This document shows positions 1 through 64,000 of a DNA stretch of 64,000 nt, piece after piece. The translations under genes and the position numbers were made by a program. Below the pieces are notes generated by a model. The model had not been told where the DNA came from. It made no database searches and saw nothing but the letters and a program-made list of their open reading frames with translations. Location: the NCBI GenBank assembly GCA_964016885.1, contig OZ024743.1, positions 291,896,001-291,960,000 on the forward strand. Direction: 5' to 3'. Position 1 is the first letter of the stretch. Each line of letters starts with the position of its first letter. This DNA comes from Eledone cirrhosa (lineage: Eukaryota).

Positions 1-1028
1 CCTTCGTGCTTTGCATTGAAGAATTGGTCAAGGGCCAATTTCGCCGCAAGCACGTCGGTCGCGATGCCTTTGCTGAGCGCCTCATCTAATTTTCTAACTA
101 ATTCTCCCTCTGCTCTATTTTTCTCTATTGCTAAAGTCTTACTAAACCTAATGGACTCTATTCTAATTGCTCTTTTCAGAGCAAACCACCACTTGTTGTT
201 GACGATGGCCCCCGTCAACGCCCGCTTAACTAGTTCGCTAATCCGGTCTCTGTAGGCCTTGCGCGCTGGTAAAGACGCGTTTAACTTCCAGTAGCCGGGT
301 CCTCGTCTATGAAGCCTATCTAAGTCAAGCACACAGATCACGAATTTGTGGTCCGTGTAGCTGACTATCTTGAATTGTGGACAGCCTATGCTAGACCTAT
401 CTATTTCCCTACAAAATACTCTATCTAGATATGATCTGGATGACCCTATGCGATTTGTCCAAGTCCACATTGGTACATTCGGGAAATCCATTCGGTACCT
501 GTCAGACAGTTCAAAACGTCTGAGCAGGTTGGTGAGACTCTTGCACCCTCCTTCCCTATCCACTAATCCCACACAATCCCAGCGTGCATCTAAGATCCCG
601 TTCCAGTCGCCCACTAACACTAAAGAGCGGGACGTTCCAAGAAAGGTCTCCAGACGCCGGAAGAAATCAGGCCGCCCTGCTCCTGTCGGGGCATAGACGG
701 CCACTAACCTGAAAGCTTGCCCGTCTCCGCTGGTCACGTCCAGCACCACCAACTTACCTTCTGGGTCCAGGAAGATGGCCCGTATGGCAAGATCCAAAAC
801 TCTCCGAAAAAGCACAGCAACTCCTCCCCCCGATCCCGGACGGCTGGGAGATGCGTACACATCGTAGCCGCCGAAGATCGGTGCGAAAGCCTGTGCTTCG
901 GAGATTCTGGTCTCGCTGATGGCCACTACATCTATGTTTAGTGACCTGAGGTCGTTGAGCAGGTGGCCCTGCTTCCATGACGACCCCAAGCCACGCGCAT
1001 TTATGCTGCCTATTCTGAGTGAGGTCAT
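1..1028 (-). CDS. ORF2 N-terminus (APE endonuclease), copy A, partial
   Basis: ATG at 1028; MTSLRIGSINARGL...ISETR...GDWN...YLDRVF...YTDHK; aligns to 5607-6627, with 6 extra in-frame nt relative to B. Confidence 0.9.
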   Translation of the reverse strand, partial: MTSLRIGSINARGLGSSWKQGHLLNDLRSLNIDVVAISETRISEAQAFAPIFGGYDVYASPSRPGSGGGVAVLFRRVLDLAIRAIFLDPEGKLVVLDVTSGDGQAFRLVAVYAPTGAGRPDFFRRLETFLGTSRSLVLVGDWNGILDARWDCVGLVDREGGCKSLTNLLRRFELSDRYRMDFPNVPMWTWTNRIGSSRSYLDRVFCREIDRSSIGCPQFKIVSYTDHKFVICVLDLDRLHRRGPGYWKLNASLPARKAYRDRISELVKRALTGAIVNNKWWFALKRAIRIESIRFSKTLAIEKNRAEGELVRKLDEALSKGIATDVLAAKLALDQFFNAKHE

Positions 1029-1062
1029 GTTGAAAAGGAGTGGAAAAGATGGGAAAGACCAC

Positions 1063-2703
1063 TTACCTTACTTCTCGTAGGGGAAGGACGGCTTTTCCAT
1101 CCTTTTCACTGCTTGTGGCCTCCTCAGGAAGGATGTCCTTATAAATCCTCCTGGAGAGTGCTTGTCGGAAGTCTCCGATGTCTTTGGGGAATTTTTGTTT
1201 TAGTGTCATGTACGTTTTCTGTGTGATGCGAGTGATTTGTATGTGTGGAGGTGGTGTGAATTTTGGGGTTTTTGTGTAGTCTTTTTCTGTGATGCTGGTG
1301 TTGTGTTGGATGTAGTGTAATAATTGCCAGTTGTGATAGACGGGGAGTGGAAAATCCTCCACAGCCGTTAGTTTTGGTTGTGGTGTGGTGGATGGTGTAG
1401 GCGCTGGTGCTAGTTCTGAAGCGTTGGGTGGTGGTGGTGTTGGTTTTGCTGGTGGTGGTAGTGGTGTTGGTTTTGCTACTGTTGCTGGGGTTGTTGCTGT
1501 TATAGTTGCTTCTGTTGTTGCTGCTACAGTTGTTGCTGCCATCTCTGCTACTGGTGGTGTTGATGGTTTTGTCACTGGGGTGGGTAGGAGAGGTGGCCTC
1601 AACCTTTTAGCCTGAGGGCAGAAAGCCCTTAGGTGGGTTCCTTCACCACAAACGACACACCTAGGTCTTCTGCCCTCGACAATTACCGTGAGGTGGCTGC
1701 CGTCAGTGAGGTCTATTACCTCTGGGATCTCCTCAATGCTTTTTTGGTCCGCTTGGATCAGGAGCTCCATCCCAGATCCGGACCAGTTTTCCTGCTTTTC
1801 TTTTGCTACTGCTATTATTTTCGTGTTGGCTTCGATGCCGGTGAGGACAGCCGCTATTAGCCAGGGAATTTCGATGGCCGGTGGAACGTGGGTCACCCTG
1901 ATCTTTACGAGTCTCTGGCCACAATAGCTTGGGACGAGTGTGAGGTCGTCACTTTTTAATGGGGCCATGGAGTGTTCTCTAGCCTCCTCTGGTGTTTCAA
2001 AGAACACATCCACGGTTCCATACTTTTGCCCACGTCTGATGTGGGTTTTTCTTGCCCACACATGTCCCAAAGCTTTTTGGATTTGGGACTCGGATGCCCG
2101 TTCCACTCGGCGCGATTTTACATTTATTGTTCTATACGACCCGGTGCACAGGCGCCGATGCTCCATTTTATTAGGTGGGGGGGTGAGGCTGACCCTGTAC
2201 CCATCTTTCTTTACCATTTGTTTGGCATTTTCTAAATCTTCTTGAGTTACCGTGAACGCTTCGAATTGTTTTGCTACGATGGCGAAACTGAGGGTCGGTT
2301 TTATAATGTCATTGTTGTTGTTGTTGCTATCGTTGATATTAATTTTATTTTCAGTTGTGGTGGTGACGTCAGTCTTCTTTGGTGGGGAAGAGTCCATTTT
2401 GCTTGATTTCATTTCGACGTCACGAGTTAATTTATTTTTTTTTTCTTTTGTTTCTGTTGTCGCGGTGGTGGTGGTGGTGGTGGTGGTTGTCGCGGTGGTG
2501 GTGGTGGTGGAGGGTTTAACACCTGCAGTCATTGGTAATGGCGGGAAATGAATGTCTGCCTGAGACAAATTTAAAATATTGCTACTGCTTATATTTTTTT
2601 TTGTGTTGGCAAACGTAGTAACATTTACAATGGTGGTGTCGGTGTGAGGTGTTATTTTGTGAGGAAGGCTTTCAGCTGCTTCGTGCAGAGGGGAATTAGC
2701 CAT
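1063..2703 (-). CDS. ORF1 (Gag-like nucleic-acid-binding protein), copy A, 546 aa
   Basis: Low-complexity N-terminus, central conserved (probably RRM-like) core, CVVCGEGTHLRAFC zinc knuckle, Pro/Thr linker, conserved C-terminal block. Confidence 0.88.
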   Translation of the reverse strand: MANSPLHEAAESLPHKITPHTDTTIVNVTTFANTKKNISSSNILNLSQADIHFPPLPMTAGVKPSTTTTTATTTTTTTTTATTETKEKKNKLTRDVEMKSSKMDSSPPKKTDVTTTTENKININDSNNNNNDIIKPTLSFAIVAKQFEAFTVTQEDLENAKQMVKKDGYRVSLTPPPNKMEHRRLCTGSYRTINVKSRRVERASESQIQKALGHVWARKTHIRRGQKYGTVDVFFETPEEAREHSMAPLKSDDLTLVPSYCGQRLVKIRVTHVPPAIEIPWLIAAVLTGIEANTKIIAVAKEKQENWSGSGMELLIQADQKSIEEIPEVIDLTDGSHLTVIVEGRRPRCVVCGEGTHLRAFCPQAKRLRPPLLPTPVTKPSTPPVAEMAATTVAATTEATITATTPATVAKPTPLPPPAKPTPPPPNASELAPAPTPSTTPQPKLTAVEDFPLPVYHNWQLLHYIQHNTSITEKDYTKTPKFTPPPHIQITRITQKTYMTLKQKFPKDIGDFRQALSRRIYKDILPEEATSSEKDGKAVLPLREVR

Positions 2704-2912
2704 TTTTTTTCAAAGAAATTTTTGGATAATAATAAAAGTTAAAATTTTGGGCACAAGGCCCCAATCTTTTTGGGTGTCCTTTTCGGAAAACAATGTATGT
2801 GTGCTTATAAACAGTTTACAATAAAATTTTCCATAAATGGCAATTTTTAAACAAACGGAAATAACAAACCTTTACGGAGCTCACGATAATACGATTTCCT
2901 ACGTAGGTCGCC

Positions 2913-2951
<39 letters not shown>
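2913..2951. repeat. (AAT)13 tract: tail/target between copies B and A
   Basis: Perfect trinucleotide run 6 nt after the AATAAA of copy B (2958-2963, minus strand). Confidence 0.95.
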
Positions 2952-2953
<2 letters not shown>

Positions 2954-3213
2954 TTTCTTTATTAACCACAAGGGTTTACATAAAGTAGACATTAAGGACA
3001 GTGCAGGACAATGCAGGACGGTACAAATGGGCATTTCTGCGTGTAAAAAAACAAAAACAGAGGATGTAACAAAAATAACAATGAAAATAACAATGAAAAA
3101 TTCCCCAATAGGGGGGAGACTTCGGAGGGACATTTGTGGAGAAAGCCCAGTAAAAAGCCACAATGACCCTGACCACCAAGGCAAGTGCCCTCTCCCAGTT
3201 TTCCACCTTTAGT

Positions 3214-6200
3214 TTACAGATATATACTCAGAGTCGGCCCATTCACTCGGGCCATTCTTGCTTCTCTCACCCATCTTTCAACAAAATGCAGGGAAGAGAG
3301 CACTTCCTTCTCTACTCTGATTTTCCTTTTCAAATGAAATTTGAAAAAGTCAATCAGAGCATCACCGAAGAGGTAAGTGCTCGTCTTCAGCCCTTTCAAA
3401 CGTGTCCACCATACTATCTCTTTCGCCATGGCCACCAGACAGATAAAAACTGCCTGCCCTTCCCGGCTAAAGGAGGAGGGCGGGGCAATCCTCACGATAG
3501 ACTCAGATGATAGCTGGATCCGTCCTAAACGCGACAGCAGGTGTTCGACATAAACCCACAAGTCAGCAATTTTCGGACACTGGACGAGTGCGTGCAGGAC
3601 GGTTTCGTCGCCCTGCGCGCATCTCGGACATGCCCGGCTGACGGCACCTCCATGCCTGTAGAGTTTATCCCGAACTGGCAAGGCTCCTCGGTAGCACTGC
3701 CAGGCCAGAGATTTCTGGAAGTTGTCCATAGGCCCTGGCCCGAAAGTTCTTCCGAAGAGATTGGCTAGTTGATTTTCGTCGACGCCTAGAGTTTCCCCAA
3801 GTACGTCGTCGCTCTTCCCCTCCACTAATCCTCTATAGAACGCCGAGGTGGAGTTTCCACCGATCACATTGCCCGATTGGTCGAGGGCTGTGAGCGCCTG
3901 AAGACATTCCAGTCTCCAGGCGCTCCCTCTCGGTCTTCGCTTGACCCAGGACTGCAGCTCCGTCAAGGAAACGAGCTGGGGAAAAACGCGTCTAGCAAAC
4001 GGCGACCACACCTGATCACCGTCGAGGAAGAGGTGGAGATGTCGTAGCCTGAGCGCGTGCCTGCGCATCATCAGCCACGGCATGCCCAGCCCTCCACGTA
4101 GCGGGTGTTGACAACAGATGGACCGCCTGACCATCGGAGCACGTCCCTTCCACAAAAAGCGAAAGAGCAAACGCTCCAGCGCAGTCAGGCGAGGCTTAGG
4201 ACAAGGTACGACGGTTAGGCGGTAGCAGATGACAGACGCGATGTACGCGTTAGCCACCTCCGCTCGACCTTTCAGGGATAGCTTCCTCTCCGCCCATTTC
4301 TGGGTGAGAGAAGCCACCCTGCTCGTCACCTCGTCCCAGTTTTTGTCCATCTGGAGGTCCGGACCGAACCAGACCCCTAGCAATTTAACCGGTCCGTCCG
4401 TCCAGCGCCCGACGACGCTGTTGGACGGCATGGACCTGCCTCTCCAGGTGCCGAGCTGCAGGCCCACTGACTTTTCCTGGTTGATCATTGCTCCTGTCAC
4501 CGCTTCGTATTCTCTTAGTGTAGTGCCGATCGCCTCGATGTGTTTGACGTTCGACACCACTACGGTGACATCGTCCGCATATGCTGACACGGATCTTCCG
4601 CATCCTAGTTCGCGCGGGACTCCCCTCAACGTCTCCAGTTTGTGCAGTAATGGCTCGAGAGTCAATACGTACAAGAGGGACGAGAGGGGACATCCTTGGC
4701 GGACCGAGCGCATGATGTTGAACGGTTCCGACAGGTGACCGTTCACTCTCACCACAGAGCAGATGTCGCTGTGCATGGCAGCGATCCAGCCTCTGAAGAC
4801 GGGCCCAAAGCCAGCCGCCCTCAGGACTGCCGCTAGGTAACGATGGTCGACCCTATCGAAAGCTTTCGACTGATCTAAATTGATCAAGGACCCACCCGTG
4901 CCAGGTTCCCTAGCTACCCTCTCTACGATGTATCGCATGAGGTGGAGGTTGTCGTGGATGGATCTGTCGGGAATGGCGCATGTCTGCGCCTCTCCCACCA
5001 GACCACCAACGACAAGCGCCAACCTCTTTGCTAGCACCTTGGCCAAAATCTTAAACTCTGTGTTTAGCAGAGTTATGGGCCGGAAATTGTCTATGTTATC
5101 CCCCTTGTTCGGATCCTTTCTCAGCAGTGCCACCGCTCCTCGGCTCACAGAACTGGGAATTCTCCCGTTCTGTTGCCAGTTGCAGTAGACGTCCGCCAAG
5201 AGGCCTCCGAACAAGTCTGGCATCTGTACGTAAAGTTCATAGGGCAGACCATCCAAACCAGGCGATTTACCCCTTGTGCAGCCAGTCATTGCCTCCCGTA
5301 CTTCAGCGGCTGTTATCGGCTTTTCGCAACACCTCGCCTCAGTGGCCGAGAGCCGCGGCAGTCCGTCGAGGTAGACACTAAAGTCCATCCCTCTACCCGG
5401 CCCCCCGCTGCCCCCGAACAGCTGAGCGAAGTGTCGCTGAAAAGCTTCACACATTTGCCCGGGATCGAGTAGCATGCGCCCGTCGTGGTCCACCAAAGAC
5501 CGGATCGTGGCTTTGTTGCCACGACGCGCCTCCGCCACTCGGGCCCATTGAACGGCTTTCGTCCCCTCGTGTCTGAGAGCACGCACCCTAGCTCTGACAA
5601 CGCAGCCTTCGTGCTTTGCATTGAAGAATTGGTCAAGGGCCAATTTCGCCGCAAGCACGTCGGTCGCAATGCCTTTGCTAAGCGCCTCGTCTAATTTTCT
5701 AACTAGTTCTCCCTCTGCTCTATTTTTCTCTATTGCTAAAGCCTTACTAAACCTAATCGATTCTATTCTAATCGCTCTTTTCAGAGCAAACCACCACTTG
5801 TTGTTGACGATGGCCCCCGTCAACGCCCGCTTAACTAGTTCGCTAATCCGGTCTCTGTTGCGCGCTGGTAAGGACGCGTTTAGCTTCCAGTAGCCGGGTC
5901 CTCGTCTATGAAGCCTATCTAAGTCAAGCACACAGATCACGAATTTGTGGTCCGTGTAGCTGACTATCTTGAATTGTGGACAGCCTATGCTAGACCTATC
6001 TATTTCCCTACAAAATACTCTATCTAGATATGATCTGGATGACCCTATGCGGTTTGTCCAAGTCCACATTGGCACATTCGGGAAATCCAATCGGTACCTG
6101 TCAGACAGTTCAAAACGCCTGAGCAGGTTGGTGAGGCTCTTGCACCCTCCACCCCTATCCGCTAATCCCACACAGTCCCAGCGTGCATCTAAGATCCCGT

Positions 6201-6627
6201 TCCAGTCGCCCACTAACACTAAAGAGCGGGACGTTCCAAGAAAGGTCTCCAGACGCCGGAAGAAATCAGGCCGCCCTGCTCCTGTCGGGGCATAGACGGC
6301 CACTAGCCTGAAAGCTTGCCCGTCTCCGCTGGTCACGTCCAGCACCACCAGCTTACCCTCTGGGTCCAGGAAGATGGCCCGTATGGCGAGATCCAAACCT
6401 CTCCGAAAAAGCACAGCAACTCCTCCACCCGATCCAGGACGGCTGGGAGATGCGTACACATCGTAGCCGCCGAAGATCGGTGCGAAGGCCCGTGCTTCGG
6501 AGATTCTGGTCTCGCTGATGGCCACTACATCTATGTTTAGTGACCTGAGGTCGTTGAGCAGGTGACCCTGCTTCCATGACGACCCCAAGCCACGCGCATT
6601 TATGCTGCCTATTCTGAGTGAGGTCAT
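3214..6627 (-). CDS. ORF2: APE endonuclease + reverse transcriptase + C-terminal zinc knuckle, 1137 aa
   Basis: EN motifs NARGL, SETR, GDWN, LDR, TDH; RT motifs KSPGLDG, NFRPITLLN, LDQSKAFDRV, VRQGCPLS, YADD; CPRC..ETVLHALVQC. L1/Tx1-type architecture. Confidence 0.96.
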   Translation of the reverse strand: MTSLRIGSINARGLGSSWKQGHLLNDLRSLNIDVVAISETRISEARAFAPIFGGYDVYASPSRPGSGGGVAVLFRRGLDLAIRAIFLDPEGKLVVLDVTSGDGQAFRLVAVYAPTGAGRPDFFRRLETFLGTSRSLVLVGDWNGILDARWDCVGLADRGGGCKSLTNLLRRFELSDRYRLDFPNVPMWTWTNRIGSSRSYLDRVFCREIDRSSIGCPQFKIVSYTDHKFVICVLDLDRLHRRGPGYWKLNASLPARNRDRISELVKRALTGAIVNNKWWFALKRAIRIESIRFSKALAIEKNRAEGELVRKLDEALSKGIATDVLAAKLALDQFFNAKHEGCVVRARVRALRHEGTKAVQWARVAEARRGNKATIRSLVDHDGRMLLDPGQMCEAFQRHFAQLFGGSGGPGRGMDFSVYLDGLPRLSATEARCCEKPITAAEVREAMTGCTRGKSPGLDGLPYELYVQMPDLFGGLLADVYCNWQQNGRIPSSVSRGAVALLRKDPNKGDNIDNFRPITLLNTEFKILAKVLAKRLALVVGGLVGEAQTCAIPDRSIHDNLHLMRYIVERVAREPGTGGSLINLDQSKAFDRVDHRYLAAVLRAAGFGPVFRGWIAAMHSDICSVVRVNGHLSEPFNIMRSVRQGCPLSSLLYVLTLEPLLHKLETLRGVPRELGCGRSVSAYADDVTVVVSNVKHIEAIGTTLREYEAVTGAMINQEKSVGLQLGTWRGRSMPSNSVVGRWTDGPVKLLGVWFGPDLQMDKNWDEVTSRVASLTQKWAERKLSLKGRAEVANAYIASVICYRLTVVPCPKPRLTALERLLFRFLWKGRAPMVRRSICCQHPLRGGLGMPWLMMRRHALRLRHLHLFLDGDQVWSPFARRVFPQLVSLTELQSWVKRRPRGSAWRLECLQALTALDQSGNVIGGNSTSAFYRGLVEGKSDDVLGETLGVDENQLANLFGRTFGPGPMDNFQKSLAWQCYRGALPVRDKLYRHGGAVSRACPRCAQGDETVLHALVQCPKIADLWVYVEHLLSRLGRIQLSSESIVRIAPPSSFSREGQAVFICLVAMAKEIVWWTRLKGLKTSTYLFGDALIDFFKFHLKRKIRVEKEVLSSLHFVERWVREARMARVNGPTLSIYL

Positions 6628-6662
6628 GTTTAAAATAGAGTGGAAAAGATGGGAAAGACCAC

Positions 6663-8756
6663 TTACCGTACTTTTGGTAGAGGAGGGATGGTTTTTACAT
6701 CCCTTTTCACTTGATCGTCTGGTGAAGGGACCGTTGAATCGTCCCTTCGGCTGGTCGTCGGCTCTTCTAAGAGAATGTCTGAATATACTCTTCGATTGAT
6801 GGTTCCTCCTAGGTCCCTGAAATCACCAACTGCGTTGGGGAATTTCGTTTTAATGTTTGTGTATTGTTTCTGTGCTATTTTTAGCAGTCTTATGTTAGTT
6901 GGCGTTTTGATTGGTGCTGGTATTATGTAGTCCTGTTGTGAAATGTCTGTGTGTTCAATTATGTAAGTCATTAGTTTCTTGTTGTGTGTGTTTATTGCCG
7001 TGCATTTGTTTTTCTGGGGGTGGGGTGTGGTTCTGCTATTTTCTTGTCGTTGTTGCTGGGTGTGTGTGTTTTGTTGTTGTGTTTGCGATGTTGGTGCTTG
7101 TGGTGGTGGTGTTGAAGGTGTTGTTGGCGGTGGGGTTGTCGCCGGTGGTGATGGTGGTGCTGGTGTGGGTGGTGATGGTGTTGGTGGTGTTGCTGCTGTG
7201 GGTCTCTTTGCAGTAGACTTTACCCTTTTCTCATTTCTTTCCTCCCTTTTCAAAGGCGACGATGCGCTGCTTCTGCGTTTGTGCCTTCTTACGACCTTTT
7301 GCCATCCCTCTCCCACCTCACACTCCATGTCTGATTCTGTAAGGTCGGGGAGGGGTACCAGCTCCACTCTTTCACTTGTTGTTGTTGGTGATGTTTGCAC
7401 TGGAGTCTCTGTTGCAGCTGCATTTGGTATTGCTGTTGTTGTTGTTAATATTTCCACTGCTGCTGCTGTCTTTGATTTCCGTGGAGTGGGTATGGGTGCC
7501 ACGGACCTATCGTTCCTGGTTGCCGCTTGTCCTGTTGCTGGTAGCCGTGGAGCCGGATTCGGAAGGAGGGGGGTTTTCTCCTTTCTCAGGGTCTTCTCGT
7601 TGCAGAAGGCCCTGAGGTGAGTCTTCGATCCACAGCGAAAGCATTTCGGGCGTTTGCCCTCAACACTTATGGGCAGTTGAGTGCCGTTATCGAAGTCTAT
7701 CACATCCGGGATAGCTTCGATGCACTCCTGGTTGGTTTGGATTAGCATCTCAATGGAGGAGCCGACCCAATCTTCTCTTACTTTTTTCTGTACTTGCAGT
7801 ACAGTTGTTTTGTCCTCGATTCCGATTAGGACAGACGCGGCCAGCCAAGAAGGGGTCATTCCGGGGGGGACGTGGGTCAGTTTGACCCTCACAATTTTTT
7901 GCCCGCAGTAGGAGGGCACCAACACCATTTCCTCGCTCCTTAGGGTCACTACTGATTGGGCCTTTGCCTCCTGGGGTGTGGCAAAAAGTACGTCTACGGT
8001 GGCATATTTTTTGCCTCGGGTGATGTGCGTTTTCCGCTGCCACACAGACCCCAAGGCTTTTTGTATTTGGGCCTCTGTGGCTCTTTCCACCCTACGGGAT
8101 TTTGTACTTACTGTACGGTACGTGACCGTACAGTGCTCTTGGGTTTTGAAAAATTTTTCCGCTGCCTTGCAGATTGCTCGGTGTCCGTTCTTTGTCACCA
8201 TCTTCTTCGCTTCCTCTAATTCCTCATTTGTTATGAGGATTGTTTCCAAGTTTTTCGCAATACCTGCAAATGAGATTGGTTTTTCTCTGCTGTTGTTGTT
8301 GTCGTCAGAGCTGCTGGTACTTTTGTTGTTGCTGCAGGTACTACGACTACTGCCTCCGCCGCTGTTGCTGTGGTTGTTGTTGGTGTTGCTGCTGCTAATG
8401 CTGTTGTTGTTTATGCTGCTGGTGATGCTGTTGCGGCTGCTACTGTTGTTTTCATTGTCACTGTTGCAGTTGTTATTACGGCTGCTACTGCTATTATTCC
8501 TGACGTCAGACGAATGAACTGGGTTTTCGTATTTCCCGCACACCTGTTTCGTCGCTGTCGTCGTCGTCGTGGAGAAACCTTGCACGCTTTGCACGAGACT
8601 TTTCTTTTCTTTCGTCACTTGCGAAAGAGAAGGGAGGGAGAGAGACACATTTAAAGAAGGGAGGGAGAGAGACAATCTTCTCTCTGCTGTAGTGATGATT
8701 GAGGAAGAAGACGGAATGAGTGGGAGTGACGTATGAAATTTCTTTTTCGTAGCCAT
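6663..8756 (-). CDS. ORF1, copy B (~697 aa from first ATG at 8756)
   Basis: Ser/Asn-rich N-terminus, core homologous to copy A ORF1, CFRCGSKTHLRAFC knuckle, WQKVVRRHKRR basic patch, conserved C-terminal block. Confidence 0.88.
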   Translation of the reverse strand: MATKKKFHTSLPLIPSSSSIITTAERRLSLSLPSLNVSLSLPSLSQVTKEKKSLVQSVQGFSTTTTTATKQVCGKYENPVHSSDVRNNSSSSRNNNCNSDNENNSSSRNSITSSINNNSISSSNTNNNHSNSGGGSSRSTCSNNKSTSSSDDNNNSREKPISFAGIAKNLETILITNEELEEAKKMVTKNGHRAICKAAEKFFKTQEHCTVTYRTVSTKSRRVERATEAQIQKALGSVWQRKTHITRGKKYATVDVLFATPQEAKAQSVVTLRSEEMVLVPSYCGQKIVRVKLTHVPPGMTPSWLAASVLIGIEDKTTVLQVQKKVREDWVGSSIEMLIQTNQECIEAIPDVIDFDNGTQLPISVEGKRPKCFRCGSKTHLRAFCNEKTLRKEKTPLLPNPAPRLPATGQAATRNDRSVAPIPTPRKSKTAAAVEILTTTTAIPNAAATETPVQTSPTTTSERVELVPLPDLTESDMECEVGEGWQKVVRRHKRRSSASSPLKREERNEKRVKSTAKRPTAATPPTPSPPTPAPPSPPATTPPPTTPSTPPPQAPTSQTQQQNTHTQQQRQENSRTTPHPQKNKCTAINTHNKKLMTYIIEHTDISQQDYIIPAPIKTPTNIRLLKIAQKQYTNIKTKFPNAVGDFRDLGGTINRRVYSDILLEEPTTSRRDDSTVPSPDDQVKRDVKTIPPLPKVR

Positions 8757-8972
8757 GTTGTTTTTTTGTTTAAAATGAAATTTTGGGTACAAAACCCCAA
8801 TAACTGGTTATTTAACCCCGAAGGGCCAAATAACGGACAGAAAGACCCCTCTCACGAGGAGGAGGGTGTCTTTATCAACAATTTGGTTCAAGTTTTAAAC
8901 AATTTACAATTGTTTTAACGGTTAAAAATTACTATACCTTACAGAGCCGAGCCTCCGTCAACCATGGCATTC

Positions 8973-8996
8973 AATAATAATAATAATAATAATAAT
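8973..8996. repeat. (AAT)8 tract between copies C and B
   Basis: Perfect run directly after the 3' end (AATAAATGGAATC) of copy C. Confidence 0.95.
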
Positions 8997-9274
8997 GATT
9001 CCATTTATTAGCCAAAAGGGCCGACATGTAGGGGACAATACAAAGACAGGGACAGTGGGGGTTTACAATAAGGTCGAGTAAAAGTGCACAATGGCAAGAC
9101 TAATTTAACAATGAAAATATAAAAATATATAATAAACTATACATAAATATAACAAAATAAATTCCCCGGTAGGGGGCGGACGACCCTGGGGTGATTCGGG
9201 TACCCCACCAATCCTGAACCACCCTGCGCTTCTAGGGCACCCAGGAGAGCACTCCTCTCCTCAAGTTAGCCAGC

Positions 9275-12200
9275 CTATAGGCGCATGGTCAGAGTAGGCC
9301 CATTAACACGAGCCATTCTCGCCACATTCACCCACCTTTTAGCAAATGTACTGGGGGGCAGCACTTCTCTCTCCACCCTCACCCTCCTTTCCAGGTGAAA
9401 CTTGAAGAAGTTGATGAGGGATTGGCCGAAGAGAAAAGTGTCTGTGTTTAGTCCTTTCAACCTGGTCCACCATATAATCTCTTTCGCAACTGCCACAAGA
9501 CAGAGGAAAATGTCCTGCTCTTCCTGACCTAAGGAAGTTGGCGGCTCGATCTTCACTATGGACTCGGCCGATAGCCGGATTCGTTCCACACGCGACAGTA
9601 GCTGTTCGACATAACTACACAAGTCAGTAATGCACGGACATTGGAAAAGTGCGTGCAGAACGGTTTCGTCGTTCTGTGCGCATCTTGGGCAGGTCCGTCT
9701 GACAGCACTTCCGTGCTTGTAGAGTTTATCCCGAACCGGCAGTAACCCCGGCAGCCCTGCCAAGCGAGGGATTTCTGGAAATTGTCCATCGTCCCCGGCT
9801 CAAAAGTCCTCCGGTACAGACTGGTCAGTTCGACTTCGTCGAGGCCCAAAGCTTCTCCGAGTGCGTCATCGCACTTGCCCACCACTAATCCTCTATAGAA
9901 CTCGAGAGTGGAAGTTCCACTGATCGCATTGCCCGCTTGGTAGAGGGCAGTGAGTGCCTGGCAACATTCCAGGTGCCAGTCACCCAGTCTCGGTCTCTTC
10001 TTGACCCAGGACTGCAGCTCAGTCAAAGAAATGAGCTGCGGAAAGGCCCGTCTGATAAATGGCGACCACACCTGTTCACCATTGAGGCAGAATATCTGGA
10101 GATGCCGCAGCTTCAACGCATGTCTGCGCATCATTAGCCACGGCAAGACCAGCCCTCCGCGTAGAGGGTGCTGGCAGCAGATGGACCGCCTCACCAACGG
10201 AACTTTTCCCCTCCACAAGAATTTGAAGAGGAGCCGTTCCAAATTGACGAGGCGCCGACGGGGGCAAGGCACGACGGTTAGGTGGTAGTAGATGACGGAC
10301 GCGATGTACGCATTCGCCATCTCCGCGCGACCTTTCAGTGATAGCTTTCTCCCAGCCCATTTTTGGGTGAGACTGGCTACTCTGCTCGTTATCTCGTCCC
10401 AATTCTTTTCCACCTGGAGGTCTGGTTTAACCAAACCCCGAGCAACTTTACTGGTCCATCCGTCCAGCGCCCCACGACGCTGTTGGACAGAATGGGCTTG
10501 CCTCTCCAGGTTCTGAGCTGCAAGCCCACCGACTTTTCCGGGTTAAGTTTGGCTCCTGTCAACCTTTCATATTCCTTCAATAAGGTGCCGATCCCCTCGA
10601 TTTCTGAGGTGTTCGACACCATCATGGTGATGTCGTCCGCACAAGCCGACACCGCCTTTCCACGTCCCGGTTCGAGCGGGATGCCCTGCAACAGCTCCAG
10701 CTTCTGCAGTAAAGGCTCGACAGTCAATACGTACAGAAGGGAAGAGAGAGGGCACCATTGACGGACCGATCGGGAGAGCCGAAATGGTTCCGAGAGGTGG
10801 CCATTAACCTTGACCACCGAGCGTGTGCCGCTGTGCATTGCAACGATCCAGCTTCTAAAGAGAGGGCCGAAGCCAGCTGCTTTGAGGACAAACTCCAGAT
10901 ACCGATGGTCGACCCTATCGAATGCTTTCGATTGATCTAAATTGATCAGTGCCCCACCGAAGCCAGGTTTACACCCTACCCTCTCTATGATGTATCGCAT
11001 GAGGTGGAGATTGTCGTGTATGGACCTGGTTTGGATTGCGCAAGTTTGCGCCTCCCCAATCTCTTTGCTAACACTTTGGCCAAAATCTTAAACTTTGTGT
11101 TGAGCAGAGTTATGGGCCTGAAGTTGTCTAATGTATCCCTCTTGTTCTCGTCTTTCCTTATCAGCGTCACCACTCCCCTACTCACAGAACTGGGAATACT
11201 CCCATTCTGCTGTCAGTTACAGTAGAGTGCTTCGAGGAGTTCGGAGAACAAGTCTGGCATATTTACGTAAAGCTCGTAGGGCAGGCCATCCAAACCGGGT
11301 GACTTGCGCCTCATGCAGCCGACAAGGGCGTCCTGAATTTCGGCTGAAGTAATCGGCCTTTCGCAGCGCTCAGCGTCGACCGTCGAGATGCGCGGCAAGC
11401 CGTCAAGGTAGGGACTGAAATCCGCTACTCTCTCTGACTCGCCACTCTCCCTGAACAACCGAGCAAAGTGCTGGCGAAAGGCCTCACACATGCGCTTGGA
11501 ATCGCTTATCTCGTGTCCGTCTCGGTCCGCCAAAGACCGAATTGTGGTTTTATTACCACGCTGCGCCTCCGCCACGCGGGCCCATCGAACAGCTTTAGTT
11601 CCCTCGTTTCTCAGCGCACGCGCCTTAGCTCTGACAATGCAACCTTCGTGTTTGGCATTGAAGAAATGGTCTAATGCCATTCTCGCCGCTAGCACGTCAG
11701 TTGCGATGCCACTACAAATAGCCTCGTCTAACTTATCTACCAGCTCCCCCTCCTTTCTATTTTTCTCTAACGCTAGTTCTTTGCTGAACTCTATCGAAGT
11801 TACTCTAATCTCTCTTTTGAGAGCCCCCACCATCTGTTGTTGATGATCCCCCCTGTCAACTTTTGCTTAACTAACTTGTTGACTCGGTCCCTGTAAGCCT
11901 TACGTGCCGGAAATGACATGTTCAGCTTCCAGTAACCCGGTCCTAACCTACGCGTTTTATTTAGGTCGACCGTACAGATCACACATTTGTGATCTGAATA
12001 GGCGACCGTTTTAAAAGGTGGACAGCCCACACTATTTCTATCTATTTTCCTAATGAAGATTCTGTCTATATACGATCTAGATGACCCCATTCGGTTGGTC
12101 CATGTCCATACTGGCACATTGGGGAAATCTAGTCGATACCTGTCAGACAGTTGGAACTGGCTGAGTAGGTGCTTGAGGCTTTTGCACCGCCCGCTCCTAT

Positions 12201-12671
12201 CGGCTACTCCCACACAATCCCAGCGTGCATCTAAGATGCCATTCCAGTCCCCCGCTAACAGTAAAGGGCGAGACGTACCCAGAAAGGTCTCCAGGCGCCT
12301 AAAGAAGTCAGGTCGTCCGGCCCCTGTAGGGGGGTAGACGGCCAGCAGTCTAAAGGCACCACCTTCGCTACTGCTCACATCCAAGTCCACCAACTTACCG
12401 TCCGGGTCCCGGAAGATCGACCATACCTCGAAATCCAGTCCTTTCCTAAACAGCACTGCCACCCCACCCCCCATTCCCGGCCTGCAAACAGATGCGAAGA
12501 TCTGATAGTCGTCGAAAATGGGGGGTAGTGCGCTCGTGTCGGAAATTATGGTCTCTCCTACGGCAATCACATCCATTTCCAGCGACCGGAGGTCGCTGAG
12601 CAGGCGACCCTGCTTCCAGGGTGACCCCCCAGGCCGCGAACATTTAAACTTCCTACTCTTAATATGGCTAT
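9275..12671 (-). pseudogene. ORF2 pseudogene (EN-RT-zinc knuckle), copy C
   Basis: Fragments 11800-12576, 11213-11833, 10985-11185, 10389-11000, 9556-10434, 9275-9763 colinear with B ORF2; YADD reads CADD; presumed start ATG reads ATA at 12671. Confidence 0.92.
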
Positions 12672-12680
12672 ATTGGTAAG

Positions 12681-14655
12681 CTAAGAGAGAGAGAGGGAAG
12701 GTTTACTTACCTCCCGGGTCTTGTGAAGGTCGGGTGGTTCGACCTCCATGGTTGGTGGGGTTTCTTTTGGGAACCTCTTTAAAAGTCTTGATGTGGGTTT
12801 CCAATTCGGGTTTCCCACGCCTTGAGGAAAGCTCTCTCGAATTTCTTTGAAGGAATTGAGTGACATTCGGACCAGAAGCAAATCTTCTGGCACGCAATAT
12901 GTGCTCATTTCAAAAATCTCCCCCTCTGTTTGAATGTCCTCACTTCGCGCTAAGAGTGCCATCAGTTTATCGTTGGCCCTTCTGACAAGCACGAAGTTTT
13001 TAACATTTTGTTGGTGTGGTTTTATTTGTTTTCGTTTTGGTGAAGGTGGTGGCGATGATTTTGGTGGTCTTGTTTCGCGTATGTCTATGTTTGTCGTAGG
13101 TGTGGTGTCTGCAATTTCAGGTATTTGTGTGTTTATTTGTACTTGTGTTTGTTTAGGTTGTTTGCGTTTCGGGGATTCTAGAGGTGGTGTCGATGTTGCT
13201 GATGATGCTGATGTTATTGGGGAAGTGTTTTCGTTAGTGGTGTCTGTATTTTTTGTTGTGTGTGTTTTTGTGTTTTGTTGGGGCTTTTTTTTGTGAGTTT
13301 TCTGTTTTTTTTGCACTTTGGGGTTTTCCTTCATCTTCGCTGCTGGAAGACAAAGGGTCTGTGTCTGTGAGTGTCTCTGTGTCTGTGTGTGCATTTATTT
13401 TGTTTTTGTCTATGTGTATAATTGGGGGGGGGGTGGGAGAGCTTTCTACGTTTTCTCCTTGGATTGGTTTTGGTGTTGGTGTAGATCCGGCTGCTTTTGA
13501 TGTTGGTGTCCGTGTTTTTGTTGATGTTGGTTTTGGTGGTGGTGGTGGTGCAGCTTTCCGTGCTGACACTGGCGTTGGCAACAAAGGAGGTTTGCGACCC
13601 CCTGCATTTTTGCGCTGAGGGCAGAAGGCTTGAAGATGCGTTGCTTCCCCGCAAACGAAGCAGCGTGGCGTTCTTCCGTCAATCATTAGTTGGATTGTTG
13701 TCCCGTCCTGCAGGCGGGAAAAATCTGGGATGTTATTCGTATCCTCCGGTTTCATTTGGAGAAGAATCTCCAAATCCATTCCGGACCAGTCCTCTCTCTC
13801 TGTCCTTTTGATGTCCAGGAGGGTGGTGTCTGTCCCCTCCTCGATTGCGCATCCCAGCAGCCACCATATGTTCATTCCTGGTGGGATGCTGGGAATGCGT
13901 ACCTTCACTGTCCTTTTACCCATATAGGACGGATGCATGATAATGCGTTCCGTTCTGGAGGGGGTCACCGAGTGCTTAATAGCGAGGGCCTCGGTTTTGA
14001 ACAGTACCGAGATGGTACCGAACTGTTTGCCTCTTGCTTTGTACTCTATGTTACTTCCGATGTACTCCAAAGCAGCCTCTACCTCTGCTTGGCTCGCAAG
14101 TTCCACTTTTCGTGTCTGCACCGAAATACATCGAAAGAGCACCGTCCTCCTTTGCATGGCCGCTATTGCCTCGTCCGGGATGGTCAGGTTTGCCCAGGAA
14201 TTCTCCCGTTTAATTAGCCTCCACGCTTTGGCCAACTGTTCGTCTTTATCGCTAATATCAATATCAATATTCAATAAGCGCTTTGTTTTTGCTGCTGCTG
14301 CAGCAAATGTGGTGTTTCTGATGCTCTTATTGTTGTTGTTGTCATTCTTGCTGTTGCCACCGCCATCTTTGTTTACATTGAAGCTGTCGGTGCTATTGTC
14401 GTTATTGCTCTGAGTTGTTGTTGTTGTGGTGGTGGTGGTGGTGGTGGTGTTGGCGGTGGTGGTGATGTCGTTTTCAGATGATACTGCTGCTATGGCAGAA
14501 GGTTGTGATGGTAGCTTTTTAGTTTTGCCTTCACATTCAGTAGAGTGGATGACAGGCATGACTGAGGCCGTCGTAGTCGTGGTGAAATATGCAGTGGCTG
14601 CCTTTAAACTTTTGATCTGAACGTTGTTTACCGTTTCAAGGTCGAAAATTTCCAT
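12681..14655 (-). pseudogene. ORF1 of copy C, frameshifted (13234-14655 plus 12681-13394)
   Basis: CFVCGEATHLQAFC knuckle and KPPLLPTP in the first frame; C-terminal block (..IRESFPQGVG) in the second frame. Confidence 0.82.
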
Positions 14656-14880
14656 AATATTTTCTGGGGTGGGGAAGCGATTTTTTTCGAAGTTTTTAAA
14701 AAATAAATATGATTATTCGGGCTTAAAGCCCGAATATTGAGAGGTATCCCTCTCTTTAAATCAAGATGTGTACCTTAAGTTTCGTTAATGACAAGAAAAG
14801 ATAAAAAAGACACTTTAAAACAGCTTAAAGCTACGAACCTTTTCCCCCGCAGACTTGTCTGTCTTCACACATGTGCGGCC

Positions 14881-14951
<71 letters not shown>
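14881..14951. repeat. (ATA)n tract (71 nt) between copies D and C
   Basis: Perfect run after the 3' end of copy D. Confidence 0.95.
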
Positions 14952-14952
<1 letters not shown>

Positions 14953-15910
14953 TTTTCATTTATTAGCCACAAAGACCGACATGTAGCGGACAATACAAAG
15001 ACAGGGACAGTGGGGGTTTACAATAAGGTCGAGTAAAAGTGCATAATGGCAAGACTAATTTAACAATGAATATATAACATTATAAAATAAACTATGCATA
15101 AATATAACAAAATAAATTCCCCGGTAGGGGGTGGACGACCCTGGGGCGACTTGGGTACCCCACCAATCCTGACACCACCCCCACCCCCTGTGCTTCTAGC
15201 GCACCCAGGGAGAGCACCCCTCTCCTCAAGTTAGCCAGCCTATAGGCGCATGGTCAGTGTAGGCCCATTCACACGAGCCATTCTCGCCACATTCATCCAC
15301 CTTTCAGCAAATGTACTGGGGGGAAGCACTTCTCTCTCAACCCTCACCTTCCTTTCTAGGTGAAACTTCAAGAAGTTGATGAGGGATTGGCCGAAGAGAA
15401 AAGTGTCTGTCCTCAGTCCTTTTAATCTGGGCCACCATATAACCTCTTTCGCAACTGCCACCAGACAGAGGAAAATTCCTGCTCTTTCTGACCTAAGGAA
15501 GGCGGCGGGTCGATCTTCACTATGGACTCAGCCGATAGCCGGACTCTTTCCACACACGACAGTAGCTGTTTGACATAACTACAAAAGTCAGTAATGCACG
15601 GACATTGGACAAGTGCGTGCAGAACGGTTTCGTCGTTCTGTGCGCATCTTGGGTAGGTCCGTCTGACAGCACGTCCGTGCCTGTAGAGTTTATCCCGAAC
15701 CGGCAGTACCCCCCGGTAGCACTGCCAAGCGAGGTATTTCTGGAAATTCTCCATCGTCCCCGGCTCGAAAGTCCTCTGGTATAGACTGGTCAGTTCGACC
15801 TCGTCGAGGCCCAAAGCTTCTCCGAGTGCGTCATCGCACTTGCCCACCACTAAACCTCTATAGAACTCGAGAGTGGAAGTTCCACTGATCACATTGCCCG
15901 CTTGGTAAAG
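14952..15910 (-). mobile_element. 5'-truncated Tx1 copy D (same family as C)
   Basis: Highly similar to 8997-9945; breaks off at GCCCGCTTGGTAAAG next to ATAATAAT. Confidence 0.92.
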
Positions 15911-15918
15911 ATAATAAT

Positions 15919-16016
15919 TGTTTCTACTTTAGGCACAAGGCCAGCAATTAACCAGTGCATTACTGGTACTTTATTTTATCGACCCCGTAAAGATGAAAGG
16001 CAAAGTCAACCTTGGA
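15919..16016 (-). mobile_element. Short SINE-like insertion with 17-bp target-site duplication
   Basis: TTGGTAAAGATAATAAT at 15902-15918 and 16017-16033; the insert reads (minus) GACTTTGCCTTTCATC..GGGGTCGATAAAATAAAGTACCAG..GGCCTTGTGCCTAAAGTAGAAAC, which resembles cephalopod SINE core and tail (from memory). Confidence 0.75.
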
Positions 16017-16033
16017 TTGGTAAAGATAATAAT

Positions 16034-19000
16034 GGTTTCTGCATTGGCCACAACACGAAGAAAAACATTAGAGGCGGCAAGAACAGTACAGGACGATACA
16101 AACTGGGTTTTGGTCATGTAAACAGGTTATAACAATTTGGGTTAGAAATCAAAAGAATTCAAACAACAAAAATTCCCCCAAAAGGGGGAATCTTTGAGGG
16201 TCACTCGTGGCGAAAACCACACGAAAAATTCACGTTAACCCTGACCACCAGGGCAAGCACCCTCTCTCACTTTTCCCACTCCTCAGTCTACAGGTACATA
16301 CTCAGAGCGGGCCCGTTGATGCGGAGCAGACGCGCCACTTTCACCCAACTTTCAACAAACTTACTAGAAGACACCACTTGACTTTCCTCTTCAAGTGAAA
16401 CTTGAAAAAGTTAATAAGGGATTAGCCGAAGAGGAAAGTGTCCGTCTTCAACACTTTCAACCTTTCCCACACACAATCTCTTTCGTCATGGCCACCAGGC
16501 CGATAAAAACTGCCTGCCCTTCCTCCTCTTTAAAGGAGGATGGTGGGGCTATCTTCACAATGGAATCAGTCGATAACAGGATCTATCCTACATGCGACAC
16601 CAGCTGTTCGACATAGCCTCACAAGTCAGCAACACTCGGGCACTGAACGAGTGCGTGCAGGACGGTTTCGTCGCCCCGCGCGCATCTCGGACTGAGTCGT
16701 CTGACACTCCGTGCCTGTAGAGCTTATCCCGAACCGGCAACGCTCCCCGGTAGCACTGCAAGGCCAGGGATTTATGGAAGTTGTCCATAGGCCCCGGTCT
16801 GAAAGTTCTCTCGAAGAGAGCGAACTACTGTTCGTCTTCGACGCCCGGGGTCTCCTCGAGAACGTCGTCGCTCTTTCCCTCCACTAGCCCTCTATAGAAC
16901 GCAGAATTGGATGTTCCACCGATAATAGTGCCCAGCTGGTAGAGGTTGGTGAGACATTCCAGCTTCCAAGCGCTATCCGTCGGGCTTTTCCTGATCCAGG
17001 ACTGCAGATCCATCAAGGAGATGAGCTGGGGAAAAGTGCCTCTGGCAAACGGCGACCACACCTGTTCACCGTCAAGAAAACACCAGAGATGTCGCAGCTC
17101 GGCGCATTTTTGCGCATCATCAGCCACGGCATGCCAAGTCCTACACGCAACGGGTGTTGACAGCAAATGGATCGTCTGAACATGGGAGCACGTCCCCTCC
17201 ACAAAAAGCGGAAGAGAAGGCGGTCCATTTTGCTCAGAGTTGGGCGGGAGCAAGGTACGACGGTCAGGCGGTAGCAGATGACGGAGGCGATGTACGCATT
17301 CGCCACCTCCGCATTTGGACAGCATGGACTTGCCTCTCCAGGTGCCGAGTTGCAAGCCCACCAACCTTTCCTGGTTTATCTTTGCTCCTGTCAGCGCTTC
17401 GTATTCCTTGAGAGCGGTGCCGAGCATCTGGACGTGTTTTGGGCTCGACACCACCACGATGACGTCGTCGGCGTTAGCTGAAACGGATCTCCCGCATCCC
17501 AATTCGCGTGGGACACCCCCCATCGTCTCCTATTTCTGCAGTAACGGCTCCAGGGCCAGTACGTACAAGAGGGACGAGAGGGGGCAACCCTGGCGGGCGA
17601 GAGCATGATGCTGAAAGGCTCACAATCGAGCAGATGTCGCTTTGCTAAAAACGGGCCCGAAGCCGGCCGCCTCGAGGACCACAGTTAGGTACCGATGGTC
17701 GAACCTATCAAATGCTTTAGATTGATCCAAGTTAATCAGGGTCCCACCAATGCCAGGATCCTTAACCACCCTCTTAATGATGTATCACAGGAGATGGAGG
17801 TTGTCGTGGATGGATCTGTCCAGAATGGCGCCTCTCCAACCAGATAACCGACGACAAGCGTCAATCCCTTTGCTAACACCTTGGCTATAATCTTAAACTC
17901 TGCTTTTAGCAGAGTTATGGGCCTGAAGCTGTCTATAACGTCCCCCTTGTTCGCGTCTTTTCTCAGCAGCGCCACCGCTCGCCGGCTCACAAAACTGGTA
18001 ATGCTCCCGTTCTGCTGCCAATTGCAGTGGAAATCTGCCAAGAGGTCGCCTAACAAGTCTGGCATATACTCATAAGGCTCGTAGGGCAGACCATCCAAAC
18101 ATTGCGATTTACCGCTTCGTGCAGTCAGACATCGGTGCCCGTATTTCACCTGCTGTTATAGGCTTTTCTCTACACTTCGCTACGGTCGTCGAGAACCGCG
18201 GCAGTCCATCGAGGTATGCACCGAAGTCCATACTCCTATCCGGCCCACAGCCAATCCCGAACAATTGAGCAAAGTGCTGTTGAAAAGCCGTACACTTCTG
18301 CTCGGTTTCGAGCAGCATGCGCCCGTTTTGATCAGGCAAAGACCGTATTGTGGACTTGTTGCCACGTCGTGCCTCCTCCACCCGGGCCCATTGAACGGCT
18401 TTCGTCCTCTCGTGTCTTGGAGCACGCACACTGACAACGCAGCCTTCATGCTTTGCGTAGAAGAATTGGGCGAGTGCCAATCTCGCCGCAAACACGTCGG
18501 TTGCGATGCCTGTCCTAAACGCCTCTTCCAGCTTTCTAACTAAGTCTCGCTCTACTCTATTTTCATCTATCTCTACTCCTTTGCTAAACCTTATCGATTC
18601 TACTTTAATAGCTTTTTTCAGGGTAAACCACCACCTGTTGTTGACGATCGCACCCGTCTATGAACGCTTAATTAATTCGCTAATCCGGTCTCTGTAGGCT
18701 TTGTGCGCCGGGAAGGACGTGTTCGCCCGTTGGGGCGAAGATGGCTACTAGCCTGAAAGCATTGCCTTTGCTGCCGGTGACGTCCAGCTCGACGGACTTA
18801 CCTTCTGGGTTCAGGAAGATCCAAGCCTCGCCGAAAAACACGGCAACTCCTCCCCCCGAACCTTGACGGCTGGGCGATTTGTATACATCGTAGCCGCCGA
18901 AGATCGGTGCGAAGGCTCGTGCTTCGGAGATTTTGTCTCGCTGATGGTCACCATATCTATATTTAGTGACCTGAGGTCGTTGAGCAGATGACCCTGATTT

Positions 19001-21247
19001 CAAGATGACCCCAGGCTACATACCTTTTTACTGCCTATTCTAAGTACGGCCATGTAGGATGAGAAACGGGGTAAGTGAGAAAAGATCACTTACATTGATC
19101 GTGTGGTGAAGGGACAGCTGGTCATGGGTGTTTCCATGAGGATGTCGGTGTATATCCTTTTGGTAACCGACCCTCTGAAGTCTCCAACTGCGTTGGGGAA
19201 TTTCTGTTTTAAAAGTTTGTAATGTTCTATTTTGATTTCAATGATGCTTATGTTTGTCGGGAGAGTTCTTGGTGTTGGAGGGGTGTAATAAATTTCTCTA
19301 TGATGTCTGTGTGCTGCTTTATATGTTGTAAGAGTTCTTTACTTGCCATGTTTATAGCTGTGTACTTTTTGGGGGGAGGGGCGATTTTGTTGCCGTTTTC
19401 TTGTTGTTGCTATTGGGTGTGTTTTTTTTTGTTGTGCCTGCGATGTTGGTGTTTTTGGTGATGCTGGTGGTGGTATGGTTGGTGTTGGTGGTGATGCTTG
19501 TGGTGGTGATGGTGATGGTTATGGTGTTGCTGCAAGTCTCCTTGCAGCCTTTACCCCTCTTTGTCTGCCTTCGCTTTTGGAGGGTGAAGCTAAGGGATTT
19601 TTCTCTTTTGCTTTTTGGTGGCAGACCGTTTGCCACTTCCCTCGCGTCTCACACTCCCTGACGGAACCCACGGCGTCCGGAAGGGGCATGAGCTCCACTA
19701 CTGTTGGTGGTGGTAGTGGAGCCCGCTCCGGCGATTTTACCGCCGATGTAGCTACTGCGACTGTCGGTGTTGCTGCCACTGCTACCGCTGCTTTAGTTGT
19801 CTGTGGATTTGCTATGGGTGCCACAGGCGTTGCCCTCTTACTCACCATGGAAGGGTCTTGTAGCAGCGTATCAGGCGTAGGAAGGAGAGGCCCTACTTGG
19901 CTGTCTTCTGCGGGCAGAAGGCCCTGATTTGACTCTCCTGCCCACAGAGATAACATTTTGGGTTCTTTCCTTCCACGCTTATATGGAGTTGGAGCATTTC
20001 TGCGACGTCTATGATGTCTCGATGGCCTCGATGCACTCCTGGTCAGTCTGTATTAGCATTTGTATGCCTATTCCTGACCAGTTCTCTCTTCCCATTCTCT
20101 GTATTTGCAGAATGGTGCTCTTCTCCTCGATTCCAGCCAGTACAGACGCGGCCAGCCAAGGTATGGGCAAGTCGGGCGGGACCTAGGTCACTTTGACCCT
20201 CACAATGTTCTGCCCGCAGTAGGAGGGCACCAAGATTATCTCCTCACTCTTTAGGGTTTCCAAAGCGTGAGACTTCGCCTTTTGGTGGGTGGCGAAAAGT
20301 ACGTCTCCTGTGGCGTAATTCTTGCCTCGGGTTATGCGGGTTTTGCGGGCCCAGACGCACCCCAAGGTCTTTGGGATTTGAGCCTCCCTGGCTCTCTCCA
20401 CCCGATGTGAAATTTTGCTTACGGTGCGGTAATTCACCGTGCGCAGCTGCTGGTCTTTGAAGAAATCGGGTGGAGGTCTCAGGGAAACTCTATTGTCGTT
20501 CTTCGACACCATGGCTCTTGCGATTGCCATTTCCTCCTCCGTGACTAGCACTGTCTCCATATTTCGGGCCACACCTGAGAAATGAGTGGCCCCTTTTTCA
20601 GCGGCACCACTATTGCTGCCGCTACTGCTGCTACTGGTTTTGTTGGTGCTGTTGTTGTTGCTACTGCTACAAGCGGTGATGCTGGTGTTGTTACTGTTAT
20701 CACCTTTGTAGTTGGTTGTGTTTTTCGTGCCACCGTTGTTGTTGTTTTCGGTGCAACTTGTATCGTTGCTGTTGGTGTTGTCGTTGTTTATTATTTTCTT
20801 GTTAGTGGTGTTAATATCATCGTTGCATTTGTTGTCATTTTTTTTTGTTGTCTGTATTTTGGTTGACGCTGTTATTTTTGTAGTTGATGTGGTAATTTTT
20901 TCAAAATTAGGGTTTTCAGTGTTGTCTTTTGTTCACGTTGTTTTGGGCGGTGGCTGTCGTATGTATTTCACTAACCCTCCTGTCAACTTTTAAGCCGTTG
21001 TCAAACGACAGCAGATATATTGCTGAGGGGCGTGGCTCAGCCATGTTTTTTTTAAATAATTTTTTTTTTTAAAGTAAAATGTTCAAATATTTGTGCCAAA
21101 TGGCCCAAATATTATACTTTCCCCTTCACAGCGCAAAGTCTAAGGGCTTATATTCCTGATACAACAAGAAATATTTAACAACAAATAATTTTAACAGGCA
21201 AATAAAGAGACTTACTGGGGGCGAGCAAAAAGCGCCCGAACAGACCG
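16034..21247 (-). mobile_element. Heavily decayed full-span Tx1 copy E (third family)
   Basis: ORF1 ATG 21044, ORF1 fragments 19091-21044, ORF2 ATG 19053 with many frameshifts and internal deletions down to ~16288; 3'UTR similar to B; (ATA)n at 21248-21272. Confidence 0.9.
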
Positions 21248-21272
21248 ATAATAATAATAATAATAATAATAA

Positions 21273-22720
21273 GCGAGAAGGAGTTGGATGTACTTGTTAA
21301 AACTGTCCGTATTCTAGCAATGGTATATGTATGGAGTTTGGTGTTAATTAGTATGGAGTCCAAGTGAGGAAGAGGGGTATATTGAACAGGAACAACGGAA
21401 TCCAGGTACCAACAGGTGAGATGATAAAGAAATCGACACTGAAGAGGGATACAAATATCTGAGTGCTCTAAAGGCAGATGACATCAAGAACAATAAAATG
21501 AAGGAATTGATATGATCTGAATACATAAGAAGAGAAAGGAACATACAAAAATCACATTTAAATAGTAGGAATATCATAAGTGCAGTAAATTCCCGAACTG
21601 TGTCTATTAATAGGTACAGTGCGGGAATTCTGTAATGGAATGTTACTGAACTAAAAGAAATAGATAGAAATTGTAGGAAGTTAATAACTACCTACAGCAT
21701 GCTCCACAAGAGGGGTGATGTCGATAGGCTCTACTTGGAGTGATCTGAAGGTTGAAGATGTCTTATTAGCATAGAGGTCTGTGTTTAGAGGGAGAAAAGC
21801 AGTCTGCACAAATATGTGTCTGAGTGTAGGGAGCCAATGCTCAAAGTTGTACTGAAGGAGAAGACAATAGACCAGGGGATGTCCAAAGAGGAAATAACAG
21901 CAAAGAGGTAGAGCAAGCTTCACGAAAGATCCCTTCATAGCACATTCTTTAAGAACACGGAATTCAGAGATCCACAGATGTGAGCTGGTTAAAAAGAGGG
22001 ACCTTAAGAAAGCTACAGAAGGAATGTAAATGGTTGCACAAGAGCAAGGCCTTAGAACGAGTGGTTGAAACACCATATTGACAATGAGTAGGCTGGCTCA
22101 CTCTGTAGGATCTGTGGAGAGAGAGAGAGGAGAATGTATCTCTCATTGTATCCAAGTGTAAACACTTAGCCCAGCCTCACTATAAAGGCTGAAGGCATGA
22201 TATGATAGGAAAGGTGATTCACTGGCATTTATGCAACGTGTTATTAGCATAAAGCAGAGTCGATGATAGAAAACGATCACGTAAAGGTGCTATATGATTT
22301 CAGGATACAGACAGACATGAAATTAGAACACAATAGGCCTGACCTGGTGGTTTTTGACAAGGGAGAAAATCGTGCCTGATTGTAGATGTAGCTTGCCCAT
22401 TTGACACACGAGTGCAAGAAAATGAGATGGAGAAAATTAACCGATACGAGGATTTAAAGTGAGAGTTAAAAAGGTTTCGGGACTGTCATGAGGCCAAGTC
22501 CGTCCCGTACTACCTCAAAGAGTTTTCAAGGATAGTTAAAGAACATTAGTCTAACCCTCTTTTTTTGGAACACTTCAAAAGTCATGCTTGCTGGGAAAAG
22601 CAAGAACCCTCCGATACGTCCTGAACATCTGAGGCTGCAGGTAGCGGCTTGATGATCATTTGAACAAACTTTCCAGTTAAATAACATCAATGACTGAGAC
22701 TACAACATGATCATCAACAA
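21273..22720 (+). mobile_element. 5'-truncated, decayed R4/Dong-type (restriction-like endonuclease) non-LTR element
   Basis: Hand translation gives GYKYL, LNSRNIISAVN, CRICGEREENV..CKHL..RHD..IHWHLC, NRPDLVVFDK, IVDVACPFD with stops; right boundary approximate. Confidence 0.8.
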
Positions 22721-22934
22721 CAACAAAAGCAAGTAGAAGAAGATATAAATATAGATGTGTCTGTATGCATTATGTATGTATGTATTATATATAAATATAT
22801 TATACTGCCAGAAGAATTTATATTTAATTATAGCTGTAAAATGAAATAATCATGTAACTATAAATCGATGTCTAACTTTAAAGTTGACACTGGATTGATT
22901 TATGATATTTAATTTCTTAATAGATGTAGAATGT

Positions 22935-22977
<43 letters not shown>

Positions 22978-23199
22978 GTCTAATATTATTATTTGTCGAT
23001 CACTATTCGTCTTCTTATTTTGTTCTTATTTTCAAGAATCTTCAAGGTTATGTTATCATGTCCCTGTACTTGGGTGGAGTATATAACCGATTGACAAATA
23101 TAGAGATTTTATTTCTTTTCTGGTGGTGTTCTAGCTTAAATGAAATTTTCAGCAGTTTCCTTAGAATGGAGAATTGAAAGGATCTTCAATAGGATATAT

Positions 23200-23274
<75 letters not shown>

Positions 23275-24252
23275 ACTTCCTGTATATATATATATTTCTA
23301 TATATTTCATACTTAACGACCAAATATATGTATATAAATATATATACATAATCATATATGTATGTGTATATCGCTGGTACCAATTTCAGTGAAGTCATTT
23401 ATATATGGAACATTTTATTTTGAGAGACAAACGATATACATCTATTATTGAATATATGCATGCAAATATGCGCAGGCATACACACGTGCAGCCAGCAAGA
23501 AGAATACATTCTCTTATATATCTATACGTAATACAATTGAGATTGATAAAGCGATAACGTAACATGTGCATGTAAATATTAGATATTCACATACTCATAC
23601 AAACACACATACAACCACACCTACTTATATAACCACATACACATATGTCCAAGTATACATTTGTATATATATATATATACTTATAATCATATGTATATAC
23701 ACTCACATAAATATGTATATATTTGTGTGTATGCACCTATGTAAGCAAGTATTTATTCATGTGTATATGTAATACATGTCCGTCACTGTTTAAGCACGCT
23801 AAGTTTGAGGATTCTAGATTCAACGAAACGAAATTTTAATTAAATATTTGATCGGAGAGTTTTCGGGAGAAATAAGAACGGAATGCAATAAATGAAACAC
23901 TAAAACAACAAAATACTGACATAAGATAAGAAAACTATAAACAAATAAAACGAAAATAAATCCTGAAACATAATTCTGAAATAAATAGATAATAAAATAA
24001 ATACACGGTAAAGTATATACCGTATAGAAAAAATAAATAAAATGGCCTTCTACTTTTAATTAAACAAAGGTTTAAGTAACAGATTTCTATTGAGCTGTGC
24101 ATGTTGTTCAACCACTGAATATCTTTACGCATGCGCTAACAATAAATGTGTATATGTAAATAAACATGAAAATACAGCATACACAAATACACACACACAA
24201 ACACACACACATATATTTTTATATATATATATATATATATATACATATATAT

Positions 24253-24317
<65 letters not shown>

Positions 24318-24567
24318 ATGCATAAGATTGAGCGAGAGAGTGATAGGTTAATAGGTAAATAGAGAGCGAGAAAGAAACGGAGAATGCGAGAAATACGTAG
24401 TATGATTATGGGCGAGTTGACACTGATGTGCATATATGCGTGTAAGCATTTATTATTATTAGATTACTAAGTGGATAGACCATATGTAGTCCCGTTTTAA
24501 ACTGATTACTTAACTTTCGAATTAATTAAAGTAAGATGCCTTATATATAAATATATATACAATTTAA

Positions 24568-24835
24568 AGACCCCATTCGGTCACGAAGACCCGCTGAGCA
24601 CATGAATATCAGTCGCCCTTATCCACACCACTGATTTTGTGTTAATGAAAGGCAATGTGGCAAGGTCTCATAAGGTTTGACACAAGTGACGTTCCAACTT
24701 TATTCGTTCCACTTGAGTGAACTGGAGCAATTGTGAAATAACGTATCTTCCTTGGGAACACGACAAAATATACCAATGCAGAAATCTATCATAAATTTCC
24801 CATTGTAAGCCAAATGCACTAACTACTACACCAGA
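24568..24835 (-). mobile_element. Degenerate tRNA-derived SINE
   Basis: Minus strand reads GGTGTAGTAGTTAG..GTGTTCCCAAGGAAGATACGTTATTTCACAATTGCTCCAGTTCACTCAAG, similar to mollusc SINE bodies (from memory). Confidence 0.5.
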
Positions 24836-25239
24836 ACATATATATGTATATACACACACACACTACAACAAACTCATGTTTACACACGTGCACAAGTATA
24901 GCTCTTTTTACAAAACGGTTTTTTATCCATTTTTGGTAGACGCGCTCCATCATCCACTATTCTAAAAAAGAATTCATACACAAAACGCCAGCACCAACAG
25001 TTTTGCAAGAGATTTTTATTTTCTGTCTAAAGATATTTTTTCCAATTTCATCCCGCCCAATCTATTTTATTTCTCATTCTTTCTTCTGATGAAGGACAAG
25101 TGTTAGAAAAGATAAGACCCTCTTCCTGCTATATCAAGCGTTAACCTAATATATCCCTTCCATATACTGTACCGATTGTGTTATTTCTGTTTACCTTTTA
25201 CGCACACACACACACACACACACACACACCCACACCCAC

Positions 25240-25354
<115 letters not shown>

Positions 25355-25363
25355 TATACATTT

Positions 25364-25441
<78 letters not shown>

Positions 25442-26020
25442 TTATTTATTTATTTATATTCATATATTCTTGTATGTCAGTGTGTATTTATGTGTAATTA
25501 TTAGCGGATGAAAATGATAATATCAGTTTGATACGAATCAATGTTTTTATCAAACCTAATATAACAATTATCTTTTATCGTTGAATAAATCTTTATATGT
25601 TTGCTGTTGCTGAGAACGTTAATTTCACACCAGTAAATTGATAATATATATTATAATCAGACAACCGTACATATCATGCTTTCATATAATTCGATGCATT
25701 AAATATTTGCACTTTCAGTTTCTCATGTATGACATTGGCCATCTCTTGACCTCAGTATATATTAAATCAGTGGCGTTTTTTTATTTACTTATTTATATTC
25801 AAATAGTTCAGATAGAAATGATTAGTACTTAATGTCCAGTCAATTGCGGCTTATTTGTAGGTGTATTCTTAATATTAATTAAAAACACTGATTTCAGTAA
25901 TTTTAACTACCTATAGATCGTTTCAGTTTCACTTCCATCAGGTAGCAAGTTGGGCAAACATCTACTATACAAGTGTGAATGAGAATTGTCTTCGGATAAA
26001 TTTTGGCTCTTGCAAGTGAT

Positions 26021-26050
<30 letters not shown>

Positions 26051-26056
<6 letters not shown>

Positions 26057-26456
26057 AAAGAATGGAGGTGTAACACACAAGTTATTATATATTGGTAAAC
26101 GGAATAGAAAATGCTGACAAATTGTTCACAGTTGAAAAATGGTTTAATTAGGAATAAAAGAGTATTAGTGATTGTATGGGTTAGTATTCAGTTGTGGTTT
26201 TAAGTTTTTAAGTTTTTACCGGTTGCGCATTTCTAAATGCTTTTCAAAAATAATTTTGAGATAGAGTGTCCGTGCTGTTTGCTCTGATCTGATTAGTTTT
26301 GGGAATTCTACCTGTTTTTATGTTAAAAAAATGGCTCCAGCGTTATTTTTGTGTTGTAAAAATGCTTGTGGTCAAAACAATTTTGATTGGTCGGTAGAGG
26401 TCATGTGAATGTAAAAAGTTGATTTTGCGCCAAGACTGTTTTTATGTTAAAATGTT
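26051..26456 (-). repeat. 3' pseudo-LTR of the PLE
   Basis: Matches 30866-31270; I saw only one substitution (AATGGAGG vs AATAGAGG). Confidence 0.9.
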
Positions 26457-26571
26457 AGAAAAGTGGCTCCAGCAAAGATTATGGTCAAAACAATTTTGAT
26501 TGGTCGGTAGAGGTCATGTGGATAAAAAATTGGTTTTGCGCCAAGATTGAGAAATGACTCTTTCACAACAA

Positions 26572-26617
<46 letters not shown>

Positions 26618-27021
26618 TAGTAGTAGTAAGGTATTCGATGCTGCGACAATAGCCACCAGCGATGTGTGTCAAATGGCTATTAAGATAAGTGTGTGTGTGT
26701 GTGTGTGTGTGTGTGCGTACATACACACAGCAGAGTCATTCGAAGGTCAAAAGATATTTTTCAGCTTTTGTCTTATACGGAGAAGTGCGCGTGTGTGTGT
26801 GTGTGTGTGTATAAGTCTCTTTGTATGTTGATGTACGCGTGTGTATGTGTCTGTGTATATATGTGTGTGTGTGTGTGTGTGCGTGTGTGGGTGGACCAGT
26901 ATTTTTTTCCCCCCCTGGTAAAATGGTGTACATTATTCGATTTTTTCAGTAAAATCGGTTCTCTTAATAGAACATCAACAATCTTAACAATAAAAGGTGT
27001 GAAATGATATTCACTATATAC

Positions 27022-27065
<44 letters not shown>

Positions 27066-27243
27066 TTTCACTACATACACATATATATATATATACATAT
27101 ATACATACATATATATGCACATATATTTTTTTGTATTGCACCATAGAGCATGTGTGTTTACGTGTGTCATTGTGCCTATATGTGGGTAGAGATGTGTGCT
27201 GATGTAGGTATGTATGTTGACGTGTGTATGTTGTGGGTTCGTC

Positions 27244-29568
27244 TTAGGGAGAAGTGTTTAGACGGGGTCCGTATTTGTTAATGAAGTAAGATTCCTTGCT
27301 GATGCGCTGGGTGTGGGTGGCATTATCTTTAAATTTGTAGAGGGGAAAGATTCTGAAGTTGGGATGATTTTGGGCGGCGCAGGTATCAATGTGTTCACTC
27401 AGTGGTATTTTCCTGTATTCCCGTATTTTAATTTGGGATCTATGGACAGTCATGCGTTGGCGGAGGCTGTTTTTGGTCTGGCCTATGTATTGTTCTCGAC
27501 AACCTGAACAAGTTAATACATATATTAAATTTTCCGATGCACATGTGAAATTGTGTTTTACTATAAAACGTTGTCCATCTTTGAAATAGAATTCCGAACC
27601 CTCTATTAGGTTGATGCAAATGCCACAGTTGGGTCTATCGCATTTTTTTACTGTGGGTTTCGTTGTTGTGGTTGGCAGTACTTTGGCATGTGTTAAGATG
27701 TTTTTCATTGACTTGGATTGTCTTTTGCTTTTTATGAGATCGTGTGTTCGTAGAATTTGGTTCATTCTATGGTCCTTTTTCAATACAGGGATGTTCTGGA
27801 GGATGGTGTCAAAGGCCTCGTTGTTGAGGGGGTTGTGTGTGGAGATGTATGGAAGAGCTTTTAGTTTTGGTTGATTTACTTTAGGGTGTCTAAGGTCCTG
27901 GGTACTGAGTTTTAGGGCACGTTGGATTCCATTGTCAATTAGTGATGCAGGGTAGTCCCTGCCTATGAGTGTGTCCTTTAGTTCTTGTAGCCGTAAGTAG
28001 CAGATGTTTTTATTGGAGACTATAGTACAGATTCTCTTGGCTAAGTTGTAGGGAATATTAATTTTAACGTGTCTAGGGTGGCAAGAGTTGAAGGGGAGGT
28101 ATTGCTTGGAGTCTGTGGGCTTGTAGTATATGTCTGTTTCTATTTTTTTGTTATGGATCTTAATGAGGATGTCGAGGAAGGGGAGTTGTTGATGGCTGTA
28201 TTCCATTGTGAAGTTAATATTTGTGTTGAGTCCATTTATAAGGGTGTGAAATTCTTTAAGTTTTTCGATGTTTTCGTGCCAAAGGATGAAGCAGTCATCA
28301 AGATATCGCTTCCAGTTCCTTTCAATGTGTAAGTGGAGGGTGTTTCCAAATTTGTTTAGGACTTTAGTGTAGAGGGTGATTTCCAGGTATCCCATGACTA
28401 GGTTGGCATACGTAGGGGCTGTTTTCGTTCCCATAGCGGTCCCAGATTTCTGCCTGTAGGGTTTGTTATTGAAAACGAAGTAATTGTTCTCCAAGATAAA
28501 TTTGAGTCCCTCTATCACGAATTCTTTTTTGATGCGTTGTGGGAGTTCATTGTGGAAGTTATCCAGCCAGAATTGGATAGCTTCTATTCCTAGGTTGTGG
28601 GGGATGTTGGAGTATAGGTTGACTACATCGAACGTCACTAGTAGGGTTTGTTCAGAAAGTGGCATATTAGGGAGGTGATTGAGCATATCTAGGTCGTCCC
28701 TTATATAGCTTTTGATGTGCTTGAGGAAGGGTTTGAGAAGGGTATCAATGAAGTTGCTAAGACGGTGCGTTTCGCAAGCGGGGCCTGCTATTATAGGTCT
28801 TAATTTGAGATCATTGGGTGAGGGGACATTGATGACTATGTCTGTGGCTTCCTTGCATGCCTTACTGATTGATTCGCTTTTATGTACTTTAGGGATACCG
28901 TAGAAAAGGCTGGATTTACTTGTGAAGTCTGTGATGAAGCTGAATTCCTTGTTAGTGAGTCCTTCTTTGTATTGGTTGATTAGAGTTTTTAGGTTTCTCA
29001 TAATTTTCTGTTGATTGTAGTGTTCAGCCTTTTCGTAGTATGTTTCGTTTTCCAAAGTGGAGAGCGCTAAGTTGATATAGAATTCTGTCTCCATTAGGAC
29101 TACTGTACTCCCTTTATCAGCCTCTTTAATTGTAATGGTTCTGTCGGTTTTTAATCTATTTAATTCTTCCCATTCTTTCTTGTTGAGGTTTGGCTTGTGT
29201 TTTTGTCTGTGCAAGTGTTGGTAAGGGAAGTTTGTGATGTGTTCACAGAATTCGTCCAGGATTTTATTTCTACCTTTTGAAGGGGTGTAATTGCTTCTAT
29301 TTCTGGCTAATGATTCATCCTCATTGTACTGGTCGAATAGTTGTTCACTAAGTCGTAACTTTCTACAGAAGTCTGTGATGTCTTCCTTCATTTCATAGTA
29401 GTTAGGACGTAGTGGGGTCGGTGTGAATTTAAGACCTTTGGAGAGTAAGTTGATAAGGTTGGGTGTTGGTTCTGCACTAGTAAGATTGATAATTTTTATT
29501 ACTATCGGTTTCTCCTCCCTGTCTTGTGTTATTTTGTTTGCCTGTATCTGTGTGCTGTGTCTAAAAAA
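27244..29568 (-). CDS. PLE reverse transcriptase + GIY-YIG endonuclease (first ATG 29391; frame open and conserved further upstream)
   Basis: IINL..LLSKGLKFTPTP upstream of the ATG; ADKG, YGIPKVHK, LRPII, FDVVNLY, GTAMG, RYLDD, LPFLD, YYKPT; CDRPNCGIC linker; LIY..CSGC..YIGQT..R..H; RLN. Confidence 0.93.
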   Translation of the reverse strand, partial: FFRHSTQIQANKITQDREEKPIVIKIINLTSAEPTPNLINLLSKGLKFTPTPLRPNYYEMKEDITDFCRKLRLSEQLFDQYNEDESLARNRSNYTPSKGRNKILDEFCEHITNFPYQHLHRQKHKPNLNKKEWEELNRLKTDRTITIKEADKGSTVVLMETEFYINLALSTLENETYYEKAEHYNQQKIMRNLKTLINQYKEGLTNKEFSFITDFTSKSSLFYGIPKVHKSESISKACKEATDIVINVPSPNDLKLRPIIAGPACETHRLSNFIDTLLKPFLKHIKSYIRDDLDMLNHLPNMPLSEQTLLVTFDVVNLYSNIPHNLGIEAIQFWLDNFHNELPQRIKKEFVIEGLKFILENNYFVFNNKPYRQKSGTAMGTKTAPTYANLVMGYLEITLYTKVLNKFGNTLHLHIERNWKRYLDDCFILWHENIEKLKEFHTLINGLNTNINFTMEYSHQQLPFLDILIKIHNKKIETDIYYKPTDSKQYLPFNSCHPRHVKINIPYNLAKRICTIVSNKNICYLRLQELKDTLIGRDYPASLIDNGIQRALKLSTQDLRHPKVNQPKLKALPYISTHNPLNNEAFDTILQNIPVLKKDHRMNQILRTHDLIKSKRQSKSMKNILTHAKVLPTTTTKPTVKKCDRPNCGICINLIEGSEFYFKDGQRFIVKHNFTCASENLIYVLTCSGCREQYIGQTKNSLRQRMTVHRSQIKIREYRKIPLSEHIDTCAAQNHPNFRIFPLYKFKDNATHTQRISKESYFINKYGPRLNTSP

Positions 29569-30839
29569 TGGTTGGGGTAGAGGGGTTGTCTGCTGATGTT
29601 AAGTGGTCTCCTGTGCTTGTTATATTCCTTGTTGTTGTAAAATGTGGTTCGGGTTGGTGGTTGTAGATTGAATGGGGTGTTCCTGTACTGCGAGTATGGG
29701 TGTGTGTTTCTATGTGCCATGTTGTATTGTGGTGTTATAAGTGGCCTACGTTGTTGGTTGTATCGTGTGGTGTGGGTTTGTTGTGTATTGTGGAAGTGAG
29801 AGTTGAGAAAATGGTAATTACCTTGCTGTCCCCTTGAGGCGGGGAAGTTGTTGCATCTATCATGGCGGTGGTATCTTTTCCCTATGTTTGACGATGAGGA
29901 ATCCGCGTAGTAGTTGAGTGATTTGGTATGGTGTCTCCTTGAAGGGGGAAAGTTGTAAATGTCATTCTGGGGGAGATGATTTCTTGGGTTTTTGTTCCTT
30001 CTTATGGTAGCGAGGTTGGGAAGTTCATCTTCGGTGTGGTGCTTCCTTCTTCGTTTGTTTGAGGCTTGGGGGTTTGAGAAGTTGTTGTGCGGTTCAGTTA
30101 TGGGTTTTCCTATTTTTATGAACGGGTTATTGGAGGTGTAATCCGTTTGAAAAGTCGATTCATTGTGTAGGAACCAAGCGGCACTTTTTTCCCAGCGTTG
30201 AAGGGATTTCAGTTCTTCTCTGTTGCAGTCCCCTTTCCATAATTTGGAGATCTTCTCTACCTTGGGGCCTTCAGTTTTGTTGTTGATTTCCAGGAGGATC
30301 TCTTCATCGATGGTTTTGATTTTTTCCTCATTTGTCTGGGCCCTCAGTTTAAGAAGTTCAATTTCTGTCTTCATTTTTTCCAATGCCATTCTTTCCCTAA
30401 GGTGTCTTTGAGGTTCGGGTTCATTTGGAATGGACTTTATTTGTAGTTTACGGGGGAGAGTTAGAGGGGTTGAGTTAAGCCATTTTTCATATATCTCTGC
30501 TTTGTTGTGATTTTGTATCATCTTCCAGAATGAGAACTTTCTGTCTCTGAGGGATTTGTTCCATTTTGGAATTGTTCGAATTTTCATTTTGTGTGAATCA
30601 ATCTCACATGGTTCTTCGTTGGTTTTTCCTGGGTTGGTAGTAGTGAACATAGTTTGGATAGTATCGCAAAGGTTTTGGAGTTTGTCGCCGATTTCGGAGG
30701 GTTTGTATCCGGTGGCGGTTTCCTTATTTGTGGAGTCAAGTTTGTCGACCAGCAAAGATAGGTTGGTGTTGATTTTCTTGAGTTCCTGTAGGATCTCTTC
30801 ATTTGAGTTGATGAGGGTTGTATCCGTTTTTGTTGGCAT
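29529..30839 (-). CDS. PLE upstream ORF1, coiled-coil N-half and basic N/H/R-rich C-half (~436 aa from ATG 30839)
   Basis: Long intact ORF beginning just inside the 5' pLTR; heptad-like EEILQELKKINTNL and ALEKMKTEIELLKLR segments; overlaps the RT frame. Confidence 0.8.
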   Translation of the reverse strand: MPTKTDTTLINSNEEILQELKKINTNLSLLVDKLDSTNKETATGYKPSEIGDKLQNLCDTIQTMFTTTNPGKTNEEPCEIDSHKMKIRTIPKWNKSLRDRKFSFWKMIQNHNKAEIYEKWLNSTPLTLPRKLQIKSIPNEPEPQRHLRERMALEKMKTEIELLKLRAQTNEEKIKTIDEEILLEINNKTEGPKVEKISKLWKGDCNREELKSLQRWEKSAAWFLHNESTFQTDYTSNNPFIKIGKPITEPHNNFSNPQASNKRRRKHHTEDELPNLATIRRNKNPRNHLPQNDIYNFPPSRRHHTKSLNYYADSSSSNIGKRYHRHDRCNNFPASRGQQGNYHFLNSHFHNTQQTHTTRYNQQRRPLITPQYNMAHRNTHPYSQYRNTPFNLQPPTRTTFYNNKEYNKHRRPLNISRQPLYPNHFLDTAHRYRQTK

Positions 30840-30865
30840 TTTCTGTATCTCGTGTGAGGATATGA

Positions 30866-31270
30866 TAGTTAAAAGAATAGAGGTGTAACACACAAGTTAT
30901 TATATATTGGTAAACGGAATAGAAAATGCTGACAAATTGTTCACAGTTGAAAAATGGTTTAATTAGGAATAAAAGAGTATTAGTGATTGTATGGGTTAGT
31001 ATTCAGTTGTGGTTTTAAGTTTTTAAGTTTTTACCGGTTGCGCATTTCTAAATGCTTTTCAAAAATAATTTTGAGATAGAGTGTCCGTGCTGTTTGCTCT
31101 GATCTGATTAGTTTTGGGAATTCTACCTGTTTTTATGTTAAAAAAATGGCTCCAGCGTTATTTTTGTGTTGTAAAAATGCTTGTGGTCAAAACAATTTTG
31201 ATTGGTCGGTAGAGGTCATGTGAATGTAAAAAGTTGATTTTGCGCCAAGACTGTTTTTATGTTAAAATGT
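30866..31270 (-). repeat. 5' pseudo-LTR of the PLE
   Basis: Direct repeat of 26051-26456. Confidence 0.9.
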
Positions 31271-31304
31271 TATTGTCGCAGCATCGAATACCTTACTACT
31301 ACTA

Positions 31305-31372
<68 letters not shown>

Positions 31373-31855
31373 TTGTTGTGAAAGAGTCATTTCTCAATCT
31401 TGGCGCAAAACCAATTTTTTATCCACATGACCTCTACCGACCAATCAAAATTGTTTTGACCATAATCTTTGCTGGAGCCACTTTTCTAACATTTTAACAT
31501 AAAAACAGTCTTGGCGCAAAATCAACTTTTTACATTCACATGACCTCTACCGACCAATCAAAATTGTTTTGACCACAAGCATTTTTACAACACAAAAATA
31601 ACGCTGGAGCCATTTTTTTAACATAAAAACAGGTAGAATTCCCAAAACTAATCAGATCAGAGCAAACAGCACGGACACTCTATCTCAAAATTATTTTTGA
31701 AAAGCATTTAGAAATGCGCAACCGGTAAAAACTTAAAAACTTAAAACCACAACTGAATACTAACCCATACAATCACTAATACTCTTTTATTCCTAATTAA
31801 ACCATTTTTCAACTGTGAACAATTTGTCAGCATTTTCTATTCCGTTTACCAATAT
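31271..31855 (+). repeat. Inverted copy of the PLE 3' region
   Basis: Reverse complement of ~26087-26650; gives ~365-bp inverted arms with 30903-31270. Confidence 0.9.
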
Positions 31856-33934
31856 ATATATATATATATATATATATTTCTTAAAATAACAGATTAAAGT
31901 TTAAGCAAAGAATTGGTGTTTTCACCCTTAATAGAAAGTCTGAGATATTCTCTTCTTGCCCCCACGCCATTTCTAATTCTTACTTTTATTATAAACCCAA
32001 ACGTTCTAGTAGTACAAATTGTACCCATTAGCAGATATATTCCATTACTTATTTTTTAGTTTAGGTTCTTTTGTTTGCCAACATTATTGCTATCATCATT
32101 ATTACCATTGGATTTTGATGACTCTTTATTCTAGCTCTCATAATCATTTGGCTACTGTACCATATCTATGTTTTCACTATTACACCTTGTTAATATATAT
32201 AAGATTACGCACTTTACGCCATTTACTTTATTTTATTATTATCTTTATTTTTATTTTTATTATTAATTATATTTTTAATTTTATTTTTAATTTTATTCAG
32301 ATTCATCTTTGGATAACCCCTCCCCTCCCATCCCACATCCCCCATCCCCCCATGCGCACATAAACTTATTGTCAACCCCTCCAGATTGACTATGATTATA
32401 TTTAACCCCCCCCTCTTTTACGCTCCGTTCTATTATTTATTATAGTATATCGACTATATTTTATGCCCCTTTGCACCCTCCATATATTTCTTCAATTCTG
32501 TCCCTATTAGCCTACCTTAATTCTACTTAAGTCAGTTTTTTAGATATCGTTATGTATATGATAGTAAAACATTTCATTCCTTTTTGTAAACATTTGTAAC
32601 GAAACATTAAAGTTTATAAACTTTAATGACTTAAACTACAGCTAATATTATACTACCTTATTGGATAGTTTTAATATTTTTAATATTAATTTATCAAATA
32701 GGGTTTTGAGTCAATTAAAGTGATTGTTTTCCTTAGATTTTACCTAACTACTTAACCGCATGTGAGACCTAAATGTGTATATATTTGTTTTTGTTTTGTA
32801 ATTTCCGGTTGATTATATTTATTTATTTTATTCTATATTTTATATTCTATTTACTATTTACTGTCTGGCTTTACTTACACATCCACATATGTCTGTCTAC
32901 TAACCTTGTAATTATAAGTATTTATATATTATTTTATGTCAATTTATTTTATATAATATATTATAAAATATTGTATTGTAATATTGATCCTTATTACTTA
33001 CTGTTCATTATATGTAACATTATGATATTTAAACTTTATATATCATGTAAGATGTCTGTATTTTTGTAATATTGTAATATTGATCCTTATTACTGTTCAT
33101 TATGTGTAACATTATGATATTTAGACTTTACATATCATGTAAGATGTCTGTATATTTTTTTCTGTACTATCATAATTTTTTCTGTACCATCATAGTGTTT
33201 TTTGAGTATTGTATAATTTATTTTTCCTCATTTACTCTGTAACCCAGTATGAATCGATTTGTATATATTGTTTATTGTAAATGTTAGTACATTGTTAACA
33301 TATTATCATTATATTATTATTGTAACATCTATATTGTTTGTGTAAATTAACCGGGGATTATCTATTATATTATATTGAATTATATAATGTTATTGTTTAT
33401 TATTTATTATATGTGTCTCTTGTAATTATATCATATTATTGCCTCATGTATATTGGGTAGATGTATTGGTATTATTATTATTTTCACTCTTATCATGCTT
33501 ATTTTTATATTCAAACTTCTAATAAGGCTTAATTTGTGTAGTTGAACATAGATGTGCGTATTGTTGTATGTGTGTGTGTGTGTGTGTGTGCGCACATATA
33601 TACATGTATATATTGTACCTTTTGATTTTTAATTGTAATTTTAATGTTGGTAAAGGTATATTATTATAATGTATTATGTTATATTACATTGTGTTATATA
33701 TAATTCCTGCTCTATATAACCACATTTGTTTAGCTTTAGGTTAGTTGCTTTGGACTATATTTGTAATATGGTTCTTAATGTTATATACATCCTTAGTTAT
33801 TCTTATTATATATTTTTATTATTTTTATTTTTATTTTTATTATATATTTTTGCAAGACTTTAGTGTATGTACACTCCATATTCTTCGGAGCTTCCGGCTT
33901 GTATCTGCCGATATTACTTCTTGTTGTTTTGATT

Positions 33935-33972
33935 GCCCTGATGAGTCCTTAATAGGACGAAACATTGTCGGC
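33935..33972 (+). ncRNA. Minimal type I hammerhead ribozyme
   Basis: GCC-CTGATGA-GTCCT(TAAT)AGGAC-GAAAC(ATT)GTC-GGC: full core, stems I-III, GUC cleavage triplet, AATAAA right after. Confidence 0.85.
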
Positions 33973-34436
33973 TAATAAAAACTTTTGATGTATTAAAGGA
34001 TTCTTTGTTTTACTCTCTTTTTTTTTTGGCTCTGTTTAACTGCATTGAGCTATACCTTTTACTGTCATTTCTATACTACGAAGAGGGTGTTTAACTCCAA
34101 CACGCTCCAGTATTTTAATCCTTATATATATATATTCACATATATAAGTACCTAAATATACGAAATGATCTATTTAGATGAGACCCGGACATAAGATCAT
34201 ATAAAACACAACTACCTTACTTAAGCCTCAGTCGACTAAATTCGTATCATTGATATGCACGTATTATAATTCATCCGAAGGCTTTTAAATACAATAACCT
34301 GTATAAATATTATACATATAAGTAGCCCATACAAATTTATCAAGACATTAACACAATCCGCCTTTATATGAGTTAAATACAACAGCCTACGTAAATAATA
34401 TACACAGAAACAGAAATACACACACACACACACACA

Positions 34437-34548
<112 letters not shown>

Positions 34549-34762
34549 AGTACATGAATATGCAGGATATACATATGTAACAGCACACAACACTTTTATA
34601 AAAACAATCCCACACACACACGTTTACACATAAATACATAATACAGTCACTTTAACATTTGCAGGTATAATTACATTTCAAAATATAATTTTACATACAC
34701 AGGAGTTACATCTCTTGAATAAGAAAAACACCAAATTTATTGTTACAATATTATTATTAAAC

Positions 34763-34960
34763 TGATGAGCAGGCAGGCTTTTGTCGGTGCTGGAACACAG
34801 TCAATGAGATTAAGCTGACCAATGACATCGAAAACAGCTTTGAAAAGGTCCAGAAGGCTGTCTCTAACTTGGTCGACTTTTCTGCAGAGTATGAGAGTGT
34901 GTGATATCAGGGTTTAACTCTGAAAGTCACTAAAATCAATTCAAGACCACCAGATTGTGC
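34763..34960 (+). pseudogene. Short non-LTR RT fragment (APE-type LINE)
   Basis: Translates DEQAGF..NT..KLTNDIENSF..LVDFSAEYESV*YQGL, a decayed QAGFR/VDL..AYD motif. Confidence 0.55.
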
Positions 34961-37900
34961 GATACATTTGCAACATCCAACTCTGAAAGTCGCTACAGCT
35001 CGCCATGCTACTAGACTTCCTAGCAGCCAGGTCGAACAGCGCCTTGAAACAACTATGCCTGAAAGATATTTGACACCACCTGTACCATCTAAATCTACCT
35101 CGAATGCTGGGGAAAACACTATCGATAATAATAATAATCGAAGAAATTTGACACCACATGTACCATCCGAGTCTACCTCGACTGTTGTGGAAAATACTAT
35201 CGATAATGATAATAATGAAAAGTATAAACAATTGAAATTTTCCCTCAACGAAATCTTCCAGAGAGAAATTGATTTATGTATAAATATCTCGCTTGCTGAA
35301 CGTGTTAAAACGACAATGTTTAATAAAAAAACAACAACAAATAATGAAATATTACTTGTTATTGACGAAATAGGGGATGAATATTTACGACGGATAAAAA
35401 CCCCAAAATTTTGGCAAATCAACACCTATTTATATGCCCTAGCAACGACAGTGAATCATTATCTTGGTGATAGCAGAGATATTAACAAGAACAGAACACG
35501 GCCAAAAATACCATCATATATAAATAAAATAGAAAAACATAGGATAAGTGACAATGCTCCTTACATGCAAACAAACATAAAAAACCTCACTCTTCAACAA
35601 CAAAGAGTGAAAAATAAAATAGAGACGATGTTTGGTAACAGTAGAACCAGAACTCTCGAATATAAGCTGATCACTCTCAAACAAGAATTGAGAGCTGTTA
35701 GCGAAACACACCGATACCTGAAGAAGGTAGATGAGAGAAAAGTTCTTAATAAAAGATTCAGACGAAACCAAACATCAGTCTATAGAGATATGAATGGCAA
35801 AATAATAGGTGTCACTGAGGCCCTATCCCAGAAAGACATAGATTCCTTTTGGAGCAAAATATGGGGTGAAAAGAAAAATTTCAACAAGGATGCAGTGTGG
35901 CTAAGAGAAATCCGAAAGAACTATTGCTCCTACACTACAACAAAAACATACGAAATATGTGAGGGTACCCTTGCGACTGTGATACGAAAACTCCAAGATA
36001 AGGAAACACCAGGAAGATACATGATTGTCGGCTACTGGTACAAAGAATTGATATTTTATCGGAGGTATCTTACTGACTTCCACCAACCAGTTCTTAAGGG
36101 AGATATACTTATATCAGAATGGTTGACATTAGCACAAAGATTACTGGTCCCCAAGAACAAAGACACCCACTTGGAAAAAAACTACCAACCCATTGCATGC
36201 CCGAACCTGATGTATAAGATGTATACAGCCTGCCTGAACATATTCCTCCAAGATCACTGTAAAAATAATAACATCATCACAGATGAACAAGCAGCTGCAA
36301 GGAAATGGGTTGAACAACATCTAATCAACAAAACTGCGATGTCGGGGGCGCGACAACTTAGGAGGAATATGGGTACAGTCTGGCTGGACTACAGGAAAGC
36401 TTTCGATTCTATTCCCCACTCTTGGATGATAGAGACCCTCCAACTTGCTAAAGTCCCAGACATTATTGTCAGAGACATAGAGAGGCTGTCTTCTTCTTGG
36501 GCTACTATCCTAAGGTTAAAGACAGAGAGGGAGGACTCTATTTTCACTGATAAAATAAAATATTGCAGGGGTATATTTCAGGGGGACAGTGTCTTTGTGA
36601 TATTATTCATCTTGTCATTAAACCCCTTGTCCTTTATGCTCAAGAAATGTGAGGGATACATCATTGGCTCACAGGAGGACAGAAATAGGAACCTAACCCA
36701 TAATTCATTGGTGGACGATCTGAATCTCTATGCCAAGAACATGGATGCGATGAAGAAAAATCTTGACCTGGTTACAACGTTCTCAAAGGATATAGGAATG
36801 GATTTTGGGCAAGATAAATGCTCATACATAACTGTAAAGCGGGGAAACCCAATCTAGCGACATTTTCATCAATGGCCTAACTGTTTCACCGATATCTGAT
36901 GGGGACTGCTACAGATACTTGGGGATAGATGAGAACAAATCCTATAATGGCATCTGTAATAAGGAACGCGCAATCAGGGAATACTACACCCGATTAAGAA
37001 AGATCTGGTCATCGGAAATCTCTGGGCAAAACAAAACAGTGGCTTACAATGTGTTTGCTGTGCCTGTCCTAACACCAACGTTTTGAATACTCAATTGGAA
37101 GATAGACAACATCCGAGCAGTTGATGTTGGAACTCGAAAATTACTAAACAACACCGGAAACTTCCACATCAAGAGTGACATAGACCGCCTTTACTTGAAA
37201 CGTAAGCAGGGAGGCAGAGGCCTAACATCAGTCCAGACAACATTTGAATGTCGCATCATATCTCTCCGACAACATCTACGAAACTCGAATCGTAGGAGCC
37301 CGTTTCTCGAGCAAGTCTATCTGCATGAAACAGATAAGATTATGAGAACTGGGAAGGAACTGCTCGAGAGATATTCCCTGTGTGATAATCATAAACTCAC
37401 ACCCAGGGATTTCGCTCAGCAGTATCGCAGTGAGTCCATGGATGAAAAACTGCATGCTTATCAGCAAACAATCATGCATGGTTATGTTGCCAGGGTGCTC
37501 CAGGGTGAGAGTAATACAGATAAAGAAAGTAGTCTATCTTGGACCAACAACCGTTATATTGGCTCCCACTTTATTGACTCCCACAAGAACATGAAATTAA
37601 CACGAAATACCTGATTCACAAAAGATATAGGGATGCAGGCAAAACACCTAGATGTGATAACAAGTATAGACTTTGCAGAACTAACATCGAGGATATCACC
37701 CATGTCATCAGCTGTCCAAAGATGTCAAGGCGGTACTATCTACCTATGAGGCATGATGTAGTGGCCAAAACACTGTATCATGCAATTCGTAAAATAGATA
37801 GCCCCGATAATAAACACATTAAAAGCTACAGCAATGTGGAAGACATCCATGTACATAATATGAAAGATTACTGGTGGAATGTTCCAGTAAAAACCCCAAT

Positions 37901-38473
37901 AAAATGCAGGCATAGCAGACCAGATATTATATGGGACAGGGAGAAGAAAGCATGCGCAGTAGTGGAAATTAGCTGCCCAGCAGATGCCAATATATCAAAG
38001 ATTAGTGAAAGGGAGAATATGTATGCAGAACTGATGAGAAATCTGCAGATACTCCACCCTGATTACACCTTCAGAGTTATGCCTGTGATTATTGGGGCAC
38101 TGGGATATGTTAGTAACTGCCTCAATACAAGTCTTGAGAAGCTAGGCTTCACAGGAACAGAAAGAACACAAATAGTTAGGAAATTACAAGTACAATTCAT
38201 TAATGGAACAGTAAAGATATGTAAAACATTCCAAAAATGTTGCATCTAATAACTGCATATACACATGTACAGATGCAAAGCATATACACATGCACATATA
38301 CAACGCAAAACGTACATATCCACACATACAATAACATCCATATCTACACATGCATACATACATATCTACCTAGTTGATGTTGTGTAAATTCCAATGAGAG
38401 AGTATGGTGTCTATGTTAGAAACCGACTCTCTCTCTATTGATAAAACTTTGTGAAATTATAAAACCAGAAGAA
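34961..38473 (+). mobile_element. Decayed R4/Dong-type non-LTR element (RT, CCHC, restriction-like endonuclease)
   Basis: NYQPIAC, WLDYRKAFDSIPHSW, RGIFQGDS, VDDL, RKQGGRGL, RHDVVAK, RPDII, VEISCP; stops and frameshifts; 3'UTR hairpin near 38396-38433, then TACA repeats. Confidence 0.88.
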
Positions 38474-38599
38474 TATACATACACACATACATACATACAC
38501 ACACACATACTTACATAAATACACACATACATACACACATACATACATACATACACACACATACATACATACTTACATACACACATACATACATACAGG

Positions 38600-39328
38600 A
38601 TATATACCAACCCGCTTGGACCAATGTATAACTGGACTTGGAATTGCGGACAAAGAGCGCAGCTCCCTAATTCATAGTCTAGGCTGAGATAGCAGGCACC
38701 TTCAAAGTTTGCAAAACATTCTTGCGATTGAAGGGATGACAATTTCTTTTCTTTTACAACCTTGCCACCAAGAAGGTGGCCGGTCAAAAATATACTCGAA
38801 ATTAAGAGAAAGAGAGAGACTTATATACATACATACATACATACATACATACATACATACATGCATACATGCATACATACATACATACATACATACATAC
38901 ATACATACATACATACATACATACATACATACATGCATGATGGCTGCCAACTCGTTTTCGAGGACGGCCACTACTTTATATCCATGTAGGAGAACTCCTA
39001 CCGATGCGCTGAACGAGTGTGACTTTTTAGTCCAGCCAGCGACTTGAAAACTCTGGTACAAACACTACACTTGTGACAATTATTGACACATAGTGCTGGG
39101 CCCATGGTACCATGTGACGACAAGTGCAGAGAGATCTCCAGATACAAAGCAATGCCTATGCCGTATAGCTTTTATAGTGAGCAAAGTCACTGCACAAAGC
39201 CAGTCCTACTCTCTTAACCAAGATGATATTTACCAAAAAGTGTTGCCAGTTTAGTCGCCAACGACCAGACCATGAGACAGGTTGTACTAGGATACATGTT
39301 ACCGGTAGCACCAACTGGTGACCTGACA
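38600..39328 (-). mobile_element. Probable LINE (RTE-like) 5'-end fragment interrupted by (TACA)n
   Basis: 39240-39328 is homologous to 51340-51426; clade assignment is inference. Confidence 0.4.
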
Positions 39329-39368
39329 TACATACATACATACATACATACATACATACATACATACA

Positions 39369-39402
<34 letters not shown>

Positions 39403-39575
39403 CATACATACAAATGAGAGACATGTTCCAATGAAAGTTATATATTTCTACTTTGGAAACGATCTCTTTCTCTCTCCGGTGAGAAATAATGAAAGTTAAA
39501 CCAGATACAAATTCATATATATATGCCTGCTCTCATACGAATACACTGATATATACACGTATACATGCCTCCTGC

Positions 39576-39610
<35 letters not shown>

Positions 39611-39709
39611 AGCGTGTCTACATATTTACATTCACACACAGAGATGCACAGACACACACACACACACAAACACGCACAGATATATATGTTTATGTGTGAG
39701 TATTTATAC

Positions 39710-39822
<113 letters not shown>

Positions 39823-40640
39823 TGTGTATATATATATATATATATGTATAAACTTAAAACATATGACTACATATATTTTCATACATTCTTAAATATTCTT
39901 GCTCACATGCAAATAAATACATATATATTCATACATCTGCATGAAGACAAAGTTAACCTTATTATTGCAGACTTGTGGAGCCAATAAAGCCTCTATTGTC
40001 GATGAACAAACTCCTTTCTCTCTAGATCAATGAGAATATGTCAAAATTATTTTTTATGTTTGGATTTACTTTTTTCTGTATTCATTTTCCTATTTTCATT
40101 TTACTATCATTAATTTTGTTGTTATTCTTTCTGATGTTAAGTTTGTTGTTATGGATTATGTTTCTTATTTTCTGCAATGTCATTGTTTTAAATATTTCCA
40201 TCTCAAATATATCGGAAGAAATTATTGATTTTATATATGCCTCCTGTATTGTTTTTCTTTTATTTTTCGAATATTTCCTATTTGTTTAGTTCTGGTTGTC
40301 GTCGCTGTAGTTCTTGTTGTTCTTGATTCAGATAGTGTTGTTTTGTGCTTTCTTTTAATCCTAGAGAATTATCATAAGTTTCAAGTTTATTTTTATAATC
40401 TGGTTCCAGGAAAGTCTTTCGACATTCTTTCATTGAGAAATGGATTCCTTAATTTCTTCTTATATTTTCTGTCATTATTTATATTATTTATTTTCATGTA
40501 TTTATCTAATCTTATTTGATATCCTTTATTCTTTTCTACGCAAATGACTTTAAAAATATTTGTTTCAATGATGCTTGACAGCATATTGGATTTGATATTT
40601 CATCTTATTCCAATAGCTTAATTCCTAGATTGCTTATATG

Positions 40641-40688
<48 letters not shown>

Positions 40689-40777
40689 GGAGGTGAGTTT
40701 TATTGTAGTACAACATATGTTGATTTAAAACTGCACTATCCACAAGTGTTTTTTAACCTTCATATCGTGTCTTCCTG

Positions 40778-40844
40778 TTTTATCTGATGAAAACACAAAT
40801 ATTATTGCATGATGATATTTGTTTTTGAAATGCGCATAATAAAA
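40778..40844 (+). ncRNA. Minimal hammerhead ribozyme (TGCGCA family)
   Basis: TTTTAT-CTGATGA-AAACA..TGTTTTT-GAAA-TGCGCA-TA-ATAAAA; palindromic stem III. Confidence 0.75.
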
Positions 40845-41038
40845 TACATGGAACTCTTTTAACCATCTTTTGTTCTTATATATTATATATATATATATAT
40901 ATACATATATATGTATATAATATATATCGTTTCTGAATTTGTTTAGCAAGATTCTTTATCTGAAAACGTGTGTTGAAACCGATATTGTTATACTTTGGGA
41001 GGGTCATGTTGCCAAAGTATACCTCCCAAAGTATAACA

Positions 41039-41142
<104 letters not shown>

Positions 41143-41242
41143 AATATATATATATATATATATTGAAAAAGTGAAGAATATATATATATATATAAATATA
41201 TATAAAAAAGAAATTAAAAGATGGTTACAAAAGTTTCATATA

Positions 41243-41308
41243 TTCTATTATGCGCATTTCGAAAACAACATCATCCTGGGACCAAAATTGTGTTCTCATC
41301 AGATAAAA
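41243..41308 (-). ncRNA. Minimal hammerhead ribozyme (diverged TGCGCA family copy)
   Basis: Minus strand TTTTAT-CTGATGA-GAACA..TGTTTTC-GAAA-TGCGCA-TA-ATAGAA. Confidence 0.75.
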
Positions 41309-41937
41309 TAAGGTAACATGATATGAGGCATAAAAACACTTGTGAACAAGAAAGTGTCCTTTCAACATATGACAAATATATAAGAGAAGAGAAAAAGTAG
41401 GAAAAATGAAGAAAAGGAAAGAAGGAAAAACGAAAAAGAAATAGAAGAGGAAAAAAGAGAAAGAAGGAAGGAGGAGACAGAAAGAGAATTGTAGAGAGAT
41501 ACGTTTGATCGGGAACGCTGTCAAAAATGAAAAACACCTGTGAATAACGGCTAACAAAATAATAAAATAAATAAATAAATAAATAAATTGATGAGGTGAA
41601 TATGCTAATATTAAAAATATTAGATGTCTAGAATATAGAAACTGGGTATATTATTTAATATTGAGTTTGAATACTAAAAATTGGACTAAGAAATGTAAAA
41701 GTGTATTGATAAAATAAAATGAAATAAAATAAAATTAAAATTAAATTAAAAATAAATATAATAATTATAAAAAAGGTTTTTTTAAAATAAAATGAAATAA
41801 AATGAAATAAAATAAGATAGACTAGAATAAAAAATGAAAATATTTAATTATTATTTTATATCACCTCTAGTTCTACCAACTGTTGAGTGCTACTTATCTG
41901 ATATATGCATAGTTTTATTGTTCTACAATATTACTCA

Positions 41938-42756
41938 TCTATCTATATATATAAAACTGTGGTTGTCTGTCTGTCTATCGATTTTTGGCACACATCTCCT
42001 CTTAGAATCTCTGACGGAATTGCACCGAAATTGCTATACTTGTACATTGAGCCCTAGCGAAGACATCGGAAAAAAAATATTTCAAATTGACCCACCCTAT
42101 GTGACGAAATCGAATATAATGTATCGATTTTTGAGCGTAAGTTATCAGTTATTTCCCTTTGTTCTGTTTACATTGAGCGTCTTACGTAAAAAATTACGCT
42201 GGCTTTCTCAGCGTTTAAAATGACATTAACACAATACACGAACAGTTGTCGAGCCAGCAAAATATTGACCTGCAAAATTCATCAGTTCGAACACTAAGCT
42301 TCCGTTTTGCTTCATTTCCATTTAAAAGCATTTTAAAACAATATTTTTACTTGAAAACAAGTCTATTTAAAGACTACGTAAAACAAGCAAATATTTCAGG
42401 CGTGCAGACAGACAGTCGTGCAGAGAGGTGATATAGGCGTGCAGACAGACATAACTGATAATTTGGTTACGCTAATGTTTTTCTCTGCGTTGCAGTGTTT
42501 ACATTTTCGATCTTTGTTAATAAATAACCAGTGCAGTTTTTATCCCCAGCAACCTCTTTTGTTATAACATTCGGGTTATCGTTATGTTTTCTTAACTTCA
42601 TAAGGCATATTGTTGGTTGAGGGAATATTAATAAAAAACACCACATGCAAGTCTGCACAGTAGACACTACAGTTTTTAAGCCAAAAAAGAAACTTAACAT
42701 TGTAACTTTAACACAGCTACTGAGCGACCCCGAGCAACGTCGGGCTTTACTGCTAG
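41938..42756 (+). mobile_element. Complete non-autonomous Helitron
   Basis: 5' TCTATCTATATATATAAAA, (GTCT)n, 3' hairpin CCCGA-GCAACG-TCGGG then CTAG; inserted A|T; removing it restores ACTCA|TCTCCTA, matching ACTCACCTCCTA at ~62165. Confidence 0.85.
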
Positions 42757-42761
42757 TCTCC

Positions 42762-42793
<32 letters not shown>

Positions 42794-42808
42794 TATATAT
42801 ATAAATAA

Positions 42809-42840
<32 letters not shown>

Positions 42841-42885
42841 TTAATATATATAATTTAATATATATATATATATAAATGTATATAT

Positions 42886-43001
<116 letters not shown>

Positions 43002-43031
43002 AAATATATATATATATAAATGTATATATAT

Positions 43032-43074
<43 letters not shown>

Positions 43075-43079
<5 letters not shown>

Positions 43080-44665
43080 GTTAATATAAATTAATATATT
43101 TGATAAACACAAATACCAACATATTAATGTTTGTATTGTAAATGACCAAGTTAGCTAGATTGAAATATACTAATAATAATATTACAGTTTGCCTATCTTG
43201 ACTTAAGATAATAAATCAACAAAAACAAATCGTATTGGCAATGGCCGTGGTGCTTGGACAAATTTAAATTTCAAAATCAAACCTGTTCCGTAGACAGGTT
43301 TAAACCTTAAAATCGAAATATGTTTCGAATAATGAAAAAGTGGAAGAAATACCGCATTTTGATCTCCTCAGCAAGCACTATGAAAATTGGTATGTTCCAC
43401 TTCAAAATATTTAGAAAGAATATTTAGCGCACGAGGTAATTTCACGCCGCGGTTATCCAGTGTCTAGCTAGTCTCATACTCGTGCTGCTAGAAATAACAG
43501 CCGTTTGTATGGAGCTAAATTCAGCTCAAAGAAGGAGCAGTGATAAATCAATAATAATGAGTTCAAATCTCAGGGAGTCTTTTACAATGAAATTATTCAA
43601 AGAAAGAGTATTTCTGAGCCGTGTAATACAGGTTAATATGAATTAATATATTTGATAAACACAAATACCAACATATTCATGTTTGTATTGTAAATGACCA
43701 AGTTAGCTAGATTGAAATATATTAATAATAATATTACAGTTTGCCTATCTTGACTTAAGATAATAAATCAACAAAAACAAATCGTATTGGCAATGACCGT
43801 GGTGCTTGGACAAATTTAAATTTCAAAATCAAACCTGTTCCGTAGACAGGTTTAAACCTTAAAATCGAAATATGTTTCGAATAATGAAAAAGTGGAAGAA
43901 ATACGGCCTTTTGATCTCCTCAGCAAGCACTATAAAAATTGGTATGTTCCACTTCAAAATATTTAGAAAGAATGTTTAGCGCACGAGGTAATTTCACGCG
44001 GTTATCCAATGTCTAGCTAGTCTCATACTCGTGCTGCTAGAAATAACAGCCGTTTGTATGGGGCTAAATTCAGCTCAACGAAGGAGCAGTGATAAATCAA
44101 TAATAATGAGTTCAAATCTCAGGCAGTCTTTTACAATGAAATAGCTCAAAGAAAGAGTATTTCTGAGCCGTGTAATACAGGTTAATATGAATTAATATAT
44201 TTGATAAACACAAATTCCAACATATTGATGTTTGTATTTTAAATGACCAAGTTAGCTAGATTGAAATATACTAATAATAATATTACAGTTTGCCTATCTT
44301 GACTTAAGATAATAAATCAGCAAAAACAAATCATATTGGCAAATGCCGTGGTGCTTGGACAAATTTAAATGTCAAAATCAAACCTGTTCCGTAGACAGGT
44401 TTAAACCTTAAAATCGAAATATGTTTCGAAAAATGAAAAAGTGGAAGAAATACCGCATTTTGATCTCCTCAGCAAGCACTATAAAAATTGGTATGTTCCA
44501 CTTCAAAATATTTAGAAAGACTGTTTAGCGCACGAGGTAATTTATTATTGATTTATCACTGCTCCTTCGTTGAGCTGAATTTAGCCCCATACAAACGGCT
44601 GTTATTTCTAGCAGCACAAGTATGAGACTAGCTAGACACTGGATAACCGCGTGAAATTACCTCGT
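43075..44665. repeat. ~550-bp tandem repeat (~2.7 units) ending in an inverted segment
   Basis: Units start at ~43075, ~43627, ~44176; 44541-44665 is the reverse complement of ~43983-44105. Confidence 0.9.
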
Positions 44666-45440
44666 TGAATTGTTTCGATTTAGCACCACTTATCCGAACA
44701 CAAATACTCGGGCATTCATTGAGATATGAGGACAGCAAGAAGATAACCACCACTCATACTCTTTTACAGCCTTTCACAGCAGGTCCTGAGGAACGCGATT
44801 ACATGCCTTCTCAAAGTCAACAAAGCAAGAATATACTTCTTGGCAATGCCCCCACGATTTCTCGAATACTTGCTGCACTTTGAATATTTGGTCGGCTGTG
44901 CTTCGTCCGGGGTGAAAACCACACTATTCAACAGGTAGCTTGGAATCGACTATCTCCCTGCATCTTTTTGCCAAACACTTAGCATAGACTTTACCGGGGT
45001 GGCTTAACAAGGAGATCCCTCTCTAATTGAAACCATCTCCTTTGTTACCTTTTTTGAAAATTAGGATTATTACCCCCGATCTGCATTGTTGAGGTGCCCT
45101 TCAAGAGATCCAGGTCACCCGGCACACACGAGACAACCAGAGAATACCTTCTATATTTAAGGATTTTAACATCTCTGACCGGATTTCATCTTCCCCAACA
45201 GCTTTGCCACATTTGAGCAGTAAGCTGTTCTTGCGACCTCAGCCTCTGAGAGCTTAGACATCGCTCCTAGATGTACCTCTTGTACATCCGAAGATGCTAT
45301 TGTAATCGGGTTTAGGAGATCAGCAATCTATTCTCTCCACCTCGAGAAGATGCACCTCTCTGAAGAGAGTTGAACCCCAGACGCGTTCTTAATAAAGCAG
45401 ACCATCTGCCTACTTCGTAATAAGTAGGCCTCCCCTACGC
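44666..45440 (-). pseudogene. RTE-clade RT fragment
   Basis: Minus strand GISLLSHPGKVYAKCL..E*CGFHPGRSTADQIF..FEKSW. Confidence 0.7.
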
Positions 45441-46472
45441 ATATTATTATTTTCATTATTATTATTATTATTAAACATGTTCCTATATATTTTATGTCTA
45501 TATTCTATAGAAAGTGAAATTCCTACATTTTGCGTTTGATAACTGAAGTACGAATTATATATTGCTGTAGACACAGACTTATGCCGCCGTCGTCACCATA
45601 TATCCGCCACTCCCGCCTTCGACTGTAGATTACATCCATGTCTTAAGAAACGATAACGTGAAGTAAAGAAGTTGACATCGCTGTCGTGCAGCTAATGGCA
45701 CGCACTTTGATATTAAATCTCCCTTCATTTCAGCTATTTGGAAGTTTAGCTGTTTCGAAATTGTAAGGATGTTTGTAAATATTTTATTATGTATTACTTA
45801 GTATACGTTTTTAAATTTGTTTCTGTATTTTACGCATATGTTATAGAAAGCCCATCAAACTTCTATTTTTCTTCTACATATTTTTCTATACATGCATCCA
45901 AAGTTGTGTGACCTTGTGCCAAGTTAGAAATTATTGGTAGTGCTGTTTTTGTGACCATCCAGGAGAGTAAATTCATCGTTATGTATTTTTTTGGTTTGTT
46001 ACAATTTTACCGATACTTTTTGTAGAGTTTATTCACAGTAACGAATATCTATCTCTTGGAACTTAAATATGAAAGGTTTACTTGGAAGCTCTTCAAATTT
46101 ATATTCGGTTTTACATTTTATTTCTTCTTGAGTTCATACGATTACAAGAAGAGTATTAATGCCCATGTTTCTATATTTCGATTTCCAGTGAAGTTCTCCG
46201 GAAAGTAAAAAGCGTTTCAAGTACTATTTGTAACGTTTAGTTTTCAGATCACATTCATTGCGATGTGGACAAGTCATATCGATCGGTGGATACTACTTAG
46301 AAATCGTGTATTTTATGACAACATCGGAAAGTATAACCACATTTATTGCTGCTATCTTATCCAATATTTCCATTTACCATTTATGTATCATATATATATA
46401 TATATATATTTATTTATTTATTTATTTAAAAACACACACACACACTCACACACAAACGCATACGCACACACG

Positions 46473-46525
<53 letters not shown>

Positions 46526-48634
46526 CTGCGGCATTCGTGCGTTTGTACATTTTCTTCTTGTGCATTATTGATTTCAAAATACCATGCAACATGTTATTGT
46601 TGCTGCGGCCATGGCAACACTTTTGGAAATATTAACACAGTACTGCAAATAAAATGGTATTCCCTTTAAATCTATATATGTGTAGTGTTTGTGTATTTAA
46701 CAATGAATTCATTAGGGGTGTGCTTTCCTGTTTTTGTTGATGGGATTTCTGCTGTTAAGCTTAAACTTCTGTGTATCTAGCACATTCAGTCAAACGTTAA
46801 TTAACCTCCATTTGAATTTATTTCGCATTGTTTCTGAATCTTGATCTTGAATTGGCACTGGGAATTCCATACACATTGCATATTTGGCATATATGACTCT
46901 CCCGAAGCTCATTGTGATAAAATGTTTCAGGACTCCAGTTTCCTCAAAGAACTTTTATTTTGTACTCTCTCTTGATAAACCACCGCGTTTAATCCTTATC
47001 ACTTCATGTTATGATACTGAAAGTTAGTACACAACACATTTGATGTTCATTGAAAATTTGTCTTTTTTTTTTTGTCCGGCGTCCAAGTGTTCACACCGTT
47101 CATCTCTGCTAAAATGTAGTCGTCATGTGAATATCCAGTGTTAGCATTACGTTATGCTTCACTGGAATATGGAGTGTAAAAGATGAAAATTGTCTTTCGT
47201 TATTTACGATGATAAGGTTTACATGTTAGTTCTGAGAGAATTAGCATTTACCATGGCTTTTGCGAACCGTTCGATATCGGTGACGTTGATGTCATTTGTG
47301 ATTTGATCAATGTGTTCCAAGTCAAGGATTATAGAAGAGAAATCAGTTGAGAGAATGTCGTGGTTAGTTCAGTCTAGATGTAGGAATATAACATAGGAGA
47401 CAGCTTTTTATGAATGTTTGCGTGCTGCTAATAGGAGACCAGGCAATGGCGAAGAGCATAGGCTGTTGTAGTAGAGGTAGGAACAGCAGGAAGAGTTGAC
47501 GGCACGCCTGTATGCCAGTGGCTGATGCCTCTCTAAGATACCTTATGCCAAATATTTGATTAGCATTTACCTTTATGTATTCTACGATGCATGTGCGCAG
47601 TAGTAGCACCAACACAGGTGTAAGGGTAGTAATCACTTGCCAAGTACTACTATACTTGAGCCTTGCAAAATGCCAGTAATTGTTTTTGGCTTGAATACTT
47701 TCTGACTATATATTAATGATGTGTGGTCATCACATGAGATCATCAGTGTTTATAAAATCTCGGATGTAGAAAGGTCGTACGTGCTCCAGTTCTGTGGTGA
47801 TTAGACTCAAGAGGTGAGATGTGCGTTGTTATTTCTTAATAAGGAAACATAAAATGTGTTCGAAGGACGTTCACTGTCGTATTTGCATTAATACCAGATT
47901 GCTGAATGAGATTTGTTTCTATGTCTGACTCCAAACAAGGAAGGCATTGATGAGCCTAAAATTAAACATGAAACAAACAAACCTACAAATAGTAGTTCAT
48001 CGGCTGGTTCTTTTTTATATGTAACTGAAAAAGTTTGAAGAAGGATATATAAATAACAGATCTATTTATCATATCGTCTCGAACCTATGAGATATACCTT
48101 TCCAGATGCAGCGATACGCCTGTTCGAATTTTCGAAACCGTCGTCAAACCAGGTGACTTTTTGTAGTAGACCAGTGAAGCTTTTGGTTTGTCTTACACAG
48201 TTAACTGCCAATATTTTCATTGCCATTGCATTTTATGATGTGCCACAATCATAACGTTCGCATAGCAAATTTTGTGTTAAATGGTTCAAATCAAAATAAG
48301 GTTCGAAATTAAGAAGTGTTCGCTCTACATGGCTGAATACAATCAATATATATATATATATATATATAAATCTAATCTGAGTTTTTTCGAATATTAATAA
48401 TAACATTCGATCCGTTTGCAATTATGTAAACAAGCCTAATTTTTAAAGCCATGTCAGTAGAATGAGGCCCTCATTTTTGCTCATGTGTTGGCATGTAAAC
48501 AGTTCTGTTTATATGCCAACACAAGAGCAAGAATTAAGGGTTCATTCTACTGACCTAGCTTTAAATAAGAGGCTTGTTTACATAATTGCAGACGAATCGA
48601 ATGTTATTATTAATATTCTAAAAATTCAGATTAA

Positions 48635-48717
<83 letters not shown>

Positions 48718-48802
48718 ATATATACATACATATATATATATATATATTTATTACTATATATATATATATATACTATATATATACTATATATATATATATA
48801 TA

Positions 48803-49149
48803 GCGGCGATGAATTAGTTTAGCAAATAAATAAATAAATATATAGACAGACTGAATAAAAAATGGCGTAGACATACAACACAACAGGAGGAAAAAAATAT
48901 AACACCACTGACGATGTTGCAGATGTGCAACGAAAGATTTATGTAAATTATGTAAACTATATATATGTGTTTGTGTCTATATTGTATCTGTATTATTTTT
49001 GACCGTCGGTCAGTCAATGGCAACATTGAGGACCGAGTAAGTTAGATCGCAGATATAAAAGACAGCGAGAAGTGAAAACCAACCAAACAGTGAGTGTGTT
49101 CTGTTATTAATTCTGGCAATATTACGCAAATATGACCCTCCCCAAGTAT

Positions 49150-49154
<5 letters not shown>
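48803..49154 (+). mobile_element. Non-coding TA-flanked repeat with short 5' inversion (unedited relative of 60571-61731)
   Basis: Homologous to 61335-61675; first 21 nt are the reverse complement of the family 3' end (61711-61731). Related pieces at ~40935-41040 and ~55997-56050. Confidence 0.8.
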
Positions 49155-49211
<57 letters not shown>

Positions 49212-49213
<2 letters not shown>

Positions 49214-49420
49214 AAGGCGGGTAAAATTCCCGAGATCCATGGATGAGTTCTCTCCAGCGGTCTCTGTCCCTCATTTTCGCTGCCATATCCTGCATCTCCA
49301 ACAGACCAGTGTCTGTCCTCAGGGCATCAACATATGTTAACCTTGGTCTTCCTCTTCCAGTGTGTCCATGTAGGGGCTCCCAAAGGTGCACTGAGTGCAA
49401 TGTCAACTCTGGATGTATTA
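49212..49420 (-). pseudogene. RTE-type LINE ORF C-terminal fragment
   Basis: LWEPLHGHTGRGRPRLTYVDALRTDTG..MRDRDRWRELI. Confidence 0.7.
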
Positions 49421-50959
49421 CTATATATATATATATATATGGTATTGTATGGTCCCGTAACTCCTGATTGAGTCGTAGGGGCACCGCATTGTCATAAAGC
49501 GTTTCGTTCTTCGGGCATTTGAAGCCTCGAAGAGCCCATGCCCTCTCCAGGCCTGAGTTCAGATGTAAAAGGTGATCTCAACTTAGCCTTGATGGTTGCG
49601 AGAATAGATACACAATATCCAACTGTAATTAGTATTACGATTATCAAGTCACGTTTGAGTTATGCTGGAGTTTCTTCTCTTTTATGGGTGTGTATGTTTG
49701 CATATCATCTTCAAAATGTGATAAATCTAACATATGCAAACATTTGGAAAGAGATTATTTAAAGGGTATTTTAGTTTTGTGTTCTGTATGCTATTCACTG
49801 TGGATATCTTCGAGGGTGCTAAATAAAGTGAATAAATCAAAAGTTAATAAATTGTGTTTAGTTGGTGTAATTATTTAAAACTGATAACACTAGCCAGTAA
49901 AAGTTATTGTTAATGTTTCTGACCAAAATGAAATTGTTATTTTCACACAGCTACAAAAGCGTCAATAAAAAGGCTTCATAGAAAATTACAATGGTGAATG
50001 TAACCTAGATTAGTGGGAGAGGTTAAATTTATGGCCGTTATATTTCATAGCAATTAAAGTTAATGACTTTTGAATTACAAGACATGAACTTTAATTGTTA
50101 TGTGTAGAAATATTCACCGACGAAGGATGAATTAGTAATCAAAGGTGACCTATTTATCGCGCTAAACAACAAGAACTAAACTAAAGAATGAAATACAGAA
50201 CATTAAGCAAAAGACACGGAAAACACGAAAAACTAAAATAATTATATTGAATTAACTGAAAACACCTTCGAGATTCGATAACAAAATTTACAAAGGTCTT
50301 GTAATTAGTTCTTTCGTTACAGAACCAATGCGAATGACACCGAACATTTGAAATAAATGTGGAAGGTGATATATGATGGTGTTCTCCAATACACTAATTA
50401 ATCGGTTGATAATCAATAGTGCTTGCCACGCCTTGCATAAATGGATATTTGCTTAGAGATAACATTTTAATATATTTTGTTCATTGAGGAAGTAAGTCAT
50501 TCCGTTCGTCATTAATATCTTCTGTGACATAATTGAATATGCAAGAGGATTTGCCTGGAATTCTGTTTCACTTCTATCTGCTTTAAAACTTAAACATGTA
50601 GGCCTCTCTGCGTGATTATTTTTGTGTGTTTGTGATATTTAATAAGAAAATACGAAATTAATTCAAGGAATATGAGATAAAGTTAGATATTTTATTAAAT
50701 TAAACAGCAATATTGTTTTTGTTGAGATAATTATAAGACATTACGATCAAAAGACACGTGGTATGCTTTCAAATATGAAACAATGCGTAAATAAATTGGG
50801 TTGTATGAAACGAAAGAGAGGAATGTTCTCCAATATTAATTTATAATATAATTACTAAGCTTTAAGGAATTTTTCAAATATATCAAGATAGAGAGCACAA
50901 CATAAGTATGTGGATTAAAAGGGACTGTGGTTATTGTTATTCTAATCTAATCTGACCGA

Positions 50960-51426
50960 ATTTACACGCGCAGATAAGAAGAACCAGGGCCGCCCCTAGG
51001 AGCACTGGATTTGGTGTACTTCATATTTGTTTCGGTTGCTGAATACAACCAGGGGTTGTTGCTTCTTCCGAAGGTCAATAGTTCTCTTCTAACTCGAGGG
51101 GAAGCGTCTTTACATTGTCAATTTGTATTGATCATATGCAAAGCCGTTTTGTTCTCAGAACCACTACACCATGTCTGTCGATGCGTGCAGCTGGAACTAC
51201 AACCACCCATTGATTTGGTAGGATTTTTTGTTTTAGATGGCCGTTGATTCTTATGAGTTCTTCCGGCCTTTCTCGGGTTTTCTTTTCTTTTTGTCCTGCA
51301 GGGTCTCTAAAATCGCCCTCCTCACGAAGTATACTTGGTGGGGTTGCCGGTTTAGTCCCCGATGACCCGACCATGCGACAGGTTGTACTGGGCTACATGC
51401 CACCAGTAACACTCAAGAGTGACTTG
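50960..51426 (-). mobile_element. Probable LINE (RTE-like) 5'-end fragment
   Basis: Shares its terminal ~90 nt with 39240-39328; clade is inference. Confidence 0.4.
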
Positions 51427-51516
51427 ATATGTTGTTCTAGTAAGTAGAAAATCAGACATATTGTGTATGTATTACAAAAAATATAATTAAAAAAAATACA
51501 TACGGACAGAGAGACA

Positions 51517-51609
<93 letters not shown>

Positions 51610-52821
51610 CAAACACATACGCACACATACTTACAAATGAACGAAATTGACATCCTGTGTAAGCAAACAAACAAAATATGCACAATAGTCGGACCCGCGC
51701 AAAGACTGGATGAACAGAAAATTAAGCTCATCCAAAGAGTCATCTCACTTGGCAAAATCACCAACAGAATAGAAAGGACTATAAACATATAGAAATATAT
51801 AAGCTGAGGACAACATAAAGCAAAACGAAGGAAAATGTGTTAACATATATGTCAATGTTCAAACCCCTAAATATCAAAATATTTGACAAACTTTGCAAAA
51901 ATGTCCCTAATCAATATGAAGATGAATTGATAAACAAATTTAAAAGCACACCAAATCATCAAACGTAAAAGACAGCTCAAAATACTAAAACGTATACTTA
52001 CTGTGGCAAAACCCACAAACATCCCCGACTCCACTGTTACATCTGTTATACCTAATTGATGGATCAGGATTCAGATTTAAGGATGGACAATGTTTCAGAA
52101 TAAAAGAAAATGTCTAGTAGAACTTGGAATGCCTTATTTATGTGATTACATTTTTTAAATGTTTGCAAAATTGCATAGGACCTAAGGTAGTGTCCTTACG
52201 CAAAGGAAAGACAATAAAAAGACAAGAATTCCCTGATGAAAACCTGAGAAAAATCCCCTTAAGCAGACGCGTTGCAACATGTGAAGGATTAGATTTAGCC
52301 ATCTTCAAAATTACACCATTCTACGAGTGGTCAGACTGTTTCACCCATTAAGAGAGAATAAAGAAAGAATAACGATTTATGAAGAAATATAAAACCGCAA
52401 TCAATCATGTAATTACCCCTATTAGACAAAAAATAACCAATTTTCACACACGTGTAGAAAAACATATGCATTTGCAAACACACTCTGACACACACATCAG
52501 AAGATAGAAGGAAACAAATTCATAACGCCAAGGATACCTCAAATAGAAACATTTTTTCTGTCCTTTCTTTAAGCCTTTATCTGCCAAGCCTTCCAGAAAC
52601 GTCTTCTTTATCCCCCATTCCGGGATCACTTTCAAACACGTTTAAATCTGTATTTGCGTTTACTTCTCTTCTTTCTTTTAGTTCGGTTATTTGTCGGAGA
52701 TTTCCCCATAAGAGCATTTATTCTTATAGCTTGTTCTAATTGATTTTTGATATGGTTAATTATGCTAATTAGAAGAAATAGTATATATTTTATTATCTGA
52801 TGATTCTAAAGACATGATTTA

Positions 52822-52869
<48 letters not shown>

Positions 52870-52915
52870 AAATAAGTAGGTCAAATATGTAAAATTTGGC
52901 TTCGTTTATTATACA

Positions 52916-53470
52916 CTAGCAGTAGTACCCGACGTTGCACGATATAAGGTATTTTGGAACGCGGGCCGTCAACAGACCTAATCGTCGAAAAACGGCATGC
53001 CTGGATAATATGTAAAGAAAATAAACTAAATACTCTGATGGCTGGATAATCTTTAAGATTGTATTCGATCAAGCTGGAAAAATGCAGGTTTTCACCTAAT
53101 GCGTGTCCTATGGGATCAAGAAAAGGAATTCTTTTATGTGCATAATATGCCTTGAAATTTCGGGAAAATCGGCTAGACATAACGCCTCAAAAGAGCCCTA
53201 AATAGCTGAACAAATGAAGTTTTTCACCTAATGCGGGCCCTAGGCCATACAAAAGTTGGATTTTCTTTGCTCACAGTATGAAGAAGAGACTGACTAATAC
53301 ACAGTTACAATTTCAAGAAAATCTGTCTGAAAATCTGTCTGACGTAATGCATCAACCCCCCCCCCCCCCAAGAAAATACGTGAAAAAACGCAGTTTTTCA
53401 CCTAATGTGAGCCCTAGGGCACACTGTGAAGCTCTCGTATTCTACCACGCGCAATGTAGCCCAGCACATA
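52916..53470 (-). mobile_element. Helitron 3' portion with internal TTTTCACCTAATG repeats
   Basis: Minus strand ..CGTGCAACGTCGGGTACTACTG-CTAG|T; homologous to 63864-64000; far boundary approximate. Confidence 0.65.
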
Positions 53471-53479
53471 ACGTGCATC

Positions 53480-55714
53480 AATAGGATTAGACTTAGAAAC
53501 TACACACAACCAGCAGCTGGCAATATAAGCACCCAGCAGAGCCATGTAGATGGAAGGAATGGTGGACCCGGTACCCACACTGGGAAATCGAACAGACCCC
53601 TTAAGCCCAAACGGGCCTAGGGGCAGAGCAGCCTATACTACGCAAGGGGAACGCCACAATAAGCACTCAGTGTTCGACCACCTCCTGCAACTGCAGAAAC
53701 CCCACATTATGCCCCCTTAGTAATGAATGCAACATGAAAAACATAGTATACGGATTTAGAGTAAAAAAAACCCATATCTGAGCACATTTACATAGGAACC
53801 ACATCAATGAGCTTAAAACAAAGATGGTATAACCATCGCCATTCCTTTAATAATGAGGGCAAAAGGAAAAGTATGGCTCTTTCCGAACTGTCTGGAAGCT
53901 CAAGCTGGACAGGCCCCAAAATCTCTCTAGCCCGTCCACAATCAGGAAAGTGCCACCTGATAGAGGGGAATCTGGACTGTGCAACTTATATCTGAGTGAG
54001 ACTCTCGAGATACTCAATGGTGGCAGCAGCCTAATCAACATCATGAACGACTTCTTTGGTACATGTAGACACTTCAGGGCCGGAACCTTCCTCAAGCTAT
54101 ATGGATAATAACCCATTTGGATGGGAACTTCCCTCAAGCTATAGGGACAGCAGCTCCGCTCCATCACACCGAGCCCAAGGTAAATCACCTCCTACACACT
54201 CCCCACCTCTACTCCAGCTTCGATCGACTCCTATAGCAACACGCTTACCTAGCAGCTAAAACCATGACTCTTGCCTCTGTGATCAACCCCCCTCTCTCTC
54301 ACTTCGTTAACCAAAACTCAAGTTAACGGACACTAGATGATATAAATAGACGAAGTACGTCGGTGGAATCCAGTCCTCTGTGCAAACAGGACAACAAGTT
54401 TCCGACCAGAGGGCCCCAACGCCCAACCCCGGCATGTGACCCGAATACTCGGAGTATATCCTTCCTCGAACACGATCCTCTTCGCACGCATGAGTCAGGG
54501 ATAAATACCACAAGTAAATAGGACGCGCCTGTTACTACCACTTACCCCTCTCCCCACCTCCAGAGGTGACTTTGACCCGGTGTCCTTGTGGGTGTATCCA
54601 CATGTGGACGTATATGGAATTGTGTGTATGCGTGCATGTATGCGTGTGTGTTAATGTGTAGACGTAATATGGGAATGCATCTGAGCCTGTGTTTGTGCGT
54701 ATGTGCTTGCAACGTTGTGCGTTGAAAAACATACAAGCATATGTACTTTATGCTGAAATAAGAATTGTAGTCCTTTACACTTCTGGATTTTGACACATAG
54801 CATTTTATGGTATTTTTCACTCCACTTTTACCTCATTTGTTTTTAAAACGCACCCATCTTTTGTTAGACTGTGTGGACATAAATAGGTGAATGCACTGAG
54901 CCTGTGTTTATACATGTGCACGCGCAACAGTGCGCGCTGACGGACACTCACACGTACATACTCCATACTATATGCTAGAATAAGAATTGTAAATATTTAC
55001 ACTTCTCGATTCTGACACAGGTTTTTTATTTCATTTCAGTTTATATTTTTCAAATTGTTTGATATTGGTTGTAACACACATGCATCTTTATTTGTTTGGC
55101 ATCCCCCACCAAATGAAATGGTGGTAGGATAGATGCCAGCCTACACACATAAATATTTCAGACAATAAATGCAGCATACTAAAGTTGACCTGCTAACTGA
55201 CATCTTAACACCACTAACACTACCAACACAGTGAAGGAGGTCAGCTGTAATTAAACATTCTGAAAAAAAACAATTATAACAGGCTGACCTGCCCCTGTAG
55301 AATTTCTTTTGACCGAGGAGTGGTCTCAAAACGGACCAATGGGATACGAGCGTGTCCTATGACGCTGGAATTCGTTTGTTCTAGTCCATATGATTCCAGT
55401 TCCTCGAAGGACTAACAACACACCCAGGAGCTGGACATATCGATGTATGGACAGAGTGAAACACACTTCAACAACATGTGTACCTGTATTTTCTGCACCA
55501 ATTCGGACTGCCTGAAGAGGTCACAGCCAATAATGTGTGTCACCGAAATATATATAGCAGTTTATCTATAATTTATTATAAACGAAGCCAAATTTTACAT
55601 ATCTGACTTAGTTATTTTATTTTACATTACTCTGGATTAAACATACCAACCTGCGTCATTCGTCGAGTTCTCCAATCTGCATACTGATGTATCGGTAAAC
55701 AACCAACATATACT

Positions 55715-55720
<6 letters not shown>
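53480..55720 (+). mobile_element. Decayed PLE 3' half (GIY-YIG remnant, long 3'UTR, hammerhead)
   Basis: CNCRNPTLCPLSNECNMKNIVY, YIGT, KQRWYNHRHSF, CRH; HHR at 55507; inverted ~50-bp copy of 55577-55624 at 52862-52910. Confidence 0.75.
55507..55561 (+). ncRNA. Minimal type I hammerhead ribozyme
   Basis: ACTGC-CTGAAGA-GGT..ACC-GAAA-TATATA-TA-GCAGT; 5-bp stem I, palindromic stem III. Confidence 0.8.
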
Positions 55721-55771
<51 letters not shown>

Positions 55772-55927
55772 AGGAGAGAGTATGACACCGACGGCAGAGC
55801 TCAAGCCTTTTCGACGGCTATTTCAGCCGTCGCGGTCATACTTCCTCCTACTACCCACTCTACTACCCTAAGTATTGAGTACTCTGGTGCGTTATGGCTC
55901 ATCTTGTTCCTTAACACAACTCCTCCG

Positions 55928-56001
<74 letters not shown>

Positions 56002-56154
56002 GCCAGAAATAATAATAAAACACACTCACTGATTGGGTTGGATTGGTTTTTTCTGTATCATTTATATTTCCATAGTTAATTTATTTGCTAATCTATGTTT
56101 ATCATTGATTGATCAACGGTTAAATATACATATACATATATATTTATATATAAA

Positions 56155-59760
<3,606 letters not shown>

Positions 59761-59790
59761 TTTAATATATATAAATATATATATATATAT

Positions 59791-60485
59791 ATGAATAAAG
59801 TTAGTCCTTCATCAGTGATCTTCCAACCATCGTTGGTATTTCATCGCTTTAAAGACCATATACCTCCGGTTGGTGCGAGCAACGGCTAAAAAAAGTCGTT
59901 GGGACACGTAAATAAAGGGAACACGAGAGTGTAAACAAACAAAGATGGTAAATCAACTAAAAGTGAGTAAGAAAGTGTCAAGTCCCAGATTTCCATGAAT
60001 ATAAGTTCGGTAAAATCGTGAACGAGAGAGAATAAAGACCATCAATCCTAGTCGAAATGTGAGCAAGGAAGGAATTCCGCACAGGTCAAACGGCAGGAAG
60101 AAGGAGTCCAGTCCGTGAATTCGGTGAACATAAGTTCTGTGAAATCGTAGACGAGAGAGAGAAAAGGGGAACCAGCCTGGTCAAGCGTGCGAGAGAATAG
60201 AATTACGCACAGGTCAAACGGGAGGAAGTAGGAGAGGTAGTATTAGAGAGTGAGTGAGTGAAAGGTGAGGAAGAGGCTAACAGAGAGAGTGACTGTTAGA
60301 GAGGGTAAAGATACAGAGAAAGAGGAAGCAGTAAGAACGAAATAGACGGGTCACAGCGGGGGAAAAATATATGCGTGAATATGAGAACAAACGTGCTGCG
60401 TGGTTGCATATGGGTTACATATGAATAAAGTTAGTCCTTCATCAGTGATCTTCCAATCATCATTGGTATTTCATCGCTTTAAAGA

Positions 60486-60492
<7 letters not shown>
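59791..60492. repeat. ~700-bp unit bounded by ~70-bp direct repeats, TA-flanked
   Basis: 59791-59862 matches 60421-60492; inverted third copy at ~62250-62312; internal ~110-bp duplication near 60000/60130. Confidence 0.75.
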
Positions 60493-60570
<78 letters not shown>

Positions 60571-60575
<5 letters not shown>

Positions 60576-61106
60576 ATACTTGGGGAGGGTCATATTTGCG
60601 TAATATTGCCAGAATTAATAACAGAACACACTCACTGTTTGGTTGGTTTTCGCTTCCCGCTGTCTTTTATATCTGCGATCTAACTTACTCGGTCCTCAGT
60701 GTTGCCATTGACTGACCGACGGTCGGGGATGATACACATGCAATGTAGACACAGACACGTATGTGTGGTTTGCATAGTTTGCATGAATCTTTCGTTGCAC
60801 ATCTGCGGCATCGTCAGTGGTGTTATATTTTTTTTTCCTCCTGTTGTGTTGTGTGTCTGCGCCATTTTTTGTTCGGTCTCTCTATATGTTTATTTATTTG
60901 TTTGCTTGTTTGTTTGTTTTATTATGTCTTCTTTGCGCATGCGTTTGCGTGTGTGTGTGGTGTTGTGTGTGCTGTGTGACTGGTGTGTGTAGTGGAACTA
61001 TATATGTATATATGTGTATGTATATGTGTGTGTATAGGTATATATGTATATATATATATATATGTGTATATATATATATGTGTATATGTGTGTATATGTG
61101 TATATG

Positions 61107-61137
<31 letters not shown>

Positions 61138-61731
61138 GCATATGTATATATGCATGTATATGCATATATATGTGTGTGCATATGTGTGTATGAACATATG
61201 TGTATATACGTGTATATGTGCATATGTATATATGCATGTGTGGTTCCACTATACACGCTAGTCACGCAGCACACACAGCACTGTACACACACGCAAGCGC
61301 ATGCGCGGGGAGGACAGGTTGAAATAGACAAACGGGCAGATGGGTGAATGAATGTATAGACGGACTGAATAAGAGATGGCGTGGACGTGCAACACAGCGG
61401 AAGGAAGGAAAAATGATATAACACCACTGACGATGTTGCGGATGTGCAGCGAATGATTTATGTAAATTGTGTGAACTATATATGTGTGTTTGTGTTAATA
61501 TTGTATCTGTATCATTTTTGACCGTCGGTCAGTCAATGGCAACATTGAGGACCGAGTAAGTTAGATCGCAGATATAAAAGACAGCGAGAAGCGAAAACCA
61601 ACCAAACAGTGAGTGTGTTCTGTTATTAATTCTGGCAATATTACGCAAACATGACCCTCCCCAAGTATAATAATATCTGTTTCGACACACGATTTCATAT
61701 AAAAAACCTCGCTAAACTAATTCATCGCCGC
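60571..61731 (+). repeat. ~1.1-kb imperfect palindrome with clustered A>G substitutions
   Basis: 60571-~60990 is the reverse complement of ~61240-61675; most arm-to-arm mismatches are G opposite T on the + strand. Confidence 0.9.
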
Positions 61732-61788
61732 TATATATATATATATATATAATATAAGATCAAAAGATGGTTAAAGGAGTTCAATATA

Positions 61789-61855
61789 TTTTATTATGCG
61801 CATTTCAAAAACAAACATCATCAAACAATAATATTTGTGTTTTCATCAGATAAAA
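61789..61855 (-). ncRNA. Minimal hammerhead ribozyme (left arm of palindrome)
   Basis: Mirror image of 61985-62051. Confidence 0.72.
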
Positions 61856-61984
61856 CAGGAGAACATGATATGAAGGCTAAAATAACACTTGTTGATAGTG
61901 CAGTTTTAAATCAACATATCATATGTTGATTTAAAACTGCACTATCAACAAGTGTTTTTTTAGCCTTCATATCATGTTCTCCTG

Positions 61985-62051
61985 TTTTATCTGATGAAAA
62001 CACAAATATTATTGTTTGATGATGTTTGTTTTTGAAATGCGCATAATAAAA
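61985..62051 (+). ncRNA. Minimal hammerhead ribozyme (right arm of palindrome)
   Basis: TTTTAT-CTGATGA-AAACA..TGTTTTT-GAAA-TGCGCA-TA-ATAAAA. Confidence 0.75.
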
Positions 62052-62174
62052 TATATTGAACTCCTTTAACCATCTTTTGATCTTATATTATGCATACTCC
62101 AGTCCCACAAACTGTAGAGTGCTTCTTATCCGATATCTGCATTGCTTTATTGTACTACAATAAAACTCACCTCC

Positions 62175-62255
<81 letters not shown>

Positions 62256-62962
62256 TCTTTAAAGCGATGAAATACCAATGATGATTGGAAGATCACTGAT
62301 GAAGGACTAACTATATATATTTTTTTTTTTTTTTTATTGACTGGTTTTGGTCTATTCTACTGACTGCCGAATAGCTTTGTTATATTTAACCACTCTGTCG
62401 AGAGCTTCATTCGATTTATGATATTTTGCATTTACGCAATATTATACACAGATGAATTCATTCGCCTAATTTAGGTGTTGCCTCCCTTGCTGAACCCCAC
62501 GTGGGGTCAGTTACAGACACATCTATGTGGTCTTTAGAACTGAATCCCGTTGATAACACGCACTCCTAGTTCAGTCAGGATACGAGAAACTTAACATCCT
62601 TTATGTAAGTGGACAGTAAATGACTTATGGAGACGCAGAAACCCCAACACTGGACTTTACCATCATTCCAGGGGTCCGGTGATTAAAAAACATTTATGCT
62701 TTCATATATTTTTATATCTGTATATATGTTTGACCCGAAATAGGAGATCCAATCTTCGCTGTGTGGATAATTATTTTAACCACCATCTCAGTGTGTTTGG
62801 CCTTTAACGTAAGTTGTGAGCTCCAATTCTTTTGAATTATTGAGTGCTTGCCTCACAATTCGAAAGTGTTTTTTCGTTATTTGATAGGCTGAAATTCGAT
62901 TCTCGATAATTTCTACTGGTATATATATATATATATATATATATACAAGTAAAAATTAGCGA

Positions 62963-63105
<143 letters not shown>

Positions 63106-63250
63106 TATATATATATACAGTATATATATATATATATATGTGTGTGTGAGTGTGCGTGCGTGAAAGTGTGTGTGTGTGTATGTGGTATATATATATATAT
63201 ACATATATACATATGTGTGTGTGTATATATATGTATATAAACATATATAC

Positions 63251-63319
<69 letters not shown>

Positions 63320-63671
63320 TGGTGTACCGGCAAGGTCATATGGTAAAATAATAAAATACTAAACATATAATTACTTCATTATCCGATTTGCTATGTTTAC
63401 AAAAAAGGCGAAACATCGTTTATCAGCGGTTTGCTAAAATCACAGTGTAAAGTCAATGAAGAGTTACTAAATCATTAGCTGTTATCTGTTCAGCCATTAC
63501 TACAGTTAATTCACCAGACAATGATCTCTTTGAATGCGTGTAGTGAGTTAGCAAGAAATGTTAGAAAGCCAGACGAAAAACTTATATTATTTAAAATTGG
63601 CCATCTACGCACTGAATCCATGATGTTTACACACACTAACAAAGACAACGAAATATAAATATATATGTATA

Positions 63672-63713
<42 letters not shown>

Positions 63714-63863
63714 GACGTGTGTGTGTGAAGTGATACTAACTTGGCAAAAAGTTCAATCTGATATCGTGTGTATTACATTGTGGAAGGGACGTGATACTAA
63801 TCTAATTCAATCGAACTGTTACATTCGCCTGTGCTTTATTTCGTGATACTATTTTATATTATA

Positions 63864-64000
63864 CTAGCAGTGGTACTCAGCGTTACACGGGATAAGGTAT
63901 TTGGAACGCGGGCCGCCAACAGACCTAATCCAGGAAAAACTGCATCCTTGGGCAATATGTAACGAAAATAAACCGAATACTCTGATGGCTGGATAATCTA
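63864..64000 (-). mobile_element. Helitron 3' end (continues beyond window)
   Basis: Minus strand CCCGTGTAACGCTGAGTACCACTG-CTAG|T; homologous to 52916-53050. Confidence 0.65.

Follow-up and report, generated by a model that had tools for sequence, protein, structure and literature searches.

One of the two adjacent LINEs at the start of the window, copy B, is a hybrid in which the promoter and ORF1 of one family (P) are joined to the ORF1 tail, inter-ORF spacer, ORF2 and 3′UTR of another (A), the family of its neighbor. The window is a stretch of 64,000 nucleotides from Eledone cirrhosa (GCA_964016885.1 OZ024743.1:291896001-291960000), a species with a genome of 3.0 Gb. From the sequence at the join, we consider the odds slightly in favor of family B having been founded by splicing across a read-through RNA that ran from a P element into an A element, followed by retrotransposition. 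A preliminary description of this DNA had instead proposed that A and B exchange whole promoter and ORF1 cassettes by recombination at the inter-ORF junction, which tandem arrays may favor.

Shared and Divergent Parts of Copies A and B

A minus-strand, head-to-tail LINE array with (ATT)n between the elements fills positions 1-21,250 of the window (Table 1). Copy B (2953-8972) is whole, with both its 697 aa ORF1 and its 1137 aa ORF2 open, and the remainder of copy A was recovered from neighboring DNA (locus L061).

Table 1. Coordinates of the LINE array in the 64,000-nucleotide window
Feature	Position	Strand	Remarks
Copy A ORF2, 5′ part	1..1028	-	ATG at 1028; endonuclease domain; runs off window start
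Copy A inter-ORF	1029..1066	-	GTAAGT donor motif 1066-1061, overlapping ORF1 stop 1065-1063; then pyrimidine tract with predicted pairing to RNA surrounding ORF2 stop
42-nt family A ORF1 tail, inherited by B	1067..1108	-	CAG (1111-1109), acceptor-like, directly before
ORF1-A, 546 aa in window copy	1063..2703	-	core homologous to ORF1-B; CCHC knuckle
A 5′UTR	2704..2912	-	5′ end at 2912
(ATT)n: B tail and A target; head-to-tail spacer	2913..2952	-	sequence
B 3′UTR	2953..3213	-	AATAAA immediately ahead of tail
B ORF2, 1137 aa, intact	3214..6627	-	APE endonuclease, reverse transcriptase, zf-RVT; A-lineage origin
B inter-ORF, A-derived	6628..6666	-	GTAAGT 6666-6661; ORF1 stop 6665-6663
A-derived 43-nt unit in B	6667..6709	-	42 nt plus one later-gained G; frame differs from A
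Seam	6709..6710	-	P part ends 6710, A part starts 6709; AG 6711-6710 fits both parents
P-derived part of ORF1-B (697 aa overall)	6710..8756	-	two predicted RRM-like domains plus CCHC knuckle; low-complexity flanks
B 5′UTR	8757..8972	-	5′ end identical to that of family P
Array remainder	8973..21250	-	decayed outgroup family C copy ~8998-14881
Array remainder, continued		-	truncated C-like copy ~14950-15910; decayed family E copy ~16070-21250

The ORF2 sequences of A and B are nearly identical, much as first described (~97%): 1-1066 and 5606-6666 agree in 1029 of 1067 alignment columns (96.4%), with 31 substitutions, one 6-bp indel and one 1-bp indel, and with neighboring DNA included, ORF2 plus 3′UTR are 95.6% identical over 3.7 kb. 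Identity had been said to decay about 15 nt past the GTAAGT motif, but the shared DNA actually extends 44 nt past it, to 1110/6711, so that the seam falls inside the last 15 codons of ORF1. The 5′UTRs are indeed unalike, with only two short matches (24 and 18 nt) between A and B. The ORF1s align as proteins in the core (53% over 225 aa) and in a C-terminal block (41% over 86 aa), as stated, but not solely as proteins, the cores giving a weak DNA match as well (65% over 525 nt). Similarly, the reported ORF1 lengths of 546 and 697 aa are correct, but the former is partly an accident of the window copy, which carries an in-frame deletion of ~340 nt near 1330 that is absent from 29 of 29 other A copies; among the fetched loci, its junction is confined to the window and to the duplicate locus L001, and an intact A ORF1 has ~665 aa (L067).

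Copy Number of the Two Combinations

Counting the ORF1/ORF2 combinations shows that both are high-copy: a 28-mer of the shared A/B junction has 4,260 exact matches in the genome and a 20-mer of the B seam has 2,362, while the first 30 shared-junction matches comprise 17 A and 13 B copies. These numbers already refute an assembly join or a single chimera behind the swap, a caveat raised at the outset that can be set aside with near certainty. In addition, single contigs span the B seam in two other runs, namely, X1, which may be the source of the window DNA itself, and X6, the contigs of which also contain the A junction.

Family P and the Direction of the Transfer

A search for the B-type ORF1 end followed by any base but T led to the second parent, returning 88 matches. 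Among the 30 viewed, 23 belong to family P, in which the B-type ORF1 end runs into GTAAGT, six are B copies with a point change, and one is a copy of family E, whose ORF1 end B matches as far as E's own GTAAGT. Full P copies share the 5′ end of B and carry a B-type 5′UTR and ORF1 (about 85-90% identical to B over the 5′ end and ORF1) on an ORF2 of the E lineage (~88% like E, 82% like A/B).

A first ORF2 tree of 60 full-length copies with unbroken ORF2, drawn from 84 junction-centered pieces, placed young A copies in a clade and B copies in a ladder, with a poorly resolved old base and two single-copy recombinants (L116 and L139; 2 of the 60 copies). With sister family E and outgroup C included, ORF1 gave (C,(A,(B,E))) and ORF2 gave (C,(E,(A,B))). 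The final trees, of ORF1 and of the first 2 kb of ORF2, had 44 rows, among them the 11 P copies (of 20) whose core is complete, and excluded the gappy L217, L218 and L151. The two are incongruent: the ORF1 tree joins B and P (100/100) and rejects A+B (p-AU 1.5e-4), whereas the ORF2 tree joins A and B (SH 100) and rejects B+P (p-AU 5e-9). B thus displays both the tree conflict across a shared breakpoint and the many copies that characterize a recombinant LINE family.

The surviving parents, the tree conflict and the abundance of both combinations all support the earlier view that a whole promoter and ORF1 cassette changed hands. The transfer was directional rather than an exchange between A and B, however, with B comprising a P front and an A back. 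B is the derived family because it alone carries a 41-42-nt end unit twice (the P version, then the A version), and because P copies have longer tree tips than B copies. We note that the root of the ORF1 tree within B+P lands among young B copies, which is probably an effect of the long stem.

The same trees bear on whether cassettes were exchanged repeatedly at the inter-ORF junction, with arrays favoring the process, which we consider very unlikely. The A/B labels do require four changes on the ORF2 tree, the synonymous divergence within ORF1-A or ORF1-B reaches 0.2 and so exceeds the A-B ORF2 distance of 0.08, and the P-type cassette is found on two ORF2 lineages. However, the extra label changes come from the single copies L116 and L139 and from the poorly resolved old base, the depth within ORF1 arises because ORF1 evolves ~3 times faster than ORF2 (as branch lengths indicate between non-hybrid pairs too), and every B-type seam seen falls on one base. 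Many independent A-B swaps are not needed, and one founding event with sporadic single-copy recombinants fits. As for the suggested role of arrays, mixed head-to-tail arrays are common, with 66 of 137 5′ ends across all fetched loci adjoining the 3′ end of another element, but the data fit a single founding event better than a hotspot.

P is itself a product of recombination: its ORF2 matches young E at ~80% identity in the initial 300 nt and at ~95% beyond them, with an in-register switch at a point that varies between copies. Taken together with the B join, this means that the P-type ORF1 cassette moved at least twice, once without a donor; in-register recombination without splicing clearly occurs in this group (P, L116 and L139). 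A P/E crossover at a second donor was considered and rejected, as P-type sites persist beyond that donor and the switch points differ among copies. We likewise discarded the idea that E supplies a third ORF1 to the A/B ORF2, which the endonuclease alone had hinted at and the full-length identity of ~85% rules out.

The Seam at Base Resolution

At the seam, P reads CAAG/GTAAGT, A reads GCAG/TGAAAAG and B reads CAAG/TGAAAAG, where the slash stands between 6710 and 6709 in copy B and between 1109 and 1108 at the matching site of copy A. Rather than at the inter-ORF GTAAGT, where it had first been placed, the breakpoint therefore lies 43 nt upstream, at the family P donor. The P contribution ends exactly at the consensus donor AAG/GTAAGT, as is the case for the 5′ partner of splice-born elements, and the A contribution begins directly after CAG. 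The 6 kb of P contain just two perfect MAG/GTRAGT sites, one of which lies at the seam, and all five families (A, B, E, P and C) have preserved the donor motif despite ORF1 stops in differing frames. No other junction call from the fetched loci (143 distinct calls, some of which are mere family-assignment switches) combines GTRAG with AG. Genome-wide, the GTAAG of P followed by A-type sequence gave no exact match. The chance of the seam landing on the donor is ~3 in 115, a post hoc estimate for one event in a permissive zone of ~115 nt. The join is also out of register, duplicating the 41-42-nt unit although the parents are homologous there. The oldest B copies (L309, L324 and L327) already have the exact join, ending in the old-A tail and still lacking the G that was gained later.

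The layout that splicing would call for is present in the genome: in 3 of 20 loci, a P copy directly adjoins the 5′ end of an A copy from upstream, and in L376, where this A copy is of the old-tail type, its CAG lies 5.7 kb from the P donor. We propose that a P transcript would have run past the weak P end into an A copy just downstream, and that the P donor would have been spliced to the CAG near the end of the A ORF1, removing an intron of ~5.7 kb in the L376 layout. The product would code for the P ORF1 with a short new tail and for the A ORF2, the latter still accompanied by the A spacer and 3′ end, and retrotransposition of this RNA, once, would have given family B. In a variant that also requires the donor, the A reverse transcriptase would switch to the exposed end of the cleaved P exon. 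The hybrid would be functional since ORF2 retains its own spacer and 3′ end, and since ORF1 (a putative RNA chaperone) and the promoter are presumably interchangeable. Since then, both A and B have multiplied in parallel by inserting into (ATT)n tracts, those in the tails of the other family among them.

Several observations qualify this proposal. The CAG of the 3′ partner would be a weak acceptor, with 45% pyrimidines in the 20 nt upstream and further AGs just upstream, and the AG overlap at the seam is no evidence by itself because 2-nt microhomology is the commonest class of ordinary junctions (41 of 144). Patterns for joins whose next base is any but G revealed no other donor-joined copies in 30 viewed of 71 A/B exon ends or in 22 of 22 E exon ends, and in the 30 A-tail starts viewed out of 35, B itself was the sole donor-joined case. 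Nor do internal deletions resemble splicing (GT-AG in 1 of 57, against 0.7 expected). The absence of a joint at the donor within 6300-6900 in contigs from four runs of unknown kind carries no weight either way.

The weak acceptor also speaks for a chance template switch, which is a possible origin, if somewhat doubtful. Here, a 5′-truncated A cDNA would have ended 42 nt before the donor and been completed on P at the 2-nt AG, using either P RNA or an upstream genomic P copy; the donor position would be coincidental, and selection would have retained the product as both ORFs and the A spacer stayed whole. Microhomologies of 1-3 nt are found in 103 of 144 ordinary junctions, non-splice deletions and chimeras are frequent, and mouse L1 families are reported to have originated in this way (PMC3600994). 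On the other hand, the exact base is left without a reason (roughly 1-3% by chance), and an in-register option of the kind that made P was available in the 41-42-nt unit and in 3.7 kb of 82% identical ORF2.

A template switch would gain from the predicted pairing of the A spacer, which would limit viable seams to positions upstream of it. In a duplex scan of A, B, C and P, the spacer of each family has its best predicted partner in the RNA surrounding the ORF2 stop, which was not the case in the single E copy scanned. With the A ORF2 end, the predicted duplex amounts to −40 kcal mol–1 for the A spacer and −29 kcal mol–1 for the P spacer, a comparison biased by windows chosen on the cognate pair. 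Such pairing may explain the need for a seam upstream of the A spacer, but not the exact base.

We regard as improbable a two-step origin, in which a switch at AGTGA or CAAG (both common to P and A) was followed by the loss of 3-5 nt. Both matches are present near the seam, the A copy L320 has lost the CAG triplet, showing that such slips happen, and L289 retains TAAG at its seam, which reads CAAGTAAGTGAAAAG and resembles a two-step intermediate. L289 has a later-B tail, however, whereas the exact join is already present in the oldest B copies. The P exon end followed by GTAAGTGA and a purine has no exact match genome-wide, and C follows the P exon end in only 2 of the 88 matches, neither of them among the 30 viewed.

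Two further candidates were rejected. A mini-intron from the donor to a CAG at ORF2 codon 4-5, yielding an ORF1-ORF2 fusion, would be in frame in A and B but not in P, E and C, and the genome holds no precise intron-less copy and one imprecise deletion (L171). The long open frames of L202 and L203, which contain ORF1 and could be taken for ORF1-ORF2 fusions, result from an extended simple repeat and from a deletion that spans a tandem.

Proteins and Class Membership

The Pfam domains of ORF2 (PF03372, PF00078 and PF13966) correspond to the APE, RT and C-terminal zinc-binding combination of the L1/Tx1 group, and its best match among solved structures is human L1 ORF2p (E 3e-52; R2 1e-21). (ATT)n lies directly before 136 of 141 distinct 5′-end occurrences, and directly before the A 5′-end motif in 56 of 60 occurrences, in line with the microsatellite targeting of Tx1. 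On the basis of this architecture and the microsatellite targeting, we provisionally label these elements as putative members of the Tx1 clade. They depart from mammalian-type L1 in having no Transposase_22 Pfam match and a tail of (ATT)n, not poly(A). Protein searches returned one weak ORF1 match and five unnamed ORF2 matches.

In the case of ORF1, the four ligands of the CCHC knuckle (Cx2Cx4Hx4C) are invariant in 15 of 15 rows, and the core (model pLDDT 83) is predicted to fold as two RRM-like domains before the knuckle, as in type I ORF1s, matching tandem-RRM proteins with E 6e-4 and a TM of only 0.35. Among 38 distant metagenome relatives (22-42% ORF2 identity), 4 have GTRAG in the 120 nt preceding ORF2, the same as in the control (4 of 38), and the donor is thus not general.

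Comparison with Known Systems

The mouse L1MdTf and L1MdGf families are recombinants with breakpoints inside the ORF2 of close relatives, attributed to DNA or RNA recombination or strand switching (PMC3600994). As in B, the 5′UTR and ORF1 of one lineage on the ORF2 of another founded a family, families with non-homologous promoters coexist, and a younger 3′ end is combined with an older 5′ end; B differs in its 53% identical ORF1 cores, its out-of-register seam and the splice-donor position. At greater depth, ORF1 shuffling in CR1, L2 and Jockey has been inferred over deep time, with no seam reported (PMC4120745). There, too, type I ORF1s with RRM and CCHC domains move between ORF2 lineages, whereas A, B and P retain both the parents and the seam. 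The Tx1-clade elements Kibi and Koshi target (TC)n and (TTC)n, respectively (PMC4494074), and share with our group the insertion into simple repeats and an APE-RT ORF2 nearest to L1 among solved structures; the target here is (ATT)n, in a group that we place in the clade provisionally.

Splicing has parallels in other elements. SVA_F1 acquired MAST2 sequence by splicing and has at least 84 copies (PMC3287187), and if B was spliced, both would be cases in which a splice that founds a subfamily supplies a new 5′ end. SVA_F1 is non-autonomous with a host-gene donor. In B, by contrast, two autonomous LINEs took part and an entire ORF1 was transferred, in a family that exceeds 2,300 copies and for which we infer the splicing. 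In chimeras of mRNA and L1, 6 of 17 end at donors, and such chimeras have been suggested as a source of new L1 promoters (bioRxiv 2025.02.02.635956). As in RAP1GDS1-L1PA2, the 5′ piece stops exactly at the donor and the acceptor is sometimes weak or absent; unlike B, these are single or few insertions with host exons, none of them reported to have founded a family. SpIREs are spliced human L1 insertions, deletions within one element that are mostly dead on arrival (PMC5860796). A spliced B would likewise be element RNA copied back into the genome, but it would join two elements and retain everything needed, and B has two parents, more than 2,300 copies and, in the window, two open ORFs. The literature searched, the coverage of which was incomplete, yielded no case in which splicing between two elements gave rise to an autonomous LINE family.

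Recombination, template switching and splicing have all been put forward to explain how LINEs gain promoters and ORF1s in the absence of intermediates, a matter that is not settled. Here, a single genome preserves both parents, the oldest hybrids, the tandem arrangement and the exact base of the seam, making the splice route directly testable. B may be the genomic fossil of an inter-element splice and, if so, the first sign that the donor is used. Tentatively, the conserved donor at the end of ORF1 could be a working splice site and a built-in swap point in head-to-tail arrays, where splicing between neighbors would place the promoter and ORF1 of one family on the ORF2 of another and could found autonomous families with thousands of copies, although we hold this to be somewhat less than an even chance. 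If the splice origin is true, splicing would create new autonomous families, beyond dead copies; if it is false, B still stands as a clean and deep case of the shuffling of ORF1 modules.

Recombinant Make-up of P and of Single Copies

Family P (L357–L376), which pairs a B-type 5'UTR and ORF1 with an ORF2 of the family-E lineage, is itself recombinant. Within ORF2 nt 1–400 of these loci, following a P-type ORF1, the start of the endonuclease is ~80% identical to young E, and the sequence past this start is ~95% identical to young E, with several switch points across this interval, all of them in-register. Single back-recombinants were also observed at three loci, joining young-A ORF2 to B ORF1 (L116), joining B ORF2 to A ORF1 (L139), and carrying a B-like ORF1 in a P copy (L370).

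The Shared ORF1 Tail and Neighboring Motifs

The end of ORF1 that B inherited from the A family is identical between A and B in old copies, and young A and young B differ at 8 of 42 sites (window 1067–1108 vs 6667–6709), a faster divergence than that of ORF2. The reference copies of A, E, and P carry a second perfect donor 9-mer ~310 nt 3' of the first donor (GTAAGT, at the ORF1 end); in the B reference copy, both sites are imperfect. In A, E, P, and the outgroup family C, a CAG lies 41–42 nt upstream of the donor, and the stretch between them resembles a micro-exon, although no pyrimidine tract accompanies it; alternatively, this CAG may merely be a retained serine codon. The L061:1177 region yielded a single instance of another family, whose junction differs (CAG|GTAGTT).

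A B-type copy (L244:2690–2750) carries a 1.7-kb deletion that starts 2 nt into the donor and ends just 3' of a CAG in ORF2. This is a near-splice deletion, yet one in which the donor GT is retained.

In both A and B, pairing is predicted between the inter-ORF tract, donor included, and the RNA around the ORF2 stop, 3.4 kb away, with an energy of about −37 to −40 kcal mol–1.

Features of the window, including other elements
Feature	Position	Strand	Remarks
Second donor 9-mer site	756–764 (A), 6356–6364 (B)	−	within endonuclease coding region
CAG upstream of donor	1111–1109, 6753–6751		equivalents in E, P, C
Predicted pairing regions	1029–1066 and 3180–3230
Penelope-like element	27244–30896	−	intact 784-aa RT + GIY-YIG frame
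455-aa frame			upstream of the 784-aa frame
Penelope-like terminal pieces	26046–26651 and 30860–31858		direct/inverted
Decayed relative	56672–58576
650-aa RT-containing frame	34905–36857	+	different non-LTR element
552-nt tandem repeat + long inverted repeats	43074–44543 and 60568–62316
Of these, the inverted repeats	60568–61676 and 61749–62091		hairpin-like

Follow-up and report, generated by a model that had tools for sequence, protein, structure and literature searches.

How one LINE RNA yields much ORF1 and little ORF2 product is only partly understood, and the known answers are translational. Outside the LINEs, U1 binding at the major donor and at SD4 of HIV-1 is known to stabilise the unspliced RNA or to block early polyadenylation, with the donor located in a hairpin. 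The closest described case is the Ty1/Copia element EVD of Arabidopsis, with a conserved donor at which U1 has a dual role and, when bound to the retained donor, prevents premature termination of the unspliced RNA (PMC5580714). Human L1 likewise produces an L1-group full-length RNA with functional splice sites, and its spliced RNAs can leave genomic copies (SpIREs); in that account, the donors concerned lie in the 5' UTR, and the 63-nt inter-ORF spacer is described by two stop codons, with no donor named there (PMC5860796). In human cells, an unused 5' splice-site motif causes RNAs to be retained in the nucleus and degraded, and intronless mRNAs are depleted of it (PMC4380460); a further paper deals with the motif as a signal of this kind (PMC9074902). 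No report of a conserved donor at the end of a LINE ORF1 was found in the main text of openly accessible full-text papers, and the word "splice" does not occur in the text of PMC7140322.

Sequence comparison establishes such a U1-complementary site, under constraint at the nucleotide level, at the ORF boundary of one LINE lineage of an octopus, Eledone cirrhosa. The octopus element shares with EVD the nature of a retroelement, the U1-type donor at the end of the region for the structural protein, the unspliced genome RNA and a putative role of U1 beyond splicing, whereas EVD, an LTR element with a single ORF, has a conserved acceptor with an early poly(A) site linked to it and needs the splice to acquire a stop codon (PMC5580714). 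The octopus element is a two-ORF LINE whose ORF1 has its own stop, and of the features of the splice-and-terminate arrangement of Ty1/Copia, only the donor at the end of the structural region was found, not a conserved acceptor or an early poly(A) site. In contrast to human L1, the donor lies at the end of ORF1, and no spliced copy was seen among those screened. The consensus is the same as that of the nuclear retention motif in unspliced RNA, but is kept here in an RNA that has to leave the nucleus for translation. Retroviruses finally possess known acceptors and an export protein, neither of which is known for the octopus element.

The analysed stretch of 64,000 nt, called the window in the following, contains four minus-strand LINE copies that follow one another head to tail, with (ATT)n runs between them (Table 1). 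Their ORF2 contains the Pfam domains PF03372, PF00078 and PF13966 (APE endonuclease, reverse transcriptase and C-terminal zinc-binding region, zf-RVT), and its closest solved structure is L1 ORF2p (E 3e-52), while a CCHC knuckle (CX2CX4HX4C) is read from the translations of the separate upstream ORF1 of copies A, B and C. These features and the insertion into microsatellites agree with the L1/Tx1 group. ORF1 gave no match in Pfam, and Rfam no match within the window. A preference for repeat targets is typical of the Tx1 clade. The label Tx1 rather than L1 is based on the first reading of the sequence, on this target preference and on the listing of L1-Tx1 as recently active in Octopus vulgaris (PMC13282606). 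The 3' ends are followed by (ATT)n in 40, by (TATC)n in 33 and by other sequences in 59 of 132 cases, some of the loci overlapping. Lineages G and H (L223-L226, L234, L271) end mostly in (TATC)n and families A, B, C and E in (ATT)n, a candidate for a target switch inside one young lineage. The 3' UTRs of all families (2952-3213; L223-L240) retain a hairpin-like word, CCCC-TAT-TGGGG, a second word resembling TTTACWCG and, ahead of AATAAA, a stretch they have in common, and these are candidate recognition signals for ORF2p. The window also contains a Penelope-like element with RT and GIY-YIG domains (27244-29391, minus strand) and an upstream ORF of 436 aa (29529-30839, minus strand), flanked by direct and inverted repeats (26046-26651 / 30860-31858), as well as a further RT-bearing ORF of 600 aa (35055-36857, plus strand).

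Table 1. Positions of the LINE copies and of their parts in the window (position 1 is its first nucleotide).
Feature	Position	Strand	Remarks
Copy A, motif AAG/GTAAGT	1061..1069	-	phase 2; ORF1 stop TAA within motif
Copy A, spacer	1029..1060	-	32 nt, pyrimidine-rich, C+T 81%
Copy A, ORF1	1063..2703	-	546 aa; knuckle CX2CX4HX4C
Copy A, ORF2 start	3..1028	-	APE endonuclease; continues past window edge
Copy A, second donor-like site, in endonuclease	752..758	-	counterparts 12393-12399, 18796-18802
(ATT)n run between B and A	2913..2951	.	similar runs 8973-8996, 14883-14951, 21249-21272 bound tandem copies
Copy B, motif ACG/GTAAGT	6661..6669	-	phase 2
Copy B, spacer	6628..6660	-	33 nt, pyrimidine-rich
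Copy B, ORF1	6663..8756	-	697 aa
Copy B, ORF2	3214..6627	-	1137 aa; APE endonuclease, reverse transcriptase, zf-RVT
Copy B, 3' UTR	2952..3213	-	AATAAA at end; acceptor-like tract missing from other families
Copy C, motif GAG/GTAAGT	12705..12713	-	phase 0; ORF1 reads through, stop TAG 12683-12681
Copy C, spacer	12672..12704	-	33 nt
Copy C, ORF1	12681..14655	-	broken by frameshift
Copy D	14920..15910	-	C-family 3' end, 5'-truncated; without junction
Copy E, motif AAT/GTAAGT	19088..19096	-	AAG/ in other E copies, phase 1
Copy E, spacer	19054..19087	-	34 nt
Copy E, spacer tract, reverse complement of donor	19070..19076	-	predicted to pair back onto motif

A preliminary description of this DNA had reported GTAAGT at the end of ORF1 in all four copies, and the motif is indeed found exactly, beginning at 1066 (AAG/), 6666 (ACG/), 12710 (GAG/) and 19093 (AAT/) of the minus strand and followed by spacers of precisely the lengths given (32, 33, 33 and 34 nt), which are pyrimidine-rich as described. 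The ORF2 start codon behind the spacer of copy C is ATA, with ATG in other C copies. Three of the accompanying statements need correction. The surrounding sequence, said to differ among the families, is alike at the junctions of A and B, which are 95.8% identical (1-1110 versus 5606-6711) through spacer and motif, so that these two copies are not independent here. The TAA inside the motif, said to be the ORF1 stop of A, B and E, has this function in A and B, but not in E: other E copies carry AAG/GTAAGT in phase 1 and read G-K-stop, and copy E of the window has a 17-nt deletion of its own, which lies about 25 nt upstream of the motif and shifts the frame, as well as a G>T change at -1. Finally, the distance to ORF2 is bounded rather than fixed, since G/GTRRGT lies 28-47 nt before the ORF2 start in the scored lineages and about 51 nt before it in lineage F. 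Copies A and B share ORF2, the spacer and the last ~45 nt of ORF1, while their ORF1s differ (1063-2703 versus 6663-8756) and show 39% identity in the C-terminal domain; an ORF1 may have been exchanged, with the motif carried along with ORF2.

The motif proved to be more general than had been noted. Junctions were collected by protein searches of the genome followed by inspection of the adjoining DNA, and represent a sample rather than a census, because the best 150 matches and 30 loci were taken per search. Among the 306 junction matches listed for the own genome, 248 distinct junctions remain when duplicates are removed and 32 loci picked for an altered donor are left out, and 212 of these contain GGTRRGT at most 62 nt before ORF2, compared with about 2% in equally long control windows (15/715 in ORF2 and 5/373 in ORF1). 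Of the 36 junctions without the motif, most belong to older copies with a single change or a deletion; also among them are two 5'-truncated copies, a LINE of another type, a false match and a distant, decayed locus (L423). In the window as a whole, GGTRRGT is not enriched (24 observed versus 24.75 expected); the excess over chance is in the position of the motif and not in its overall frequency there. Because the junctions are related by descent, the informative count is that of the lineages, 14 of which have an intact motif among the matches listed (A, B, C1, C2, C3, E, G, G2, H1, H2, I, J, K and L), together with the changes of reading frame described below. They form a young, L1/Tx1-like LINE group inserted in microsatellites, with ORF2 DNA 68-99% alike (measured to B, the rearranged C3 left out). 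Lineage F, with an ORF2 94% like that of B and an unrelated spacer, shows a motif remnant in both copies seen, each lacking a different single base.

One account of this conservation is that the motif has no function of its own and is kept by the stop codon and by common descent. It is in line with the relatedness of the lineages, whose third positions are unsaturated, and with the observation that the phase-2 variants TAA, TGA and TAG are all stops, and that T+6 starts the stop in phase 1. As called from the homologous ORF1 frame in 13 lineages, however, the motif is in phase 2 (Arg-stop) in seven (B, G, G2, H2, I, K and L), in phase 1 (Gly-Lys/Glu-stop) in three (C2, E and H1) and in phase 0 (Val-Ser) in three (C1, C3 and J), where it contains no stop at all. 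On the ORF2 tree, which serves as a proxy because ORF1 can recombine, this distribution requires at least five changes of the ORF1 phase (with F left out and C3 absent from the tree), and the motif also survives indels directly beside it. The stop codon is therefore insufficient as an explanation, as the preliminary description had argued, and the constraint at the nucleotide level persists across the reading frames of ORF1. Positions G-1, G+1, T+2, G+5 and T+6 are unchanged in all 14 lineage representatives, and the only variation is between A and G, at +3 (H1, H2) and at +4 (I and one J copy), while indels are concentrated on either side of the motif and spacer length is variable. Within families, variants common to at least three copies are absent from the seven motif columns in four of five families, compared with several in the flanking columns, and family E has shared variants in two of the seven. 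The second, endonuclease donor-like site of A, C and E is not kept in G, G2, H, I, J, K and L and provides an internal control. Descent alone can conserve single sites, because 112 of 359 degenerate third positions of ORF2 (31%) are near-invariant over 13 lineages; the weight of the argument is carried by the frame changes and the phase-0 lineages. With the remnant kept in lineage F next to an unrelated spacer, absence of function seems improbable.

The nature of the constraint is suggested by the match to U1. The U1 genes of the genome start with the exact complement of the motif, and the motif is complementary to this 5' end in the manner of a 5' splice site, as had been proposed, at 7.5-10.5 of 11 positions. 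Ranked by U1 duplex among the 158-356 GT sites of the element, it comes first in 12 and second in three of 15 representatives. The U1 genes are organized in tandem arrays with a period of 2,674 nt (G000:C2:180973544-180995099 and C1128).

The explanation favoured here, with a probability of roughly 0.4, is that the motif offers the U1 snRNP a landing site on the full-length element RNA, in most cases with no intron being removed, and U1 binding appears as the best fit among the alternatives offered by the preliminary description. U1 would bind the motif during transcription and would help the unspliced 6-kb Pol II transcript to reach completion or stability by protecting it from early termination. 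The ORF boundary would have been chosen as the sole internal place nearly free of coding constraint, consisting of the low-complexity tail of ORF1 and the spacer, and the pyrimidine tract behind the motif might, as folding predictions weakly suggest, fold onto the G/GU core and later hide it from splicing and nuclear retention. Such a role on unspliced RNA would be analogous to EVD, where U1 at the donor blocks premature termination (PMC5580714). The landing site has a weak point, as the lineages were not found to share an early poly(A) signal that it could suppress: no conserved cryptic signal was found, no A[AT]TAAA in ORF2 is common to more than 4 of 13 lineages, and in lineages H1 and L the hexamer is missing from ORF2 and from the final 1.5 kb of ORF1, while those of the other lineages are found at unrelated places. 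The element would also have to escape the nuclear retention and decay seen in human cells (PMC4380460), and the tight placing of the motif at the end of ORF1 is explained at least equally well by real splicing.

A regulated donor that is truly spliced, from the end of ORF1 to a family-specific acceptor in ORF2 or beyond, is a close, if somewhat less probable, alternative. The splice would remove the ORF2 start codon and create an RNA dedicated to ORF1, as for Gag of Ty1/Copia, with the unspliced RNA serving as ORF2 mRNA and template. The motif always occupies the last ORF1 codons before the ORF2 start and is the strongest donor of the element, and the conserved site of Copia is itself the donor, at which U1 has both roles (PMC5580714). 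An acceptor with consistent frame logic, however, was found conserved neither next to the start codon nor in ORF2 nor in the 3' UTR. The best candidate, a pyrimidine-preceded YAG at nt ~415 of ORF2, is present in 12 of 13 lineages and has the highest mean pyrimidine content, but is equalled in this by two other sites, coincides with a Leu-Val/Ala codon pair, one of many places with conserved third positions, would keep the frame in phase-1 lineages but not elsewhere, and is not followed by a conserved poly(A) signal. The acceptor-like tract in the 3' UTR is strong in A/B, but its AG is missing in E, G and C2, and a long intron reaching to the 3' UTR was dropped on these grounds.

Processed copies were sought with a 17-nt anchor taken from the end of the family-B ORF1, which occurs at 2,278 places in the genome; the next base is G at 2,256 of these and a different one at the remaining 22, and in 10 of the 2,256, the G precedes a base other than T. 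All 32 donor-altered copies were inspected; 30 have point or one-base changes and two have deletions, neither of which brings the donor up against an AG, so none of the 2,278 B copies is a splice product, in a screen blind to joins starting with GT and to changed anchors. These missing copies weigh little against splicing, because an RNA without ORF2 or without the 3' end would rarely be copied back. In the E copy L076, a stretch from the donor to an AG at ORF2 codon 7 is absent, with one base more than in a clean splice product, which counts in favour of splicing. Four further E loci without the endonuclease start (L063, L069, L070 and L089) are deletions or an inversion rather than splice products. 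Contigs of four runs, which may all be DNA, show no joint at the donor when compared with B, either among 15 of 23 joints or in three further ones; because contigs lose rare forms, this counts neither for nor against splicing. The switch between spliced and unspliced RNA envisaged in the preliminary description agrees with the U1-type conservation at the nucleotide level, but for its splicing part no conserved acceptor and, among the copies screened, no processed B copy was found.

The same screen bears on a mini-intron of 50-55 nt, whose removal would delete the ORF1 stop and the ORF2 start and fuse the ORFs in frame. The first YAG at a distance of at least 45 nt is in frame with the donor in A/B and C2, but only in 3 of 13 lineages altogether, about the third given by chance, and in the G subfamily, which is young and intact, the first 88 nt contain no YAG. 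If ORF2 protein were made from such an RNA in cis, new copies should be intronless, and none of the 2,278 screened is. The fusion is largely refuted by the frame count and the absent fossils, and must be considered very unlikely.

The spacer itself offers weak evidence for the masking hairpin of the landing-site model. Folding predicts G-1 and G+1 to be paired with a probability of at least 0.9 in 13 of 14 lineages, the partner usually being the pyrimidine tract that follows the motif, but RNAalifold found no pair in a consensus structure over the 14 lineages, native and swapped tracts differ at p = 0.04 with an opening cost similar to that of ORF2 controls, and register tests are flat (66-78 of 112). 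The predicted pairing of motif and tract may be an effect of composition. Family E is an exception, as its spacer carries the reverse complement of the donor, predicted to form a 9-bp stem in an intact E copy (hairpin z -3.8 and -2.5 in two copies), and 35 of 38 E copies have one of three variants that preserve the pairing via G-U.

The spacer can also be regarded as an ORF2 translation signal, for re-initiation or internal entry, in which the motif only resembles a donor and, with the tract and a strong start context, holds the ribosome or a pyrimidine-tract-binding protein. The bounded distance to the start codon, the pyrimidine tract (69-82% C+T) and the CCAAC-type start context kept behind it are consistent with this possibility, and so is a different recurring word, CATGATM, before ORF2 of distant relatives (18/72 compared with a background of 27/1,169 ORF2 windows), which indicates that the region before ORF2 holds cis signals in this group. 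However, the tolerated changes and the invariant G-1 track pairing with U1, and the distance ranges from 28 to about 51 nt, which makes a mere translation signal rather unlikely.

The distant L1/Tx1 relatives, with 22-29% endonuclease identity, delimit the range of the motif: GGTRRGT was found within 130 nt of the ORF2 start in none of 72 (from 80 loci, eight of which have no usable upstream stretch; several are near-copies), and many have an ORF1 overlapping the ORF2 start, in both of which they differ from the lineages with the motif. CATGATM, often within a palindrome, lies 26-95 nt before ORF2 in 18 of these relatives (L290, L296, L305, L308, L310, L314, L318, L319, L323, L333, L335, L336, L341, L344-L346, L348 and L352), many of which have overlapping ORFs, and is possibly the re-initiation signal of another lineage.

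Viral contigs contained no relative, and a word-indexed search with ORF1 gave zero matches. Those protein relatives that are named belong to Octopus and Argonauta. With a profile built on the C-terminal domain of ORF1, 22 proteins were found, 20 of which were inspected; seven (P0005, P0007, P0012, P0013, P0015, P0016 and P0017), including one from Argonauta hians (P0017 being from Argonauta) and one from O. sinensis, carry G-K, G-R or G-E where ORF1 ends or close to it, while the remaining ones have no such ending or are fragments. These endings are as a phase-1 motif would give, an indirect indication, read from proteins alone with the codons unseen. The conserved domain of ~90 aa near the C-terminus of ORF1, shared with Octopus and Argonauta proteins, has no Pfam match. 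Another protein, P0001 (a tectonic-3-like model of O. sinensis), contains a piece of this endonuclease, ~60 residues long, that breaks off at ...FLDPE, the place of the second donor-like site of copies A, C and E, possibly by exonisation or as a modelling artefact.

The U1 landing site and a regulated ORF1-only splice are not mutually exclusive, and the landing site is tentatively favoured. A further-reaching scenario, possible but less likely than not, is an octopod LINE that evolved a U1-controlled switch at its ORF1/ORF2 boundary independently of Ty1/Copia and the retroviruses, with a hairpin-masked donor that is partly spliced to an ORF1-only RNA and stays intact in the genome-length RNA. 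If such a switch exists, the host spliceosome would set the ratio of ORF1p to ORF2p, and thousands of young copies would, through this donor, supply host transcripts with ORF1 exons as well. A donor kept under selection in an RNA that needs to stay unspliced points to a nuclear, U1-based layer, and control of its own RNA by a U1 landing site would, if true, be new for a LINE. With elements that are young and intact, and more than 2,200 copies of the junction in a single family, thousands of strong donors across the octopus genome could also alter host transcripts.

Follow-up and report, generated by a model that had tools for sequence, protein, structure and literature searches.

A 64,000-nt stretch of the Eledone cirrhosa genome (hereafter "the window") carries on its minus strand a recently multiplied, abundant Penelope-like retrotransposon in which ORF1 and a reverse transcriptase (RT)–endonuclease occupy two overlapping frames, and this two-frame layout is the normal state of the family. 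From sequence comparisons we infer that the RT is very probably made by −1 ribosomal frameshifting at the heptamer T TTT TTA inside the overlap, and the account as a whole—a young two-frame element, a −1 slip on U UUU UUA and a possible collision trigger—appears likely. What is new here is that the ORF1 stop lies at a fixed 10-codon distance from a Phe-Leu pair in many homologues.

Element Architecture and Classification

ORF1 (436 aa; 29529..30839, minus strand, as are all features below unless noted) runs from an ATG at 30839 to a TAA at 29531–29529, and the RT–endonuclease frame spans 784 codons from stop to stop (27244..29598). The putative slippery heptamer (29562..29568) lies in −1 phase within the overlap and is the sole run of six or more Ts in the 3,622-nt sense coding region. 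Across TTTTTTA, ORF1 reads N-H-F-L-D; the RT frame is −1 relative to ORF1, opens 10 codons before the heptamer at 29598, and has its start motif (KIINL) from 29496 and its first ATG, which lies 59 codons from the first Phe codon, at 29391. Read again directly, the two frames agree with the preliminary description of this DNA, which had reported a correctly phased heptamer in NHFLD, an RT frame open from about 10 codons upstream, no ATG for 59 codons thereafter, and a conserved start motif ahead of that ATG (29391 lies downstream of IINL and LLSKGLKFTPTP). Its claim that "the annotated ATG" is not the true start holds as regards the motif upstream, but nothing is annotated there and 29391 is merely the first ATG.

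In the RT frame, Pfam places both an RT core (RVT_1; 28243..28806, residues 265–452, E 4e-7) and, at the C-terminus, a GIY-YIG endonuclease (27259..27528, E 2e-6) above cut-off; two Cys separate the GIY-like and YIG motifs of the latter, and a zinc-finger-like Cx4CxxC linker joins the two domains (27616..27642). The GxKF and DKG motifs, named for Penelope-like elements in excerpts of PMC8557442, are present in the translation. The pseudo-LTRs are direct and inverted and partly tandem: a 3′ copy terminating in a (TA)n run (26046..26651), an upstream direct partial copy immediately preceding ORF1 (30860..31272; 99.5% identical to 26046–26457), and an inverted copy on the element's 5′ side (31329..31862, plus strand; 99.8% complementary to 26083–26615). 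The endonuclease and the pseudo-LTR arrangement are those of endonuclease-bearing Penelope-like elements. The RT, the two internal Cys, the linker, the GxKF/DKG motifs, the direct and inverted pseudo-LTRs and the (TA)n insertion are shared with Neptune-type elements, and they suggest a Neptune-like assignment, made against an RT tree that held only unnamed relatives and no named Neptune reference; the Cx2-5CxxC linker, moreover, occurs in Nematis and Naiad too (PMC8557442, in part). No hammerhead ribozyme was recovered in the window by Rfam match or core motif (minimal hammerheads can escape detection), and the Rfam scan returned microsatellite noise only. A hammerhead core-like motif does occur 3′ of another family of this genome, family E.

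The layout departs from published descriptions. Endonuclease-bearing elements are expected to have a single ORF, and Neptune-type elements are described so in the portions of PMC8557442, PMC11167929 and PMC4209133 consulted, without a slippery site, whereas two overlapping frames occur here in all 12 DNA-resolved families, with an ORF1 of 400–450 aa linked by an in-phase heptamer. Excerpts elsewhere give fish Neptune a short ORF1 with no overlap with the RT ORF (PMC12602865) and mention esterases in Neptune-like elements (PMC5408684), again with no slippery site described. A Penelope-like coiled-coil ORF1 set off from the RT by a frameshift or a conserved-place intron appears in Fig. 1 of PMC8557442, whose legend attaches no clade name to the frameshifted form; that frameshift comes with a pseudoknot, and none is conserved in the present clade. 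Athena elements target telomeres and lack an endonuclease, whereas the element in the window bears a GIY-YIG domain and so falls outside Athena/Terminon, whose RT ORF has none. We take the frameshifted ORF1 in that figure to be Athena/Terminon.

Fixation of the Two-Frame Layout

The two-frame layout is fixed within the family. Among the first 100 listed of 390 flank-defined copies (tallied by eye), 88 keep T6; the junction is retained in 30/30 of the best DNA matches and in 19 of 20 family copies chosen by ORF1 similarity. Young copies with both frames joined, which the preliminary description had predicted would speak against its reading, are sporadic only and no commoner than the like change in a control homopolymer. 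Those noted were L186–L189, L211, L165 and L195, together with proteins P0053 and P0060.

Canonical elements have one ORF (PMC8557442, in part) and in most relatives beyond the clade the RT frame is open over a long upstream stretch, as would be expected had a one-base deletion or an error of assembly disrupted a single-ORF element. We give this practically no weight: the same-motif break is common to hundreds of copies and 13 families, no relative exceeds 935 aa among 106 RT matches (limit 1,372 aa), and independent sequencing contigs from five runs, which report on DNA rather than expression, show no joint and no indel at ≥1% at the junction. The copy tally, the 12-family comparison and the Phe-Leu test on ORF1 homologues (below) refute it. 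RNA polymerase slippage on T6, which would add a U to give in-frame transcripts, finds a counterpart in the T7 (+1) copies (4 of the 100 listed), but +1 variants are just as frequent at a control A6 run (4 among 100 listed, out of 236), and an extra base would work in any phase, yet phase and seventh base are conserved; we regard it as most improbable.

Conservation Across the Clade

The preliminary description had proposed a survey of Neptune consensuses for the heptamer and an upstream ORF; both were present in every family that could be resolved at the DNA level: T TTT TT(A/G) lies in phase where the two conserved frames overlap, as a canonical X XXY YYZ site, in 12/12 families whose RTs are 30–73% identical. 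The TTG form occurs in two of the 12; T TTT TTG is not a classic slippery site. A sixth family of this genome (RT ~70% identical) has the heptamer in 6/6 copies. An in-phase T6 upstream of the RT start motif is found in 11 of 12 RT clusters within one clade vs. 1 of 39 outside it (Fisher p 3e-9, uncorrected for kinship, with the clade split taken from a quick tree of unnamed relatives).

The RT frame itself indicates where it is entered. Upstream of the heptamer it contains 96 stops in 1,200 codons, and between heptamer and start motif none in 354, which argues for entry at the heptamer. Were the RT made separately, by re-initiation past the ORF1 stop or from an internal AUG or near-cognate start, with the T-run acting as a binding signal, the frame would not need to stay open from heptamer to ORF1 stop; yet the 205 of these codons that precede the ORF1 stop or motif hold no stop, vs. 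8% upstream (p 4e-8), that interval holds no ATG, CTG, GTG or TTG in the window's family, and phase is maintained at all spacings. Separate synthesis is therefore unlikely, although it has points in its favor: re-initiation at L1 ORF2 is AUG-independent, a fixed motif-to-stop distance fits termination–reinitiation, the ORF1 Trp codon yields an RT-frame NTG-G in families B, C and D and in L031, L032 and L042, and family C has an in-frame ATG ahead of the start motif, as the exception among 12 families of which 11 have no ATG between heptamer and motif. In at least 37 of the 106 RT relatives from the database, the protein begins at a called start immediately ahead of the motif (counted by eye), and gene callers accept GTG and TTG starts as well.

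Another way into the RT frame is splicing, with TTTTTTAG as an acceptor joining an upstream exon. Penelope-like elements do carry introns (PMC8557442, in part), an AG is present in 9/12 families, the 14 nt upstream in the window are 71% pyrimidine, and five contigs from another clade have a pyrimidine tract and CAG just ahead of the RT start motif. The preliminary description had kept this alternative in view; it fares poorly across families, because the AG is absent in three of the 12 that keep the heptamer, one of them young and multi-copy in this genome (family E reads T6-A-A-C in 32/32 matches; L045 and L107 read T6-G-T), so that what the families conserve is not a splice acceptor. In 24 of 82 ORF1 proteins the codon for the next residue cannot start with G, the upstream pyrimidine content in the other 11 families is 21–57%, and an acceptor would not fix the phase of ORF1. 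The two genomic matches in which position −3 is not T represent point mutants rather than spliced copies, a weak argument since Penelope-like elements retain introns. We consider splicing very unlikely.

ORF1 homologues carry the same signature at the protein level. From 149 matches (protein sequences only, without DNA context), 41 short-tailed ones were dropped; of the remaining 108, 82 have Phe-Leu within the last 45 aa and 26 have none near the end, vs. 5/96 in the preceding stretch and at most 20 in shuffles. None of the Phe-Leu pairs is preceded by Q, E, K, M or W (0/82; these make up 19% of tail residues, p 3e-8), the residues that lack a T-ending codon; the constraint thus acts on nucleotides. 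Taken with the layout, fixed in the family and conserved in the clade, these patterns leave a programmed −1 frameshift, as the preliminary description proposed, the best reading.

A Probable Frameshift Site Without a Conserved Downstream Structure

U UUU UUA is the −1 slippery site of HIV-1 gag-pol and of alphaviruses, and the parallel extends to phase and to a structural protein upstream of an enzyme. The element in the window differs in being neither an LTR element nor a virus and in having no 3′ stem-loop: for a stem-loop or pseudoknot 5–9 nt downstream, z is +0.1 (60 nt) and −1.1 (100 nt), consistent with the earlier remark that no obvious stimulatory hairpin is present, and a crude search, covering local pairing, found no pseudoknot in the window. 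Across families, z falls below −2 in 1/12 at 60 nt and 2/8 at 100 nt, and no 3′ RNA stimulator is conserved among local structures.

The preliminary description overlooked the clade-wide occurrence and the conserved distance to the ORF1 stop, and this distance may explain the missing hairpin. In the window, the stop (TAA followed by C; 29528..29531), a candidate roadblock site, lies 10 sense codons past the slippery Leu codon, or 33 nt from A-site to A-site. Among the 82 homologues the Phe-Leu-to-stop spacing is 10 codons in 25, 1 codon in five, 2–9 codons in none and longer than 10 in 52; the 25 ten-codon stretches share a mean identity of 9%, with tails of 80 to 181 aa. We give no weight to a geometric-null p for the 2–9 gap, which takes no account of kinship. 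Cases inside the gap are a database gene model (P0003, 5 residues) and one decayed copy. The +4 base is C in 3 of 4 DNA-resolved ten-codon families vs. 0 of 9 others, and a strong hairpin (z −4.5) is present instead in L035, a family with 1-codon spacing.

Ribosome queues at stop codons show an 11-codon (33-nt) repeat with +4 C favored (10.1101/710491, in part), so the terminating ribosome may itself be the roadblock. In excerpts of PMC6815119, a stop-stalled ribosome promoted −1 slips in the trailing ribosome of Escherichia coli reporters, which share with this element a slippery heptamer, no structure and a stop one ribosome length downstream; those reporters are engineered and bacterial with a peak at a 9-codon spacer, whereas the present case is natural, eukaryotic, at 10 codons and predicted. 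A ribosome reaching U UUU UUA would slip back one base to yield an ORF1–RT–endonuclease fusion, a ribosome terminating 33 nt downstream would block the trailing one and prompt the slip, and the majority would terminate, releasing ORF1 alone. We put this collision step forward tentatively, at somewhat under even chances and only for ten-codon families. SARS-CoV-2 offers a contrast: its 0-frame stop, five codons away, is proposed to let the pseudoknot refold, and a reduced ribosome load is favorable, contrary to the collision prediction (PMC8168617, in part).

The stop spacing may instead be incidental to the frameshift, with the slip resting on the inherent slipperiness of U6A, on pausing due to the nascent peptide, on a bound protein or on RNA contact at long range—a reading to which we assign close to an even chance. 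U6A slips at a low rate without a stimulator. The 52 longer-spaced homologues, and the abundant multi-copy families B–E of this genome at 19–31 codons, with family E at 23, also without 3′ structure, mean that a collision model is not general; no 11-codon periodicity emerges at longer spacings (13/42 within 1 of 21 or 32, ~11.5 expected). The ten-codon state also clusters on the tree (23 of 26 cases in one 34-member clade, eight changes), so inheritance inflates its count, and Pro in the last two residues (8/25 vs. 2/52; p 0.07 vs. local Pro content) hints at a peptide effect. However, incidental spacing leaves unexplained both the sharp 10-codon peak over long branches with unrelated sequence and the empty 2–9 interval.

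The ORF1 Protein

Residues ~1–245 of ORF1 are modeled as a conserved all-helical domain, followed by a low-complexity tail rich in N, R, H, P and T. The coiled coil of the preliminary description is plausible, given long helices in the model and heptads in the sequence. ORF1 had no significant Pfam match, no match in the Atlas search, and no Foldseek match to PDB or viral structures at E 0.001 or better. Its clusters number 1,235 at 50% identity; longer ORF1 fusions were absent among 7,995 candidates (a weak test), and viral contigs held no relative of the RT. By analogy with gag and LINE ORF1, the helical protein with its basic disordered tail might serve as an abundant RNA-packaging partner.

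Implications

We found no report of a Penelope-like slippery site, although earlier descriptions (e.g., Repbase) may already note the ORF1 or frameshift, nothing joining Penelope-like elements, ribosomal frameshifting and Athena, and nothing on a retrotransposon with a terminating ribosome and queue. If the frameshift holds, a large endonuclease-bearing Penelope-like group would have gag-pol-like expression and an ORF1 family without Pfam, Atlas or fold match, and RT-only annotations of these elements would have misplaced starts, a point of relevance to reconstructing their transposition in vitro. From spacing patterns, and at somewhat under even chances, a large animal clade of these elements may use natural, structure-free −1 frameshifting with the terminating ribosome as a roadblock 33 nt away. 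Were the stop-spacing model true, this would be natural eukaryotic collision-driven frameshifting, the literature cases found, in excerpt, being engineered bacterial reporters. The clade offers natural spacing variants of 1, 10 and 11–40 codons, and under a collision mechanism RT output would rise with ribosome load on ORF1.

Organization of the Element and Its State in the Genome

The element lies on the minus strand, where ORF1 (436 aa) reads from the ATG at 30839 to the TAA at 29531-29529 and is overlapped in the -1 frame by 784 codons (29598-27244) that carry Pfam RVT_1 and GIY-YIG domains. A slippery heptamer, TTTTTTA, sits at 29568-29562 in a phase that fits a -1 slip. The RT frame opens 10 codons before it and offers no ATG until 29391, past the conserved IINL and GLKF motifs. 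The preliminary description of heptamer, frames and late ATG is correct. Two pseudo-LTRs lie upstream (one direct and partial, one inverted) and the element ends in (TA)n; a hammerhead-core-like motif, seen 3' of family E (L224, ~4105-4150), was not found in it.

Other repeats share the window. At 186-21000 (minus) three to four related non-LTR retrotransposons (~5.6-6.8 kb, 72-97% alike) form a head-to-tail array, all with a CCHC knuckle in ORF1 and one with an intact endonuclease-RT ORF of 1,202 codons (3214-6822, minus). A 650-codon open frame at 34905-36857 (plus) resembles a decayed non-LTR reverse transcriptase, and a unit of ~550 bp stands in three tandem copies, 97-98% identical, at 43074-44474. 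Inverted repeat pairs of 176-324 nt occupy 48891-49214, 60511-60842, 61402-61676 and 61744-62096, one of them a near-perfect palindrome with arms 1 nt apart.

The two frames might reflect a broken copy, a reading we rejected: the T6 junction is the common state of the family in its own genome. Searching the 3.0-Gb genome at the DNA level yielded 1,526 candidates (40 scored), and the best 30 share the junction. Since these were the best matches, we also searched with the flanks and a variable middle (390 matches). Among the 100 listed, scored by eye, T6 is present in 88, T7 in four, a run one base short in five and a substitution in three. The preliminary description had set young copies with both ORFs in one frame against frameshifting; the four in-frame T7 copies, whose other variants differ between them, equal in number the longer variants of a control A6 run in ORF1 (four longer and one shorter among 100 listed of 236). 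Copies were also chosen by ORF1 similarity; 20 of them extend to the junction, 19 of which retain T6, with the stop at 10 codons in 18 of those 19. The in-frame exceptions (loci L165, L186-L189, L195 and L211; proteins P0053 and P0060) are single copies.

Conservation Across Families

Metagenome contigs, contigs assigned to prokaryotic genome bins and the element's own genome supplied the RT relatives. The binned contigs are probably host DNA; 48 loci with animal-type Penelope-like RT (L106-L153) lie in such bins and are likely host contamination. In 109 loci the conserved N-terminal RT motif (KIINL; "start motif") is present and the frame stays open for 280 codons or more. Clustering at 85% reduced these loci to 51 clusters, and the window's element fell in one clade of 12 clusters (SH-aLRT 100; quick tree, midpoint root). 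An in-phase T6 precedes the start motif in 11/12 clusters of this clade vs. 1/39 outside it; the twelfth, L036, has an in-phase A AAA AAC instead, within 172 nt of upstream DNA. In four other multi-copy families of the same genome, T6 is in phase in 10/11 (B), 13/19 (C), 11/18 (D) and 4/4 (E) copies, the others being 5'-truncated or decayed. In a sixth family there (RT ~70% identical), 6/6 copies combine this heptamer with a 10-codon spacing and TAA-C.

Including L038, left out of the tree for its broken RT, there are 12 families with RTs 30-73% identical. The heptamer is T6A in 10 and T6G in two; across the 12, the opening of the RT frame lies 0-20 codons ahead of it and the end of ORF1 1-31 codons past it, and 11/12 lack an ATG ahead of the start motif. 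Bivalve gene models are the only named relatives; F-L-D or F-L-E is read in their ORF1 parts, or else F-F-R when the RT frame is followed.

The signal recurs in protein databases. A profile of nine ORF1 domains matched 1,235 clusters at 50% identity; among the matches listed, 149 were new, of which 108 had tails of at least 60 aa. The Phe-Leu read across the heptamer occurs in the last 45 aa of 82/108 homologues vs. 5/96 in the preceding 45 (shuffle maximum 20), though some of these proteins may end at contig ends or stem from decayed copies. In no case is the preceding residue Q, E, K, M or W. These five make up 19% of tail residues; because they have no T-ending codon, the unit under selection is the nucleotide run from one base before the Phe codon. 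In four proteins (P0140, P0152, P0173 and P0257) Phe-Phe replaces Phe-Leu near the ORF1 end, possibly as U UUU UUU/C site variants.

Routes to the RT Frame

Splicing, which the preliminary description had offered as an alternative, would join an upstream exon to the RT frame by an acceptor at the junction. However, family E keeps T6A with no following G (32/32 matches), two families read T6-G-T, no G-starting codon is possible for the residue after Phe-Leu in 24/82 proteins, and the upstream sequence is pyrimidine-rich in only 1/12 families. Acceptor-like sequence does occur in a different, related clade (L052, L054, L058, L061 and L072), where a pyrimidine tract and CAG lie just upstream of the start motif in place of a slippery site. 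This sequence suggests that an intron may there make the join that frameshifting would make in the window's clade.

Polymerase slippage on the T-run would yield in-frame transcripts, but has no need of the conserved phase. Re-initiation, with RT made separately after the ORF1 stop, likewise has no need of an RT frame open within the overlap; RT-frame stops number 96 in 1,200 codons upstream vs. 0 in 354 from heptamer to motif. Starts are called just before the motif in family C and at least 37/106 database RTs, so separate initiation may add to frameshifting in some families. Toward the end of ORF1 in L156, L166, L201, L031, L032 and L042, a Trp codon gives an RT-frame ATG, GTG or CTG followed by G, and Trp follows Phe-Leu in 20/82 homologues. 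Absent from the window's family, this feature is possibly a secondary start or a peptide motif.

Stop Spacing and Stimulation

The preliminary description had seen no obvious hairpin downstream, and folding gives no structure 3' of the window's heptamer (z +0.1 over 60 nt and -1.1 over 100 nt). Among the families folded, a strong fold at the usual spacing occurs only in L035 (915-975), whose stop lies one codon past the heptamer: a hairpin of the classic stimulator type (z -4.5) that starts 8 nt downstream. Counted from Phe-Leu, the ORF1 stop comes after 10 codons in 25/82 proteins, after one codon in five and after 11-40 codons in 52; no protein has a spacing of 2-9. The ten-mers are 9% identical to one another. 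In a FastTree phylogeny of 90 ORF1 domains, the 1-codon cases group with L035 in a single clade, 23/26 ten-codon cases belong to a clade of 34 members whose terminal branches are long (three elsewhere), and the window's ORF1 is placed among relatives with spacings of 19-26 codons.

With ten sense codons in between, the stop lies 33 nt from the slippery Leu codon. In a disome-profiling study, ribosome queues at stop codons had a period of 11 codons (33 nt) and a bias toward +4 C (10.1101/710491); in a study of E. coli reporters, a stop-stalled ribosome promoted -1 slips of the trailing one, peaking at a 9-codon spacer (PMC6815119). Given this match, a terminating ribosome may replace the pseudoknot: ribosomes would slip -1 on the heptamer on collision with one terminating 33 nt downstream. 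We hold this stimulator tentatively, at somewhat below an even chance, as kinship inflates the 10-codon peak, the 52/82 longer spacings show no periodicity, two decayed sequences fall inside the 2-9 codon gap, and four abundant families of the same genome have neither the 10-codon spacing nor structure.

Relation to Known Elements

Canonical endonuclease-bearing Penelope-like elements are called single-ORF in the accessible part of PMC8557442, a description that this element does not fit; the Fig. 1 legend there allows an ORF1 set apart by a frameshift with a pseudoknot and names no clade for it. No slippery site in a GIY-YIG element is described in the accessible portions of PMC3846280, PMC6431247, PMC12602865, PMC5408684, PMC5718144, PMC4209133, PMC11167929, PMC7998251, PMC8168617 or 10.64898/2026.07.22.740005, and that of PMC7643828 has no relevant passage. 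Literature searches, with the main Athena/Neptune papers and Repbase outside their scope, returned no such report; those sources possibly mention the two-ORF layout earlier.

ORF1 has no match in Pfam, Atlas or fold searches. Its predicted structure is all long helices (nine-row alignment; moderately good mean local confidence, middling global confidence), with heptad patterns at residues 13-40 and 153-180 and a tail rich in N, R and H, and we infer a role in RNA packaging. The element would work like gag-pol, but lacks the RNA stimulator typical of -1 frameshifting. The feature is real and clade-wide, and likely represents programmed -1 frameshifting in a Neptune-like element.
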